Source: Anaerolineales bacterium (GTDB lineage Bacteria > Chloroflexota > Anaerolineae > Anaerolineales > UBA11858). From it: 64,000 nucleotides of DNA. Location of the stretch: contig JBARSF010000071.1 in NCBI GenBank assembly GCA_049644605.1, positions 38,943-102,942 on the forward strand, written 5' to 3'. This document shows, in pieces, positions 1 through 64,000 of this stretch. Both the position numbers and the translations under genes were made by a program. The notes under the pieces were generated by a model, which saw only the letters and a list, made by a program, of their open reading frames with translations, did no database searches and was not told the origin of the DNA. How positions within the stretch are numbered: position 1 is the first letter of the stretch; each line of letters opens with the position of its first letter.

Positions 1-168
1 GGAGTGTCGGACATTCCTGCCTGGCAGATCGCGACCAGTATCGGGGTTTTAGGGCTTTCAATAATCGTGGGACTTTATCTCTCAATAAGGATTTTCAGGA
101 TGTTCATGTTAATGTACGGGAAAAGACCGAATTTAGGGGAAATTATCCAAGGTTTAAAAGCTACTTAA
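1..168 (+). CDS. 3' end of a membrane-protein gene truncated by the window edge
   Basis: Frame 1 is open from base 1 to TAA at 166-168 (GVSDIPAWQIATSIGVLGLSIIVGLYLSIRIF...KAT*). It contains one hydrophobic helix-like stretch and is followed by a terminator at 282-326. Confidence 0.35.
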   Translation, partial: GVSDIPAWQIATSIGVLGLSIIVGLYLSIRIFRMFMLMYGKRPNLGEIIQGLKAT

Positions 169-281
169 TTCCCTCTCCTATGCTTTGCTGGTGTTTATAT
201 AATGCCTGGTAAGTAAACGTTAGCAGGAACAATCCTCATCTGCCTGATTTGTGCCGGATCAAAAAAACTAATTCATCCAAT

Positions 282-326
282 AAATCCAATCCTTTTTTAT
301 TAAACACAGGGTTGGATTTATTTTTT
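282..326 (+). terminator. Intrinsic terminator hairpin
   Basis: AAATCCAATCC (282-292) pairs with GGGTTGGATTT (309-319), 11 bp including one G-U. A T6 run follows at 321-326. Confidence 0.6.
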
Positions 327-392
327 CCCTGCATTTATTTCAATAGGTTACAATACCTGTATTAATCGTAAAAGGCAGGTTTTATTTCTTTT

Positions 393-1349
393 GTGAGGTG
401 GTCGATGAGAGACAATGGCAAACACCTGATCAGTTCATCTACCAGGCGCTTTTATCAAGAAGGAAAAAAGTTGGAGAATTATTCCCTGTATGATTTTTTC
501 CATGGATATCTTTATGCCAAATGGCCTTACTTGTATATCGGAGTTGCTACCGGTGAACATAAATTAAGTAAAATTCTACAACCGATCTTCCTTTTTTTAT
601 CTCTGATTCTAAGCCCCTTTTCAAATAATCACACCTCAGATGGTGGTAGCACCTGGGCAGACACTTATCACGGGAAAGTGGTTCCTATTGAGGAAGCCAA
701 GAACCTGGTAACAATCCAGGAGGAGATTATCCTCAAGGATTTAGAACCGATCATCCCGTATACCCGTGCCAGGGATATCATTATGCAAAATCCGGAGCGG
801 TTAGCTACTATGGATTGTCCTTGCCGATCCATACGGACTAACCCCTGCTACCCGCTTGATGTTTGCCTGATTATCGGAGATCCATTTGTTAGTTTTATTC
901 TTGAGCATCAGCCCGAAAAAGCCCGCCTGATTTCCTCCCAGGAAGCCATATCTATCCTCCAGGCAGAACATGAACAGGGACATGTGCATCATGCATTCTT
1001 TAAAGATGCCATGTTAAACCGGTTTTATGCTATTTGCAATTGCTGTGCTTGCTGCTGTGGAGCTTTTCAAGCGCATAAAAATGGAACTCCGATGCTTACC
1101 GCATCTGGTTACTCCGCAGAAATAAACCCTGATCTCTGTGAGGGTTGCGGGATTTGTCAGGAATTCTGTCAATTCTCCGCTATTGAAATTACCGCTGGCA
1201 AGGCAGCTGTAAACCTGGAAGCATGTTTTGGTTGTGGTGTTTGTGTCGATAAATGCGAAAACAATGCGGTAGCGCTGACTTTAAACCCGTCAAAAGGTGT
1301 GCCATTGGAAATTCATAAATTAATGAATGAAGCTCAACTTGTAGGTTGA
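393..1349 (+). CDS. 4Fe-4S dicluster domain protein with N-terminal hydrophobic segment
   Basis: Two ferredoxin-type motifs sit at the C-terminus (CEGCGICQEFC and CFGCGVCVDKC), plus a Cys-rich CNCCACCC stretch. The start is uncertain: GTG at 393 or ATG at 405. Confidence 0.7.
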   Translation: MRWSMRDNGKHLISSSTRRFYQEGKKLENYSLYDFFHGYLYAKWPYLYIGVATGEHKLSKILQPIFLFLSLILSPFSNNHTSDGGSTWADTYHGKVVPIEEAKNLVTIQEEIILKDLEPIIPYTRARDIIMQNPERLATMDCPCRSIRTNPCYPLDVCLIIGDPFVSFILEHQPEKARLISSQEAISILQAEHEQGHVHHAFFKDAMLNRFYAICNCCACCCGAFQAHKNGTPMLTASGYSAEINPDLCEGCGICQEFCQFSAIEITAGKAAVNLEACFGCGVCVDKCENNAVALTLNPSKGVPLEIHKLMNEAQLVG

Positions 1350-1391
1350 GCTTTAGATTTCTTTAGTAGGTCAGGTTTTCTTTAGTATTCT

Positions 1392-1868
1392 CTAGTGAAT
1401 CGAAATCACCTGTCCACTGGTTGCCGAGACTAATTCCATTGGACGAATTCTGAAAACAGCGTTGGGTGACCCTGCCGCTGCCCAGATAATTGGATGCTCA
1501 AGTAAGTCTTTATCCACAAAAATCGGGATTTTTTGCGATAAACCAAATGGGGATACGCCCCCGATCGCAAATCCTGTTTCATCGCGGACAAACTGAGCTG
1601 AAGCAAATTGAATTTCTTCCCCGATTAGAGTACCCACGTGATCTTCATTTACCTGATTGGACCCGCTGGTTAATACCAGGAGAGGTTTTTGGCTTGATTT
1701 TGTTTGAAATACCAATGACTTGACAATCTGGCCCACATGGCAGCCTACAGCAGCAGCTGCTTCAGCGGCTGTTCGGGTGCTTTGTGGTAGTTCCTTAACA
1801 TCCGTTGAGATATCCAGATTCGCCAGGGCATCCTGGACTCGCTGAACACTAGGTTTAACCTGATCCAT
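1392..1868 (-). CDS. YbaK/EbsC-family aminoacyl-tRNA deacylase domain protein
   Basis: VKSLVF...PLLVLTSG...GGVSPFG pattern typical of YbaK/ProX editing domains. I chose the ATG at 1868 (MDQVKP), which is preceded by GGAAAGGAAA; the ORF also allows 1898. Confidence 0.7.
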   Translation of the reverse strand: MDQVKPSVQRVQDALANLDISTDVKELPQSTRTAAEAAAAVGCHVGQIVKSLVFQTKSSQKPLLVLTSGSNQVNEDHVGTLIGEEIQFASAQFVRDETGFAIGGVSPFGLSQKIPIFVDKDLLEHPIIWAAAGSPNAVFRIRPMELVSATSGQVISIH

Positions 1869-1890
1869 GCTTTGGATTTCCTTTCCGAGA

Positions 1891-2424
1891 TTATTCACTC
1901 ACGACAGATAGATCCACATATACTGGATCTCCGAACCGTTTTCCTTTTGGATCAAACGCCTGCCACCAGCTATTATATCGTCCTGAGTTATCCGGTGCGG
2001 TGAACACAATCTCCAGCACAGCCTTTGTGCCCCCCTGCGCAGGATAAAGCGACTGATTTGTTTTTGCGCCCAGCGTTAAACCGGATATCAGCTGCAGGGA
2101 GTAGGTTTGATCCCAATTACAGCTGCCTTCATTGGAAATTAACCAGCGTTTAGTGATTCTTTCGCCCGGTGAGACTTCTGTTCCATCCGGAATTGTCAGG
2201 TCTTTTAAAAATCGAAGTTGATTTACACACTTTCCTTGCTGGGTAGGTGTAGCGGTAGGTATGGATTCGGGATTAAGAACAGTTGAAGGACCGGACGTTG
2301 GGGGAATAAACAACGCCTTTGGTGTAATTGTTGCAGGGCTTATTTCTCCCTGGCAGCTTGTGAGCAGGATTAACAGCAGGATAATCCAGGCTATATAGTT
2401 AACTATTTTCCAGGGCCTCTTCAT
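1891..2424 (-). CDS. Secreted lipoprotein with NBR1-like Ig-type domain
   Basis: Signal peptide with lipobox LLTSC, a Pro/Thr linker, then ...[26 protein letters not shown], which resembles NBR1-like domains. Start chosen at MKRPWK. Confidence 0.5.
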
Positions 2425-3463
2425 CTTCACTAACAATTCCAGAGTCACCGGTGTCCGTTTTCAGCTGTGATTGATCCAGAACCAGGGCTCGGATTTCCCT
2501 TTCAATCTCCTGGGCAATATCCGGATTCACTTTCAAGTATTCTTTTGCCTTTTCGCGTCCTTGGGCAATCCGGAGATCATCACCATAATAATAGAAAGAT
2601 CCGCGTTTTTCCATCACACCAACCTCAACTGCCAGATCCAGTATGTCGCCTGATTTTGAGATACCTTCTTCATGCATGATGTCAAATTCAGCTGTCCGGA
2701 AAGGGGGAGCAACTTTATTCTTTACAACCCGGACCCGTGTTCGACTGCCAACAATATCTGTCCCTGATTTAATGGATTGAATCCTGCGGACGTCCAAACG
2801 GATGGAGCTGTAAAATTTCAGGGCTCTGCCCCCGGGTGTGGTTTCTGGATTGCCAAAAACAACGCCAATCTTTTCTCGCAGCTGGTTTGTGAATATCAGG
2901 CAGGTATTGGTTTGTTTGATGGCGCCTGAGAGTTTTCTGAGCGCTTGTGACATCAACCGCGCCATAAGACCCATATGGGAGTCGCCCATATCTCCTTCAA
3001 TCTCCGCGCGGGGAACCAAAGCAGCAACCGAGTCGATGATGATTACATCAACAGCGCCGGAACGGATCAGCGACTCAGCAATCTCAAGGGCTTGTTCTCC
3101 GGTATCGGGTTGAGAAATTAATAAGTTATCAATATCCACACCGGTTCGGGCGGCGTAGGATGGGTCGAGAGCGTGTTCCATATCGATAAAAGCTGCTGTT
3201 CCGCCGATTTTTTGCGCTTCAGCAACAATATGCTGACAAATGGTGGTTTTGCCGGATGCTTCTGGACCATAAATTTCGGTTACTCTGCCTTTGGGTATGC
3301 CGCCTACGCCAAGTGCGAGATCAAGGGATAGTGTACCAGTGGGTATTACGTCAACCGCCAAACTTTTCGAATCACCAAGCTTCATTATCGCCCCCTCCCC
3401 GAAGCGTTTTGTGATATCCTGCAAAGTTTTGTCTAAAGCTGTTTTCCGTGGATCATCAGCCAT
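2399..3463 (-). CDS. recA: Recombinase RecA
   Basis: Walker [10 protein letters not shown], the RecA core ([18 protein letters not shown]) and an acidic C-tail. ATG at 3463 is preceded by GGAGGA; the upstream 20 codons of the ORF look like non-coding read-in. Confidence 0.97.
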
Positions 3464-3535
3464 TTTATCCTCCTGAAAATAAATAGATTTCCACCTTACT
3501 TGCCTTATTTTAGTGTAGCACAAATGTTCTAAACG

Positions 3536-4726
3536 TCAAGGGGAGGGTGAAAAGAAAACTTCGGGTGTTGGGGGAAAGTCAGTAGTTATTCCCTTCCAGA
3601 CATTAAACTTGATGAACGTAACCTGTCCCGGGCGAATCTCAATTTCCACCTGTGAGGCATATCCAACAGCTGTGACTGGAATTGAAAGTAAATAGGTTCC
3701 AGCTGGGATATTGGCGATTGTGACATTTTCCTTGTAATAGGGGTCGCCATTAATGGCTTGATTTTGATACGATTTCCCTATCCATAAACGATCTGAAGAT
3801 TCATCCTGTGTTCCCGGATCTTCTTTGGGAGTCAGGTAGACAGTTTGTTGTTCCAGCAACCTGCCGCCATAAGTTAATATCTGTCCTACCAGGATGCCCC
3901 ATCCCTGGGGTGGAGAAATCCACAGATCAGGATTCCGGGTAGAAAAATATTCGTTTTTGCCCACCCGGACTTCAAAATGCAGATGGGGGCCTGTGGTTTT
4001 CCCTGTTTTTCCCATCAACCCGATTTGGTCGCCTGCCTTCACCTGATCTTCTTCCTCAACATGGATTTCATCCAGATGAGCATAAAGAGTATAAAGCGAT
4101 TGTCCCTGGTAACTAAACGAGTGTTCAATCACGACTGCCTTTCCATATGGATCATCCAGGACATCAGAACCTCCCCGGTAGATACCGTACCCAGCATATA
4201 TTACTTTCCCGTCTCCTGCTGCCCGGATCGGAGTCCCAATATCTCCAGGGATGTCAATCCCGGTATGAACTACGTCCTCAAAGAATACATCCCCATATCC
4301 GTAGACAGTAAAAGCCGGTTCGATATCGTATGCCGCAATCGGATTAAAGAAATAAAAATGGTCCTGTGGACTTGGCACCCAGGGAACAGGATAGACCGGG
4401 GGCCTCCAGGCTGAAAATGATTTTTGGGGGTCAGGGGGAACGGAAAACTCTGGTGTGTTTTGAATCGGCTCAGGTGTGGGGCTGATGTCTGGAACACTGG
4501 TGGGTGGCAAGGTGGCTAGATTTAAGCTCACCTGGGTTTTGGTTGGTTCCCCGGGAGTAAAGCTGGCTGCTGTCGTATTCGTTGGCATTGGTGGCTTATC
4601 CGCTTCTGATCCGGGGAGACTGATTTGCAGGGCGCAGCCGCTCAGCAGAAGCAGAGCCAAAGAATAATTAATACTTCGCAGTAATATTGTTTTACCCACT
4701 GAATTGACCTTCGAAAATCGTTTCAT
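3536..4726 (-). CDS. M23 (LytM-type) metallopeptidase, membrane anchored
   Basis: HTGIDI...GD and GPHLHFEV motifs of the M23 family. N-terminal signal/anchor and a Pro/Thr-rich linker. Start at MKRFSK (4726), just downstream of the preceding stop. Confidence 0.85.
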   Translation of the reverse strand: MKRFSKVNSVGKTILLRSINYSLALLLLSGCALQISLPGSEADKPPMPTNTTAASFTPGEPTKTQVSLNLATLPPTSVPDISPTPEPIQNTPEFSVPPDPQKSFSAWRPPVYPVPWVPSPQDHFYFFNPIAAYDIEPAFTVYGYGDVFFEDVVHTGIDIPGDIGTPIRAAGDGKVIYAGYGIYRGGSDVLDDPYGKAVVIEHSFSYQGQSLYTLYAHLDEIHVEEEDQVKAGDQIGLMGKTGKTTGPHLHFEVRVGKNEYFSTRNPDLWISPPQGWGILVGQILTYGGRLLEQQTVYLTPKEDPGTQDESSDRLWIGKSYQNQAINGDPYYKENVTIANIPAGTYLLSIPVTAVGYASQVEIEIRPGQVTFIKFNVWKGITTDFPPTPEVFFSPSP

Positions 4727-4733
4727 ATAATAA

Positions 4734-6584
4734 TCAGGGATTAGCGGAATTGGGAAAAGATTGAATTTCACTAGCTGAATATAATTCAAGGAGTGCGGAT
4801 TGCAGACTTAGTCCCTGTGTAAAAGCAAATAATTGATATCGGGCGGCAGATTCTGAAAATTGCCAGTGCGATTGAGCAGGGAAACGTATCCAGCCATAAG
4901 CTGCGGCTAGCTCAGTAAAGTCGATCCAATATCCTCCTGGGATGTTACCCGAGATAGCTCCTCCATTTTCGTAATAAAAATTTGACCCGGAAAACCGGGC
5001 ATTAAAATCCCAATAATAGTTGTGGAGGGGAAGGCCCTGTGCACCGTGCTGGTCGTTTGTCCGGATATATATTCGCCAGAATGTCGAAGATCCAAAATCT
5101 TCTTTCACAGAGAGAAGCCAATTTGCCAATCTGGGGATGTCATTAACCAGCAGTCCTCGTCCAGTGTGCAACCAATCCAGGTTAATACCCGGATCCAAAG
5201 GTTCTGCAAGTGGTATATAAGCGTGTTCCAGAGTAGCAAGAAAGTCCCATCCAGCTAAATCCTTGATTTCTTTTCTAAGTGCCGCAAATGAGTCGACAGC
5301 GTCTTCGTTTAATTGGGGAAAGGGTGCATTAAGATTTCTCAGCTGTATTAGGTCCTTGTTCAGTACCTCTGCATCATCTTCCAGGAGGGGAGCAGGATAC
5401 CAGAGAGGTGAGGGATCCGCCTCTGTACCAGCTCCAGGTGGATTGGGAAGAGAGAACCCTTTAGCCCAGCTGATACCAGCTATGGCTCCAGGCAATTTTA
5501 CAGCTGGCAGCATAACCTGGTGTTCACTATTTACACCAGGATATGCGGTGAGAAAAGTCTCATAAGGCGTCTCAACCAGTGAATACAGAATTTCCCCCGC
5601 ACCCCCCCAGATTGGCCAATCCCCGGTTCCAACCAGGGTTGGACTCCTCTTTGGGTGTTCTGAATCCCAGGTAACAAGGGAATGGTTGCCATCTTCGGTA
5701 ACCACTGACCAGGATAGATATCTGCCGTCGGTTGTCCAGGTGGGGTGTTGAATACTCGAACCCGGGAGGTTCGGTATCCGGACCGCTTTATCTTCTTCCG
5801 GTAAATCAAGATCTGCATACCACACTTCCTGTCTGCCGTTTCTGGTGCTGATAAAACTTATCATGCGACCTTGGCCGGACCAATTAGGTGCATAATCTGC
5901 CGCAGGGTGGTTTGTCAGGGGTGTGGGGCCCCGTATTTGATCAAGATCCTGGATGAAAATATCCAGATTGCTGAGGTGGTAGCTCTCATAAGCCAACCAT
6001 TTTCCATCTGGTGACCAGGATGGATTCCCATCATATGCCCTGGTATTGGTAAATTTACTGGTTTCACCTGTTAATAAATCGAGAATGTAAAGATCCCAAT
6101 AACCCTCCCGATTTGACGAGAAAGCAATTTTTTTTCCATCCGGACTGATGGCTGGAGTTATATCGTGCTGGTTTCCGGAAGTGATTCGTGTTAATGGTAG
6201 TGCGCTCAACGACCCTTCGGCTTCACTTTCCAGAAACGGCTGGTAAGCAAATAAGTGAATATCTGTGCCTTCCCTGATAGATAGTACTAAAGCGCCAAAC
6301 TGTGAGGGATTCAGATAAGAGATAGGTGTTGGTGGTGGTTCCAGTGTGGGTGTAAGGCTGGGAACTGCAATCGAGGCCCTAGACTCTGTAGCAGGAATGG
6401 TTGGTGTTACCTCATCAACTAATGACTCCTGGGAGGTCCTCGCATTAATCCTGGATCGGGTACTCGGATATAAGAGGATGGCTGTGATGATCAAAGCTGC
6501 GCCGATAAAAATCAGAATCAAATTGGATGGTATTTTTTGTTCTAGTTTTTGATGGTTGTTTCCCATCGAATTGTCAGAGTTCAT
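4734..6584 (-). CDS. PD40/TolB-like beta-propeller protein with uncharacterised C-terminal domain
   Basis: N-terminal TM helix. Repeated SPDGKKIAFSS / SWSPDGKWLAYES PD40 repeats. The last ~230 aa match no family I recognise. Confidence 0.75.
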   Translation of the reverse strand: MNSDNSMGNNHQKLEQKIPSNLILIFIGAALIITAILLYPSTRSRINARTSQESLVDEVTPTIPATESRASIAVPSLTPTLEPPPTPISYLNPSQFGALVLSIREGTDIHLFAYQPFLESEAEGSLSALPLTRITSGNQHDITPAISPDGKKIAFSSNREGYWDLYILDLLTGETSKFTNTRAYDGNPSWSPDGKWLAYESYHLSNLDIFIQDLDQIRGPTPLTNHPAADYAPNWSGQGRMISFISTRNGRQEVWYADLDLPEEDKAVRIPNLPGSSIQHPTWTTDGRYLSWSVVTEDGNHSLVTWDSEHPKRSPTLVGTGDWPIWGGAGEILYSLVETPYETFLTAYPGVNSEHQVMLPAVKLPGAIAGISWAKGFSLPNPPGAGTEADPSPLWYPAPLLEDDAEVLNKDLIQLRNLNAPFPQLNEDAVDSFAALRKEIKDLAGWDFLATLEHAYIPLAEPLDPGINLDWLHTGRGLLVNDIPRLANWLLSVKEDFGSSTFWRIYIRTNDQHGAQGLPLHNYYWDFNARFSGSNFYYENGGAISGNIPGGYWIDFTELAAAYGWIRFPAQSHWQFSESAARYQLFAFTQGLSLQSALLELYSASEIQSFPNSANP

Positions 6585-6602
6585 ATACGATATTCCACAA
6601 AA

Positions 6603-8018
6603 TTAGTAGCTTTGTCGCAGCCAGTTTGGGAAGTAGGATTTTAATCGACCCTGGACATTTTTTCCCCAGCCAAGGGGAAACCCCGCTACGGTTACCAGTA
6701 CCCAACCTTTATCCGGGACTCCCTCTTTTGGATATAGGATTGGCGATCCCCGAAGATAAGAAATCAGGTCCGGATTATCTAATTGAAATTCTATCACCAT
6801 TTGTGAATCCTCTCTGGCCAAGCCGAAAGCTAGAGCAGAACTGGGAATAAAACGGTTAGAGTGGATTGTGCCCAGCCACCACCCCCAATGATGCACCCGG
6901 AGACCCTCAAGAGAGGGTGCCTCTCGCGGTATCCAATAAAGACGATTCCCGAAGACTGCCAAAGCGGAAACACCAGGTGAGATAACCTCGGTCCTCCAGG
7001 TTCTTTTTAACGAGTTAAGGAAAAAATCTTCATATACTCTCTTGTGATCGGAAGCAATCCCGGGCGGATTTTTTTGGGAATTTGGTTTCCTGGCAGTTTT
7101 TTCTTCTATGTTTCTCAGTCGAGCAATAAAATGGCCTTCTCCAGGAGCCAGATGGGGCCAGATCCGGATAGTCCGGTTTATCGCGTCTGGATCACTTTCT
7201 GAGTGTGGGATTCCGCTGGAAAACCCGGGCTGGTGAGAGATTGGATCAAGAACAAAATTGGGATTCTTCTGAAGGAATCTCGTCACAGAACCTTCATTCT
7301 CCAATTGATTAAATGTACAGGTTGAATAAACCAGGATTCCGCCGGGTCGAACCATTTTAGCGGTAAACCAGAGAAGTTCATCCTGGATCGATGCGCACCG
7401 CCTAGTGAAACTGGTTGACCATTTCTTAATTTCCGCTGGATCCCCACGGAATGTCCCTTCCCCTGAACAGGGCGCATCCACCAGGATCCGGTCAAAAATC
7501 GGACCAAAACGTGTTGATAATTTCTCTGGGACTTCACAGGTAATGACTGCATTGTTGGCACCCCAGCGATCAACATTGCGAACCAGGGATTGCACCCTGC
7601 GGGGGTTGGAATCGTTCGCTACCAATACACCCTGGTTCTTCATCAGCGATAAAATTTGAGTTGTTTTTCCTCCGGGAGCCGCGCAAAGATCAAGGATTAA
7701 CTCTCCAGGCTGAGGATCAAGCACACCAACCGGAGCCATTGCTGAAGGTTCCTGCAAATAAAATAAGCCAGCAGCGTGGTAGGGGTGTTTTCCCAGCTTA
7801 AAGCCTTGCGGAAGCTGGCAGCCATCATCAACCCATGGCAGGGGTTTACAATCGGTTGATAATATTTGTCGGATCTTTTCCGGGTTCGATTTAAGGGAGT
7901 TTATTCGCACTCCGGAGATTGCCGGCTTTGTTAGTATTTCATCCAAAAACCGGGAAGATTGCTCTCCAAGAAGGCGATTGATTTCAGTGATAAAGTTTGC
8001 CGGGAGGTGAGTTGTCAC
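6603..8018 (-). CDS. RsmB/RsmF (NOL1/NOP2/Sun) family rRNA m5C methyltransferase
   Basis: DLCAAPGGKT SAM motif and DAPCSGEGTFR catalytic-Cys motif. The ~470 aa length with a C-terminal extension is as in RsmF. Confidence 0.85.
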   Translation of the reverse strand: MTTHLPANFITEINRLLGEQSSRFLDEILTKPAISGVRINSLKSNPEKIRQILSTDCKPLPWVDDGCQLPQGFKLGKHPYHAAGLFYLQEPSAMAPVGVLDPQPGELILDLCAAPGGKTTQILSLMKNQGVLVANDSNPRRVQSLVRNVDRWGANNAVITCEVPEKLSTRFGPIFDRILVDAPCSGEGTFRGDPAEIKKWSTSFTRRCASIQDELLWFTAKMVRPGGILVYSTCTFNQLENEGSVTRFLQKNPNFVLDPISHQPGFSSGIPHSESDPDAINRTIRIWPHLAPGEGHFIARLRNIEEKTARKPNSQKNPPGIASDHKRVYEDFFLNSLKRTWRTEVISPGVSALAVFGNRLYWIPREAPSLEGLRVHHWGWWLGTIHSNRFIPSSALAFGLAREDSQMVIEFQLDNPDLISYLRGSPILYPKEGVPDKGWVLVTVAGFPLGWGKNVQGRLKSYFPNWLRQSY

Positions 8019-8407
8019 TGGATGGAAAAAGAGGTTGAAGCGCTGTCGATCAGGGATTGTTTAAAATCAAGTCGCTGCTCCCCTTCCTGTTCGATTTCTT
8101 CTTCCTCGATATTAAACACATCAACAGCAGCTGTATAGATGCCGGGCTTTTTATGATTTCCAGGAATATGGATGGTGATTTCATTTTCCTGACTAAAAAT
8201 ACTAACGATATTAATGGATGCCAGCTGCAGATCATCCTGGTCAGAAATATTTATTACTGCATTTGGTCCCCTTTGGAAAGAAGACAATAGTAGCTTGATT
8301 TTGACCCGGCGTCCATCAGGATAGGGCTCAGCTATAAAAGCCTTGATTTTTATTTCGCCCTGATCAATAGGGGAGGGTGATGAATTTGAAAATTGATTAA
8401 CGTTCAT
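8015..8407 (-). CDS. Hypothetical protein (130 aa)
   Basis: Open frame whose stop overlaps the start of the downstream methyltransferase gene by 4 nt. No recognisable motif. Confidence 0.5.
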   Translation of the reverse strand: MNVNQFSNSSPSPIDQGEIKIKAFIAEPYPDGRRVKIKLLLSSFQRGPNAVINISDQDDLQLASINIVSIFSQENEITIHIPGNHKKPGIYTAAVDVFNIEEEEIEQEGEQRLDFKQSLIDSASTSFSIQ

Positions 8408-8468
8408 AGTGTCAAATACTCACAGAATTCTATCTGATCCGTTACCTCTGGATAAGTGTACCATTGAT

Positions 8469-8505
8469 GAAAAAAAAACGTCCAGCCGACGGGCTGGACG
8501 TTTTT
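8469..8505 (-). terminator. Bidirectional intrinsic terminator after degV
   Basis: ACGTCCAGCC (8478-8487), loop GACG, GGCTGGACGT (8492-8501): a perfect 10 bp stem. It is flanked by an A-run on one side and a T-run on the other. Confidence 0.85.
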
Positions 8506-8532
8506 AAGTTATTTTTGAATCGTTTCCAGGAT

Positions 8533-9381
8533 TTACATATCTACCAGATATGCCAACCCCACTGCTCCCGGACCGGCATGGGTCCCGAGAACAGGACTGA
8601 GTTCAGAGAATACCTTCTCCACCAGGGTTAACCTCTTAACTGCTTCATCCAGGATAAATTGGGCTGTCTCTGGATTGTTGGCATGCAAGGTTGCCAAGCG
8701 GATGTTTTTGTGCCCTTCAGTCCTTTCTACAATTAGATCCACGATCGCTTCCAGGGCTTTCTTTTGTGTTCGGACCTGATCCAGGGTCACTATTACACCG
8801 TCCTCAATTGCCAGGATTGGTTTCACATTCAAGAGGGTTCCCACAAATCGTTTTGCGCTTCCGATTCTGCCTCCCCGGTGTAAAAACTCCAATGTATCAA
8901 GCACAAAGATCACCCCAGAGCGGTCCCTGGCATCCTCTGCAATCCGTTTACATTCAGCAAGCGAGGCGCCGTTTTTGGCTGCTCTGGCAGCAGCCAGCAC
9001 ATGGAAACCGTGGGCCATTGCGAGGGTTCTTGAATTTACAATCTCAATTGTGGCTTCGGGGAGCATTTTTTTTGCCTGGGTGGCAGAGGATATAGTACCG
9101 GAGAGGGCCTCCGTTAATAGGATGGCAAGTATTTCATATCCATCTTGGTAGAGGGAACGAAATAGCACTTCAAAATCAGCCACAGATGGCTGGGAAGTGC
9201 TGGGCATAACTTTGGCAGTTTCGAGTCGATTGTAAAACTCAGTATTTGTGATATCCACGCCATCATAATAGGATTCCTCTCCCCAGATAACGGTTAGAGG
9301 AACAACATGAATCCCAAGTTCTTTTATTAAATGTTCTGGTATATTCGGCGAACTATCAGTAACGATCGCTAATTTAGACAT
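8533..9381 (-). CDS. DegV family fatty-acid-binding protein
   Basis: IVTDSS N-terminus, TSQPS, and LEFLHRGGRIG motifs typical of DegV. 282 aa. Confidence 0.9.
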   Translation of the reverse strand: MSKLAIVTDSSPNIPEHLIKELGIHVVPLTVIWGEESYYDGVDITNTEFYNRLETAKVMPSTSQPSVADFEVLFRSLYQDGYEILAILLTEALSGTISSATQAKKMLPEATIEIVNSRTLAMAHGFHVLAAARAAKNGASLAECKRIAEDARDRSGVIFVLDTLEFLHRGGRIGSAKRFVGTLLNVKPILAIEDGVIVTLDQVRTQKKALEAIVDLIVERTEGHKNIRLATLHANNPETAQFILDEAVKRLTLVEKVFSELSPVLGTHAGPGAVGLAYLVDM

Positions 9382-9383
9382 AA

Positions 9384-9455
9384 AACCTCTCTTTCGGAGA
9401 AATAATGGATTTCTTCAACTATTGAAGAATACAACACAATCCTAAAAGAGAGGTT
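9384..9455 (-). promoter_or_regulatory. Long-range stem that sequesters the degV ribosome-binding site
   Basis: On the minus strand AACCTCTCTTT (9445-9455) pairs with AAAGAGAGGTT (9384-9394). The second arm contains the only SD-like sequence, 2-3 nt before ATG 9381. An inner hairpin is TTCTTCAA/TTGAAGAA (9411-9429). Confidence 0.4.
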
Positions 9456-9501
9456 ACGATCCTATTTTGTTCTTTTTCCCTTAATTAGCAGCAACCGTGA
9501 G

Positions 9502-10350
9502 TCACTTACCATACATAAAAGCAATTGCCAATGTGCCTGGACCCACATGCGTCCCAATCACCGGACTCAATTCATTTAGAAATGTTTCATCAGGAGACAA
9601 AATATTCTTCGCTTCATCCAACAAGGATTGAGCTTCTTCTGGAACATTGGAATTGAAAACAGACAAGCGCAGCGGATGTTCATCATCTGCCCTTTCTTGC
9701 CCAAGGGAGATCAGACGCTCCAGGGCTCGTTTTTGAGGGCGGACTTGATCAACAGGTTCGATCAAGCCATATTTCATTTCCAGGATCGGTTTAATGTTGA
9801 GCATTGAACCGAGTAAACGTTTTGCTCCTCCGATCCGACCACCCTTATGGAGGAATTCCAGGGTATCTACCGCAAATACCACTCCAGTGTGTTTTTGGGC
9901 TTTTTCTGCAATTTCTGTAACCTCTTTTAGAGGGGCTCCCTGGGCGGCTTTTCGGGCGGCTGCTAAAACGTGTAAGCCCGTTGCCATTGCTCCAGTTTTT
10001 GAATCAATAACAGCTATCCTGTCTGATGAAATTTCCTGTTGAGCCTGTAATGCTGAATTGACAGTACCAGATATCCCCGAAAAAATTAAAATAGCAGCTA
10101 CATCTTTCCCTTAACCCAGGAGTTTATTAAAACAGTCCTTAAACGCTGCGGCGGATGGCAGGGAGGTGCTGGGCAATGGGTCACTTGTTGCTAATCGGGC
10201 ATAAAACTCTATCGGAGTAATATCCACTCCTTCCGCATAGGATTCTCCATCCCAGATGACGGTTAAAGGGATTATCTCGATATTTAGTTCTTTTAGAATT
10301 GATGGTGATAAATAGGTAGAGCTATCAGTTATAACAACAACTTGACTCAT
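9502..10350 (-). pseudogene. Second DegV paralog interrupted by a single in-frame TAA
   Basis: ORFs 10111..10371 and 9502..9987 are in the same frame (span divisible by 3). The 41 codons between them (GKDVAAILIFSGISGTVNSALQAQQEISSDRIAVIDSKTGA) align with the intact paralog. The only lesion is TAA at 10111-10113. Confidence 0.7.
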
Positions 10351-10406
10351 ATGATTAACCTTCCACTTCATTGATTTATTTATAACTTCCTCAATAGATG
10401 GTTACA

Positions 10407-10435
10407 TTAAAACGGAGCGGGGAACCCGCTCCGTT
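10407..10435 (-). terminator. Intrinsic terminator downstream of tRNA-Arg
   Basis: On the minus strand AACGGAGCGGG / CCCGCTCCGTT form the stem, followed by TTTTAA. Confidence 0.75.
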
Positions 10436-10440
10436 CTCAG

Positions 10441-10513
10441 CACCCTCGGCGTGATTCGAACACGCGACCCCTTACTCCGCAAGCAAGTGCTCTATCCACT
10501 GAGCTACGAGGGC
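10441..10513 (-). tRNA. tRNA-Arg, anticodon GCG
   Basis: I folded the cloverleaf by hand. Acceptor GCCCTCG/CGAGGGT (G1-U72). D arm GCTC-AGTGGATA-GAGC with A20. Anticodon stem CTTGC/GTAAG with loop TTGCGGA. T arm GCGTG-TTCGAAT-CACGC. Discriminator G. CCA is not encoded. Confidence 0.9.
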
Positions 10514-10817
10514 AAAAATACCTAAAATCGATTTTACAACAAGGGATAATAAATGGCAATAGCCAGTGTTTTTCTCCATTTTATAACTGAATTATTGATT
10601 CCCTGGGACTAGAAATAAAACAATTTGCAGTCCATTTATAAGTACAAATCTTTGCCCAGTTTTGATGGGGGAGAGAGGCTTACTCTGTAAAGTTGGCATA
10701 TGTGATGAAGATCATACCTTTTCTGTGAGCTTGTTCTTTTACGCCGTTGAGAGGTTCTGCTATGATAGGCAGAGAGACGGGCGATAATAAGACTTATCAC
10801 TGTTTCCTCCTTTGGTA

Positions 10818-10867
10818 AAAGCTTCCTCAACCAGTTTTAACTGATTGAGGAAGCTTTTTGATTTTTT
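10818..10867 (+). terminator. Strong orphan terminator hairpin inside a ~600 nt non-coding region
   Basis: AAAGCTTCCTCAA (10818-10830) pairs with TTGAGGAAGCTTT (10845-10857), with an inner CAGTT/AACTG extension. It is followed by TTGATTTTTT. No convincing upstream CDS on either strand. Confidence 0.6.
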
Positions 10868-11122
10868 AGGGGTGATAAATTAATTTGCCAGCCATTATCT
10901 CTCTTAATTTCTGTCTCCAGGGAGATTTTCTTATTTTAAATATAATATTTTTATATAATCAATAGGGTATTATTCAACCACCGGCTATAATAATTAGTAA
11001 GTAATTTTGCCTGAAGCGAATCTTAACTGCAGATTTGGTTTAACCAATCTAGGTAATATCTTCTGGGAGATTTTCCTGCGTACATAAGGTTGAGGCAGCT
11101 CCAGATTTGAAGGGAATACATT

Positions 11123-12250
11123 ATGAAAAAACAATATTTATTACTATTTGTCGTGACCTTATTGGTTCTCAGCGTACTTGCCTGTTCACTGAATCCACAA
11201 GCCTGGATCCCGGAAGCGTTGGAGCCGATCAATGATGAGGTGGTGACAACCATTAGTAGAGTGGTGATTGACGGTGGTGATCTCCCGTCCCTTTACCGGG
11301 AAATCAACCCGGGCGTGGTTGCTATTCGCGCGTTAACGAAAGAAGGGGGAGGATTAGGAACTGGTTTTGTTTGGGATGAAGAAGGGCATGTTGTCACAAA
11401 TTACCATGTGGTTCAATCAGCAACAGACCTTGAAGTAGATTTTCCCTCAGGATATAAAACGCGAGCTCAGGTAATTGGGTTGGATCCCGATTCTGATCTT
11501 GCTGTCCTTGAACTTGATAAACTACCGGCTGAACTTAAAGTTTTGCCCCTGGGTAATAATCAAGATCTATCTGTAGGACAAACAGTAATTGCCATCGGCA
11601 ACCCCCAGGGCTTAAATGGGACAATGACCCAGGGAATCATCTCTGCCCTGGGACGAACTATGGAATCGATGCATTTTGCGCCAGGTGGGGGAGCATTTGC
11701 GACCGGGAATATCATTCAAACAGATGCGGCCATCAACCCTGGCAATTCCGGCGGTCCATTAATTAACCTGAGCGGAGAAGTAGTTGGTATTAATTCAGCC
11801 ATCAGTACTTCAAGTATTGATCTCTCTGGACAGCCGGTGAATTCTGGACTGGGTTTTGCGATATCTATTGATACAGCAAAAAATGTTGTCCCGGATTTAA
11901 TAACATATGGAAGCCATGACTCGCCCTATGTCGGTATTCAAGTATTAAGTGAAGTCAGCCTTTTTGTACAGGAAGAACTGGATCTGCCTCAATCCACTGG
12001 TGTATACGTACTCGAGGTCACTCCGGACAGTCCTGCAGATAAAGCTGGCCTTGTGGGAGCGGAAATCGGAGAGGTTGTTCCGACAGGGGGTGATTTGATC
12101 ATTGGCATAGATGATCAGCGCGTTGATAATTTTGAAGATTTTATGGGGTATTTGTTAACCTATAAAAAGCCCGGAGATCAGGTAACCATCTTGTTAATCA
12201 GGGATAATAAACAGCTTGAGTTTGAATTGACGCTGGAAAAGCGGCCGTAG
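11123..12250 (+). CDS. HtrA/DegP-family serine protease with PDZ domain
   Basis: Signal/lipoprotein-like N-terminus (LSVLAC). Trypsin-like catalytic motifs (TNYHVV, DSDLAVL, GNSGGPL). C-terminal PDZ-like region. Confidence 0.9.
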   Translation: MKKQYLLLFVVTLLVLSVLACSLNPQAWIPEALEPINDEVVTTISRVVIDGGDLPSLYREINPGVVAIRALTKEGGGLGTGFVWDEEGHVVTNYHVVQSATDLEVDFPSGYKTRAQVIGLDPDSDLAVLELDKLPAELKVLPLGNNQDLSVGQTVIAIGNPQGLNGTMTQGIISALGRTMESMHFAPGGGAFATGNIIQTDAAINPGNSGGPLINLSGEVVGINSAISTSSIDLSGQPVNSGLGFAISIDTAKNVVPDLITYGSHDSPYVGIQVLSEVSLFVQEELDLPQSTGVYVLEVTPDSPADKAGLVGAEIGEVVPTGGDLIIGIDDQRVDNFEDFMGYLLTYKKPGDQVTILLIRDNKQLEFELTLEKRP

Positions 12251-12287
12251 AGTTAAGCAAGCTAATAAAATATATTCTTTGATATAG

Positions 12288-14720
12288 TTATTGGGATCGG
12301 GTATACAAACGTCGGTATATCGCAAAGATCTCTGATATATTTTGCAGGTAGGTTTGGGTTTCCGAGAAGCGGATAATTTCCAAAAAGAGATCTGGATCAC
12401 CCTGGGCTTGTGCCAGCCAGGCGGCAGAATTTCCCGGTCCCGCGTTGTAGGCCGCTAATGCGGCATAAATATCCCCCTCAAAATATGAGCGCAGGAAGCT
12501 TAAATAGGCTGTCCCTAACTTTACACTCACCTGTGGACGATAGAGGTCTTCGTCACTATAGTCAGGCGGCCACCCTTCTTTTTCTGCCCGTTCTGCGCCT
12601 GTGGGAGGCATGATTTGCATTAATCCTCTCGCTCCCGCAGTTGACCGGACAAATCCTTCAAAGAGGGATTCCTGCCGGATAACACTGAAGAGAAACAGAG
12701 GATGAAATCCATATTCCTGGCCTGCAGGAATGACCAGATCGCTGTAATAAGTACCGAAACGGATGTGATTAAAATAAGTCGGCGCATTCACGGTTGCAGC
12801 ATCATCCAATCCCGCTGCGTTTAACACTTGTCGGGCGGCAAAAATCGCCGGTCGGTAAAGACCCAGATCAGCAAAGTATGTGGCTAAGCGGTAGCTGCTG
12901 ACAGGATCAAAACTGACCTCATTCCTGAGCTCTTCAAATTCTGCCCGGGCCTCATTTAATAAGCCCAATTCCCAGAGCTCTGTCCCGCGAATGATCCGGG
13001 GATCAGTTCCTAACAGACCCAGGCTGTCTAAATTGGTTTCTAGCGGTATGGAAAAGGTTTCCCGGATCCAATTCTGGGCTTGTTCCTTTTCTGCCAGGAC
13101 ATCATAGCCGATATCATAATCTTGTGGTGGGGTAAACGGCTGCCTGTTCTGGAGCATATCTCGCGCCCGTTCGCTGTAATACCCGGTGGGATCCGCATTG
13201 GCAGCTTCACTCCAAGCAGCCATTGACGCGTCAGAATTTCCTTGAAAATCATATATTTTTCCGATCCAGAACAGAGCCTGGGAGAGTTCTTCAAAGGAAT
13301 GGGATGCATCCCTTAACAGTGAAAAGTTTTCCAAAGCTTGTTGCAAAGCGCCCAACCTAACCCTGGAAATTCCACTTTTAAATAGAGACTGGTTGGCATA
13401 AATTGAAGTTGGGTATTCATTAAATACCCGTTTCCAAATCACTGCTGCACTATCAAGATCTCCAGTCAACTCCTCGATTCTGGCAGCATCAAATAAGAAT
13501 TCCGCGGCCCGGGGATGGTAAGGATTGCTGCCAACAAAGTCCAGCAATACCTGGCTGGCTTCATTATAACGATAGAGGTAATACCAGAGAGAATATGCCT
13601 TAAATTCCCAGGCTTGATCCCAATAGGAGTGGTCCGGGTATTGGTTTATTAATTCATCCCAGGCAATCAGTGCTTCTTCATGCCTTTCCATCGCCCGCAG
13701 GGAAAATCCCTTATAATACAAAGCAGTTCCCCGATCCGCAGGCTCTGGTTCGATTAAATAGCGGTCAAAGGCTTCTACAGCATAACTGTATTGTCCTGCG
13801 AAATAATCCACAAGTCCCCGGTCCAAATCATTAATCTCAAAACCACCGTTAACCAGTTCCACCAAGCCTAAATAGGAATCGTAACTCAGAGGGTATTGAA
13901 TCACTGCGTCTCGAAACGCGGATTCAGCCAGCTCCAGCTCCTCAAGTTCAAGATAAGAAAGACCGAGTAAATAATCTGCCCTCGCTTTATCGTAATCATT
14001 TGTTGATTGATTATATACATCCTGGTAGATGACGATTGCGGTTGCATGATCTTCAAGGGCAGCATATTCCTGACCAATTTTCAGCTGCAGAGAAAAAAGC
14101 GCATCTCCGCTTCCTGCAGCAATCGCTGCCTGGTACGCTTCTATTGCCTGGTTGGACTGTCCGGCTGTAGAGAGTGCATCTCCCCTTCTTTGCTGTACAA
14201 AGGCATCCAGGATTCCCGGGCGGCGAGCCAGGTAGGCATTATAAGTATCCGCAGCTTCCTGGTGTCGGTCTAGAGCGGTGTAGGTTTCTGCTAAAGCAAA
14301 ATAGGCTTTGTGTACCAGAGCGGAATCCGGGTAAGTGGAGACCAATTGCCGCAAATAATCCAGCCCTTTTTGGTAATCCTGTTTTTGGAGGTAGACTTTT
14401 CCTAATCCCAGTTGTGCTGCGGAAATCTCCTCCGGGGAAGAAGCGCTGTCCAGGGTAGCTAAATAACTGGTGATTGCTGCTTCCCAGTCCCCGTAAAAGT
14501 AAAAAATGTCACCCGGAATTGTGCTTTGAAGGGGAGGAAGTATCGGCGTTGTTGTAGGAACTGGTGTCAGGTCAGGCAGGATTGCAGGATCTCCCGAGCT
14601 TTCAGCAACGTCCTCGGTGACCTGATCGGGTTTCCTGTTCGATAACAAATATTTTCCCCCAATAAATACCGTTCCGATAAAGATGACCAGGAGAATAACC
14701 TGGTAAAAGTTTTTTTTCAT
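12288..14720 (-). CDS. TPR-repeat protein with C-terminal SLT lytic transglycosylase domain
   Basis: N-terminal TM helix and a long array of TPR-like repeats. C-terminal IRQESLFE...GLMQIMP...AYNAGPGN motifs of the SLT family. Confidence 0.85.
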   Translation of the reverse strand: MKKNFYQVILLVIFIGTVFIGGKYLLSNRKPDQVTEDVAESSGDPAILPDLTPVPTTTPILPPLQSTIPGDIFYFYGDWEAAITSYLATLDSASSPEEISAAQLGLGKVYLQKQDYQKGLDYLRQLVSTYPDSALVHKAYFALAETYTALDRHQEAADTYNAYLARRPGILDAFVQQRRGDALSTAGQSNQAIEAYQAAIAAGSGDALFSLQLKIGQEYAALEDHATAIVIYQDVYNQSTNDYDKARADYLLGLSYLELEELELAESAFRDAVIQYPLSYDSYLGLVELVNGGFEINDLDRGLVDYFAGQYSYAVEAFDRYLIEPEPADRGTALYYKGFSLRAMERHEEALIAWDELINQYPDHSYWDQAWEFKAYSLWYYLYRYNEASQVLLDFVGSNPYHPRAAEFLFDAARIEELTGDLDSAAVIWKRVFNEYPTSIYANQSLFKSGISRVRLGALQQALENFSLLRDASHSFEELSQALFWIGKIYDFQGNSDASMAAWSEAANADPTGYYSERARDMLQNRQPFTPPQDYDIGYDVLAEKEQAQNWIRETFSIPLETNLDSLGLLGTDPRIIRGTELWELGLLNEARAEFEELRNEVSFDPVSSYRLATYFADLGLYRPAIFAARQVLNAAGLDDAATVNAPTYFNHIRFGTYYSDLVIPAGQEYGFHPLFLFSVIRQESLFEGFVRSTAGARGLMQIMPPTGAERAEKEGWPPDYSDEDLYRPQVSVKLGTAYLSFLRSYFEGDIYAALAAYNAGPGNSAAWLAQAQGDPDLFLEIIRFSETQTYLQNISEIFAIYRRLYTRSQ

Positions 14721-14777
14721 ATGCAGGGTATTAGGTGATGATCCGGACCCTTCCAGGATTATGGGTTGTCGTTAGAT

Positions 14778-15698
14778 TTAAATCGTCCATTGTCCATGGA
14801 TAATGGCCACAGGATACCAGGTTTGATTGTCCTTTACAAATACCAGGGTTAAGCTACTCCAATCCATACCAAGATACTGCGGATCAAAGCCGGAGAAATA
14901 ATATTCAATAAATAATCCGTCAGGATAAACCTCGTTGATGTTATTAATCGCATTGCCTGTACTTACCTTCACATTAAACCCAACCATCTCGGGTCGAAAG
15001 TAATGCACATCATAAATATAATATTTATGATATTCCCCGAATTTTAATTTGATCGGATCACCCGTCCCGTCATATTTGCCCCAGGTGTAATACTCATCTG
15101 AAAACTTGATTTCCCGCAGCTCTGCGGGACATGTGACCAAATTATCTTCAGCAAGATAGGAGTAGGGAGAGAATCTCAAGCAGTGATCGGGATGAACCAG
15201 ATTCGCAAGCTGATTGTAGTCGTATCTTCTTAAGACATCCAGGACCTGCCACCCAAAGGAGACTAATTCTTCTGGGACCTCACCTTTCTGGATTGCCAGG
15301 TATTTTGAATCAACCCATCCCTGAGTATTACCATATTCTGCCAAAATCCAGGTAGTATTTCCCTGCTCGATGGGTTCTCCAGAACTGTTGATATTTGTTA
15401 TGGCAGAGGGGATTTCACCCAGTATCACCGCCTCTGATTTTGGTTCACTGTAAATATAAATGAATTCTCCCGGATTTAAGCCAACGGTGGTGTATTTATC
15501 CGGGGGATTTAATGCCGGGTCGTCTGAAGGGAAGTAATCAGGTATCAGCCCTCTGGAGGGAGATTCATCTTCGATAGAATCCAATTTGTCGCCAAATCTG
15601 CCGGGCAGGCAGCCAGCCAGGGCCAACACAAAGACAATAAGTCCTGTGATCAGGATTGGTCGGCGGAAGAAACTAAAGGCACTATTAATGATCTTCAT
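14778..15698 (-). CDS. Hypothetical lipoprotein
   Basis: Lipobox LALAGC. No family recognised. ATG at 15698 preferred over TTG at 15716. Confidence 0.55.
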   Translation of the reverse strand: MKIINSAFSFFRRPILITGLIVFVLALAGCLPGRFGDKLDSIEDESPSRGLIPDYFPSDDPALNPPDKYTTVGLNPGEFIYIYSEPKSEAVILGEIPSAITNINSSGEPIEQGNTTWILAEYGNTQGWVDSKYLAIQKGEVPEELVSFGWQVLDVLRRYDYNQLANLVHPDHCLRFSPYSYLAEDNLVTCPAELREIKFSDEYYTWGKYDGTGDPIKLKFGEYHKYYIYDVHYFRPEMVGFNVKVSTGNAINNINEVYPDGLFIEYYFSGFDPQYLGMDWSSLTLVFVKDNQTWYPVAIIHGQWTI

Positions 15699-16351
15699 TT
15701 TTGAAAAAAAGCGCAAATCTTGTTTAATGGGCAGTCCTGGCAGGCTGGTTTCCTGGCTTTACATATTTCGCGCCCGAGCCGGATCAAATTAAGATGGGCA
15801 GCATAATAGGAGTCTGGTGAAAATTGATCAGCGAGATATGAATGCGCTTTAGCGGCGTTTATTTTTTCAGGTCGGAGTCCAATTCGACCCGTAATTCGGT
15901 AAATATGAGTATCGACTGGAAAAGCAGGCATATCCAGTGAGAATAAAAGGACAATGGCTGCGGTTTTTGGTCCGACTCCTTTTAAATTGGTCAGCCATAA
16001 AGAAGCTTCCTGACTGGTCTTTGACCGCAAGAAATCCAACTCGATCTCTCCCCGCTCTTCAGTAATGGATCTTAACGCATTTTGAATTGCGGGAGCCTTT
16101 TGATTTGCCAGTCCTGCTATCTTAATCGCCTCTTTAAGCAAATGTTCCGGAGCATCACGAACCTCTTCCCAGGATGGGAAGCTCTCCAGAAGTTTATCAT
16201 ATGCCAGATCCCGGTTGGTATCATTCGTATTCTGGGAAAGGATGGTGGAAACGAGTTCACCAACAGGAAAGAGATGTGGTCGCCAGGTTGGAAGGCCATA
16301 TTCCTTTACCAATAATTGATTTGTTTTGGCCGCAAGTTGTTTTCCAGTCAT
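15695..16351 (-). CDS. nth: Endonuclease III (HhH-GPD base-excision glycosylase)
   Basis: HhH-GPD motif (LKGVGPKTAAIVLLF...PVDTH) and a C-terminal 4-Cys cluster CKARKPACQDCPLNKIC. Confidence 0.9.
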   Translation of the reverse strand: MTGKQLAAKTNQLLVKEYGLPTWRPHLFPVGELVSTILSQNTNDTNRDLAYDKLLESFPSWEEVRDAPEHLLKEAIKIAGLANQKAPAIQNALRSITEERGEIELDFLRSKTSQEASLWLTNLKGVGPKTAAIVLLFSLDMPAFPVDTHIYRITGRIGLRPEKINAAKAHSYLADQFSPDSYYAAHLNLIRLGREICKARKPACQDCPLNKICAFFQK

Positions 16352-16354
16352 AGA

Positions 16355-17422
16355 TTAATTATATTGTAATTGAAAACAGGGTTTACCAACTCCGGTTACG
16401 ATACCACATTGATTTTGGTAAGTAAGAGTAGGTCCTAAATCTACCAGATCTTTCATATGATCGGCGGTCAGGATCCCCAGCTGCCGCAAGACTTCAATCA
16501 TGACTGCTCTTCTGGCTCGTTTCCCCTGATCCCCATCTGAAATTTTCAGGGCTATACCCAATGCTGGTGATCCGGGACGGATCGAATTCTCAGGAATGCC
16601 GGCGGCCTGGAAAGCTTCTGCTCCGGCTTTTGAGATTAACGTACCATCCGTGCACTCCATCAGGCGGGTATCCAGCCGGCCGGGACCAGCTACCAGATAT
16701 GGGTGATTTAGCATGGCAGAACTGATTAACCTGCAGGCAGATTCCCTCTCTGGGGATAGTTTCGACGGGTCTGTAAGACGCGCCCAACCCCAGGCTGAAT
16801 GATAGAGGGGCATGGCAAAGGTAGGAACAGAACAACCATCTCTGCTGAGCTGGATTTTGGATGTTTTGAGGCAGCACATTTCCCTGATAACGGTTAGGAT
16901 TTGCTGCTGAACAGGATGATCAGTTTCTGTATAGTTACTTAAATCAGTGCTGAGTAATTTTGACTGCGCCAACATTCCAGTATGTTTCCCTGAGCAATTA
17001 TGGTGATTTTGGGAAGGGTGTTCTCCACGGTCTTTTAAAAGTTCACGGGTACTCTGATGGAATGGTTGGTGAGTGCAGCATAACAAATCATTTTCAGAGA
17101 TGCCGATTTTCCGCTGCAGTTTGGTAATCGTTTTAAGATGTCGATCTGTTCCAGAATGAGACGCGCAGGTGATGGCTAATTCCTCCTCAGTGATTTGAAA
17201 AGCATCTAACCCTCCCATCTCTACCAGGGGCAGGCTTTGGAAAGGTTTTGCGGAAGATCGGAGGAAACTCACCGCGTCTGGATTTCCTGACCAGGCAAAG
17301 AGTTTGCCGGAGCCATCAACGATGGCGATTGCCCCGTAATGGATGGATTCAACTACCTTGTCCCGGACGACATGGAAAAGTGGAGTATACCCTGGATCTT
17401 GATTCAAAAGGGGGTCAATCAT
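16355..17422 (-). CDS. Asparaginase II family protein
   Basis: SSAKPFQ and NCSGKHTGML motifs characteristic of the asparaginase II family. 355 aa. Confidence 0.75.
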   Translation of the reverse strand: MIDPLLNQDPGYTPLFHVVRDKVVESIHYGAIAIVDGSGKLFAWSGNPDAVSFLRSSAKPFQSLPLVEMGGLDAFQITEEELAITCASHSGTDRHLKTITKLQRKIGISENDLLCCTHQPFHQSTRELLKDRGEHPSQNHHNCSGKHTGMLAQSKLLSTDLSNYTETDHPVQQQILTVIREMCCLKTSKIQLSRDGCSVPTFAMPLYHSAWGWARLTDPSKLSPERESACRLISSAMLNHPYLVAGPGRLDTRLMECTDGTLISKAGAEAFQAAGIPENSIRPGSPALGIALKISDGDQGKRARRAVMIEVLRQLGILTADHMKDLVDLGPTLTYQNQCGIVTGVGKPCFQLQYN

Positions 17423-17454
17423 GAGAATACCCTGGACAGGAAACTACCCCAAAT

Positions 17455-18324
17455 TTAAAGGGCTTTTTTCCCGTTCTCATCAGTTTGGGGAAAATAATTC
17501 CGGATGTAGTATCGGGATAATCCATACTGCAGACGCTGGAGGAAAAAATCCCGGTCCCTTTTTAGAAAAGAATAGTCATCCAGGAATTTTCCAGCTAAAT
17601 CACTTACTTCCTCAACTGGCGCCCGCCGGCTGGCTAATTTTTCAACCCGTCGATGAATTTTCCGGAATGATTTCTTTAAATCCTTGATATCGTCCAGATT
17701 TACCGGTCCACTGCGGCCGCTGATGATTATATATTCCCTGTATTTGGTCCTTAATAAGATATCCAGAGTATCGATCCAGGTGGGCAAGTGGGCATTCCCA
17801 AGAAAGGGAGGGCCTTTGGTAATAACAGCATCACCGATAAAGACGACTTTTTCTGAAGGGATGAGTACCCAACTTGATCCCGGTCTTGGACCTGGGTGGT
17901 GTTCGAGGAGTACCGGTTCATCTGCCCAGTGGAATTGCATTCTCTCTGAAAAGGTTATATCCGGTATAACCCATTGAGCTCCGGTAGTATCTGGATATTT
18001 TTCCCAAAATACTCCGCTCTCTGGAATCTGGCCGCGGAAAACTGCAGGTTGATCATGTATAGTATTGGCAGCATTCTTGTGAGTCACGATAGGGGTATCT
18101 AAATTATTAGCACCAACCGTTCTGTCCGGGTGATCATCAAGGCAAATCAATATTTTATGAATGGTGCCCGGGCTCCGGTTCATTAGATTGGATTTCCAGC
18201 GATGGCCGTCCTCCGGGCGTAAAGGTGCATCAATGAATATCATTCCCCGGGGAAGTACAATTGCGCCAATAGTTGGACCTGGATAACTATCCTCGTAATA
18301 AATCCCGGGCTTGATTTCGTGCAT
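17455..18324 (-). CDS. MBL-fold metallo-hydrolase-like protein
   Basis: Beta-lactamase-fold-like layout (IFIDAP...ICLDDHPDR...IGDAV). The metal motif is degenerate, so function is unclear. Confidence 0.55.
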   Translation of the reverse strand: MHEIKPGIYYEDSYPGPTIGAIVLPRGMIFIDAPLRPEDGHRWKSNLMNRSPGTIHKILICLDDHPDRTVGANNLDTPIVTHKNAANTIHDQPAVFRGQIPESGVFWEKYPDTTGAQWVIPDITFSERMQFHWADEPVLLEHHPGPRPGSSWVLIPSEKVVFIGDAVITKGPPFLGNAHLPTWIDTLDILLRTKYREYIIISGRSGPVNLDDIKDLKKSFRKIHRRVEKLASRRAPVEEVSDLAGKFLDDYSFLKRDRDFFLQRLQYGLSRYYIRNYFPQTDENGKKAL

Positions 18325-18377
18325 GCGTACTCCTTAAATGTTTGGAATTGAAGATTCCATATGATAAACAACCACGA

Positions 18378-20525
18378 TTATTCCGTAATAGGGATTGTAA
18401 ACGAAAAGATAGCTCCACCTTTAGGAAGATTTTCTACCCAAATCCGTCCCCCATGACCCTCAACAGCCAGTCTACAGAATGCTAACCCTAATCCCAAACC
18501 CTTGATTCTTTCATCTGGGTGAATCCGCGTATATTTATCAAAAATGCGGTCAATATAATCAGGATCAACGCCAGAGCCAGAATCAAGGACCCAAAATCGA
18601 GTGACATTGTCCTCCACTTTGGCTCCGAATTCGATCTTTCCCTTCGTTGGTGTGAATTTGATGGCATTTTGGAATAGGTTGATTAATACACGTTCGAGCA
18701 TATCCCTGTCAGCGGTGATGTGAGGAATATCTGGGGAGAGGTTAATAGTGACGGTTTGTTTTTTTGCATTTGCTTGGGTAATCAAAGCTTCTTTCGCATA
18801 ATTTATAAGCTGTTCCGGTTTGATGCGCTCCTTGTTGGTAATTGCTTGACCGCTTTCTAATCGGTTGATATCCAGTAGTGATTTGGTAAGGCGCTGGATA
18901 CGGACGGTTGATCGGTTGGCAATTTCAAACAAGGAATTTATTTCTGGATCGTAACCCTCTGTCAGCGATGCTTGGATCACATCAAGACTGGAGATCACAT
19001 TGGATAAAGGAGATCTCAGATCATGGAAAATCATTGATGTCAGGTCTTCCCGCAGCTGATCCAGATTTTTCCGTTCTGATATATCACGCAAGATCCACTG
19101 CAGACGGCATTGATTAGCGATTTGAATTTGGTGAACATTGACCAGGATGGGAATATCAGTTTCATCCTTGGTGAATAAAGTAGACTCATAACTGCTGAAA
19201 GAGTCTTCTATCAATTTTGAGTAATTCTCCCCAACGATATCCCAGTTGACATCATGGATATTGCTGATTGCCAATATTTTAAGTTCTTCCGGAGAATACT
19301 TACTGCTTTTAATGGTCCGCATATTGGTTTCAATGATATTTCCCAATAAATCAGTAATGATAATCGGATCTGCGCTATTTTCAAACAGGTCATAATAGCG
19401 GCTGTGAGCAACCTGGATATCCTCATACAGCTTTGCGTTCTGAATTGAGGAACCTGCCAGGCTTCCAATACCGGATAGAACCTGTAAGGAATCGCTTTCA
19501 AAATAACCATCGTAAGGATTGATCGCTTCCAGGACACCCAAAACTTTACCATGGAGGAATATGGGGGCAGCGACGATTGCGAAGGGAGAGATTTCCGGAT
19601 ACAGCTGATTGGTTTGCGAGAAGCGTTTATCCTCTGCCGGGTTTGGAATAATCTCCCCTTTACCATGTTCAGCAACCCAACCTGCAAATCCCTGACCGAT
19701 TCTTATTCTCTTCCCAACCAGGGCTGATCTCAGGTCAATCGTATTATGAATAGCAGCCTGATATTCTAGATAACCTTCCTCCTCATCGATTAAAGATAAA
19801 GTAACTGCCTCAACCTGGAGCGCATTACGGATTTCTTTTAGAATATTGTGAAGTACAGTGTCCAGTTTTAAGGTAGATGTCATGACGGTTGCGCTGTTTG
19901 CAAGCGCTGTCATCACTCGGGTTTGTCGTTGGCTTTCACCGAACAACTGGGCGTTTAACACGGCAATTCCTGCCTGGTCCGCTATCGCACGAACAAGAGC
20001 GATGTGATCTTCTTGAAGATAATTTGGTTCAGGGTGAACCAGGGTGATAACCCCAACCAGATCATTCCTGGCCATTATCGGGACAGCTACAACAGATTTT
20101 GCACCGGTTGCGCTTTCTTCATCATCAGGTCTCCGGAGCCAGCGTTCATCGGTGCTTGTATCGGGTATATTAACCGAGTCCCGATTCTTGACAACCCAGC
20201 CAGCGAGTCCGTTTTCAAGCGTGGATATCAGCTGTTCTGTTGTATGGTGAATAACTTGATCCTGAACAATAATGGCAGATTCTACAGGATTTTCACCCTC
20301 ATCCAGAATAATAATACTTCCCCGGATTGCTCCAATAGTTTTTATTGACAGAGAGAGTACACGTTCCAGGATTGAAGATAAATCCAGCGTTGTAGCAATT
20401 TCTCTACTGACGCGGTAGAGAAGCTCCAAGGAAGCTTTTTGATTTTCTCTCTGTGGTTGTTCTTTGATCGCTTTTTCTGTGGCCATTTCGGTGAACTCAC
20501 CACCAATTTTCTCGCCTAAATTCAT
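18378..20525 (-). CDS. Cytoplasmic sensor histidine kinase (GAF-GAF-PAS-HisKA-HATPase)
   Basis: Two GAF-like regions and a PAS-like region. H-box FHDLRSPL. N box NLFQNAIKFT. G boxes DSGSGV and GLGLGLAF. No adjacent response regulator. Confidence 0.9.
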   Translation of the reverse strand: MNLGEKIGGEFTEMATEKAIKEQPQRENQKASLELLYRVSREIATTLDLSSILERVLSLSIKTIGAIRGSIIILDEGENPVESAIIVQDQVIHHTTEQLISTLENGLAGWVVKNRDSVNIPDTSTDERWLRRPDDEESATGAKSVVAVPIMARNDLVGVITLVHPEPNYLQEDHIALVRAIADQAGIAVLNAQLFGESQRQTRVMTALANSATVMTSTLKLDTVLHNILKEIRNALQVEAVTLSLIDEEEGYLEYQAAIHNTIDLRSALVGKRIRIGQGFAGWVAEHGKGEIIPNPAEDKRFSQTNQLYPEISPFAIVAAPIFLHGKVLGVLEAINPYDGYFESDSLQVLSGIGSLAGSSIQNAKLYEDIQVAHSRYYDLFENSADPIIITDLLGNIIETNMRTIKSSKYSPEELKILAISNIHDVNWDIVGENYSKLIEDSFSSYESTLFTKDETDIPILVNVHQIQIANQCRLQWILRDISERKNLDQLREDLTSMIFHDLRSPLSNVISSLDVIQASLTEGYDPEINSLFEIANRSTVRIQRLTKSLLDINRLESGQAITNKERIKPEQLINYAKEALITQANAKKQTVTINLSPDIPHITADRDMLERVLINLFQNAIKFTPTKGKIEFGAKVEDNVTRFWVLDSGSGVDPDYIDRIFDKYTRIHPDERIKGLGLGLAFCRLAVEGHGGRIWVENLPKGGAIFSFTIPITE

Positions 20526-20858
20526 GTCTGAAATTATGTTAATCCGTCCTGAAAAATCCCCTCCTGGGAGAGTTTTTTCTTAAATCTTTATGATCTATTT
20601 TACTACCTATCATCCAAATGACTGTTTTGGACCAAAGTGGATCCTATCCTAACTATCATTAAAAACGATTTTACTGAGGAGCGTTAAGGAACAAGCTCTC
20701 AGATTTGTATGTTGTATCTGTAATGAAAAGACCTGGGTACTGTGCAGATGGCAGCTTGCCTGATTTTTATCAGAGTATAGCATAATTATAATGCCCCTGT
20801 ACTGGCGTTCACACTGGGCATCCAGGATTAACGGTATTGAGCCCCTTGTGGACTGGAT

Positions 20859-21854
20859 CTACCCCTTCTCTAAACGGGGCAGCTGTAACAGGAGATCCTC
20901 AAAAGTTAATTTTAGGTTTGCATTCTCTAGTAGCAAGTTCTGTGCCCGGCGGAAGTGGGCCAGAGTATCTCTGGCTGTCTTGAGATCAATTGTTTTTGCG
21001 ATATGATCAATTTCGCTTGTTCGATCAATATTCTGTGAAAGCGCTAGAGATTTTCCTGTCTTAAGGAGAATATCGTGCCACAGGGAAATCCAGGTGTTGA
21101 TTACATGCTGAACCATCAGGGAATCCTTCTCATATTGTGCAGCGTATTTAAAGCGTTCAACCGAGTTGCTCTGCAGGATATGCTGATGATCATTCAGCAG
21201 GGTTTCTCGAAGTTCTAAAGCAGCCGGATCCCGGTGATAGCGCAGTGCTATTTCTGGTTTTCCCCCTGAAATGTGAGCCAGGAATTTTGCTTGTTCTTTC
21301 GAGATGCCATAAAGCTGTTCAAGTCCCTCACTGGTGGTTGATAGCGGTACAGTATGGAGTTTGATTTCTTCACAGCGAGAGGTGATAGTTTCCAGAAGGG
21401 AATCCGCGGTTATTGCCGTCAGGATCAGAATAACATCTCCGGGAGGTTCCTCCAGTGTTTTTAATAAGGCATTCTGCGCCGGAGCATTGGCTTCCTCAAA
21501 ATTTAACAACAATCCAATTTTGCGGGATGCCTGATACGGTGTAAGTGAGAGCTGATGAATCAATTCCCGTATTTGGTCTATTTTAATCTGGGAACTATCC
21601 TCCTCGAGGACGATTGGGAATAGGTCAGGATATTCAAGGCGATCGATTTTTTTGCAGGTTTGGCAAACTTTGCAGGGAGTGCCTGGCTCGACTTGATCCG
21701 GGCAGTAGATCGTTTGAATAAAACGCACCGCGAGGTTCTTTTTACCAATCCCGGCGGGGCCGGTGATTAAGTACGCGTGGCGTAAGGAATTTTGAATGAT
21801 ATGTCCACGGAGAAGTTGGACTGCCCATTGATGTCCAATCAAGTTCCAAGTCAT
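20859..21854 (-). CDS. holB: DNA polymerase III delta' subunit
   Basis: HAYLITGPAGIGK Walker-like motif, Zn-module CKVCQTC, and SRC motif (ITSRC). Confidence 0.85.
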   Translation of the reverse strand: MTWNLIGHQWAVQLLRGHIIQNSLRHAYLITGPAGIGKKNLAVRFIQTIYCPDQVEPGTPCKVCQTCKKIDRLEYPDLFPIVLEEDSSQIKIDQIRELIHQLSLTPYQASRKIGLLLNFEEANAPAQNALLKTLEEPPGDVILILTAITADSLLETITSRCEEIKLHTVPLSTTSEGLEQLYGISKEQAKFLAHISGGKPEIALRYHRDPAALELRETLLNDHQHILQSNSVERFKYAAQYEKDSLMVQHVINTWISLWHDILLKTGKSLALSQNIDRTSEIDHIAKTIDLKTARDTLAHFRRAQNLLLENANLKLTFEDLLLQLPRLEKG

Positions 21855-21932
21855 GGATAAATTCTACGACAGGGCACTGATTTCCGCAATGTTGTTGACA
21901 TGTATCTGGCAACCCATTAGAATCAGCCCAGT

Positions 21933-24110
21933 ATGGAAATTCTGAAATCCTTAAATTCCCGCCAAATAAAAGCCGTTACCGCCCCTCCTGGACCTGTGCT
22001 GGTTCTGGCAGGACCAGGTTCTGGAAAAACACGGGTTTTAACGCACCGAACAGCCTATCTGATCGGTGAGCAGGGAATTCAGCCATATCATGTTATGGCA
22101 GTAACTTTTACAAATAAAGCTGCAACGGAAATGGGAGACCGGATTTCTGATCTGTTGGGGCATCATACCCAGGGGTTAACTCTGGGAACGTTCCATGCGA
22201 CATGTGCAAGGATTCTCCGCATTGAAGCTGAATACCTGCCGGTGACTTCCAACTACGTCATCTTTGACGCTGATGACCAGGTAAAAGTAGTCAAGCAGGT
22301 ACTTGAGGATTTAAGGAAAGAGAAACACTATCGCCCCCAAAGCGTGCATGCGGCTATCTCTGCTGCAAAAAACGAACTCTACCTGCCAGAGGATTTTCCC
22401 ATCCAAACTTATCGGGATGAAGTAGTCTCCCGGGTGTATGAACAGTATCAAAAGACCCTGCTAGCCAGTAACGCACTGGATTTTGATGATCTGTTATTGT
22501 GGATGGCTATTTTGCTATCTGATAATGATAAGATCCGTGAAAAATATGCTTCCCGGTATCACCACATCCTGGTTGACGAGTTCCAGGATACCAATATGGC
22601 GCAGTACACTTTATTAAAACACCTGGCATCTCGACATCGAAATATATTTGTCGTGGGAGATTCGGATCAATCCATTTATCGCTGGCGGGGAGCTGACTAC
22701 AGGAATGTGCGTAGGTTTGAAGAGGATTTTTCCGATGCTGAAGTAATTTTATTGGAACAAAATTACCGTTCCACCCAGAATATCCTGGATACCGCGATGT
22801 CCATCATAGATCAAAATACTCATCGGACGCCCAAGAACCTGTTTACAGAACGTGGAACAGGAGAGAAGATTTCTATACGGGAAGCCTACGATGAACGGGA
22901 ACAAGCCCAGTTTGTGGTTGAGATCATCAATCAACAAGTATCTAATAAACATGCGACTGCTTCCGATTTTGCGGTAATGTACAGGACCAATGCCCAATCC
23001 CGATCGTTGGAAGAAGCTTTTAATTCAGCAGGTCTGCCGTATAAGCTGGTCGGGGCCCAACGCTTTTACGGCCGCAGGGAAGTGAAGGATATCATCGCTT
23101 ACTTGCGTTTGGTGGCTAACCCGGATGATTTAATCAGCTTAAACCGTGTGATAAATACACCCAGGCGTAAGATTGGAACCAAAACATTCGCAGATTTATT
23201 AACGGTTGCCCAGAAATTTGAAATTACTCCCGGAAACCTCCTCCTCAGGCTTGCGGAAGAATCTCCACCAGAACTGGATTTATTTACAAATGCCGGGGGA
23301 AAGCGGTTGATGGGATTCGGACGTTTATTGAATAAATGGAGAACTGAGTTTGAAACTCTACCACCGATTGAGATTGTTGATTTGATCCTAGGAGATATTA
23401 ATTACCAAGCCTACATTGAGGATGGCAGCGAGGATGGATACGAACGCTGGGAAAATATTGAAGAACTTAGAAGATTAGCATCCGAGTATCAAACAGTTGG
23501 TTTATTTTCTTTCCTTGAGCGTGTAGCACTTGTTTCCGATCAGGATACATTGGATCGGGACTTAGAAGTTCCCACATTATTAACCCTACACGCCTCTAAA
23601 GGTTTAGAGTTTGGACAAGTAATCATTATTGGATTAAATGAAAATATCCTGCCGCATCAAAGATCCTATGATAAACCTGAAGCGATGGAAGAAGAAAGAA
23701 GATTGTTTTATGTAGGAATAACCAGGGCGAAAGACCGGCTATACCTTCTTCATTCTCTAAACCGTTCCGGTTATGGAAATTTTGAGCCGCTGGAAGCATC
23801 CCGCTATTATCGGGATATACCACTGGAACTACGGGCGGAGGATGATCTTCCTTATTACATTCCAGCCAGTATTAAAACTTCCCAGGTTATTCAACCCTGG
23901 AAAGATCTGAAAAAAGAATCAGCAAAGGATCAAAAACCTGTGAGTATGTACCACCCAGGTCAAAAAGTGGAACATTCCAAATGGGGAGAAGGATTGGTGT
24001 TAAATAGCATTCTTAAAGATGATGATGAAATTGTGGATGTTTTTTTTGAGGGTGTGGGCAAGAAAAAACTTATCGCATCCCTGGCAGATCTAAAAATTAT
24101 TGATCCCTAG
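21933..24110 (+). CDS. pcrA: ATP-dependent DNA helicase PcrA/UvrD
   Basis: SF1 motifs: AGPGSGKT, VDEFQDTN, QNYRST, TLHASKGLEF, VGITRA. 725 aa. Confidence 0.93.
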   Translation: MEILKSLNSRQIKAVTAPPGPVLVLAGPGSGKTRVLTHRTAYLIGEQGIQPYHVMAVTFTNKAATEMGDRISDLLGHHTQGLTLGTFHATCARILRIEAEYLPVTSNYVIFDADDQVKVVKQVLEDLRKEKHYRPQSVHAAISAAKNELYLPEDFPIQTYRDEVVSRVYEQYQKTLLASNALDFDDLLLWMAILLSDNDKIREKYASRYHHILVDEFQDTNMAQYTLLKHLASRHRNIFVVGDSDQSIYRWRGADYRNVRRFEEDFSDAEVILLEQNYRSTQNILDTAMSIIDQNTHRTPKNLFTERGTGEKISIREAYDEREQAQFVVEIINQQVSNKHATASDFAVMYRTNAQSRSLEEAFNSAGLPYKLVGAQRFYGRREVKDIIAYLRLVANPDDLISLNRVINTPRRKIGTKTFADLLTVAQKFEITPGNLLLRLAEESPPELDLFTNAGGKRLMGFGRLLNKWRTEFETLPPIEIVDLILGDINYQAYIEDGSEDGYERWENIEELRRLASEYQTVGLFSFLERVALVSDQDTLDRDLEVPTLLTLHASKGLEFGQVIIIGLNENILPHQRSYDKPEAMEEERRLFYVGITRAKDRLYLLHSLNRSGYGNFEPLEASRYYRDIPLELRAEDDLPYYIPASIKTSQVIQPWKDLKKESAKDQKPVSMYHPGQKVEHSKWGEGLVLNSILKDDDEIVDVFFEGVGKKKLIASLADLKIIDP

Positions 24111-24165
24111 AGAATGGTAAAATAATTTTGGATTTCCCTCGTTTGATTGGAAATGGATAAAGTAT

Positions 24166-24660
24166 ATGGCTGTTATTGAAAAAGGTTCTTTTGAAGTGAT
24201 CAGCCGTAGTCCAAACCAGACCCGCCGGATTGGGATGCGGTTGGGTGAATTGCTGCTTCCCGGAGATGTTATTGGATTGGAAGGCAACCTGGGTGCTGGA
24301 AAGACCACCATGGCCCAGGGTATTGCTTCTGGTTGGGGGTCCTATGACTCGGTATCCAGCCCAACCTACGTCTTGGTTAATGTGTACCGGCGTTTAGATC
24401 AAAATCAGTTGTTTCACCTGGATGCCTTCCGCCTGAACAGTCCCGACGAAGCAGTTGATCTGGATATTGATGCCATGCTCGACCAGGGTCCACTTCTGGT
24501 GGAGTGGGCGGACAAGATTAAAGATGCTTTACCGGATGAATTTTTATGGATCAACATGCGATTGATTAATGATGAGCAGAGAGATTTTATTGTTCATGCA
24601 CGAGGTGACCGGCACAAGCAGCTGCTCGAGCGATTCAAGGAAGATATTTATGGAGCTTAG
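24166..24660 (+). CDS. tsaE: tRNA t6A biosynthesis ATPase TsaE
   Basis: GNLGAGKTT P-loop, SPTY motif and HLDAFRL motif. ~160 aa. Confidence 0.88.
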   Translation: MAVIEKGSFEVISRSPNQTRRIGMRLGELLLPGDVIGLEGNLGAGKTTMAQGIASGWGSYDSVSSPTYVLVNVYRRLDQNQLFHLDAFRLNSPDEAVDLDIDAMLDQGPLLVEWADKIKDALPDEFLWINMRLINDEQRDFIVHARGDRHKQLLERFKEDIYGA

Positions 24661-24662
24661 GC

Positions 24663-25328
24663 ATGTTACTGGCTGTTGATACCTCAACCCAAACTGTGGG
24701 AATCGCGTTATTTGACGGGTCCCAGATTCTATGTGAAGAGAGCTGGATTTCCCGCCGGTATCATACTGTAGAATTGGCAAATGCTGTTCAGTCGAACCTT
24801 TCCCGGGCGGGGTTGTCTGTCGCGGATTTAGAAGTGCTGGGTGTAGCAATCGGTCCAGGATCTTTTACAGGCCTTCGAATTGGCCTGGCGTTAATCAAAG
24901 GAATCGCCTATACAAACAAATTACCAGTAATAGGCATACCGACGCTCGATATTACCGCCCGAGCTGTCCCAGTCCAGGAGATGCGGTTGGCAGCTGTTCT
25001 CCAGGCAGGCAGGAATCGATTGGCTGTAGGTTGGTATATTGCCAAGGATGGTGACTGGGTATCTGATGGTGCTCTAGAAAATCTAACCCTGAACGAATTG
25101 CTGGGGAAAATCGATCAACCCTGTATTCTGACTGGTGAATTATCTCAAGAAATCCGAGATAGCGTTGGGGACAATGAGTTGATTATCACCCCCCCTCCCA
25201 CATTAGCCATGCGCAGTCCAAAATATTTAGCCGAATTGGCCTGGGGGCGTTGGCAGACAGGGGATGTAGACGATGTTCTTTGCCTTTCTCCAACATATTT
25301 ACATAAAGGGGACCCGATCCCGGGATAG
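24663..25328 (+). CDS. tsaB: tRNA t6A biosynthesis protein TsaB
   Basis: LAVDTST N-terminus and GPGSFTGLRIG motif. Immediately follows tsaE. Confidence 0.88.
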   Translation: MLLAVDTSTQTVGIALFDGSQILCEESWISRRYHTVELANAVQSNLSRAGLSVADLEVLGVAIGPGSFTGLRIGLALIKGIAYTNKLPVIGIPTLDITARAVPVQEMRLAAVLQAGRNRLAVGWYIAKDGDWVSDGALENLTLNELLGKIDQPCILTGELSQEIRDSVGDNELIITPPPTLAMRSPKYLAELAWGRWQTGDVDDVLCLSPTYLHKGDPIPG

Positions 25329-25358
25329 ATCCCTATAATGAAGGAGTAAAATTCCCGA

Positions 25359-25988
25359 ATGAATCAGAACCAGGTGCTTAAAGAAATAGCTGATGAAGTT
25401 GCCAGCTGTAATAAATGCGAACTTTTTCACTCTCGTGAGAAAGGTGTGCCGGGTGAAGGCCCATCAAATGCAGAAATCATGTTTATTGGCGAAGGCCCAG
25501 GGTTTCATGAAAATATGCAGGGTAGACCCTTTGTGGGAGCTGCCGGTGATTTATTGGTAGAACTATTGCAGGAAATTGGATTAAAGAGAGAGGATGTTTT
25601 TATTACGAATGTTGTTAAATGCAGACCACCCGGAAACCGGGATCCAGCACCGGAAGAATTAATGGCTTGCAGTCCATATTTAGAGCGGCAGCTTCAAGCA
25701 ATCAATCCTAAAGTGATTGTCACCCTGGGACGCTTTTCGATGGCCAGGTTTATCCCCCATGCGAAAATCAGTGAGATACATGGGAATCCGATCCAGGTTA
25801 AGGGAAAATTAGTGGTACCGTTTTATCATCCAGCGGCAGCACTTCATCGTCCCTCATTACGGGCTGATGTTGAAAAGGATTTCGCCGCTCTTCCAGAATT
25901 AATCAAGAATGCTGATCAAGCTCCCTCGATCCAGGAGGAAGCGCCTCCCGAAGAGAATAACCAGGCAGAGCAGCTTAGCCTGTTTTAA
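25359..25988 (+). CDS. Family 4 uracil-DNA glycosylase
   Basis: CxxC near the N-terminus (CNKCELF), GEGPG motif, and HPAA near the C-terminus. Confidence 0.88.
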   Translation: MNQNQVLKEIADEVASCNKCELFHSREKGVPGEGPSNAEIMFIGEGPGFHENMQGRPFVGAAGDLLVELLQEIGLKREDVFITNVVKCRPPGNRDPAPEELMACSPYLERQLQAINPKVIVTLGRFSMARFIPHAKISEIHGNPIQVKGKLVVPFYHPAAALHRPSLRADVEKDFAALPELIKNADQAPSIQEEAPPEENNQAEQLSLF

Positions 25989-26015
25989 GGATGGATGGTT
26001 TTAATTGGAGATTCC

Positions 26016-27335
26016 ATGGTGAAAAAGAAGAATGGTTTAATAAAGAAATTAAATGATCGCTCAGCCAGAGTAGTCATCTTGGGTTTGGGATATGTTGGTT
26101 TACCGCTCGCGGTAGTGTTAGCAGAAGCTGGATATCATGTAACTGGTATCGACCCGAACCAGGAAAAAATCAATTTACTGAATCAGGGAATCAGTTATAT
26201 CAATGATGTAGATTCAGGGGTAGTAAAGAGACTTACAGCGCAAAAGTTACTACAGGCTACCAGTGATTTTTCTGTGGTTGCTGAAGCTGATGCGGTAAGC
26301 ATCTGTGTCCCAACACCTCTTCGCAAAACCAGAGACCCGGATTTATCCTATATTGTTGAGGTTACGGAATCGATAGCGCCGTTTATCCATTCGGATATGG
26401 TCGTTGTCCTGGAATCTACGACCTATCCAGGCACAACGCGGGAATTAGTTCTGCCAAAATTGATAAAGGAAGGGGAACTAATAATTGGTCATGACTTTTT
26501 CCTGGCTTTCTCACCTGAAAGAGTAGACCCCGGGCGGGAGGATTGGACCACCATCAATACCCCAAAAGTAGTGGGTGGGATCACTCCTGCCTGTACTGAG
26601 ATTGCCGCTGCCTATTATGAGGGGGCGATGGAAAATGTTGTCCGGGTTTCCACGGCAGAAATAGCCGAAATGACCAAATTACTTGAGAACACTTTTCGAA
26701 TGGTGAATATTGGTTTGGTAAATGAAATGGCAATCATGTGTGACCGGATGGGAATTGATGTCTGGGAAGTGATTGATGCAGCAGCAACAAAACCATTTGG
26801 GTTTATGAAATTCACCCCCGGTCCCGGTTTGGGCGGACACTGCATTCCTATTGATCCATTGTTCCTGTCCTGGAAACTAAAATCATTAAACTATACTGCC
26901 CGATTTATTGACCTGGCATCAGAAATTAATACCGGTATGCCCCGCTACGTCGTGGGTAAAATTCAAGCTGCATTAAATGAACGCCAGATCGCATTAAATA
27001 GCAGCCGCATCCTGGTTCTGGGTGTAGCGTATAAACCGGATATTGATGATTTGAGGGAATCCCCTGCTTTGGATGTAATCGGTTTGCTCCAACAACAGGG
27101 AGCTGAAGTCCTTTACCATGATCCCTTTATTCCAAATATAGCAGATGACAAGATTAAATTATCCAGTGTCCCAGATTTGATGGAGGTTGTGAAAAATGCT
27201 GATTGTGTGGTGATCGTTACCAATCACAGCCAGTACGATTATCAAGAAATCTATCAACAAGCCCGTTGTGTAATGGATGCCAGGAATGCTTTAGGGGCGA
27301 TCGGGAAAGATGACCCGAAAGTGACCCGGTTGTAA
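26016..27335 (+). CDS. Nucleotide-sugar dehydrogenase (UDP-glucose/GDP-mannose dehydrogenase family, WecC/TviB-like)
   Basis: GLGYVGLP Rossmann motif and catalytic-Cys region GGHCIP. ATG 26016 has GGAG 5 nt upstream; the ORF also allows 25995. Confidence 0.88.
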   Translation: MVKKKNGLIKKLNDRSARVVILGLGYVGLPLAVVLAEAGYHVTGIDPNQEKINLLNQGISYINDVDSGVVKRLTAQKLLQATSDFSVVAEADAVSICVPTPLRKTRDPDLSYIVEVTESIAPFIHSDMVVVLESTTYPGTTRELVLPKLIKEGELIIGHDFFLAFSPERVDPGREDWTTINTPKVVGGITPACTEIAAAYYEGAMENVVRVSTAEIAEMTKLLENTFRMVNIGLVNEMAIMCDRMGIDVWEVIDAAATKPFGFMKFTPGPGLGGHCIPIDPLFLSWKLKSLNYTARFIDLASEINTGMPRYVVGKIQAALNERQIALNSSRILVLGVAYKPDIDDLRESPALDVIGLLQQQGAEVLYHDPFIPNIADDKIKLSSVPDLMEVVKNADCVVIVTNHSQYDYQEIYQQARCVMDARNALGAIGKDDPKVTRL

Positions 27336-27358
27336 TTAGGCTCCATTCAGGATATGCA

Positions 27359-28336
27359 ATGAAAAAATATTTAATCACTGGCGCGGCAGGTTTTATCGCT
27401 TCAGTGGTATCGGAAATGCTTTTGGATCAAGGCGCGGAAGTTGTTGGCATCGATGATATGAATCATGCCTATGATGTCCGTATGAAAGAGTATCGTTTGT
27501 CCAAGCTAAGGGAATATCCGGCGTTTTCATTTATTAAACATGATGTTGGCGGCAGGGATTTGCTGGATCTACCCCAGCTCAGCGGACAGGGATTTGAGGC
27601 GGTAATTAACTTAGCTGCCCGGGCTGGGGTTCGAGATAGCCTCCAGGACCCCTGGGTATATTTGAATACCAATGCGAATGGTACTTTAAACCTGCTGGAA
27701 TTATGCCGGCGGGAGGAAATTTTCAAGTTCGTTTTGGCATCAACCTCCAGCATCTATGGGGCAGATGCACCACTGCCAACTCCTGAAACGTGCCCGAGTG
27801 ATAAGCCCCTCCAGGCCTACGCTGCCAGTAAAAAAGCGGCCGAAACAATGGCTTATGCATATCATTATCTTTACGATATTGATGTGTCCGTTGTCCGTTA
27901 TTTTACGGTTTATGGTCCTGCTGGTCGGCCGGATATGGTAATGTTCCGATACGTAAAATGGATCCAGGAGGAAATGCCCGTTCATCTTAATGGAGATGGG
28001 GATCAATCCCGGGGATTCACTTATGTGGATGATATTGCGCGGGGAACCATATCCGCATTAAAACCAATCGGGTACGAGATTATTAATCTAGGCGGACATG
28101 AGGTAATCACCATCAATGAGCTGATTTCTATTTTAGAGAAGAAGATAGGAAAACAAGCAGAAATTGTGTTTCACCCCAGACACCCGGCAGATATGATGAA
28201 CAGTCAGGCGGATGTCAGTAAAGCCAAATCACTCTTAGATTGGAACCCGCAGATTTCTCTCCAAGAGGGAATTGGATTATTGGTTGATTGGTATCAACAG
28301 GAACGCTCCTGGGCGAAAGACATTCAAACTGAGTAG
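27359..28336 (+). CDS. NAD-dependent nucleotide-sugar epimerase (UDP-uronate 4-epimerase-like)
   Basis: TGAAGFIAS Rossmann motif and YAASKKAAE catalytic YxxxK. Follows the dehydrogenase, as in TviB-TviC type pairs. Confidence 0.8.
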   Translation: MKKYLITGAAGFIASVVSEMLLDQGAEVVGIDDMNHAYDVRMKEYRLSKLREYPAFSFIKHDVGGRDLLDLPQLSGQGFEAVINLAARAGVRDSLQDPWVYLNTNANGTLNLLELCRREEIFKFVLASTSSIYGADAPLPTPETCPSDKPLQAYAASKKAAETMAYAYHYLYDIDVSVVRYFTVYGPAGRPDMVMFRYVKWIQEEMPVHLNGDGDQSRGFTYVDDIARGTISALKPIGYEIINLGGHEVITINELISILEKKIGKQAEIVFHPRHPADMMNSQADVSKAKSLLDWNPQISLQEGIGLLVDWYQQERSWAKDIQTE

Positions 28337-28342
28337 AAGCGT

Positions 28343-28372
28343 AAGGCAAAAAAAAGATAATTTGCCTTTTTT
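28343..28372 (+). terminator. Intrinsic terminator
   Basis: AAGGCAAA (28343-28350) pairs with TTTGCCTT (28361-28368), followed by TTTT. Confidence 0.6.
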
Positions 28373-28375
28373 GTA

Positions 28376-28607
28376 ATGGGATCCAGAGATAATGAGGTTA
28401 TGTTAATGGAACAGGCGATACCCCAGAAAAGGGAAAATTATATCGGGGTTTTGGATACAATAAGGGGGGTTTTTTGCTTTCTGGGTCTATTATGGCCATT
28501 TAAAGAATGCTTCCAAAGGGAAAGATGTGCTCTGGGGATCTCCGAAACTGGCAGTGGACGATTTTATGCTGCTGTCTGGCTTTCTGATGGTGTACCATTG
28601 GAAGTAA
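28376..28607 (+). pseudogene. Decayed N-terminal fragment of an acyltransferase-3 family O-acyltransferase
   Basis: The ORF frame gives ...ENYIGVLDTIRGVF (LDxxRG motif). The +1 frame then continues FWVYYGHL...KLAVDDFMLLSGFLMVYHWK* (VDxFFxLSGF motif) at family-typical spacing. The frame break maps to a G6T6 tract at 28464-28475. Confidence 0.45.
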
Positions 28608-28748
28608 TGGATATGGATACCTTGTTGATTTACCACCGCCATTTTCGCATAAAGAATGGCCAGTTAAAAGGACATATATTGTTGAAAATCCCGGCTGTTC
28701 CGAAGAAGGATTTGACTATTCAGGTGTTCCAGATCAGAGGTTGGGAAA

Positions 28749-30197
28749 ATGCTATTTAATTCAATCGATTTTGCGATCTTTTTACCTGTGGTCTTTTTCC
28801 TCTACTGGTTTATATTTAAGAATGACCATAAAGGACAAAACATACTTTTATTGGTAGCCAGTTATGTTTTTTACGGCTGGTGGGATTGGCGATTCCTGGG
28901 TTTAATCCTCTTCAGCACAATTGTGGATTATTTTGTTGGTCTGGGATTAGGAAAAGAACAAAGACAATCACACAGAAAGTTAATCTTGCTGGTAAGTATT
29001 CTGGTAAACCTCGGATTTTTGGCATATTTTAAATACTATAATTTTTTCCTGGATAATTTTGTCCATTTATTTTCATTTTTCGGACAGGAGATATCAGCGC
29101 GTTCTTTAAATATTGTTTTACCTGTCGGGATCAGTTTCTATACTTTTCAAACCCTGAGTTATTCTATCGATGTCTATAACAAGAAAATTGAACCTACCAA
29201 GGATTTTTTTGTTTATTCTGCCTATGTTAGTTTTTTTCCGCAGCTGGTTGCTGGCCCGATTGAAAGAGCCACCCAGCTTTTGCCACAATTTTTTATAAAA
29301 CGAGTTTTTTCCTATTCAAAAGCTGTAGATGGCTTGCGTCAAATATTGTGGGGATTGTTTAAGAAAGTAGTCATTGCGGATGCGTGTGCAAAGTTTGCGA
29401 ATGAGATCTTTAATAATGCCGCAGATTATACGGGAAGCACCCTGCTGTTGGGAGGGGTATTCTTTGCGTTTCAAATCTATGGTGATTTTTCCGGATATTC
29501 TGATATTGCAATCGGTGTCGCCAGGTTGTTTGGATTTGATTTAATGAAAAATTTTGCATTCCCATATTTTTCCCGGGATATTGCAGAATTTTGGCGGCGC
29601 TGGCATATCTCTCTCACGACCTGGTTTAGAGATTACCTCTACATCCCACTGGGAGGAAGCCGCGGGGGTACCTGGAAAACAATCAGGAATATATTTATTA
29701 TCTTCCTGGTGAGTGGATTCTGGCACGGAGCAAATTGGACCTTTATCATCTGGGGGGCAATAAACGCCATTTATTTCTTGCCGTTGCTGCTGATGAAAAA
29801 AAACCGGACCAATCTTGATATTGTCGCAAAAGGGAAAATGGTTCCAACGCCTAAGGAAATTCTAAGCATAGGTTTAACTTTTGGTTTATCTGTTTTTGCC
29901 TGGATATTCTTTCGAGCAGAAAATATGAACCATTTATCAGTTATTTTGTCAGAAATCTTTTCCCAGTCCTTATTCAGAATACCTGAATTCTTGGGCAGGA
30001 AAGAGGCTTTTTATACCTTGCTTTGGTGTTTATTCTTTTTCCTGGTGGAATGGCTTAGCAGGGAAGATGAATTTGCTTTAGAGAAACTCGGTAGTACCTG
30101 GAAACCAGCCTTCCGGTGGATCTTTTATTACGGGTTGATTTATTCAACCTGGATTTTCCAAGGTTCGGAACAAGAATTTATATATTTTCAATTTTAG
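28749..30197 (+). CDS. MBOAT family membrane O-acyltransferase (AlgI/DltB/PatA-like)
   Basis: Polytopic membrane protein with FWRRWHISLTTWFRDYLYIPLGG and the conserved His in SGFWHGANW. Confidence 0.9.
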   Translation: MLFNSIDFAIFLPVVFFLYWFIFKNDHKGQNILLLVASYVFYGWWDWRFLGLILFSTIVDYFVGLGLGKEQRQSHRKLILLVSILVNLGFLAYFKYYNFFLDNFVHLFSFFGQEISARSLNIVLPVGISFYTFQTLSYSIDVYNKKIEPTKDFFVYSAYVSFFPQLVAGPIERATQLLPQFFIKRVFSYSKAVDGLRQILWGLFKKVVIADACAKFANEIFNNAADYTGSTLLLGGVFFAFQIYGDFSGYSDIAIGVARLFGFDLMKNFAFPYFSRDIAEFWRRWHISLTTWFRDYLYIPLGGSRGGTWKTIRNIFIIFLVSGFWHGANWTFIIWGAINAIYFLPLLLMKKNRTNLDIVAKGKMVPTPKEILSIGLTFGLSVFAWIFFRAENMNHLSVILSEIFSQSLFRIPEFLGRKEAFYTLLWCLFFFLVEWLSREDEFALEKLGSTWKPAFRWIFYYGLIYSTWIFQGSEQEFIYFQF

Positions 30198-30205
30198 GGC
30201 TGATA

Positions 30206-31144
30206 ATGAAAAAATATCTATCTAGGCTGTTTATATTTCTGTTGATACCTGCTGTAATAGTCTCAGTAATTTCAGTTGCGGTTCCCGCGACACCCAGGTC
30301 CACAAAATCTCTTCTGTTTTCAAAATTAGACAAAGATATCTTGCTGGAAAATACTCCCTCTCCCCGTTTAATTCTTATTGGGGGATCTAATTTAACCTTT
30401 GGAATTGACAGCAGCCTGTTTAAACAAGCATTGGGACTAAACCCTATTAATACCGCAATCCAGGCCAGCATTGGTTTAACCTATATGCTGAAAAATACCA
30501 TTGAATATGTTCGCCCTGGGGATATTGTGATCATTTCTCCAGAATACAGCCAATTTTATGCGCGATATGCCTTTGGCGAAGAGGAACTATTGAGGACAGT
30601 ACTTGACGTGGATCGTCAAAGCCTTAAGACCCTGAACTTAAACCAATGGCTGAATATTCTGGAATATCTCCCGAGATACGCGATTTCCAAAATCAAACCC
30701 AGTGAGTATAACTTTAAGGAGAATCCGTTTATTGGAATCTATGAAAGGAAATCGTTTAATGAATATGGAGATGTAAACATTCACTGGAATCATGAGAGCA
30801 TTGATTTTAAAACCAAAGACCCGATTGAAGGAAAGTTTAACGATCAGGTAATCAAAGAATTGCTTTTATTTGAAAACCAGGTCCTTGAAAAAGATGCCAT
30901 GCTCTTTATCACCTTTCCCTGTTTAGAAGAACATACTTACCAGGTATTTGAGGAGAACATCATCCAAGTAGAGGAAGAATTAATCAAGAATGGATTTCAA
31001 ATCCTTGGTACACCACCCCGATATCGTGTGCCAAAAGACTTGTCCTATAACACTCCTTATCACCTTAATCGGGAAGGGGCAATGTACAGGACAACCTTAT
31101 TGATCGAGGACTTAAGATCAGCTGGCATCCCCCTTGAAGATTAA
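30206..31144 (+). CDS. Membrane-anchored SGNH/DltD-like partner of the MBOAT
   Basis: N-terminal TM helix. LILIGGSNLTFG resembles SGNH block I and TPYHLNREGA resembles block V. Its position directly after an MBOAT matches AlgI-AlgJ, PatA-PatB and DltB-DltD pairs. ATG 30206 chosen (MKKYLSRL). Confidence 0.55.
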   Translation: MKKYLSRLFIFLLIPAVIVSVISVAVPATPRSTKSLLFSKLDKDILLENTPSPRLILIGGSNLTFGIDSSLFKQALGLNPINTAIQASIGLTYMLKNTIEYVRPGDIVIISPEYSQFYARYAFGEEELLRTVLDVDRQSLKTLNLNQWLNILEYLPRYAISKIKPSEYNFKENPFIGIYERKSFNEYGDVNIHWNHESIDFKTKDPIEGKFNDQVIKELLLFENQVLEKDAMLFITFPCLEEHTYQVFEENIIQVEEELIKNGFQILGTPPRYRVPKDLSYNTPYHLNREGAMYRTTLLIEDLRSAGIPLED

Positions 31145-31207
31145 CGGATTCCCTGTTTACCGTGAAATAATACAAAAATTCCTCAGTTGAGTGCTTGACA
31201 GAACAAC

Positions 31208-31248
31208 AAAACACTTTATAATTCAACCACTGAATTATAAAGTGTTTT
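31208..31248. terminator. Perfect 18-bp hairpin between convergent genes; carries the TTATAATTCA-N5-TGAATTATAA palindrome
   Basis: AAAACACTTTATAATTCA (31208-31225), loop ACCAC, TGAATTATAAAGTGTTTT (31231-31248). A and T runs on both sides suggest a bidirectional terminator. Confidence 0.75.
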
Positions 31249-31318
31249 AATTTTGATGATCTGAGAATATTATGACAGATACCTTCCCGTAAAGCTATCT
31301 TGGGTGAAGGACGGAGAA

Positions 31319-32212
31319 TTAAATCTGAACATAGGTGAGAAATGCAAAACCGCCGTACCTCGTTGGTCCACCCACGTCGGGAAGGATATGGTGAATTTTA
31401 ATTAAATCTTTTGCCTGGTTTGCTTGATCTGGATCAATGCTTCTGGTTACTACTTCATCGTTCCAGATCCAAGATATCTCACTGGAATCAAGACCTTGTT
31501 CTTCATGCAGCATTGACGCAGTGGGAATACCAGGAATATGACTGAAAATTTTATAGATCGGAGGATTATCATCAAAAAGAATGTGTTTAAAACCCTTGGC
31601 TTTTGCTTCAATTAATCGCTGGGCATGGTTTACATGACAATCAAAGAAGATTAGTGATCGCTCAGGATTAAATTCAGGAAATTGGTATGTTTTCCAATCT
31701 TGTTCAAACAATTGTGCTGGGAGATTATCGTATTCAACGTTTTTCAGATTGCGATCGAATCCATAAAGGTCTGAATCAGGGCAGGCTTGAGATAATAACC
31801 AGGTGGTGTGAGCTTTCCAGACACCGCTTTCAACGATCAAGGTGGGATTTAATGCCCGGGCAAATAAATATAGCCAGAATGCATTATGAAATCCGCTGCC
31901 GTGGGTGTTATCCCTCAACGCTCGACCACGATAGACATCAAAAAAATCTACCACACAATTCTTTGCTGAGAAATTTGAGTCCAATGAAAAATAATTATGT
32001 GCAAAAAAATCTTCCGTAATTCGAGTCAAATCCTCGATCAACATCTCCTGGTAAGCCGGGTTTAGCATATAGGAAGAGGCTGGATCGTGAACATATTTCA
32101 TCTTAAGCTTAGGTTTTTCTTTTTTCGGTGGATTTTTTTTCACTCTCAATATCTGAATGCCAAGAACATTCTTTAAAAGTGATTTAATAAATTCCTTAAA
32201 TTTTGTTTTCAT
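31319..32212 (-). CDS. Hypothetical protein, possible Rossmann-fold methyltransferase-like enzyme
   Basis: The segment LIVESGVWKAHTTWLLS...LYGFDRN resembles SAM-MTase motif I/II of CmcI/TylF-like proteins. This is a weak, motif-level call only. Confidence 0.4.
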   Translation of the reverse strand: MKTKFKEFIKSLLKNVLGIQILRVKKNPPKKEKPKLKMKYVHDPASSYMLNPAYQEMLIEDLTRITEDFFAHNYFSLDSNFSAKNCVVDFFDVYRGRALRDNTHGSGFHNAFWLYLFARALNPTLIVESGVWKAHTTWLLSQACPDSDLYGFDRNLKNVEYDNLPAQLFEQDWKTYQFPEFNPERSLIFFDCHVNHAQRLIEAKAKGFKHILFDDNPPIYKIFSHIPGIPTASMLHEEQGLDSSEISWIWNDEVVTRSIDPDQANQAKDLIKIHHILPDVGGPTRYGGFAFLTYVQI

Positions 32213-32429
32213 ACCATGCTCCTAAACGATGAAAGGTAATTATTACTAAAACAAACCTGTATTGTAGTATGTGTAAAAACAAGCTGGTAAAAACTTATCT
32301 AAATTTTACCAGCAAAGGTACCAGGCTCAGGTTTAGAAAGCGATCCATTATCCTGAAGCATACCACTTATTAGTTCATGGGTACTGACGAAGGAAGGGCA
32401 GCATGATGGTTTTTTATCGCGGTTAATGA

Positions 32430-32459
32430 TTGACGGAAAGGCCCACTCGGATTTATGAT
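32430..32459 (+). promoter_or_regulatory. Candidate sigma70-type promoter for the wzm-wzt operon
   Basis: TTGACG (32430-32435), 18 nt spacer, TATGAT (32454-32459). About 48 nt upstream of the wzm ATG. Confidence 0.35.
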
Positions 32460-32507
32460 AGAGCATGGAATAAATAAAGAACCCAAAGTTTTGATTTAGG
32501 ATAGACA

Positions 32508-33350
32508 ATGAATAAGACTGAGAAAGAGATCCAGCAGATCACAATTAATCCCCAGGAAAAGCGAAAAAGGCTCATAAATTGGCGTGAGCTATGGCAGTAT
32601 AAGGATTTATTCCTCTTCCTGGTCTGGCGGGATATTAAAACCAGGTACGCCCAGTCAATACTGGGAGTAGGTTGGGCAGTTATCCAGCCGGTCTTTTCAA
32701 TGATCGTTTTTACGATTGTATTTGGTAACCTCGCCAAAGTCAGCTCAGAAGGGGTTCCTTATGCTATCTTCAGTTACACTGCGCTGGTGCCCTGGACATT
32801 TTTTTCTTCGTCCCTTACCAGTGCGAGTGGGAGTCTGATAAGCTCAAAGAGCCTGATTACCAAGGTTTATTTTCCGAGGTTAGTCATCCCGATATCACCG
32901 GTCCTGGGAAAAATGATTGATTTTGGAATTTCCTTCTTGATCCTGCTGGGTTTAATGGTCTGGTTTGGGGTTAAACCGACCATCTGGGTATTAATGATCC
33001 CGGTCTTTATTTTATTGATGATGTTGACATCAGCTGGTGTGGGCATGTGGCTGACAGCCCTGTCGATACAATACCGGGATATTCGGTATGGTTCCACATT
33101 TTTTGTGCAACTGCTGATGTATGCTTCACCGGTGATCTACCCTGCCAGCAGTATCCCGGAAAAATACCAGGTTCTTTACGCCCTGAATCCAATGGTAGGC
33201 GTAATTGAAGGATTTCGGTCAGCCTTATTAGGAACTCGGTCCATGCCCTGGGAATATTTAGGGATAGGTTCCCTGATGGCTGTGGCCTTTTTTATTTCCG
33301 GAGCGCTTTATTTCCAGTCCATGGAACGTTATTTTGCAGATGTTGCCTGA
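32508..33350 (+). CDS. wzm: ABC-2 type polysaccharide export permease (Wzm/TagG/KpsM-like)
   Basis: ~280 aa with six predicted TM segments. N-terminal WRDIKTRYAQSILGVGWAVIQP signature typical of ABC-2 glycan exporters. Confidence 0.88.
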   Translation: MNKTEKEIQQITINPQEKRKRLINWRELWQYKDLFLFLVWRDIKTRYAQSILGVGWAVIQPVFSMIVFTIVFGNLAKVSSEGVPYAIFSYTALVPWTFFSSSLTSASGSLISSKSLITKVYFPRLVIPISPVLGKMIDFGISFLILLGLMVWFGVKPTIWVLMIPVFILLMMLTSAGVGMWLTALSIQYRDIRYGSTFFVQLLMYASPVIYPASSIPEKYQVLYALNPMVGVIEGFRSALLGTRSMPWEYLGIGSLMAVAFFISGALYFQSMERYFADVA

Positions 33351-33409
33351 CCGGAAAAATTGGTTTTCCCCAACCCGACAGGACGACAAAGAATATCGAG
33401 TAGAAAATT

Positions 33410-34702
33410 ATGTCAATCAATGCGATTAAAGTAGAAAAATTATCCAAACGATACAGAATAGGGTATGAAAAGCAAGCCCGTGATACCTTTGCTGAAGTCA
33501 TAACCGATTGGGTATCTCGTCCAATAAAAAATTACCGAAGATTAAGAAATCTGACTCAATTTGATCAATCAAATGAAGAAGTCGAAGACATTATCTGGGC
33601 CTTGAGGGACGTATCGTTTGAAATCAAGCCGGGAGAGGTCATCGGAGTGATTGGTCAAAATGGAGCGGGGAAGAGCACCCTCCTGAAAATATTAAGCCGC
33701 ATCACTTTCCCCACCAGCGGGATTGTGGAATTGAACGGAAGGGTTTCGAGCCTGCTGGAAGTCGGAACTGGATTTCATCCCGAGTTAACCGGTAGAGATA
33801 ACGTCTATCTCAATGGGACCATTCTGGGTATGACCAGGGATGAAATAAACCGGAAATTTGACGAGATCGTCGATTTCTCAGGAGTGAGTAAATTTATTGA
33901 TACTCCTGTTAAATTTTACTCCAGCGGGATGGGTGTCAGGTTAGCATTCTCTGTTGCGGCCCATCTGGAACCGGAAATCTTATTGATTGATGAAGTCCTG
34001 TCAGTTGGAGACGCAGCTTTCCAGAAGAAATCGCTTGGGAAAATGGAGGAAGTCTCCAAGGAGGGGAGGACAGTTTTATTTGTCAGTCACAATATGGGCG
34101 CTGTTAGATCTCTTTGTTCACGGGGACTGCTGCTGGAAGAGGGCGCGCTGGTTAAGGATGATGACGTGGACCTGGTGATAAATTCATATTTATCCAGTAA
34201 GGACGTTTCGACAGCAGGACGTCTGGGTTGGTCAGAGGCAGATGCTCCACAGGATAAGGAATTAATTCTGTTCGGAATTGAGTTGATTTCTGAGTCAGGT
34301 GAGGTGAAAACAACCTTCCAAATTGATGAGGGTTTTGAAATCCGCATCCATTACGAAATTAGGGAGGAAGTAAAGAACCTTCGTTTGTATTTGAGATTTA
34401 AAACTACCATGGGTGAAACGGTCTTTGCCACCTATGAAGACGCTCAAATTCAGGAAGGATTTAATCGAAAACCCGGTCGGTATACCGCCATATGCAAAAT
34501 TCCCCCCAATATCTTAAATAATCTTACCTATCGAATTTATATCGGTTTTGATTCTCCCGGTCACAAAGTGTTGATCCCGGGAAGAGAATATCTTGAAGTG
34601 GATATCATTGATACTTCCGATGGGTATCGTTATGTTAAAGGGGCCTTTGATGGGCCGATCCGCCCTGTTGTAGACTGGAACGTAGAAGAACACGAACAAT
34701 AA
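33410..34702 (+). CDS. wzt: Polysaccharide ABC exporter ATP-binding protein with C-terminal extension (Wzt/TagH-like)
   Basis: Walker A GQNGAGKST, signature YSSGM, Walker B LLIDEVL, plus a ~180 aa C-terminal beta-rich extension where Wzt carbohydrate-binding domains sit. Confidence 0.88.
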   Translation: MSINAIKVEKLSKRYRIGYEKQARDTFAEVITDWVSRPIKNYRRLRNLTQFDQSNEEVEDIIWALRDVSFEIKPGEVIGVIGQNGAGKSTLLKILSRITFPTSGIVELNGRVSSLLEVGTGFHPELTGRDNVYLNGTILGMTRDEINRKFDEIVDFSGVSKFIDTPVKFYSSGMGVRLAFSVAAHLEPEILLIDEVLSVGDAAFQKKSLGKMEEVSKEGRTVLFVSHNMGAVRSLCSRGLLLEEGALVKDDDVDLVINSYLSSKDVSTAGRLGWSEADAPQDKELILFGIELISESGEVKTTFQIDEGFEIRIHYEIREEVKNLRLYLRFKTTMGETVFATYEDAQIQEGFNRKPGRYTAICKIPPNILNNLTYRIYIGFDSPGHKVLIPGREYLEVDIIDTSDGYRYVKGAFDGPIRPVVDWNVEEHEQ

Positions 34703-34723
34703 ATTATCATCTCCTGAATAACT

Positions 34724-35614
34724 ATGAATATTGTTTATTTTTCCAAAGGGTTAAGGGGCAGCCGCTGTTTAGATCACATTTTAAAAGCGGGATACAAAGT
34801 TAAGGCAGTCGTGGGGGTAACCCAAGAAAAAGACCTGGAAGATTTAGCCAAGGAATTCAATTTTCCGATTTTAATTCCCGAAAAGTTAAATTCGACAGTC
34901 ACGGTTCAGGAGTTAAGAACCTATCATCCGGATCTTTTTATTTTATGTGGATACAATAAAATCCTGAAATCATTAATCATTGATATCCCTCCCTTAGGGA
35001 CAATTAATCTGCATGGAGGAAAACTCCCGGATTACCGGGGAGCGGCACCAATTAATTGGCAAATCATAAATGGAGAGATTGCTGGAGGGTGCTCGATACT
35101 ATATGTAGATGAAGGAATTGATACGGGAGATATTATTGCCCAGGAGATTTATCCCATAACCCCGGAAGACACCCATGCCAGTGTCCTGGAGAAAACCTTG
35201 AAGATCTTTCCCCCCTTATTGGAAAAAGTTCTTCAGCAGATAAAAAGCGGGAATGTGGAAGCCATACAGCAGGATCCAATGGAAGGTCGTTATTACTCCC
35301 GGCGTTATCCCAGGGACAGCCAGATAAAATGGCACAACATGGATGACTCCCAGGTCCATAATCTCGTACGCGCTATGCATGGTCCCTATCCGGCAGCCTT
35401 TACTTTCCGGGGAGAGACCAAAATTGAAATTGATAAAACAGAGCTGCTGCATGAAACCATCACCGGAGTACCTGGTCGAATTCCCCAGAAACGTGGAAAC
35501 CATGTAATTGTACTGGCAAAAAATCGCGGCTTGCTCATTGAGGAAATTTCAGTGGATGGTTGTTCGGTAAAACCAGCGGATTTCTTTAAGATTGGGGATG
35601 ATTTAACAGCATAA
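34724..35614 (+). CDS. Formyltransferase (Fmt/ArnA-N/sugar N-formyltransferase family)
   Basis: NLHGGKLPDYRGAAPINWQIING and DTGDII motifs of N10-formyl-THF-dependent transferases. 296 aa. Confidence 0.85.
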   Translation: MNIVYFSKGLRGSRCLDHILKAGYKVKAVVGVTQEKDLEDLAKEFNFPILIPEKLNSTVTVQELRTYHPDLFILCGYNKILKSLIIDIPPLGTINLHGGKLPDYRGAAPINWQIINGEIAGGCSILYVDEGIDTGDIIAQEIYPITPEDTHASVLEKTLKIFPPLLEKVLQQIKSGNVEAIQQDPMEGRYYSRRYPRDSQIKWHNMDDSQVHNLVRAMHGPYPAAFTFRGETKIEIDKTELLHETITGVPGRIPQKRGNHVIVLAKNRGLLIEEISVDGCSVKPADFFKIGDDLTA

Positions 35615-35635
35615 AAAGCGAGAGGAAGGTTTATT

Positions 35636-36613
35636 ATGAGTAAAGTGTTGATAACAGGTGGGGCAGGTTTTATCGGATCGTATGTATGTCGAAAACTGCT
35701 GGATATGGGTCATGAGGTTGTAGTCTATGATGCCTTTATCCAGTACATTTCCCCCCTGAAGAGCATTTTAAAAAAATATACTGAGCTGCGGTTCCAGGGA
35801 ATTGCAGATCAGATTGATTTTAGACGGGGTGATACGCGTGATAAAGCTCATTTGCGCAGGATAATCCTGGATACCAGGCCAGACAGGATTCTGCACCTGG
35901 CTGCGCTGCCGATCGCCGATCTGTCCAACAGGCATTCTGAGGAAGCGCTCACAAGTATTCTTGAGGGTGCAGTGAATGTTCTGGAAGTACTTCGTGATGT
36001 TGATTTTGTTGAGCGGTTTGTTTATATCTCATCGTCAATGATCTACGGAGATTTCGAGGAGATACCTGCTCCAGAGGATCACCCTAAACGTCCCAAGGAT
36101 ATTTATGGGGGAACAAAATATGCCGGGGAAGTGATGACAGAAACTTACAGCCGCCGCTACAACATCCCTTACAGCATTATCCGTCCCTCCGCTGTTTATG
36201 GTCCGTATGACGTTAACCGTCGTGTGAGTCAAATATTTGTGGAAAATGCCTTGCTGGGCAAACCGATAACGTTATATGGTGGTGGGCACCAGGTACTTGA
36301 TTTTACCTACATTGAGGATATCGCAGAAGGAATCATCCAAGTGATGTTCCATGAAAAAGGCGAAGGGAACGCGTTTAATATCACTTATGGAAAGGGATAT
36401 TCATTGCATGAATTTGCTGAAGTCCTTCAGACTCATTTTGCGGATCTGGATATCAAGATTGTTGAGGAAGAAGACGTGTTCCGCCCCAAGCGGGGAGCCC
36501 TCTCTATCAAAAAAGCACAAAAAATGGTTGGATATAATCCTCAAGTTTCATTGGAAGAGGGAATAAAACGTTATCTTGAGGTCTACCGGGACCTTGATGT
36601 ATATAATCATTAA
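35636..36613 (+). CDS. NAD-dependent nucleotide-sugar epimerase/dehydratase/decarboxylase (extended SDR)
   Basis: TGGAGFIGS Rossmann motif and YGGTKYAGE catalytic YxxxK. Confidence 0.85.
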   Translation: MSKVLITGGAGFIGSYVCRKLLDMGHEVVVYDAFIQYISPLKSILKKYTELRFQGIADQIDFRRGDTRDKAHLRRIILDTRPDRILHLAALPIADLSNRHSEEALTSILEGAVNVLEVLRDVDFVERFVYISSSMIYGDFEEIPAPEDHPKRPKDIYGGTKYAGEVMTETYSRRYNIPYSIIRPSAVYGPYDVNRRVSQIFVENALLGKPITLYGGGHQVLDFTYIEDIAEGIIQVMFHEKGEGNAFNITYGKGYSLHEFAEVLQTHFADLDIKIVEEEDVFRPKRGALSIKKAQKMVGYNPQVSLEEGIKRYLEVYRDLDVYNH

Positions 36614-36654
36614 AATATCTGATCTGTCCAGATGCAACAAAAAGGAAAGTAGGA

Positions 36655-37794
36655 ATGAAAATGCGAAAAATCCCCTTGTGTATCCCGTATACCGGGCAGG
36701 AAGAAAAAGATGCTGTTAACGAAGTGATTGACTCTGGATGGTATGCTCACGGTCCCAAAAACCATGAGTTTGAGGAAGGATTTGCGGATTACTTGGGCGT
36801 GAAACATGCCTTATCTATGAATTCCTGTACTTCTGCCATTCACCTGGCAGTTGAAGGTTTAGGAATCACAGGAGAAGTGATCTTGCCCAGCTTTACGTTT
36901 GTCGCGTCTGCCAATGCAGTGATAACTGGCGGCGCTCGTCCGGCATTTGCTGATATTCAGTATGACACCTGCAATATCGATCCTGGGTCGATTGAAAGAT
37001 TAATAAGTCCAGAAACGGAAGCCATTATGCCTGTCCACTTCGCCGGGCAGAGTGCCGATATGACGGCTGTTATGGAATTGGCTGAGAAACATAATTTGCT
37101 TGTGATTGAAGATTCAGCGGAAACAATCGGTGGAGAACACCAGGGAAGATTAACCGGTTCATTTGGCGTGGGCTGTTTTTCCTTTTATCCCACTAAAAAC
37201 CTAACTACCGGGGAAGGAGGTATGCTGACCACCAATGATGATGAGCTGGCCAAAAAAGTTAAATCCTTGCTGGCTCACGGCATTGACAAATCAACCTACG
37301 AGCGAGAGGATAAAGAAAAGTCCTGGTTTCGATCTGCCAGCCGGGTTGGTTACAACTTCCGATTGAGTAATATCCTGGCGGCGATTGGGGTGGAGCAGTT
37401 AAAGAAATTGCCAGAAATGAATCAGAAACGCCGAAAACTGGCGGCCAAACTGACAGAGTTACTTGCTGACATTCCTGAAGTTAAACCGCCTGTAGAAAAA
37501 CCGGAAAATAAACATGTCTACCAGATGTATACGATCCGGGTAATTAATGAATTGAATCGGGATGCTTTTGTAAGGGGATTAAATGCCAAAGGCATTGGGG
37601 CATCGATCCATTTCTTCCCGCCAGTTCATCATATGCCGCCTTATTTAGGTGATCAGTATAAACGGGATGCCTTATCAGTCACAGAAAAGGTTATTCGTGA
37701 AATTGTCACCTTACCGATGTATCCCCAGATGACGGATGATGATTTAAGCTATATGGTGGAAGCGATCCGGGATACGATTACTGAACTGAAATAA
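36655..37794 (+). CDS. DegT/DnrJ/EryC1/StrS family sugar aminotransferase
   Basis: PLP-lysine region FSFYPTKNLTTGEGGML. Length and overall pattern typical of the family. Confidence 0.9.
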   Translation: MKMRKIPLCIPYTGQEEKDAVNEVIDSGWYAHGPKNHEFEEGFADYLGVKHALSMNSCTSAIHLAVEGLGITGEVILPSFTFVASANAVITGGARPAFADIQYDTCNIDPGSIERLISPETEAIMPVHFAGQSADMTAVMELAEKHNLLVIEDSAETIGGEHQGRLTGSFGVGCFSFYPTKNLTTGEGGMLTTNDDELAKKVKSLLAHGIDKSTYEREDKEKSWFRSASRVGYNFRLSNILAAIGVEQLKKLPEMNQKRRKLAAKLTELLADIPEVKPPVEKPENKHVYQMYTIRVINELNRDAFVRGLNAKGIGASIHFFPPVHHMPPYLGDQYKRDALSVTEKVIREIVTLPMYPQMTDDDLSYMVEAIRDTITELK

Positions 37795-37796
37795 GT

Positions 37797-39092
37797 ATGC
37801 GTGTACTACATATAAATTCCACTTCCCATACCGGGGGAGCTGCCCGTGCCATGCGCCGGCTGCATGGTGCCCTGGTTGAAAAAAAACACCAGTCTCAATT
37901 TCTGGTCGGTCGAAGTAAATACCCCGAAGATTCTTTGGTGCATTTAATCTGGGATGTGGTATCACCTTATCGATCGCTGGAAAACAGTTTAAAATCCCGG
38001 ATTGGCAATATTATTGAAAAATATGTAGGCATTCACCCCTGGGCTAACAGGACAACCTTACATGTTGTTGATACGCCCTTATACCGTTGGGCGGATATTA
38101 TTGACTTGCGGAACCTTTTTGGTGGTTTTTTTAATCTCTGGAGTTTGCCGTCCTTATCCGCAGGGAAACCAGTTGTTTGGCGGCTGCCGGATCTGTGGGC
38201 CCTAACCGGACATTGTGCGTACCCGTATAATTGTGAGCGCTGGAAAACAGGTTGTTTTGACTGCCCCCTGTTGACCCGGGATGGCCGTAAGATGGTTGAA
38301 CCTCAACCAACGATCTGGGATGGAACCCGTCGAGTTTGGCAAGCAAAAAAAGATCTCTACCGAAAATCTCAATTGCATATCGTTGTAACAACCCAATGGA
38401 TGCAGAACAATGTTCAACAAAGCATCCTGGGTGATGCTCTATCCATTAATGTGATTTCCAATGGAGTAAACCTCGAGATATATCAACCTATCTCCAGAGA
38501 GAAAGCCCGATCCAAGCTTGGATTACCCCAAGACGAAAATTTGCTGCTCTGGGCGGCCGGCGGCAAGGGAAATTACCGGAAAGGCTATCACCTGGTTGTT
38601 AAAGCTCTGGAGGAGCTCCAGGAAAAGGGGGATTTCAGTCCTATGCTGCTCACTATGGGAGGTGAAGAAGGCTGGAAGTACCCGGATACCCTCCCAAAAA
38701 TTAAACATTTTGGGTATGTCAGAGATGCCGGCCAGCAAGCGTTGATCTATGCTGCTGCAGATGCGTTTATTTGCTCCACCCTGGCAGATGGCCAGCCGCA
38801 GACCGCGCTTGAATCCCTGGCCTGCGGGACTCCGATCATTGCCTTTGATATCGGACCTATGCCTGATCTGGCAATAAATGGTGAAACCGGATATCTGGCG
38901 CCTGATACATCAGCCAAGGCTTTGAGGGAAGTAATTGAAATATTCCTGCTCAAGACTGACCGATATTCGGCGATGCGGGAAAACTGCCGCAAGCAGGCGC
39001 TGGATAAGTATGACCTTGGTAGGCAAACGGAAAAATATGTTCAATTGTATGAAGGGGTATTGGCAGAAAATTGGGGAAAATCAACACCTTAA
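37797..39092 (+). CDS. GT-B glycosyltransferase (GT4-like)
   Basis: N-terminal HTGGAARA and a C-terminal E-x7-E-type region (ESLACGTPIIAFDIGPMPDLAINGETGYL). Confidence 0.8.
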   Translation: MRVLHINSTSHTGGAARAMRRLHGALVEKKHQSQFLVGRSKYPEDSLVHLIWDVVSPYRSLENSLKSRIGNIIEKYVGIHPWANRTTLHVVDTPLYRWADIIDLRNLFGGFFNLWSLPSLSAGKPVVWRLPDLWALTGHCAYPYNCERWKTGCFDCPLLTRDGRKMVEPQPTIWDGTRRVWQAKKDLYRKSQLHIVVTTQWMQNNVQQSILGDALSINVISNGVNLEIYQPISREKARSKLGLPQDENLLLWAAGGKGNYRKGYHLVVKALEELQEKGDFSPMLLTMGGEEGWKYPDTLPKIKHFGYVRDAGQQALIYAAADAFICSTLADGQPQTALESLACGTPIIAFDIGPMPDLAINGETGYLAPDTSAKALREVIEIFLLKTDRYSAMRENCRKQALDKYDLGRQTEKYVQLYEGVLAENWGKSTP

Positions 39093-39131
39093 GTATTTCT
39101 GGACTGAACCCCTAAAAAAGGACACAAAAAT

Positions 39132-39180
39132 AAGACACCTCTCGTACAATAAACATATGGGAGGTGTCTTTAATTATTCT
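39132..39180 (+). terminator. Terminator-like hairpin after the GT4 gene
   Basis: AAGACACCTCTC (39132-39143) pairs with GGGAGGTGTCTT (39159-39170) around a 15 nt loop, followed by the T-rich TAATTATTCTT. Confidence 0.5.
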
Positions 39181-39190
39181 TGAGTTTCCC

Positions 39191-39384
39191 AGGGACTGAA
39201 GTCCCTACTTTGGGTCTTCGCCTACGCTCAGACCGAGCATCGACCTGCGTCGATGCTTAAGCTTCTCACTTATCCTAGGTGTCACAGAGAAATTAAGCGT
39301 CCCTGGAGAGGGACGCTCAGTCTTTGTCCTGCGACCGCAGGTCGTACCGCAGGGCAAAGCTCCTGCTGCGACTTTAGTCGGCAC
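39191..39384. other. Dense multi-hairpin element (structured RNA or REP/BIME-like palindrome cluster), strand unknown
   Basis: Hairpins: AGGGAC-TGAA-GTCCCT (39191-39206); GCATCGAC-CTGC-GTCGATGC (39237-39256); GCGTCCCT-GGAG-AGGGACGC (39297-39316); a 12-bp stem CTTTGTCCTGCG/CGCAGGGCAAAG (39322-39359) enclosing CGACC-GCA-GGTCG; and CGAC-TTTA-GTCG (39369-39380). Confidence 0.5.
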
Positions 39385-39547
39385 TAATAAGAAACCGACA
39401 CCTTTGGAATGCAGACGTCAGTTTGTATAATTGATCCAATGAGGGGTGTTACTTATTTGTTCACTTTATGGGGTGCACTCCATTCTAAACCCGGGATAAT
39501 CTTTACAGATCAGCTGGAGTGGGGGATTTTTAATTTTTGGGGAATTA

Positions 39548-40345
39548 CTATTTACCGAGCAGTGACTTGATTTTCGCTCGCCAGGGATGTTTTTGCTGTT
39601 CCTGCCAACGCTGGTAGGAGCCAATCCTGGCGGGGGTTACTTTAGTGAGCAGTTTTTCTGTATTTTGTGTAAAAGAGATCGATAAAAAGTTGAATAGCTG
39701 CCGTGTTTGTTCCTGGGGCTGGGTACAAAAATCCTCGTAGGTAAGTTCAAAGTAAGCCTGGCAGTCACCAGATTGATCCAATACCCGCTGTGTGTAAGCC
39801 TCTGTGAGCGTTTTCCAATGATCAAAGTCATCCAGGATACCAACACCCGCCTTGTATTTTCCAGTCAGGGAAGCAGCGACATCATTTGGATTCCTCCGAA
39901 TATGGACAACCTTTGCCCCGGGAAATATCCGGAGATAGAGCGGCAGGAGCAGACACAAACGCGGATCTTTTATCCCCCATTTTGATACGCCGTCATATCC
40001 CCACTGCAAATAATCTACCAGCCAATGTTTTTTGATAAAAGCGCCAACGGAATTTTCATAAGCCAGTACTTCTTCTTTACTCATTAAGGGAAGTTTTGCC
40101 CAATTTCCCCCTCCGCCGAGGATCACTCGATCATTGATGAAATTGGAGAAGAAGTAGGATTCATGATGTTTCATATTAGCGCCAAAAAAGATCCCACTTT
40201 CATGGAGAATTTCAGTCAGGATCGATGTCCCGGAATTATGCATGCCAACAATAAGCACTGGCTGCTTTTCATTATTAACAGATTGTATAGTTTTGAGATC
40301 TATTGGGGGTAGATCCCTTTCTGATGGAAAAAATATCTTTTTCAT
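39548..40345 (-). CDS. Sulfotransferase family protein
   Basis: 5'-PSB-like loop VGMHNSGTS and a 3'-PB-like region KDPRLCLLLP...VVHIRRNPNDVAAS. Confidence 0.75.
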   Translation of the reverse strand: MKKIFFPSERDLPPIDLKTIQSVNNEKQPVLIVGMHNSGTSILTEILHESGIFFGANMKHHESYFFSNFINDRVILGGGGNWAKLPLMSKEEVLAYENSVGAFIKKHWLVDYLQWGYDGVSKWGIKDPRLCLLLPLYLRIFPGAKVVHIRRNPNDVAASLTGKYKAGVGILDDFDHWKTLTEAYTQRVLDQSGDCQAYFELTYEDFCTQPQEQTRQLFNFLSISFTQNTEKLLTKVTPARIGSYQRWQEQQKHPWRAKIKSLLGK

Positions 40346-40360
40346 TTAATATCTATTTTA

Positions 40361-41233
40361 TTACATAATATTGAACCCAAAGGATTTAACTATTGTAAGA
40401 TCCTCTGGATCAAATTGTTTAAGATCCTGGTTTTTGTATCTACCTAAAGAATCTGGAATTCTAGGTAGTTTCTGAGCTGCCAGAATAGTATCTTGATCAA
40501 CATCTAGATCGAGGAAAGAAACTAAATCACCAATGCTCTTATGCGGTTGTTGACAAAGTTGATCAAAATTGATTTGCATGTACTTACCTTCACCCAATGT
40601 TTTTCCAATCTCAGCCACCATCTTATTTGCCCTGGCCCAGAATTTTAATGCAGTCCGAGGATAATCTGCTTTTGTTTCTGGGGATGGGATATTAAAGAAT
40701 TGTCCCCAAGCTTTTAGCTGTCGTTGATTTCTACTAAATGCCATATCTACACCATGACGGATAGTGTGAATATATTTTATATTCTTAAAATGCTCAGATA
40801 TGGATTCTAGAAGTAAATAGGAATTGGGTTCTTTCCACCCCCAGCCAATGTATCGTGGGTCAACGAATCGTGGGTTACGAAGAATATTATTGAGCCTTCT
40901 AAATGACCAGGTTTTTTCGTCGCGGTAATGCAATGACATATCCGTAACAGCGTAAAACAGAAACCACAGCTCTTGAATTGATAACGAGTATCGTTTCAGT
41001 AATAGTTTTTCTAGCAGAGATAATCCAGTATTAATTCTTGTTGGATTATTATATGATTTATAAAACCAGGATTGCCTTCTGAATAAAAGTGTATACAGCA
41101 GGTTATCTGAGGAAACGTTCAAGTCATCTCCGAGGAAAAAACCGAACAGGGAGCAAAGTTCTGCTACCAGACGGGTTCCGCTACCACCCATTCCTCCGAT
41201 TACCAATGGTCCATTTTCCTTCCAAGAATTCAT
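40361..41233 (-). CDS. Sulfotransferase family protein
   Basis: P-loop-like IGGMGGSGTRLV and WGWKEPNS...YIHTIRHGVDMAFS, a pattern like that of the neighbouring sulfotransferase. Confidence 0.7.
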   Translation of the reverse strand: MNSWKENGPLVIGGMGGSGTRLVAELCSLFGFFLGDDLNVSSDNLLYTLLFRRQSWFYKSYNNPTRINTGLSLLEKLLLKRYSLSIQELWFLFYAVTDMSLHYRDEKTWSFRRLNNILRNPRFVDPRYIGWGWKEPNSYLLLESISEHFKNIKYIHTIRHGVDMAFSRNQRQLKAWGQFFNIPSPETKADYPRTALKFWARANKMVAEIGKTLGEGKYMQINFDQLCQQPHKSIGDLVSFLDLDVDQDTILAAQKLPRIPDSLGRYKNQDLKQFDPEDLTIVKSFGFNIM

Positions 41234-41246
41234 GATATTATTTTAC

Positions 41247-42161
41247 CTAATTATCTAACCAATCTTGACAATCCCAACCTGTGATTCGTTCCAGATTTCT
41301 GATCTCAAACTCATAAATTTGCTTCAATAGATCACGTTCTTCTACACTCATTGGGGAAGCATAATACCTTGTATGACGATTTATCGGCTCAACTGTATTC
41401 AAACTAGATACTTCTATAAATTGGTAGATTTGATTTAGACATTTTTTCGGGTCTTCTCGTAACTGCTTATTCCTCATAATCATTATCTGTTCCTCAGGGA
41501 AAAATGACCGGAGTCTCCTTATTTGTTCTGTATAAAAACCACGATCCAGATATGAAAAACGTCGATTCTGCCAGGGAAGGGATTCCTGTCGACGCTTTTC
41601 TTCTGATTGGATCGCATCAAAAAAAGACAAAGTGTCATATCCTCGATCCCTCTGCATATTCCAATGGGAGTATGCTCTTTCTATTGGACTCCGGAGGATG
41701 ATAATCAACTTCATGTTTGGATTGTATTCCCAGATCCTGCGGGGGACAGTGTACCAATACATATACACTGGGGTTGTCTCTCCCACGACTCTATGGTCTT
41801 GGTTGGGATTAAAAAATGCGTGGTACTGACAATAGTCCGGTTTTTGATAAAGAAAATTATTTTCCCTATCAAAATAATGAACCTCTTTATATTTGGCCAT
41901 GCAGACTTCTGGGTGTTGCCGCAGGTATGTATCTAAAGCTGTTGTTCCACCCTTTTGTGTTCCGCAAACGAGGAAGTTGACAATCGGTGCTGGTGATGGG
42001 TTCAGCAACAGTTTTAGGTCATGACGAATTCTCTCAAAGTAAGTAACACGGATATGATGGATAACGGATTTGAGTTTACTCATTATAATGTGGTCTATCA
42101 CTGGGCTAAATTGAAAAACCGTCAAATTTTTTCTGAGTCGATTAGAATACAACCGATGCAT
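41247..42161 (-). CDS. Sulfotransferase domain protein (Sulfotransfer_1-like)
   Basis: CGTQKGGTTAL (5'-PSB), KEVHYFD, and ILRSPIERAYSHW (3'-PB). The start is uncertain: 42161 or ATG 42083. Confidence 0.82.
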   Translation of the reverse strand: MHRLYSNRLRKNLTVFQFSPVIDHIIMSKLKSVIHHIRVTYFERIRHDLKLLLNPSPAPIVNFLVCGTQKGGTTALDTYLRQHPEVCMAKYKEVHYFDRENNFLYQKPDYCQYHAFFNPNQDHRVVGETTPVYMYWYTVPRRIWEYNPNMKLIIILRSPIERAYSHWNMQRDRGYDTLSFFDAIQSEEKRRQESLPWQNRRFSYLDRGFYTEQIRRLRSFFPEEQIMIMRNKQLREDPKKCLNQIYQFIEVSSLNTVEPINRHTRYYASPMSVEERDLLKQIYEFEIRNLERITGWDCQDWLDN

Positions 42162-42332
42162 ACTATCAGTAAAAGCGATTTATCTCTTATCAATCCTACC
42201 ATTTTATTTCATCCTTGTGGTTATTGAGCTGTATTTGATTGGGCTTAAGGAAAGGCGTTTTTGGATTGTTCCTGTTTCAGTAAAAATCAATTTATAGCAT
42301 GGGAAGATGAGTATTCCAGGAACCATCGGTAG

Positions 42333-42361
42333 TTGATAAGTTAAATCAGGGGTGATATACT
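42333..42361 (+). promoter_or_regulatory. Candidate extended -10 promoter for rfbCBAD
   Basis: TTGATA (42333-42338), 17 nt spacer ending in TGa, then TATACT (42356-42361). About 72 nt upstream of the rfbC ATG. Confidence 0.45.
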
Positions 42362-42433
42362 GGCTGTTATTGATGGACCGTGTCCAGAAGGATTATTCCA
42401 TTTGCCTAGCTGGCAATAATTTTAGATCCTGCC

Positions 42434-42982
42434 ATGTTATTTTCTCCGACGAGTATTCCCGAAGTAATAGAAATCACTCCCAAGATCTTTAAGGATTCAC
42501 GGGGTGAATTCCTGGAAGTATATCGTTCCGCGGAATTTGCTGAAGCTGGAATAAATCTGGAATTTGTGCAAGATAACCATGCCGGGTCCTATCAAGGGGT
42601 GCTGCGGGGTTTACACTATCAAATTCAACAAGCCCAAGGAAAACTCGTTCGTGTGATCTCCGGAGAGATCTACGATGTTGCGGTAGACCTCCGGAAAGGG
42701 TCCACCACTTTTGGTTTAGCTGTTGGCATGCAATTATCAGATCAGAAAAAGAATCAGCTCTGGATTCCTCCCGGATTTGCGCACGGATATTATGTTATAA
42801 GTGATTGGGCTGAAGTTAGTTACAAGGTAACAGAATATTATGCGTCAGAACATGAAAGAACCTTGTTATGGAATGATCCCCAATTGAAGATTAACTGGCC
42901 CTTGATATCCAAGATACACCCCCTGCTATCAGAAAATGATCTTCAAGGTCATCTCCTTAGCGAAGCAGAAACCTATGAGTGA
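42434..42982 (+). CDS. rfbC: dTDP-4-dehydrorhamnose 3,5-epimerase
   Basis: Cupin-type RmlC pattern (FKDSRGEFLE, GVLRGLHYQ, PPGFAHGY). 182 aa. Confidence 0.93.
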   Translation: MLFSPTSIPEVIEITPKIFKDSRGEFLEVYRSAEFAEAGINLEFVQDNHAGSYQGVLRGLHYQIQQAQGKLVRVISGEIYDVAVDLRKGSTTFGLAVGMQLSDQKKNQLWIPPGFAHGYYVISDWAEVSYKVTEYYASEHERTLLWNDPQLKINWPLISKIHPLLSENDLQGHLLSEAETYE

Positions 42983-42985
42983 ACT

Positions 42986-44068
42986 ATGAAAAATGTTTTG
43001 GTTACTGGAGGTGCCGGTTTTATCGGCTCTAATTTTATCCGCTATCTATTCGAACAGGATCCAGAAGTCCGGATTATTAACCTGGATTTATTAACCTATG
43101 CCGGCAGCCTGGAAAATTTATCCGATTTGACCGATCCTGAACGCCATTATTTTATCGAAGGTGATATTTGTGACCGGGATTTATTGGAACAGATTTTTAA
43201 AGAGCAAGCCATCGATCTTGTGGTTCATTTTGCGGCGGAATCCCATGTAGATCGATCGATCCTGGGTCCCGAAGAATTTATCCGCACAAATATTCAGGGG
43301 ACATTTACTTTGCTCGAGGTGGTTAGAAAGCATTGGCAGAATGACCAAAATGGAATCCGACAGGACGTGCGATTTCACCACATCTCCACAGATGAAGTAT
43401 ATGGGTCATTGGATCCGGATGAACCGGCTTTTTCTGAACAAACACCCGTAGCGCCAAATTCTCATTATGCAGCATCAAAAGCCGCCAGTGATCATCTTGT
43501 TCGTGCTTACTATCACACCTATGGATTACCGGTAACAATCACTAACTGTTCCAATAACTATGGCCCCTACCAATTTCCAGAAAAGTTAATTCCATTAATT
43601 ATCCTGAATGCCTGGGAAGGAAAACCGCTGCCAATTTATGGGGATGGTCAACAAATCCGCGACTGGTTATTTGTGGAAGATCATTGCCGGGCTATCTGGA
43701 CAGTGATTCAGAAAGGAAAACCGGGAGAAGTTTATAATGTTGGCGGGAATAACCAGCCTGCCAATTTAGAAATTGTCAGCCAAATATGTCAAGTACTCGA
43801 TGCGAAGCTGCCCGAGTCTCCTTATGTACCCCATTTTGAACTCGTAGAGCACGTGAAAGATCGTCCTGGTCATGACCGTCGTTATGATATGAATATCCAG
43901 AAGATTCAAGAAGAACTGGAGTGGGAACCGGCTGTATCCCTCGAGGAGGGGATCCAAAAAACTGTTTCCTGGTATTTGGACCACGAGGATTGGATTAAAA
44001 AGATCCGTAAACAACAGGATTATCAGTCATGGATGAAGAATAATTATCAGGAAAGGGATCAAAAATGA
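42986..44068 (+). CDS. rfbB: dTDP-glucose 4,6-dehydratase
   Basis: [32 protein letters not shown], and HDRRYDM motifs. Confidence 0.95.
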
Positions 44069-44955
44069 AAGGAATTATCCTGGCAGGTGGAAAAGGAACC
44101 AGATTATACCCTTTAACAATTGGAGTAAGTAAACAGCTGCTTCCTGTCTATGATAAACCCATGGTGTATTATCCGCTATCCATGCTGATGCTTGCTGGTA
44201 TCCGTGAAATTTTACTTATCAGTACACCAGAATCTCTACCGATTTTCGAAAGACTTTTCGGTAGTGGAGAAAAACTGGGTCTGCGCTTTGAGTATATCGA
44301 GCAGGATAAACCCAGGGGCCTGGCTGATGCATTCCGCGTCGGGCGGGATTTTATTGGAGATGATGCTGTCGCCTTAATCCTGGGAGATAATATTTTCTTT
44401 GGACATGGGTTGCCGGATCGGTTGAAAACTGCAGCAGCCCTCAAACAGGGAGCCACCATATTTGCCTATGCTGTTAACGATCCCGAACGGTACGGGGTGG
44501 TTGAATTTACAGAGAGTGGGAAAGCCCTCAGCATTGAAGAAAAACCCCAAAATCCTCGCTCAGATTATGCCGTACCAGGATTATATTTTTATGACAACCA
44601 GGTTGTTGATATTGCTGATAAACTCCAACCGTCCCAGCGGGGAGAGTTGGAAATTACTGATGTGAACCGGATCTATTTAGAACGCGAGGAGCTGCAGGTG
44701 ATTGTGTTAGGACGGGGTACAGCCTGGTTGGACGCAGGAAATCCGAGTTCTTTACTCCAGGCAGCAAACTTCATCCAGGCTGTGGAAGAACGCCAGGGGA
44801 TGATGATCTCCTGCCCGGAGGAAATTGCTTTCCGGTCAGGATATATCAATCGGGAGCAGCTATTAACACTGGCTCAAGAGCATAACGGGACTCGATATGG
44901 AGAGTATCTGGAAGATCAGGCAAACGGGAGAGAGGATTTTGCCGGGCGGAGCTGA
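44065..44955 (+). CDS. rfbA: Glucose-1-phosphate thymidylyltransferase
   Basis: [19 protein letters not shown]-terminus and the PRGLADAF and LGDNIF motifs. Confidence 0.95.
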
Positions 44956-44958
44956 GCG

Positions 44959-45852
44959 ATGAGGATCCTGGTTATCGGCAGTACCGGTCAATTGGGGTGG
45001 GAATTGCAGCGTTCCCTGCTGCCGGTGGGGGAGGTTTTCCCGGTAGATTACCCGGAGATAGATTTAACTGATCAAGGTAGTATCGAAGATTGGGTCAGGA
45101 ATGAAAAACCGGATGTAATTATCAACGCTGCAGCTTATACGGCAGTAGATCAGGCGGAAGAAGAATTTGAACTGGCCCGGAAAATCAATTCAATGGCCCC
45201 CGGAATTCTTGCCAAAGAAGCTTTAGCCGCCAAATCTTTATTGATCCATTTTTCAACTGATTTTGTTTTTGATGGAAAGAAAGGAGATCCCTACCGGGAA
45301 ACAGATACCCCCAATCCTATCAATGTTTATGGAGAAACCAAACTGGCAGGAGAGGGTGCAGTTCAACAAGTTGGCGGGGAGTATTACATCTTCAGAACCA
45401 GCTGGGTGTACAGTACCCGGCGGGATTGTTTCCTAACCAAGGTTCTCCAATGGTCCCGAACCCGGGAAACACTAAATATTGTTACAGATCAAATCGGCAG
45501 TCCCACCTGGAGCAGGACGCTTGCGGATACTACTGCGCAAGCGCTGGTTATCATGGAAACCAAGGGGAAAACTTGGAGAGTTGATCATTCCGGTATTTAT
45601 CATCTGGCCGGAAATGGTTCTGTAAACCGGTTTGATTGGGCAAGGAACATCCTTGAGTTGGATCCCCGACCTGAAGAACAGATAGTAACTTTAGTACAGC
45701 CGGCCAAAAGTAATGAATTTAAGACAGCTGCCAGACGTCCAGAAAACTCTGCCCTGGACTGCACCCATTTTCAGGAAACCTTTGATTTGTTTAAATCCGA
45801 TTGGCTAACTTCCCTGAAAATGGCAATGTCTTCTTTTTACCAATCAACTTAA
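44959..45852 (+). CDS. rfbD: dTDP-4-dehydrorhamnose reductase
   Basis: RmlD pattern (GSTGQLG, INAAAYTAVDQAE, YGETKLAGE). Completes the rfbCBAD set. Confidence 0.92.
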   Translation: MRILVIGSTGQLGWELQRSLLPVGEVFPVDYPEIDLTDQGSIEDWVRNEKPDVIINAAAYTAVDQAEEEFELARKINSMAPGILAKEALAAKSLLIHFSTDFVFDGKKGDPYRETDTPNPINVYGETKLAGEGAVQQVGGEYYIFRTSWVYSTRRDCFLTKVLQWSRTRETLNIVTDQIGSPTWSRTLADTTAQALVIMETKGKTWRVDHSGIYHLAGNGSVNRFDWARNILELDPRPEEQIVTLVQPAKSNEFKTAARRPENSALDCTHFQETFDLFKSDWLTSLKMAMSSFYQST

Positions 45853-45942
45853 AAACTGATAGTCTTTTCAATTGTCCTTCGCAGGGTTAGATTTGGTAAC
45901 CAGAAAGCCAGAAACTCATTCCCAGATTTGCCTGTCCTCCTT

Positions 45943-46776
45943 ATGAAATCAACAGCCTTTTGCATTACTGGATGGCATTATCCTCTGGATTTTTACCAAG
46001 CGTTTGCCGGTATTTCCGATGTCGATATTTACATAGTTTCTCACCAAAAACGCCTTGATATACCTGATTTCCTAATTGCTTTATTTTCTGAGGAACAAAT
46101 CTTATTTCGTTCCAATATTGGATATGACTGGGGATGTTACCAACAATTTATCAACAGTGGGTTATGGCAGCAGTATCAGACGCTGTTTTTTTTACATGAT
46201 GACATCAAGATCCATGATTTTGGTTTTGTAGAAGAAGCAAAAGAAATGTTAAAAACACACGCGGTGATTGGAAACGGCCAGGGCAAAGGAGGAGTGAGTT
46301 TCACCGGTGTCCGCAGTCACCCATATGCTTACGTCCATTCCAGCTATAAGCCAGGCTCATTTGAATTTCAACACCACACAGTACGGGGATCGTTTTTTGC
46401 CACCACTTCGGCATTCATAAAGCAGCTTAAAACCTTTGAGGTGTACTGGGATCCCCTTAAGATATTTATAGGTTTTGGGAATTGGAGTACCAAAGCAACT
46501 TGTGGGAAAATGGAAGAGACCTTCGGTCCAAATTGTTTTGGATATTTGTCTGATACGTTTGGTCAGAGCAAGTATATTACTGAATTTGTGAGAGGAGAGG
46601 ATGGGGGAGACCTCAGCCAGCCGGAAGGGATTAGGCTGAAAATATACCGGCTAATAAAAAGAATTTCCAGTGTTTACCTTGAGATTTATTACCGGGAAAG
46701 GGCATCCCGGGTCCGGTCTGCCTGGTTGATGTTATTAAGACCTTTCTTATCATTCTTTTCTGGAAAGCTGTACTGA
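45943..46776 (+). CDS. Hypothetical protein (possible glycan-synthesis enzyme of unknown family)
   Basis: Long clean ORF directly after rfbD. Only weak resemblance (NIGYDWG...FFLHDD) to RgpF-type rhamnan synthesis proteins. The start is uncertain. Confidence 0.55.
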   Translation: MKSTAFCITGWHYPLDFYQAFAGISDVDIYIVSHQKRLDIPDFLIALFSEEQILFRSNIGYDWGCYQQFINSGLWQQYQTLFFLHDDIKIHDFGFVEEAKEMLKTHAVIGNGQGKGGVSFTGVRSHPYAYVHSSYKPGSFEFQHHTVRGSFFATTSAFIKQLKTFEVYWDPLKIFIGFGNWSTKATCGKMEETFGPNCFGYLSDTFGQSKYITEFVRGEDGGDLSQPEGIRLKIYRLIKRISSVYLEIYYRERASRVRSAWLMLLRPFLSFFSGKLY

Positions 46777-46884
46777 CATTTTTTAGTTTATATTACCCCC
46801 AATAATCCAATAGTAAAAAATTACCAGGCAGCCCTTACAGGGTTTAATCCTTTAACCAACCATGACCTAGAGGAATGGTAACTC

Positions 46885-46929
46885 TTGACCGATGGAGTAT
46901 TTCGGTTATAATTCAAGGGTTGAATTATA
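46885..46929 (+). promoter_or_regulatory. Sigma70-type promoter with an overlapping palindromic operator candidate
   Basis: TTGACC (46885-46890), 16 nt spacer, TATAAT (46907-46912). The palindrome TTATAATTCA-AGGGT-TGAATTATA (46906-46929) overlaps the -10 box. The regulator ATG is at 46953. Confidence 0.55.
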
Positions 46930-46952
46930 GAATATTTGGAGCTGAATACAGT

Positions 46953-47432
46953 ATGGATCTCTCTCAGGAAGACCGGGAGTTAATCCTGTTGGAACATATC
47001 GCTGAAGACCCTGACATCAACCAGGCTACCCTGGCAGAGATGCTTGATGTTGCGGTAGGGACTGTTAATTGGCATATAAAAAGATTAGTATCGAAGGGTT
47101 ATGTAAAAGCCAAACGGGCTCAGAGGAAAAAACTTCGCTACATTATCACTCCCTCAGGGATTGCTCTGCGGGCGAAATTAACCATGCAGTATATTGAGAA
47201 TCAAATGAGATTGTACAGGGAGACCCGTCAGAAAGTTAAAGAGCTGCTCGGTGAAGCCCGTCAGGCAGGATACCAGAAGGTTAGAGTGGTTGGAGATAGC
47301 GAAATCGCCGATGTTTGTCGATTAACCTGCCTGGAACAGGGATTTGAAGTGAGTGACCTGGAAGAGATACCCGTTCTAGAGGTTCAAGGGTATTCGGTAC
47401 AGCTTATGAAGGAAAAAGAACCCGGTGTATGA
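46953..47432 (+). CDS. Winged helix-turn-helix transcriptional regulator (MarR/ArsR-like wHTH)
   Basis: INQATLAEMLDVAVGTVNWHIKRLVSKGYV is a typical HTH plus wing. It is followed by a coiled-coil-like helix and a small C-terminal domain. ATG 46953 chosen, with GGAG upstream. Confidence 0.75.
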   Translation: MDLSQEDRELILLEHIAEDPDINQATLAEMLDVAVGTVNWHIKRLVSKGYVKAKRAQRKKLRYIITPSGIALRAKLTMQYIENQMRLYRETRQKVKELLGEARQAGYQKVRVVGDSEIADVCRLTCLEQGFEVSDLEEIPVLEVQGYSVQLMKEKEPGV

Positions 47433-47490
47433 AAAAGTTGGTTGTCCGCTGCTCGGGCTGCCTGAATTTAATAGATAAAAGGAAAAATTC

Positions 47491-48558
47491 ATGAAAAAAG
47501 CAATTATTACTGGCATTACTGGACAAGATGGATCCTACCTGGCGGAATTGCTGCTCCATAAAGGATATGAGGTTCACGGTGTTATCCGTCGGGCGAGTAC
47601 TTTTAACACCCGCAGACTGGATCATCTCTATCGGGATCCGCATAATGGTGAAGCAGTAAAGTTATATTTACACTACGGAGATCTTTCCAGCTCAAATAGC
47701 CTGGAACGAGTGATTCATGAGGTTCAACCGGATGAGGTTTATCATCTTGCTGCCCAGAGTCATGTCCGGGTCAGTTTTGATATGCCGGAATATACTGGGG
47801 ATGTATCCGGTTTAGGTACAATCAGAATTTTAGAAGCAATCCGCCGCTCCGGGATTAAGACCCGGTTTTACCAAGCCTCAACGAGCGAGTTATTTGGCAG
47901 CGCTGAGCCGCCCCAGAACGAGGATACACCATTCCAGCCCCAAAGTCCTTATGCAGCAGCTAAATTATATGCTTTCTGGGTGACCCGAAATTACTCTCAG
48001 GGATACGGTTTGTTTGCTTGCAATGGAATCTTGTTTAATCATGAATCTCCCCGGCGAGGTGAGACCTTTGTAACCAGAAAAATCACCCAGGCGGTTGCCC
48101 GTATCAAGGCAGGTATACAGGAGAACCTTTACCTGGGTAACCTGGAATCCAAACGCGATTGGGGATATGCACCTGAGTACGTTGAAGCTATGTGGGCTAT
48201 GCTCCAGCAGGAAGAACCCTATGATATTGTGATTGGCACCGGGGAAGCCCATACAGTCAGGGAATTTGTTCAGGAAGCCTTCGGTTATGTTGATCTTGAT
48301 TATCAAGATTATGTCAAGATCGATCCCAGGTATTTCCGCCCAACAGAAGTGGATTATCTAGAGGCAAATCCTAAAAAAGCGGAGAGGATCCTAAATTGGA
48401 ATCCCCGCGTTCGCTATCATGACTTGGTCAGAATTATGATGGATGCTGACCTGGAATTAGTAGGATTGGACGCACCCGGCGAGGGGAAAAAGATTGTTGA
48501 CGAAAAATTTGATGATTGGCATAACTGGGAAGATCAGGTAGTGAGCATGGGACGGTAA
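47491..48558 (+). CDS. gmd: GDP-mannose 4,6-dehydratase
   Basis: [18 protein letters not shown]-terminus, [17 protein letters not shown], and NHESPRRG motifs. Confidence 0.95.
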
Positions 48559-48561
48559 ACT

Positions 48562-49545
48562 ATGAGTAAAAATTTCACTTATCCAAAACCAGAAGACTTT
48601 TGGCAGAATAAACGGGTCTGCATAACCGGGGGTGCCGGGTTCCTGGGATCATTTGTTCAAAAGACTTTAAAAGAACGCGGCGCTGAGGATATTTTTATTC
48701 CAACTATCGAAGAATATGATTTAACCGATATAAAGGATATCCGGCGGGTGTTAAAAAAAGCCCAACCGGATCTGATAATCCACTTGGCAGCACTCGCAGG
48801 CGGGATCGGCGCAAATCGAGCGCGTCCAGCCGAATTCTTTTATCAGAACTTAATGATGGGCATCCCCCTGCTGCATGAAGCCTGGAATGGGGGAGTGGAA
48901 AAATTTGTAGCCATTGGTACGATATGTGCGTACCCCAAATTCACACCTGTGCCATTTAAGGAAGAACATCTCTGGGATGGATATCCGGAGGAAACCAACG
49001 CTCCGTACGGACTGGCAAAAAAGATGCTTTTGGTGCAATCGCAAGCCTATCGGGAGCAGTATGGTTTTAATTCAATCTATTTGCTTCCTGTTAACCTTTA
49101 TGGTCCTCGCGATAACTTTAATCTTGAGACATCCCATGTTATCCCAGCATTAATCCGGAAGATGATTGAAGCAGAAGATCAAAACAAAGATGAGGTTGTC
49201 TTGTGGGGTAATGGATCTCCGACAAGAGAATTTTTCTATGCCGGTGACGCTGCCCGGGGAATTGTCCTGGCAGCAGAACGATATAACTCGAGCGAACCTG
49301 TAAATCTCGGCACCGGGATGGAAATCAGCATCAAGGATCTTGCAGAGCTTATTTCCGAATTGACTGGATTTTCAGGCCGCATAATTTGGGATACCAGCAA
49401 ACCCAATGGTCAACCGAGGCGAGCGTTAGATACTCAACGGGCGAAAGATTATTTTGGTTTTGAGGCGGAAATGCCGTTTAAAGAAGGATTAAAACGGACA
49501 ATCGACTGGTATCAGGACCATAAAAGTGAATTTGCAGCTGGATAA
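48562..49545 (+). CDS. fcl: GDP-L-fucose synthase (GDP-4-keto-6-deoxymannose 3,5-epimerase/4-reductase)
   Basis: [26 protein letters not shown], and [10 protein letters not shown] motifs as in WcaG/Fcl. Immediately follows gmd. Confidence 0.9.
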
Positions 49546-49547
49546 GG

Positions 49548-49687
49548 GTGTGGATTTTATTTTTTATCAAGATAGATATCCACAGGAAAAATGAGATTAT
49601 CCAACATTATCAACAGACTTATCCACAGAAACGGAAAGTATAAGCAGAAATAAGGATAAAAACTTGATCCAAAGGTTCTTATCCCCA
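49548..49687 (+). promoter_or_regulatory. Cluster of DnaA-box-like 9-mers in an intergenic region
   Basis: TTATCCACA, a perfect consensus, at 49619-49627. 8/9 matches at 49576 (ATATCCACA), 49607 (TTATCAACA) and 49679 (TTATCCCCA), all in the same orientation. 7/9 matches at 49597 (TTATCCAAC), 49564 (TTATCAAGA), 49549 (inverted) and 49651 (inverted). Confidence 0.45.
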
Positions 49688-49697
49688 TCCAGGATTT

Positions 49698-50597
49698 ATG
49701 AGTACGATTACTATTTTTTCTACACCGAAACCATTTTCGGACCCCCATATTAACATGATCCAGCGAAATGCCATTCAATCCTGGAAACAGCTTGGGGATA
49801 TAGTTGAGGTTTTATTGATTGGTGATGAGCCAGGTTTAAAGGAAGCGGCAGAGGATATCGGAGTTCGGTATATACCAGATGTGGAAAGGAATAAGTTTGG
49901 GACTCCACTGGTTCACTCGATATTTGATCAAGCGAGAATAGAAAGCAGCCATCAAATCCTTTTTTACATCAACGCAGATATTATTCTCCTGCCTGAATGT
50001 GTAATGGTCATCAATTCCATTCATCAGCAGGAAAATGAATTTTTACTTGTTGGAAAACGCTGGGATTTAAATATATCCCGGGAAATTAATTTCGAATCTG
50101 ATTGGGTGGCAGAATTAGAAGCCAGGATTCGGATTGAAGGAAAATTAAGGGCACCATCAGCAATGGATTATTTTGCCTTTCCCCGGCATCAATATCAGAA
50201 TATTCCTCCCTTTGCGATTGGACGAGCTGGATGGGATAACTGGATGATTTACTACGGGAATCAGCAGCCCTGGCCAATTATTGATACTACCCCATCACAT
50301 CGAGTGATTCACCAGAATCATGATTACAGTCATCTCCCTGATGGACAGCCGCATTATGATTTAGAGGAGTCCTACCAGAATATTGCTCTTAGTGGCGGGA
50401 TGGCAGCCATGCATGATCTGCTTGATGTTAACCTCATTTACGAGGGAGGACGGATTCGTAAGAAGCGCCTTACTATTCCTCGCCTGTTGCGGAAATTGGA
50501 ACGAATAGTGATCCCTGATGAACAAGAAGGTTGGCGTTGGTCCATGACCCGGATCCTTCGCAGAAGCCGCAGAAAGTTATCAAAACTTGGTGGATGA
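49698..50597 (+). CDS. Hypothetical protein, possibly a GT-A-like glycosyltransferase
   Basis: Clean 299 aa ORF abutting the next GT gene. Its layout (short N-terminal beta-alpha start, FYINADIILLPE segment) suggests a nucleotide-sugar-binding fold, but I recognise no family. Confidence 0.5.
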   Translation: MSTITIFSTPKPFSDPHINMIQRNAIQSWKQLGDIVEVLLIGDEPGLKEAAEDIGVRYIPDVERNKFGTPLVHSIFDQARIESSHQILFYINADIILLPECVMVINSIHQQENEFLLVGKRWDLNISREINFESDWVAELEARIRIEGKLRAPSAMDYFAFPRHQYQNIPPFAIGRAGWDNWMIYYGNQQPWPIIDTTPSHRVIHQNHDYSHLPDGQPHYDLEESYQNIALSGGMAAMHDLLDVNLIYEGGRIRKKRLTIPRLLRKLERIVIPDEQEGWRWSMTRILRRSRRKLSKLGG

Positions 50598-51587
50598 ATG
50601 ACTAGATATGGTATGAATCCCGCTCGAAATAAGAATATCAGTTATGCGCCGTCCAGGGTGACAGCAGCCATGATGACCTTTATCCCCAATCTGGAAGGAT
50701 ACTTTACGCATCGGCTGGATGTGCTGAAACTTTCCCTGGAAAGTCTCATTCATTCCCTGAATCGGCAAGCTGATATCATGATTCTGAATAATGGTAGTTG
50801 TGATCTGGTACAGGAATACCTGGAAACTTTACTCGAGCAGGGAAGAATTGATTACTTGATCCATTCCAAAAGAAATCTGGGTGTGATAGGGGGTTTAAAG
50901 GTGGTCTTTAACGCAATTCCAGGCCAGGTTATTGCTTATTCTGATGACGATGTTCTCTATTATCCGGAATGGTTGGATGCTCATCTGAAAATTCTGGACT
51001 CTTACCCTAACGTGGGATTGGTTAGCGGGGCACCTGTGGGGTATTCATCTGAAGGTGCATTTTCTGCAGTAGATCAATTCATTTTCGATACAGCATCAGA
51101 TCTGCAGATCACAGAACATCCCCGGGTCAGTGAATGGGAAAAGGACTGGGCAGAAAGTACGGGAAGATCAATTGAAGATCACCTGGAAAAGGTTATAAAA
51201 ACACCTAATGTACATCTCATATATCGGGGAGTAGAAGCCATCAGGTCTTCCAAGCACTTCCAATTTATCACTCCTAAAGAGATTATCTGTCAGGCATTCT
51301 CTCCGGAATGGAGTGGCAGCCTGATGGATGACCTGGTTTCCCTGGATGAATCAGTTAACCAGATGGGATATCTTCGACTATGCACACCAACCAGGTACGT
51401 GAGGCATATTGGAAATGCGCTCACAGAAGATATAGTTCGGGAAGCAGAAAGATTAAAGATCCCGGTTGGTATTCCGGTAAAGGAGCTGAAAGAGCATGTC
51501 CATTGGCTTCTGCGGATCCCTGGCAGTGGACGGATCCTGTGGCCTGCATACCGCTGGTTGTTTAAAATTTTGCATCATGTAAGGTAA
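50598..51587 (+). CDS. GT-A glycosyltransferase (GT2-like)
   Basis: IMILNNGSCD and AYSDDDVLYYPEWL (DxD region) are typical of family-2-like transferases. Confidence 0.7.
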   Translation: MTRYGMNPARNKNISYAPSRVTAAMMTFIPNLEGYFTHRLDVLKLSLESLIHSLNRQADIMILNNGSCDLVQEYLETLLEQGRIDYLIHSKRNLGVIGGLKVVFNAIPGQVIAYSDDDVLYYPEWLDAHLKILDSYPNVGLVSGAPVGYSSEGAFSAVDQFIFDTASDLQITEHPRVSEWEKDWAESTGRSIEDHLEKVIKTPNVHLIYRGVEAIRSSKHFQFITPKEIICQAFSPEWSGSLMDDLVSLDESVNQMGYLRLCTPTRYVRHIGNALTEDIVREAERLKIPVGIPVKELKEHVHWLLRIPGSGRILWPAYRWLFKILHHVR

Positions 51588-51590
51588 ATA

Positions 51591-52850
51591 ATGCGTATCT
51601 TATGGTTTACAGGCGTCCAATTACCGGCTGTTACCGGAGAAGACCTTAACCGAGCAGGTTGGCAGGAAGGATTAAGGCGGGCTCTTTATCATTCTTATCC
51701 GGAAATTAAATTGGCAATTGCCTCCTTTGGTCCTGACTCCTATCAACCATTTACCGTTGAGAATGCAAGGTACTATAACATCTACCGGCAGCCACCTTCT
51801 AATCAGCGATGGAACCGATTAATGAATAACTGGAAACACACTACTTTTGATGTTGATGAGTTAAAACGCTGTTACGAGGTATACGATCTTGTTCAGCCGG
51901 ACCTGGTGTTTATTTTTGGTACGGAAAACCCATTTGGATTGCTGGTGAGCCAGTTCACCGTCCCCGCCGTGATTTCCATTCAAGCAGTCTTAAACGGATT
52001 GGTGAAAAGGATCTTTTCCGGTTTATCCCTGCGGGAATTGAGTAAGGAATTATTTTCGAGGGAAACACTTGTGGGAAACGGAATCTTTCACAGGTGGTGG
52101 GTATTAAAGAAATATAGCCGAATAGAAAAAATCATTTACAAACAAAACCAGTTATTTTCCGGTAGAACCGACTGGGACAGGGAATGGTTAAGAAGGCTGA
52201 ATTCAGGAGCTCGTTATTTTCACATCGATCGAGTTCTGGGTGAGATCTATTACCAGGCAGAATGGGAGCTTCAAAATAGTGTAGATAACCGGATTTTCTC
52301 CTTATCAAGCAATGCACCGTTTAAAGGTGGAATTACCCTGGTAAGAGCAGTTGCTGCATTAAAGGATCAAGGGAACGAAACAGTTCGACTTAGACTTGCT
52401 GGTGTTGATAAAGAGAGTAATGTAGGTAGACACATTTTGGATTTTGTAGAAAGATACAACCTTCAAAATCAGATAACCATGCTGGGCCGTCTTCAGCCAT
52501 CTGAAATTGTTCAAGAGATGCTGCAAGCCCGATTGTTTGTCCTTCCTTCGCATATGGACAATAGCCCTAATAGTCTAGCAGAAGCGATGCTGTTGGGTAT
52601 GCCTTGTATAGCATCTAACGCCGGCGGCATTCCATCAATGCTTAAAGACAAGGTGGAAGGTGTTTTGTATCCTCATCAGGATATCGCCGCTTTAGCAGAA
52701 GCGATTGATATTGTGCTTGGCGATTCGGACCAGGCGGCAAAACTCGGAAATCAGGCGAGAAGAACTGCATTAATCCGGCACGATCCTGAGAACGTTGCTC
52801 GGGATACTTATCAAATGTATCAGGAAGTTTTATCCCAGTCTCAGATATGA
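51591..52850 (+). CDS. GT-B glycosyltransferase (GT4-like)
   Basis: C-terminal PSHMDNSPNSLAEAMLLGMPCIASNAGGIPSML...EG motif of retaining GT4 enzymes. Confidence 0.8.
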   Translation: MRILWFTGVQLPAVTGEDLNRAGWQEGLRRALYHSYPEIKLAIASFGPDSYQPFTVENARYYNIYRQPPSNQRWNRLMNNWKHTTFDVDELKRCYEVYDLVQPDLVFIFGTENPFGLLVSQFTVPAVISIQAVLNGLVKRIFSGLSLRELSKELFSRETLVGNGIFHRWWVLKKYSRIEKIIYKQNQLFSGRTDWDREWLRRLNSGARYFHIDRVLGEIYYQAEWELQNSVDNRIFSLSSNAPFKGGITLVRAVAALKDQGNETVRLRLAGVDKESNVGRHILDFVERYNLQNQITMLGRLQPSEIVQEMLQARLFVLPSHMDNSPNSLAEAMLLGMPCIASNAGGIPSMLKDKVEGVLYPHQDIAALAEAIDIVLGDSDQAAKLGNQARRTALIRHDPENVARDTYQMYQEVLSQSQI

Positions 52851-52905
52851 GCTTATTAAGGAGGGTTCAGACAGGTTTGAAAAATCCGCAGGAAGTGAGA
52901 TCTAA

Positions 52906-53883
52906 ATGAAGTTCCTTATAGCAGGTTTTGGATCGATAGGACGTCGTCATTTTCGGAATCTCCTGAAACTTGGAGAACGGGAAATTATTTTCTATCGCAC
53001 GGGTCAAAGCACTCTGCCCGGGGAAGAACTTAAGGGATATCCCGTCGAGTCTGATATCCAGGCTGCTTTGTCCCATCGCCCTGACGGGGTGATAATCTCA
53101 AATCCAACTTCGTGTCACCTGGATGTGGCAATTCCTGCAGCGGATATGGGCTGCCACCTGTTAATCGAAAAACCCATCTCCCATTCAATGGATCGTGTAG
53201 AGGAGTTGGAAAAGCTCATTCAGCGAGGACCCTCGAAGGTGCTGGTCGGGTTTCAGTTCCGTTATCATCCAAATCTGAAACAAATTAAGAAATTGCTTGA
53301 TGATCGTGAAATTGGCCAACCATTGGCAGTCCGATCCCATTGGGGAGAATATCTACCTGATTGGCACCCCTGGGAAGATTATCGGACCAGTTACAGCGCC
53401 AGAAAAGACCTGGGTGGCGGGGTTTTATTAACTCTCTGCCATAGTTTTGATTATCTTCACTGGCTTTTTGGACCTCCTGAGGTTTTATGGTCCATTCTGG
53501 GGAATTACAGCGATCTGGACATAGATGTTGAGGATACAGCAGAAGTTGGCTTAATGTTTAACAAGACCATCCTGGGAAGTTTGCACCTCAACTACACTCA
53601 AATTCCAAATAAACATACCCTGGAGATTATCGGCACAAAAGGATCGATCTTCTGGGACTATTATCGAAACACTGTGGATTTATATGTGAGGGAAGAATCT
53701 GGCGAGACCAACAGGACGACTCTCCAAAGCCCTCCTGAATTTGAACGGAACGATCTTTTTTTTGATGAGATGAAACACTTTTTAGAGGTTACCAAAGGAA
53801 ATGCTGAACCTGTTTGCAATCTTCAGGACGGGATTGTTGCCCTTAAAATGGCGCTTCAAGCGAAAACAAAAGGAAGCTCATGA
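52906..53883 (+). CDS. Gfo/Idh/MocA family NAD(P)-dependent oxidoreductase
   Basis: MKFLIAGFGSIGRRH Rossmann N-terminus and the LLIEKPIS motif. Confidence 0.85.
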   Translation: MKFLIAGFGSIGRRHFRNLLKLGEREIIFYRTGQSTLPGEELKGYPVESDIQAALSHRPDGVIISNPTSCHLDVAIPAADMGCHLLIEKPISHSMDRVEELEKLIQRGPSKVLVGFQFRYHPNLKQIKKLLDDREIGQPLAVRSHWGEYLPDWHPWEDYRTSYSARKDLGGGVLLTLCHSFDYLHWLFGPPEVLWSILGNYSDLDIDVEDTAEVGLMFNKTILGSLHLNYTQIPNKHTLEIIGTKGSIFWDYYRNTVDLYVREESGETNRTTLQSPPEFERNDLFFDEMKHFLEVTKGNAEPVCNLQDGIVALKMALQAKTKGSS

Positions 53884-54161
53884 AGAAATTAGAACCTCGC
53901 ATACTATTTAGAAACCTGCTGATTGAAATCATCATCTACAGCGCACTGATATTTGGATATTATCTACTTGTCCTGCGCTATTTAGGTGATTGGCTGTTAT
54001 CCATCTTTCAATCAAATCTGGTCCTTTATGCCTTCTCAGGTTTAGGTTTAATTGTCCTTCAGGCAGTATTGCTGTATTTTGTGACATTAGTTTTATTGAA
54101 ATTTATCAAATTGGATCAATTTGGAATCAGGAGAGTATTGGATGTATTTTCCAATCGCTGA
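53880..54161 (+). CDS. Small membrane protein (93 aa)
   Basis: Two to three hydrophobic helices. It overlaps the upstream stop (ATGA) and the downstream TauE gene start. No family recognised. Confidence 0.5.
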   Translation: MKKLEPRILFRNLLIEIIIYSALIFGYYLLVLRYLGDWLLSIFQSNLVLYAFSGLGLIVLQAVLLYFVTLVLLKFIKLDQFGIRRVLDVFSNR

Positions 54162-55047
54162 TGTCACAATCAACCCCATCCTGCTGATGAGTGTAGGCTT
54201 TTTAGTGGGTATTCTGGGTGGTTTTTTTGGCGTTGGGGGAGGGTTTTTGGCAGGCCCGATGATGTTCTGGACTGGTGTGCCGATGAATTTTGTGATCGGA
54301 ACAGACCTGGCGCATATGACTGGGAAATCAATTGTGGCGGCCCGTACCCATCGAGCCCTGGGACACGTGGACCTGAAACTGGGAATGTATATGGTACTGA
54401 GTACTATTGTTGGTGTGGAGATTGGAGCCAGGATCGTTGAAGCACTTCAGGATACAGGAGCAATTGACATTACCATTGGGATCACATACATTGTCATTCT
54501 GGTTTGCATCAGCTTCTTTACTGCCTGGGAAAGCATCCGGGCCATCCAGATGGTCCGGACAGATCAAATTGATGTCAAAGAAGCGATCGGTTTTAAAGGT
54601 TTAGCAAAGCGGATCCAGGCTGTTAATATTCCCCCGATGGTTTCATTCCCGGTTTCTGGTATTGAATGCATTTCGATTTGGATGGTATTAGGTGTAGGCC
54701 TCTTTACGGGATTGCTGGCTGGAAGTCTGGGCGTTGGGGGAGGGTTTATCAGAATGCCAATGCTGGTATATGTGTTGGGGGTTCCAACCCATGTAGCGGT
54801 GGGAACAGATTTATTTGAAATCATATTCTCTTCTGGTTTTGGCACGATCACCCATGCGATTAAAGGAAATGTGGATATCTTAATGGCTCTGGTGATGCAA
54901 ACAGGGGCAGTGATTGGGGCTCAAATAGGCGCAACAGCTACTCGGTTTTTCGCTGGTCCCCGGATTCGTCTGGCTTTTTCTTTTTTGCCGCTTATTGGTG
55001 CAGTACTGGTTGTAATACGATTGGCAGGTAGTGGTTTGATGCATTAA
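54142..55047 (+). CDS. TauE/SafE (TSUP) family anion permease
   Basis: Polytopic protein with the duplicated GGFFGVGGGFLAGPMM / GSLGVGGGFIRMPML signature of the family. ATG 54142 has AGGAGAG upstream. Confidence 0.85.
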   Translation: MYFPIADVTINPILLMSVGFLVGILGGFFGVGGGFLAGPMMFWTGVPMNFVIGTDLAHMTGKSIVAARTHRALGHVDLKLGMYMVLSTIVGVEIGARIVEALQDTGAIDITIGITYIVILVCISFFTAWESIRAIQMVRTDQIDVKEAIGFKGLAKRIQAVNIPPMVSFPVSGIECISIWMVLGVGLFTGLLAGSLGVGGGFIRMPMLVYVLGVPTHVAVGTDLFEIIFSSGFGTITHAIKGNVDILMALVMQTGAVIGAQIGATATRFFAGPRIRLAFSFLPLIGAVLVVIRLAGSGLMH

Positions 55048-55065
55048 GGAGGTTTTAATAATCCA

Positions 55066-55887
55066 ATGAAAATATTGATCTATTTGGATAGTGAGAAATA
55101 TACCCACCCCCCGGTTTTAATGGGAAAGATCATTGCTAAGGCAACCAAAGCCAAGGTAAATGTACTGGTGGTTATTCCGAAAAGTGGACATCCTGAAAAT
55201 GGAGATGCAGTAGCTGACCAGGTTAAGACAGACCTGGAGGGGCTTTCTCCCCGGATCTCTATCAAACAAGGCCGTTCTAGTGAAATCATAAAAGATGAAC
55301 TGCTTCAAGAGCAATATCAGCTGGTGATCACCAATGCTGATCGGATAAACCGCTTCAGGAAATCTGTGGAGGTCGATCCAATATTGATAAAGCAGTCAAC
55401 TATCTCTGTATTGATCACGCAGAACACGAAACCTAAAATTGATAAAATCCTGTTATGTTCGGCATGCAAAGAAGGCGACTTTTCCTTGATCACCCAGGGA
55501 GCAAATTTTGCCAATGATCTGGGAGCTTCGGTGACACTGCTCCATGTTTTTGCTGGTGCAGTGCCGACCATGTATACCGGATTAGATCAAATTGAAGAAA
55601 CAGTTGAAGAAATTTTACAAACCGACACACCCTTTGCCCAGCATCTAAGGCGAGGTGTAGAAATTCTGCAAGATCTGGGCATTAACTCCGAGGTGAAAAT
55701 CCGTCATGGTATCCCCATTGAAGAGATTATCCGGGAAACGCAGTTTAATAACTACGATTTGGTTTTAATCGGTTCATCAAAAGTAAATGAAGGTCTTATA
55801 GAAATGTTATTGGGCAATCTTACTTTGAAAATAATTGATCGAGTGGAATTGCCTGTCCTGGTGATTGGAACCAGGGTCTTAAGCTAA
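55066..55887 (+). CDS. Tandem universal stress protein (UspA family)
   Basis: Two USP-like halves. The second carries VTLLHV, LVLIGSS and LPVLVIG motifs. Confidence 0.7.
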   Translation: MKILIYLDSEKYTHPPVLMGKIIAKATKAKVNVLVVIPKSGHPENGDAVADQVKTDLEGLSPRISIKQGRSSEIIKDELLQEQYQLVITNADRINRFRKSVEVDPILIKQSTISVLITQNTKPKIDKILLCSACKEGDFSLITQGANFANDLGASVTLLHVFAGAVPTMYTGLDQIEETVEEILQTDTPFAQHLRRGVEILQDLGINSEVKIRHGIPIEEIIRETQFNNYDLVLIGSSKVNEGLIEMLLGNLTLKIIDRVELPVLVIGTRVLS

Positions 55888-55985
55888 AACGCTGGAGCGT
55901 GATAATTTACCGTGTATGGTATCATATCCAGTCGATTTTTGAAAAAAAAGACTCCAAATATGGAGAAATAAATTACGAAAATTAG

Positions 55986-57731
<1,746 letters not shown>

Positions 57732-57804
57732 CAGGAAGCAGAAGGATCTGTAGTTACCCGGTTTAAAAAGAAACGGATCAAGTGGAGGCGCAGCAGGTTA
57801 TTGG

Positions 57805-58638
57805 ATGGTGATGAACATGAACGAGATTCAAAAGTTATTTGACCTTACGGATCGGGTTGCAGTTGTCACCGGGGGGGCTGGGTTTCTGGGACAGCAATTT
57901 TCAGAGGCTCTGTCAGAAGCTGGCGCAAACATTGTTATTGCTGATATCAACCAATCTGCTGCAAATGATGCGGCGGATATGCTGAACCGAAAACGTGGTT
58001 CAGCCCTGGGTGTCGGGCTTGACGTGACAGATCCTTCCTCGGTCCAGAATTTGATGGACCAGACCCTGTCAAAATTTGGGCGGTTGGATATCCTGGTCAA
58101 TTCTGCAGCTCTGGATCCAAAGTTCGAACACCAGCATCAATCCCAGCATGTGACTTCTTTTGAGGATTTTCCTCTTCAAGCCTGGCAGGAAGCTCTGGAA
58201 GTAAACTTGACGGGGATGTTTCTGACCTGCCAGTTCGCTGCCAGGGAAATGAAGAAATCTGGAATTGGATCACTGATTAATATCTGTTCTACCTACGGCA
58301 TCACTGGACCAGATCAGCGAATATATGAATCTCTTGGTGAACCCAGGCTGTATAAACCTGTGTATTACTCAGTCAGCAAAGCCGGTGTGCTTGGATTAAC
58401 AAAATATATCGCTACCTACTATGAAGGCACGGAAATTCGCTGCAATGCCCTCACTCCTGGTGGTGTGGAACGGGATCATGCTCCGGCATTTAAGGAAGCC
58501 TACAGCAAAAGAACAGTATTAGGCAGAATGGCATACCCCCATGAGATGAAAGGGGCGGTCGTATTTTTAGCTTCAGATGCTTCCAGCTATATGACCGGAA
58601 CTAATCTTGTGGTGGATGGAGGATGGACAGCATGGTAG
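57805..58638 (+). CDS. Classical SDR family oxidoreductase
   Basis: VTGGAGFLG cofactor motif, NSAA, and YSVSKAG catalytic YxxxK. Confidence 0.85.
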   Translation: MVMNMNEIQKLFDLTDRVAVVTGGAGFLGQQFSEALSEAGANIVIADINQSAANDAADMLNRKRGSALGVGLDVTDPSSVQNLMDQTLSKFGRLDILVNSAALDPKFEHQHQSQHVTSFEDFPLQAWQEALEVNLTGMFLTCQFAAREMKKSGIGSLINICSTYGITGPDQRIYESLGEPRLYKPVYYSVSKAGVLGLTKYIATYYEGTEIRCNALTPGGVERDHAPAFKEAYSKRTVLGRMAYPHEMKGAVVFLASDASSYMTGTNLVVDGGWTAW

Positions 58639-59849
58639 AAGTCCTGGCACTTATTCCTGCTCGCGGAGGATCCAAAGGTTTACTCAGAAAGAATATTAAA
58701 CCTCTCGGTGGGTACCCCCTGATCGGGTACAGCATTGCTGCTGCTTTAAAAGCAGAACTGGTTACCAGGACAATTGTGTCAACTGACGATTCTGAAATTG
58801 CTGACCTGGCCCGGGAATATGGGGCGGAGGTGCCTTTTTTAAGACCGGATGAGTTTGCCCAGGATGATACCCGGGATTTGCCGGTTTTTCAGCACGCTTT
58901 ATCATGGCTCGCAGAACAGGATAATTATCACCCGGATATGATTGTTCAACTTCGTCCCACCAGCCCTTTCCGTCCTCCGGGATTAATTGACGGGGCGATC
59001 AAGACTTTACTTAATTTCCCAGAAGCGACTTCTGTTCGGGGTGTAGTCCCTTCCAAGCAAAATCCGTTTAAGATGTGGAGAGTACAAGCTGATGGAAAAA
59101 TGGCTCCACTGCTAGAAACAGAATATCCGGAACCTTTTAACATGCCCCGCCAGGAACTGCCGCCCACTTACTGGCAGACCGGACACATTGATGTCATTAA
59201 TACAAAAACCATTCAGAATGGATCTATGTCCGGAGATACAGTTTATGCCTATCATATCGATTCGCTTTTTTCTATAGACCTGGACAACTCACTGGATTGG
59301 AAACGGGCCGAAGAGCGTCTAAAATCATTGGGGGCTCAAATCATTCTGCCAACACAGCATAAGAAGATCATCCCGGATGGGATTTCTCTGCTGGTCCTTG
59401 ATTTTGATGGGGTTTTGACAGATGACCGGGTGTATGTCAATCAACACGGAGAGGAAACTGTAGCAGCGCACAGAGGCGATGGGATGGGTATTTCTCTTGT
59501 GAAAAAAGCTGGGATTGAAGTGATTATTCTTTCCAAGGAAAAAAATCCAGTGGTAAAAGCGCGGGCAGAAAAATTAGAGGTCCCGGTATTTCAAGGGATA
59601 GATGAGAAAGGGGAAGTCCTGCAGTCTTTAATGGCGGAAAAAAAGCTCTCTTCCTCCCAGGTTGTTTATCTGGGTAATGATATAAATGACCTGCCATGTT
59701 TCCCTCAGGTAGGTGTTGCTGCAGCCGTTGCTGATGCCCATCCTGCTGTAATTCAAAAAGCCCAGCTTATATTAAGTAAAAAAGGCGGCCATGGAGCCGT
59801 CCGGGAATTGTGTGATTTATTATTGGAAAGCATTAGAGGCAAGGAATAA
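58623..59849 (+). CDS. neuA: Fusion: N-acylneuraminate-type cytidylyltransferase (NeuA-like) + KdsC/YrbI-type HAD sugar-acid phosphatase
   Basis: The N-terminus ALIPARGGSKGLLRKNI is NeuA-type CTP_transf_3. The C-terminal ~165 aa, LVLDFDGVLTDDRVY...RGDGMGI...YLGNDINDLP...GGHGAVRELCDLLL, aligns closely with KdsC as I recall it. Confidence 0.85.
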   Translation: MDSMVEVLALIPARGGSKGLLRKNIKPLGGYPLIGYSIAAALKAELVTRTIVSTDDSEIADLAREYGAEVPFLRPDEFAQDDTRDLPVFQHALSWLAEQDNYHPDMIVQLRPTSPFRPPGLIDGAIKTLLNFPEATSVRGVVPSKQNPFKMWRVQADGKMAPLLETEYPEPFNMPRQELPPTYWQTGHIDVINTKTIQNGSMSGDTVYAYHIDSLFSIDLDNSLDWKRAEERLKSLGAQIILPTQHKKIIPDGISLLVLDFDGVLTDDRVYVNQHGEETVAAHRGDGMGISLVKKAGIEVIILSKEKNPVVKARAEKLEVPVFQGIDEKGEVLQSLMAEKKLSSSQVVYLGNDINDLPCFPQVGVAAAVADAHPAVIQKAQLILSKKGGHGAVRELCDLLLESIRGKE

Positions 59850-59869
59850 TACGGTCGGAGGATTTGAAT

Positions 59870-60775
59870 ATGAAACGGGAAGTAAAGCTGGGAAATCGCC
59901 GGGTAGGAGATAACCATCCTGTATACATTATTGCTGAGATCGGCATTAATCATAATGGTGATCTGGGTGTTGCAAAACAATTGATCGATGCAGCGGTCGA
60001 AGCAGGTTGTGACGCGGTGAAATTTCAAAAGCGAACCCCAAAATTATGTGTTCCTTCAGAGCAGCGTGACAAGATGCGGCATACTCCCTGGGGATATATC
60101 AGCTACATGGAATACCGTGAGAAGGTAGAGTTTGGCAAAGATCAATTCAGTGAAATAGCGGATTATTGTCAAGAAAAGAAAATTGATTGGATGGCATCAG
60201 CCTGGGATGAGCCTTCAGTGGATTTCCTGGAGCAATTTGATCCTGTCCTTCATAAGGCGCCTTCAGCCTCGTTAACAGATAAGGCATTATTAAGTAAGAT
60301 GCGTCAGCAAAATCGTCCACTAATGCTTTCTACCGGAATGTCGGAAATGGATCAAATTACGGCAGCGGTAGACTTGATCGGAACTGAAGATCTAATTCTC
60401 GCTCACTGTACCAGTACCTATCCCTGTCCTCCAGAAGAGCTGAATTTAAAAATGATTGAAACACTTCGGAAGATGTATCCCTGCCCGATTGGTTATTCAG
60501 GTCATGAGGTAGGGCTTCCTACCACCATTGCGGCGGTTACTCTTGGTGCGTCTGTTATTGAACGACATATCACCCTGGATCGGGCGATGTGGGGTTCAGA
60601 TCAAGCAGCTTCTGTAGAACCGGGCGGGCTGCGCAAATTAGTAAAATATATCAGAGTTGTTGAAAATGCCCTTGGTGATGGTGTAAAAACAGTCTACGAT
60701 AGTGAACGCCCCAGTCTGGAAAAACTTCGTCGGGCTGACACGCTTCCCATACGGGGTAGATTTGAGAAAAAATAG
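59870..60775 (+). CDS. neuB: NeuB-family nonulosonate (sialic-acid-type) synthase, short form
   Basis: PVYIIAEIGINHNGDL, DAVKFQ, ASAWD, and YSGHE motifs of NeuB. ATG 59870 is 7 nt after GGAGGA. At 301 aa it is too short to hold the C-terminal SAF/antifreeze-like domain. Confidence 0.85.
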   Translation: MKREVKLGNRRVGDNHPVYIIAEIGINHNGDLGVAKQLIDAAVEAGCDAVKFQKRTPKLCVPSEQRDKMRHTPWGYISYMEYREKVEFGKDQFSEIADYCQEKKIDWMASAWDEPSVDFLEQFDPVLHKAPSASLTDKALLSKMRQQNRPLMLSTGMSEMDQITAAVDLIGTEDLILAHCTSTYPCPPEELNLKMIETLRKMYPCPIGYSGHEVGLPTTIAAVTLGASVIERHITLDRAMWGSDQAASVEPGGLRKLVKYIRVVENALGDGVKTVYDSERPSLEKLRRADTLPIRGRFEKK

Positions 60776-60862
60776 ATCCAAATATTGCATTTCTCTTGAT
60801 TCATGGACTCAGCCATAAACCGTGGTTTCTGGAAATATATAGAAATAACAAAAGGGAGAAAA

Positions 60863-61522
60863 ATGTTTCACCTTCTGAGGGTGTTAAAATCCTTACCCAT
60901 AACTAAGAAAAAACGGCGTCACGGGATGGTAGGTCCTCCATATTTATGGAAGATGAAAAGAGAATTTCAAATAAAGTTCCTTAAGGATATGGATTTAAAA
61001 CCAGATCATTATCTTCTTGATCTTGGCTGTGGGACTCTCAGGGGTGGAATCCCGATCATAGAGTATTTAGAGATCGGTCATTATTTCGGAATCGAAGTCA
61101 GAAAGGAAGTGCTGAATGAAGGTCAGAAAGAGTTGGTAGAGACCGGCCTGGAATGGAAAAAACCAAACCTCTTGATTTCCTCTGATATAACAAATTATAA
61201 AATTGATCAAAAGTTTGACTTTGTCTGGGCTTTTTCGGTACTGCCGCATATGAGTGATGAAATACTTGTAGATAATCTGACCTTTGTTAGCAAACATTTA
61301 GCCGATGATGGCGTGTTTTATGCCAACGTCAATATAGATGAGCGGGAAGAAAAAAACTGGCAGGGTTTTCCAATCGTTTCCAGGACTTTTGATTTTTACA
61401 GTCAGAAATGTGAGGAGAGTGGTTTATCAGTCTCCTGTGTTGGAATATTAAAAGACTTGGGGCATATATCGAACCAGACATTACCAGATAGTCAAACAAT
61501 GTTAAAGATAACCAAAATTTAG
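60863..61522 (+). CDS. Class I SAM-dependent methyltransferase
   Basis: Motif I LLDLGCGTLRGG. ATG 60863 is preceded by AAGGGAGA; the ORF allows 60803. Confidence 0.7.
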   Translation: MFHLLRVLKSLPITKKKRRHGMVGPPYLWKMKREFQIKFLKDMDLKPDHYLLDLGCGTLRGGIPIIEYLEIGHYFGIEVRKEVLNEGQKELVETGLEWKKPNLLISSDITNYKIDQKFDFVWAFSVLPHMSDEILVDNLTFVSKHLADDGVFYANVNIDEREEKNWQGFPIVSRTFDFYSQKCEESGLSVSCVGILKDLGHISNQTLPDSQTMLKITKI

Positions 61523-61626
61523 CTTGGAAATAATATTCTCGTATTTTTTTTTGGTTGTTATCATGCATATAGAGACAGTAATTTTATTTTAACAACTTTA
61601 CCAGTTGAAGAATAATCATACTCCTG

Positions 61627-63228
61627 ATGAAAGAATATCTCAATAAATTTAAACGGATGTTAATTTGGTTACAACAAACTGGTCGATTGTATTATTTAAA
61701 TCGGAAAATTGAATCCAATGCAGTTGAGAACTCCCAAGACAGTCCGGTAATATTTTTTAATGCCTCTGCTCGGTTGGCAGGGTTAAACCAAAACGCTGCC
61801 TTTTCAATGATCAGCAGCTGGGGGGTCCGATTGGCTGGAAGACAGGTTTATCATTTTGCCTGCCAATCCGGGATGAGCCATTGTGTTCTGGGAGCCGGAT
61901 TAGGTGATCCGAAAGCCAAACCACCCTGCCGGAGATGTATAGCAGATACAAACAGGTTTACAGGGGCTGCTCCCACAGTCTGGTTTGATTACCAGGAAAA
62001 TTCTGACCTGAGAAAAACTCTTGACGGAAAAAGCTTGGCTGAATTAAAAGAGCTGCAGTATCAAGATCGTCCTCTGGGAAAACTGGTATTACCCAGCATT
62101 CGCTGGATCTTACGGCGGCATCACCTGGAAAATAATGAGGTAACAAATTATCTATACCAGGAATATATTCTTTCAGCACATAATATTGCAGAAAATTTTT
62201 CTGAGTTTATGGCAGAAGTAAATCCTGCAGCAGTTGTAGTTTTTAATGGGCTGCAATTTCCGGAGGCAACTGTACGCTGGGTGGCGAAAGAACAAGGTGT
62301 CCGGGTAATCACTCATGAGGTGAACCTGCAACCCCTGTCTGCTTTCTTTACGGATGGGCAGGCCACAATTTATCCCTTGGAGATCCCGGAGAGTTTCAAA
62401 TTGTCCGAAGCTCAAAACCAGGCCCTGGATACCTATCTTCAAAAACGGTATCGGGGGGAGTTTACGATGGCCGGGATCAAGTTTTGGTCGGCGATGGATC
62501 AACTTCCAGCCGATTTTATATCCCACCTGGATGAATTTAGAGGCATTGTTCCTGTTTTCACCAATGTGATTTTTGATACCAGCCAATCCCATGCTAATAC
62601 CCTCTTCCCGGAGATGTTTTCCTGGTTGGACCTGGTTCATGAAACAGCGCAAAAACACCCCGAGATTTTATTTGTGATCCGGGCACACCCGGATGAAATG
62701 CGGAAAGGAAAGAGCAGCCAGGAAAGTGTCGTTTCCTGGTCTCTTGAGCGGGAAGTGGAAAATCTACCTAATTTGATTGTTGTTGGACCGGATGAAACTT
62801 TAAGTTCTTATGAACTAATCCAACGTTCAAAATTCACCATGGTATATAACTCTTCAATAGGGTTGGAAGCTACTTTGTTGGGTGCACCCGTATTATGCGC
62901 CGGCAAAGCCCGCTATACTCAATATCCCATTGTCTTTTATCCAGATTCCAGGGCCGAGTACGAGCGCCTTTTGAACTCATTTTTGACAGCGGAAGAAATC
63001 CAGATTCCTGGTCAGTTTTATGAGAACGCCCGCAGGTTTTTGTATTACCAGCTCTTTCGCGCCTCCCTGCCCTTTGATGAATTTCTGGTTGACGCTCCCA
63101 CGCCCGGGTATGTCCAGCTGAAAAATTTTTCCTGGAAGAAATTAATTCCTGGGTCCACACCAGCCGTGGATTGTATTGTGAATGGCATCCTCCATGGGGA
63201 TGATTTTTTACTGAAGGAAACGCGTTAA
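61627..63228 (+). CDS. Capsule_synth family protein (KpsC/KpsS-like CMP-sugar-acid glycosyltransferase candidate)
   Basis: LFVIRAHPDE and MVYNSSIGLEATLLGAPVLCAGKARY match the conserved C-terminal pattern of KpsS/KpsC/LipA-type capsule proteins as I recall it. Confidence 0.6.
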   Translation: MKEYLNKFKRMLIWLQQTGRLYYLNRKIESNAVENSQDSPVIFFNASARLAGLNQNAAFSMISSWGVRLAGRQVYHFACQSGMSHCVLGAGLGDPKAKPPCRRCIADTNRFTGAAPTVWFDYQENSDLRKTLDGKSLAELKELQYQDRPLGKLVLPSIRWILRRHHLENNEVTNYLYQEYILSAHNIAENFSEFMAEVNPAAVVVFNGLQFPEATVRWVAKEQGVRVITHEVNLQPLSAFFTDGQATIYPLEIPESFKLSEAQNQALDTYLQKRYRGEFTMAGIKFWSAMDQLPADFISHLDEFRGIVPVFTNVIFDTSQSHANTLFPEMFSWLDLVHETAQKHPEILFVIRAHPDEMRKGKSSQESVVSWSLEREVENLPNLIVVGPDETLSSYELIQRSKFTMVYNSSIGLEATLLGAPVLCAGKARYTQYPIVFYPDSRAEYERLLNSFLTAEEIQIPGQFYENARRFLYYQLFRASLPFDEFLVDAPTPGYVQLKNFSWKKLIPGSTPAVDCIVNGILHGDDFLLKETR

Positions 63229-64000
63229 TGAAGTTTTATTATCGAATTAAACGAGTTTTAAAACTGTTCCGATTGGAATTGCGGCGTGTACAAGCAGCCC
63301 GGCGCTGGGGAAAAGAAGCTTTAGATAAATCACCCCAGATATTTGGAAACGCTATCCCCAAAGCCGGTTCGCATTTACTGATACAAGTACTCCTGGGGTT
63401 AACTGAAATTGGACCCTTTGTAAACCCTGGATTCCCCCCAGTCAACAGGTTTGAAGGCAATACACGTTTGGAGCTGGACGAAAGGATAAAAGAAATTAAT
63501 CGTATGCGACCGGGGGAAATCCGTTATGGTTATGCAGGTTGTTGGGAGCCCTATATTTCAGCGATCACAGCGCCGGGACGGGCTTCGGTTTTTATCTTCC
63601 GGGATCCCCGGGATCAATTAGTGTCTCATGTTTTTTATGCGACTGAAATCCACACTGGTCATGGTATGCATGAATATTACAATAACGAACTCAAGACCAT
63701 GGAAGAAAGGTTAAATGTAGCCATTGAAGGCTGCACCATCCCGGGATTGATTTTACCTACCATTAGAGAGCGTTATGAGGAAAATCTGGAATGGTTTAAT
63801 CAGGAGAATGTTCTTTGTATTCGGTTTGAAGGTCTAATCCTGGATAGTGAAAACACAATTGGCCGGTTGCTGGATTATATCCAGCGGTTTGGGGTTGAGT
63901 TTTCAGTACCCCGGTCTCAGGCGATAACAATTGTTAAAAATTCAATTCAACCCAGAAAATCAGGCACCTTTCGAAAAGGGCAGCCGGGAAATTGGAAAGA
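63228..64000 (+). CDS. Sulfotransferase domain protein (3' end beyond window)
   Basis: Not in the ORF track because it has no stop in the window. ATG at 63228 overlaps the previous stop (TAATG), and I checked by hand that the frame is open to 64000. Motifs: IPKAGSHLL (5'-PSB), IFRDPRDQLVSH (3'-PB), TFRKGQPGNWK. Confidence 0.8.
   Translation, partial: MKFYYRIKRVLKLFRLELRRVQAARRWGKEALDKSPQIFGNAIPKAGSHLLIQVLLGLTEIGPFVNPGFPPVNRFEGNTRLELDERIKEINRMRPGEIRYGYAGCWEPYISAITAPGRASVFIFRDPRDQLVSHVFYATEIHTGHGMHEYYNNELKTMEERLNVAIEGCTIPGLILPTIRERYEENLEWFNQENVLCIRFEGLILDSENTIGRLLDYIQRFGVEFSVPRSQAITIVKNSIQPRKSGTFRKGQPGNWK

Follow-up and report, generated by a model that had tools for sequence, protein, structure and literature searches.

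A predicted cytidylyltransferase-phosphatase fusion and its gene module point to a probable phosphorylated nonulosonic acid route in Anaerolineales

Introduction

Bacterial surface glycans are capped with nonulosonic acids, sugars that influence how phages, hosts and neighboring cells recognize a bacterium. A stretch of 64,000 nucleotides from an Anaerolineales bacterium (contig JBARSF010000071.1), termed here the window, harbors a gene that joins a cytidylyltransferase to a KdsC/YrbI-type phosphatase of the HAD superfamily and is followed closely by a gene for a NeuB-family synthase. This arrangement raises the question of whether the sugar of the locus is made through a phosphorylated intermediate, and which nonulosonic acid is finally activated. 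The features discussed below are as follows, R-D-M denoting Arg, Asp and Met at three positions of the sugar pocket.

52906 to 53883, plus strand: GFO/IDH/MocA oxidoreductase, the other redox enzyme conserved in the module
57805 to 58638, plus strand: PtmA-like SDR, its stop overlapping the fusion start; conserved partner of R-D-M cytidylyltransferases
58623 to 59849, plus strand: fusion ORF, 408 aa as listed; N-terminal CMP-ulosonate synthetase (CTP_transf_3) and C-terminal KdsC/YrbI-type (KDN-9-P-phosphatase-like) HAD
58644 to 59327, plus strand: cytidylyltransferase domain, residues ~8-235; PARGGSK/RKN CTP-binding motif intact, R-D-M pocket signature
59379 to 59831, plus strand: HAD phosphatase domain, residues 253-403, with motifs I-IV and the specificity triad
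59864 to 60775, plus strand: SAF-less NeuB-family synthase, 303 aa as listed, probable start 59870 (301 aa); presumed nonulosonate-9-P synthase
60803 to 61522, plus strand: class I SAM methyltransferase between NeuB and the transferase, missing there in relatives L002 and L003
61627 to 63228, plus strand: 533-aa candidate CMP-ulosonate transferase, weakly similar to KpsC/KpsS (Capsule_synth) and to BFO_1060-type glycosyltransferases

The fusion gene and its neighborhood

An earlier note on this DNA had described one 408-aa ORF joining a cytidylyltransferase to a KdsC/YrbI-like domain, and motifs, Pfam, NCBIfam and PDB matches agree on that architecture. All of the motifs were located (ALIPARGGSKGLLRKNI, DFDGV at residue 260, RGDGMGI, GNDIND at 351 and GGHGAVRE at 388), while residues 9-143 matched PF02348 (CTP_transf_3, E=4e-23) and residues 254-402 the KdsC/YrbI subfamily TIGR01670 with 121.0 bits (curated cut-off 106.95). 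The best PDB sequence-search matches were 3mmz (HAD, E=4e-42) and 6ifd (CMP-Neu5Ac synthetase, E=1e-33), and these domain matches lie far beyond chance. The structure modeling that had been suggested as a check gave an AlphaFold model with two folded domains (mean pLDDT 82), the predicted N-terminal fold resembling CMP-NulO synthetases (Foldseek TM ~0.8 to 6ifd, 1eyr and 9t4z) and the C-terminal fold 3mmz/KdsC.

The real start of the fusion gene is probably the second ATG at 58632, giving 405 aa, because a GGAGGA Shine-Dalgarno sequence lies 9 nt upstream of it, the homologues measure 405 aa, and the invariant alignment columns begin at M4. The SDR gene and the fusion gene are translationally coupled, and the NeuB gene, whose start is probably the ATG at 59870 (301 aa), begins 20 nt after the fusion gene ends. 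A scan for promoters and terminators returned counts close to the shuffled expectation. The SDR finds its best NCBIfam match in the PtmA family (NF006619, 190.8 bits, below the cut-off of 255), and a literature search on what PtmA or PtmF does biochemically gave gene tables alone. In the window an inserted PAPS-synthesis block separates the GFO/IDH/MocA gene from the SDR gene. These two oxidoreductases could also have their target elsewhere, such as the polymer or a hexose phosphate. The methyltransferase might O-methylate the sugar, and the 533-aa candidate transferase is conserved 3' of NeuB in Chloroflexota.

The gene repertoire was likewise inspected. The statement of the earlier note that the window holds no NeuC held up, both in Pfam scans for PF02350 over ~50 ORFs spanning the window and with an HMM made from bona fide neuC. 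No sugar kinase or Pse/Leg gene was detected in the window or its syntenic relatives. The region past the window end was read through the syntenic relatives L001-L003, where neither NeuC nor a kinase, the genes flagged for a search there, occurs within 10 kb downstream. KdsA, KdsD and KdsB were also missing among the window ORFs in the same Pfam scans, as was any SIS domain from the window, and the module includes neither an aminotransferase nor an acetyltransferase, be it in the window or in the majority of loci.

The phosphatase domain

In Bacteroides thetaiotaomicron, the KDN-9-P synthase BT1714, the KDN-9-P phosphatase BT1713 and a CMP-Kdn synthetase were reportedly described by Wang in 2008 and Lu in 2009. 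The window HAD was aligned with BT1713 (PDB 3e81/3e8m), 3mmz and two KDO-8-P phosphatase (KDO8PP) sequences, with reference sequences that had been confirmed as 100% identical to PDB entries. The window domain retains both Asp residues of motif I, nucleophile and acid (D260-x-D262), motif II (S304) and motif III (K329), and motif IV reads G-N352-D353-x-x-D356, with Asn at the position of BT1713 Asp103, which we take to be a Mg2+ ligand; the same Asn is common to 3mmz and to 77 of 86 diverse fusions. Moreover, E306/R314/K317 align with E56/R64/K67 of BT1713, the specificity triad of KDN-9-P phosphatases, at which KDO-8-P phosphatases carry Arg, Arg and Ser or Asp (R/R/S or R/R/D). The rule by which these markers separate the two phosphatases is said to stem from Lu 2009 and Daughtry 2013, and the PDB entries for the BT1713 mutants E56A and E56A/K67A provide independent evidence for the marker status of E56 and K67. 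DxD is kept in all 86 diverse fusions and the E/R/K triad in at least 83 of them.

The domain is therefore predicted to belong to the KDN-9-P phosphatase (KDN9PP) lineage, an assignment that rests on marker residues and context because the equivalog NF058599 scores it at 104.4 bits, below the cut-off of 180, and because it is closer overall to a P. syringae KDO8PP (42% identity) than to BT1713 (36%). It also stays below the cut-off of the KDO-8-P phosphatase equivalog for KdsC (NF007019, 141 versus 208 bits), and its residue at the discriminating KdsC position is Glu, not Arg.

The same two-domain order is known from vertebrate CMAS; in the mouse, phosphatase activity of the C-terminal domain was undetectable and the domain acts in tetramerization (PMC8636478). 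A non-catalytic oligomerization scaffold of this kind, beside a NeuB that works on an unphosphorylated sugar, would also accommodate the GND of motif IV in place of GDD, comparable to GNE in the mouse. Nevertheless, the mouse domain reads NID instead of DxD, its nucleophile Asp being replaced by Asn, whereas nucleophile and acid Asp persist throughout the 86 fusions together with the conserved triad. Outside Chloroflexota, furthermore, the HAD is a gene of its own in the operon and in some cases is joined to a phosphosugar isomerase, an arrangement that would be senseless for a scaffold, and this reading is considered quite improbable.

The NeuB-family synthase

The synthase consists of PF03102 only (271 bits), the SAF domain being absent according to Pfam, and keeps the equivalents of NmNeuB E25, K53, Q55, H215, E234, H236 and D247. 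It scores 268 bits with the NeuB equivalog TIGR03569, below 399.65, and without a SAF domain it has no counterpart of the SAF residue Arg314 that serves as a criterion of N-acetylneuraminate synthase. Its identity to the BT1714-type synthase is only 33%. The use of a short NeuB as a diagnostic had to be given up: as a general rule, the step from a SAF-less NeuB to a phosphorylated substrate was rejected, given that B. thetaiotaomicron-type KDN-9-P synthase loci pair a HAD with a NeuB that has the SAF domain. Within HAD-bearing loci with an R-D-x cytidylyltransferase, the correlation does hold, the adjacent NeuB being short in 43 of 44.

The cytidylyltransferase domain and its sugar pocket

Although the CTP-binding residues R14, K18 and K23 are conserved, mapping on NmCMAS and PpNeuA showed that the canonical CMAS pocket (Gln104, Tyr179 and a hydrophobic residue or Arg196) is absent, since Arg111 replaces NmCMAS Gln104, Asp190 replaces Tyr179, and Met202 occupies the place of Phe192 or PpNeuA Arg196. 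Arg196 is the gate-keeper for Kdn, a hydrophobic residue in its place marking the Neu5Ac type (PMC12934254); the hydrophobic residues of the N-acetyl pocket are missing as well. Among the diverse fusions, 60 have a Q-Y-R pocket versus 11 with R-D-M/L, and the three residues differ in concert between the two classes. The rhizobial fusions used as named references are Q-Y-R. The R-D-M signature recurs in nearly all stand-alone relatives. The R-D-M class is a widespread branch of cytidylyltransferases and of their HAD fusions, the product of which may differ from plain Kdn; a literature search found no biochemistry of any R-D-M member.

Other known activities were compared. With the PseF equivalog TIGR03584 the domain scores 142.5 bits, below the cut-off of 205.7, and it carries 'LRPTSPF' where PseF-type enzymes carry 'LYATAPF'. 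Acinetobacter baumannii matches that seemingly reach into the HAD half proved to be ordinary PseF genes. An identification with LegF was rejected, in that the LegF of Sulfitobacter, which sits in a cluster with LegB, LegC, NeuC, NeuB and PtmE, has a Q-Y-F pocket and is 39-40% identical to the window domain. The argument that lack of Arg196 precludes Kdn is weakened, given that the B. thetaiotaomicron-type cytidylyltransferase belongs to another, SpsF-like lineage; KDN9PP-type HADs partner with at least four cytidylyltransferase lineages, this SpsF-like one among them. The suggestion of KDN in the earlier note is uncertain: the KDN9PP triad of the HAD speaks for it, while the pocket without Arg196, Gln and Tyr, and the GFO/SDR pair, speak against it.

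The R-D-M module across phyla

The R-D-M module is defined in the present analysis as a short NeuB, an R-D-M/L cytidylyltransferase, a GFO/IDH/MocA oxidoreductase, an SDR and a KdsC-like HAD; the window contains all five components, signature included, and the module spans roughly ten bacterial phyla. Among 77 R-D-x loci, a HAD is present in 44, in 33 of them fused (all Chloroflexota) and in 11 as a separate gene (Bacteroidota, Actinomycetota, Nitrospira, Pseudomonadota and Bacillota), and NeuC lies nearby in a single locus of the 77. The fused gene of the window is the Chloroflexota form of the module's HAD and cytidylyltransferase steps, the HAD being a separate gene elsewhere. An SDR accompanies 31 of the 33 fused loci and a GFO enzyme 23, some loci being cut by contig ends. 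Natural fusions of HAD with the cytidylyltransferase or SIS, of NeuB with cupin or AP_endonuc_2, and of GFO with SDR bear, on the Rosetta-stone principle, on the order in which the steps occur.

Four sister-module HADs are fused to a GmhA-like SIS phosphosugar isomerase at 172-184 bits, below the gmhA cut-off of 209.45, and the sub-cut-off scores suggest an altered specificity. This isomerase, similar to sedoheptulose-7-P isomerase, together with the 42% overall identity of the window HAD to KDO8PP, could hint at an ulosonic acid with a different number of carbons, either a ten-carbon acid from D-glycero-D-manno-heptose-7-P or a HAD acting on Kdo-8-P. Such an outcome is very remote: besides those low SIS scores, the Glu/Lys pair is a marker for the nine-carbon KDN-9-P, KDO8PPs having Arg at the Glu position, the window lacks KdsA, KdsD and SIS, and its synthase is of the NeuB type.

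The oxidoreductases bear on whether the product is plain Kdn. In that case mannose-6-P and PEP would yield Kdn-9-P, Kdn and CMP-Kdn, the R-D-M enzymes would form another lineage of CMP-Kdn synthetases, and GFO and SDR would act on a different polymer sugar or once transfer has taken place. The KDN9PP markers of the window HAD fit this pathway, one module HAD, a separate one from Cytophagales (L047), even passes the KDN-9-P phosphatase equivalog NF058599 (182.9 versus 180), the SpsF-like CMP-Kdn synthetase of the B. thetaiotaomicron type manages without Q-Y-R, so that Kdn use does not follow from the type of pocket, and Kdn is abundant in sludge EPS, as it is together with related sugars in the polymers of wastewater granules, a setting in which Anaerolineae are common and thrive (PMC10483923). 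Against it stand the tight co-occurrence of GFO and SDR with the R-D-M enzyme over phyla, the translational coupling of the SDR to the fusion gene, and the concerted change of the three pocket residues. The GFO+SDR pair is, moreover, missing in three of the four plain Kdn-type loci inspected (B. thetaiotaomicron-type L093 and L094, S. meliloti L006), the fourth (L007) having only an SDR that lies far off and is encoded on the other strand. A Bacteroidales locus with a KDN9PP orthologue does have GFO and SDR, fused in one protein, and its cytidylyltransferase is of a different type. On balance plain Kdn appears rather unlikely, yet it is the strongest of the rival readings.

An amino nonulosonate could alternatively arise by an animal-like route, in which hexosamine-6-P or ManNAc-6-P would condense with PEP, the 9-phosphate would be removed and a neuraminic-acid-type sugar be activated; PtmA/PtmF-like oxidoreductases might then supply the amino-sugar phosphate, and Asp190 would serve to bind the 5-amino group, either free or modified. 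PtmA is the top NCBIfam family of the SDR, a Leptospirales locus (L082) pairs a short NeuB and an R-D-L cytidylyltransferase with an aminotransferase, and BT1713 was reportedly crystallized with Neu5Ac (abstract of Lu 2009). Legionaminic acid clusters carry a PtmA-LegF-PtmF trio (PMC4481668), and Ricaldi et al. in 2012 proposed a phosphorylated, animal-like Neu5Ac route for L. interrogans from a NeuB whose C-terminus carries an AP-endonuclease-like 'phosphatase' domain (PMC3438082). However, aminotransferase, acetyltransferase, NeuC and kinase are missing from the module in the window and most loci, the hydrophobic N-acetyl pocket is not formed, and the pocket of bona fide LegF reads Q-Y-F. 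In sister modules, where some NeuBs also bear cupin/lyxose-mannose-isomerase-like domains, the fused isomerase domains suggest conversion of a ketose to an aldose and not amination. An amino sugar is deemed quite improbable.

Proposed biosynthetic route

A route through a sugar phosphate with a bifunctional fusion enzyme is held to be highly probable, because DxD and the Glu/Arg/Lys triad are kept and because NeuC, kinase and Pse/Leg genes are absent from the window and syntenic relatives. The central proposal of the earlier note, a NeuC-independent phosphorylated nonulosonate that the fusion dephosphorylates and CMP-activates, is thereby strengthened, the separate HADs of the module lending further support. 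From the identified domains, their marker residues and the coupling of the operon, together with synteny and gene co-occurrence, we infer substrates, step order and the sugar as follows. The SAF-less NeuB would join PEP to a hexose-6-phosphate, for which mannose-6-P is the most plausible candidate, and form a nonulosonate-9-phosphate, from which the C-terminal HAD would remove the 9-phosphate; the N-terminal cytidylyltransferase would convert the free nonulosonate into the CMP-sugar, and the downstream KpsC/S-like transferase would deliver it to a sulfated surface polysaccharide.

The best explanation of the whole, to which we give an even chance, is a NeuC-independent phosphorylated route to a redox-modified Kdn-type sugar. 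It is an equally balanced judgment that the activated sugar is such a modified Kdn-type acid, for example an epimer formed by oxidation and then reduction, rather than plain Kdn; the Arg/Asp/Met pocket and the two co-travelling oxidoreductases are the reasons for this reading. More tentatively, the R-D-M module may lead from a sugar phosphate to an undescribed nonulosonic acid, such as a Kdn epimer or redox derivative, that would feed a sulfated extracellular polysaccharide in Anaerolineales, a proposal we hold to be somewhat less probable than its converse.

The module is widespread and combines a distinct cytidylyltransferase with two dedicated oxidoreductases; since no characterization of it was found in the literature, it offers a concrete target for a new CMP-sugar. 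Fusions annotated as 'acylneuraminate cytidylyltransferase' comprise at least two pocket classes, so a blanket Neu5Ac/Kdn annotation is unsafe.

Comparison with known systems

The fusion is not unusual, there being more than 8000 close matches and ~90 diverse cluster representatives. The architecture is common, already noted in the literature and routinely annotated, including in cultured rhizobia beside short NeuBs, and the abstract of Daughtry 2013 is said to mention KDN9PP orthologues fused to the pathway nucleotidyltransferase; a literature search found no characterized bacterial bifunctional enzyme of this kind. The architecture as such adds nothing new, and the new point is the R-D-M cytidylyltransferase half. 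Mainstream fusions, such as WQO98178.1 of S. meliloti pSymB and WP_117397082.1 of Maritalea, share the two-domain order, a length of ~390-410 aa, the HAD markers including GND, and an adjoining SAF-less NeuB of ~300 aa. They differ in an N-terminal domain ~32% identical to that of the window, a Q-Y-R pocket, the lack of the GFO/SDR pair, sialyltransferase-like neighbors, and a short NeuB 33-36% identical to that of the window.

The B. thetaiotaomicron Kdn pathway resembles the window in its NeuB-family synthase, its C0-type HAD with Glu56/Arg64/Lys67, its CTP_transf_3 enzyme, its independence from NeuC and its polysaccharide locus. Unlike the window, it uses three separate genes, its synthase has 346 aa with a SAF domain, its cytidylyltransferase is SpsF-like ('RICSDNPF') and 20% identical to that of the window, and GFO and SDR are not adjacent. 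Vertebrate CMAS (1qwj for the N-terminal and 3ewi for the C-terminal domain) likewise places a cytidylyltransferase before a KdsC-like HAD whose motif IV begins G-N, and the window HAD departs from it in keeping DxD and the substrate triad.

In the sibling Chloroflexota L004 and L005, a 628-aa NeuB-SAF-AP_endonuc_2 protein stands beside an R-D-M cytidylyltransferase, SDR and GFO, a setting shared with the window. With Leptospira this type also has in common that a phosphorylated route has been inferred in print from a gene fusion; it differs in that the synthase is the protein bearing the additional domain, a putative phosphatase or isomerase unrelated in fold to HAD, the SAF domain is kept and the HAD is absent. 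The Kdo pathway (KdsD-KdsA-KdsC-KdsB) departs from the window, where the synthase is NeuB-type instead of KdsA, the HAD has Glu/Lys and is not of the Arg type, and the cytidylyltransferase is not KdsB. Both nevertheless follow the same plan of a PEP-condensing synthase, a YrbI-family phosphatase, with KdsC-type HADs falling in TIGR01670 too, and a CMP-transferase, and the phosphosugar isomerase that begins the Kdo pathway has its parallel in the SIS isomerase of the sister modules.

Architecture of the fusion gene

As the earlier note had claimed, one 408-aa ORF joins a cytidylyltransferase to a KdsC/YrbI-type HAD phosphatase, and both the ORF listing and sequence inspection recovered it with every motif quoted there.

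58623-59849 (+): fusion ORF, 408 aa, probable start 58632

A Pfam scan of the fusion located CTP_transf_3 at residues 9-143 (E=4e-23), while NCBIfam placed residues 254-402 in the KdsC/YrbI subfamily TIGR01670 with 121 bits, above the curated cut-off of 106.95. The nearest PDB sequences were Vibrio cholerae CMP-Neu5Ac synthetase (6ifd, E=1e-33) for the N-terminal half and 3mmz (E=4e-42), a Streptomyces avermitilis "putative HAD family hydrolase", for the C-terminal half. The structural modelling proposed earlier was carried out by AlphaFold2 with 41 homologues as input, which resulted in two folded domains (mean pLDDT 82), the first matching CMP-nonulosonate synthetases (TM ~0.8 on the target) and the second 3mmz/KdsC; none of the 50 PDB matches listed for this model was a two-domain structure of full length.

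A GGAGGA Shine-Dalgarno sequence lies 9 nt before the second ATG (58632), the homologues are 405 aa long and invariance in the alignment begins at M4, so the true start is probably 58632. This ATG overlaps the stop codon of the upstream PtmA-like dehydrogenase (SDR), and the gene is part of a tight operon, in which the adjoining synthase (NeuB) begins 20 nt past the fusion stop codon with a GGAGGA of its own and probably starts at 59870 (301 aa).

Surrounding cluster and search for NeuC

The window harbors a surface-polysaccharide cluster at 25995-63228, which includes Ugd, epimerases, MBOAT, a Wzm/Wzt ABC transporter, a formyltransferase with DegT, rmlCBAD, Gmd with fucose synthase, several glycosyltransferases and a PAPS-synthesis block (TauE, Usp, Sat-CysC), followed in its 3' part by the SDR, the fusion, NeuB, a methyltransferase and a 533-aa KpsC/S-like protein.

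32508-34702 (+): Wzm/Wzt exporter genes
34724-37794 (+): formyltransferase, 4,6-dehydratase/epimerase-type SDR and DegT aminotransferase
39548-42161 (-): sulfotransferases
52906-53883 (+): GFO/IDH/MocA oxidoreductase
54121-57731 (+): PAPS-supply block
57805-58638 (+): PtmA-like SDR
60803-61522 (+): class I SAM methyltransferase, between NeuB and the 533-aa transferase

The PAPS-supply block, composed of a TauE-family permease, a Usp protein and a fused ATP-sulfurylase/APS-kinase, is inserted between the GFO/IDH/MocA oxidoreductase (GFO) and the SDR. Three sulfotransferase genes are found elsewhere in the cluster and more occur downstream in relatives; the polysaccharide is probably sulfated. 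The formyltransferase, SDR and DegT genes, which adjoin the exporter with its Wzt C-terminal domain, suggest a formamido-deoxy sugar. The methyltransferase is missing at the same position in two syntenic relatives (L002 and L003), and the GC content at 60-62 kb is 0.414, below that of the neighbouring regions.

The earlier note had seen no NeuC-type epimerase, which was borne out by a Pfam scan of ~50 ORFs spanning the window and by an HMM made from genuine neuC: no PF02350 epimerase, sugar kinase or Pse/Leg enzyme set was detected. A neuC or kinase gene beyond the window end was also sought in syntenic relatives at 70-95% identity, where the gene order is kept for 10 kb past NeuB and neither gene was present in that stretch. 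The genes encountered there encode sulfotransferases, GT2, a second small cytidylyltransferase, a 2-hydroxyacid dehydrogenase, an SDR, an MptE-like (DUF115/Maf-type) protein and PMT_2. From GT2 onward they form a second conserved module, whose cytidylyltransferase (213-228 aa) carries the signature H-Y-R and which may represent a second CMP-activated acid sugar or glycerate-type pathway.

L002 15925-20131, L003 16388-20580 and L005 15001-18759: second conserved module

Phosphatase markers of the HAD half

The HAD half was aligned with the Bacteroides thetaiotaomicron KDN-9-P phosphatase BT1713 (reference 100% identical to PDB 3e81), 3mmz, two KDO-8-P phosphatases and the mouse CMAS C-domain (100% identical to 3ewi). 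Motifs I, II and III were assigned to D260-F-D262, S304 and K329, and E306, R314 and K317 occupy the exact positions of BT1713 E56, R64 and K67, where the two KDO-8-P phosphatases carry Arg, Arg and Ser/Asp. A Glu/Lys specificity-marker rule reportedly applies to KDN-9-P phosphatases. Independent evidence is provided by the PDB entries of the BT1713 mutants E56A (4hgq) and E56A/K67A (4hgr), which identify Glu56 and Lys67 as residues studied as specificity determinants. The mouse CMAS C-domain, which has no phosphatase activity (PMC8636478), has lost the nucleophile (N-I-D), whereas the fusion keeps D260-F-D262. One irregularity is found in motif IV (G-N-D-I-N-D), with Asn at the BT1713 Asp103 position; this Asn is common to 3mmz and 77 of 86 diverse fusions.

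The fusion HAD scores below the NCBIfam equivalog cut-offs of both KDN-9-P phosphatase (104 vs 180 bits) and KdsC (141 vs 208 bits), and its overall identity is 42% to Pseudomonas KDO-8-P phosphatase vs 36% to BT1713, so its putative assignment to the KDN-9-P phosphatase lineage rests on the marker residues together with genomic context.

Sugar pocket of the cytidylyltransferase and the adjoining synthase

The sugar pocket was mapped onto the fusion from NmCMAS and the Kdn-specific PpNeuA, whose Kdn gate-keeper is Arg196 and whose Gln110 and Tyr183 are conserved residues (PMC12934254). The fusion has Arg111 for Gln, Asp190 for Tyr and Met202 for Arg196/Phe192, a signature designated R-D-M.

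Sugar-pocket signatures of the cytidylyltransferases compared
Q-Y-R (Kdn type): 60 of 86 diverse fusions
Q-Y-R: rhizobial and Maritalea fusions
R-D-M/L: 11 of 86 diverse fusions; window of the same type
R-D-M in almost all: stand-alone proteins of 240-260 aa with 45-56% identity to the window N-domain
Q-Y-F: LegF of a canonical legionaminic-acid cluster

Between the Q-Y-R and R-D-M fusion classes, the HAD halves are ~46% identical with the same markers while the N-domains are only ~32% identical, which argues that the window cytidylyltransferase derives from a distinct family; no characterised member of it was found in the literature searched.

According to Pfam, the adjoining NeuB (ORF 59864-60775, +) consists of the NeuB domain only, without SAF. 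It keeps the catalytic residues of NmNeuB and shares 42% identity with the NeuB domain of 628-aa proteins in sibling Chloroflexota, 33-36% with rhizobial short NeuBs and 33% with a synthase resembling the B. thetaiotaomicron KDN-9-P synthase BT1714.

The R-D-M module across phyla

An R-D-M profile scan of species-representative genomes retrieved 80 loci, which were annotated with HMMs built from window and reference loci; counts were taken over 77. The Chloroflexota order is GFO/IDH/MocA, (PAPS block), SDR, the fusion, short NeuB and the 533-aa protein, and separate genes for short NeuB, R-D-M cytidylyltransferase, GFO, SDR and HAD are distributed in Cytophagales, other Bacteroidota, Actinomycetota, Nitrospira, Pseudomonadota and one Lachnospiraceae genome. 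The HAD is fused in 33 loci and separate in 11 of the 77, the adjoining NeuB is SAF-less in 43 of these 44, and 31 of the 33 loci with a fused HAD also have the SDR. NeuC is near a single locus (1/77), where it belongs to an adjacent canonical pathway that has a Q-Y-x cytidylyltransferase and SAF-bearing NeuB. In eight of 12 separate HADs the D-D-E-R-K-K marker set is complete, and the HAD of L047 exceeds the KDN-9-P phosphatase equivalog cut-off (182.9 vs 180 bits).

Further domains are attached to the module in several phyla.

L053 13314-14387, L064 13626-14774, L073 11576-12667 and L083 7165-8259: fusions (357-382 aa) of a KdsC-like HAD with a GmhA-like SIS phosphosugar isomerase
L061 11062-12567 (Anaerosporobacter mobilis DSM 15930), L070 10668-12389 and L072 97-3105: NeuB fused to a cupin/D-lyxose-isomerase-like domain
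L004 9790-11676 and L005 9766-11652 (also L030, L039, L042, L045 and L077): 628-aa NeuB-SAF-AP_endonuc_2 protein beside a stand-alone R-D-M cytidylyltransferase, without HAD

The SIS domains of the four HAD-SIS fusions do not reach the gmhA cut-off, suggesting that their substrate has changed; their HADs lack the Arg64 equivalent. The cupin/lyxose(mannose)-isomerase-like fusions occur in Bacillota, Binatia and Patescibacteria, where one MAG encodes a 1002-aa protein uniting CTP_transf_3, CTP_transf_like, NeuB and cupin. Lachnospiraceae cytidylyltransferases (~335-356 aa) bear a weak C-terminal HAD-IIIA/EcbF-BcbF-like extension. In sibling Chloroflexota, the NeuB of loci with no HAD is the NeuB-SAF-AP_endonuc_2 protein, and L045 holds this version and the fused-HAD/short-NeuB version side by side. 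The architecture of the 628-aa protein is the same as that of the L. interrogans protein described as a synthase-phosphatase fusion by Ricaldi 2012 (PMC3438082), and the AP_endonuc_2 domain, which resembles phosphodiesterases (e.g. CbiR and DNase IV) only weakly, is a putative phosphatase, as proposed there, or isomerase. The three isomerase-type folds attached to the module are unrelated to one another and point to a ketose being converted to an aldose or aldose phosphate; a step from fructose-6-P to mannose-6-P would be consistent with this.

Comparison with known fusions and the Bacteroides Kdn system

The cytidylyltransferase-HAD architecture itself is common and already known. KDN-9-P phosphatase orthologues reportedly also exist in a form fused to the pathway nucleotidyltransferase. 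A homology search with the fusion gave at least 8000 matches; nearly all of the best 120 are ~405 aa long and contain the two domains, and many are Anaerolineales proteins named "N-acylneuraminate cytidylyltransferase". When cluster representatives at 50% identity were searched exhaustively, 1694 proteins were obtained at E<=1e-30; the best 150 contain ~86 full-length fusions (35-56% identity), and a few show the reverse domain order. In P0135, P0151 and P0189 (433-479 aa), the cytidylyltransferase match is C-terminal (e.g. residues 192-409), which suggests reverse-order fusions and hence independent fusion events. P0100, a 709-aa chain 69% identical to the fusion on a 3.3-kb metagenome contig, combines CTP_transf_3, HAD and NeuB domains and could be a genuine triple fusion or a frameshift artefact. 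Fusions are also carried by cultured Sinorhizobium, Ensifer, Maritalea, Nonomuraea and roseobacters, accompanied by a SAF-less NeuB in S. meliloti pSymB (312 aa) and Maritalea (303 aa), with sialyltransferase-like genes adjoining. A phosphorylated, animal-like route was inferred from a different fusion in Leptospira by Ricaldi et al. in 2012 (PMC3438082).

Loci with a HAD 93-99% identical to BT1713 encode a 249-aa cytidylyltransferase, a 346-aa NeuB with SAF, the HAD and GT4. Their cytidylyltransferase is SpsF-like, with only 20% identity to that of the window, and their KDN-9-P synthase possesses the SAF domain that the window NeuB lacks; a short NeuB as a requirement for phosphorylated substrate is thereby ruled out. 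A Bacteroidales locus with HAD 71% and NeuB 76% identical to the B. theta-type combines a PseF-like cytidylyltransferase with GFO and SDR, which in one contig form a single 564-aa protein (L092 11043-12737), supporting joint action of the two oxidoreductases; in L092, and likewise in L004, an aminopeptidase-like gene (DUF4910/DUF2172) comes after. KDN-9-P phosphatase-type enzymes thus pair with at least four cytidylyltransferase lineages, and the Arg196 rule is limited to canonical CMAS. Among the loci examined, GFO and SDR accompany the R-D-M and PseF-like types and are missing as a pair from B. theta-type loci and S. meliloti; Maritalea has only an SDR, ~7 kb off on the opposite strand.

The earlier proposal, a phosphorylated nonulosonate that the fusion would dephosphorylate and then CMP-activate, is well supported by this comparative evidence (HAD markers, no NeuC or kinase, the module), with Kdn itself uncertain. 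The product is most likely Kdn-derived and possibly redox-modified, plain Kdn being a serious alternative. What sets the window system apart from the common fusions is its R-D-M cytidylyltransferase family, which belongs to a module that occurs widely and has two oxidoreductases of its own.
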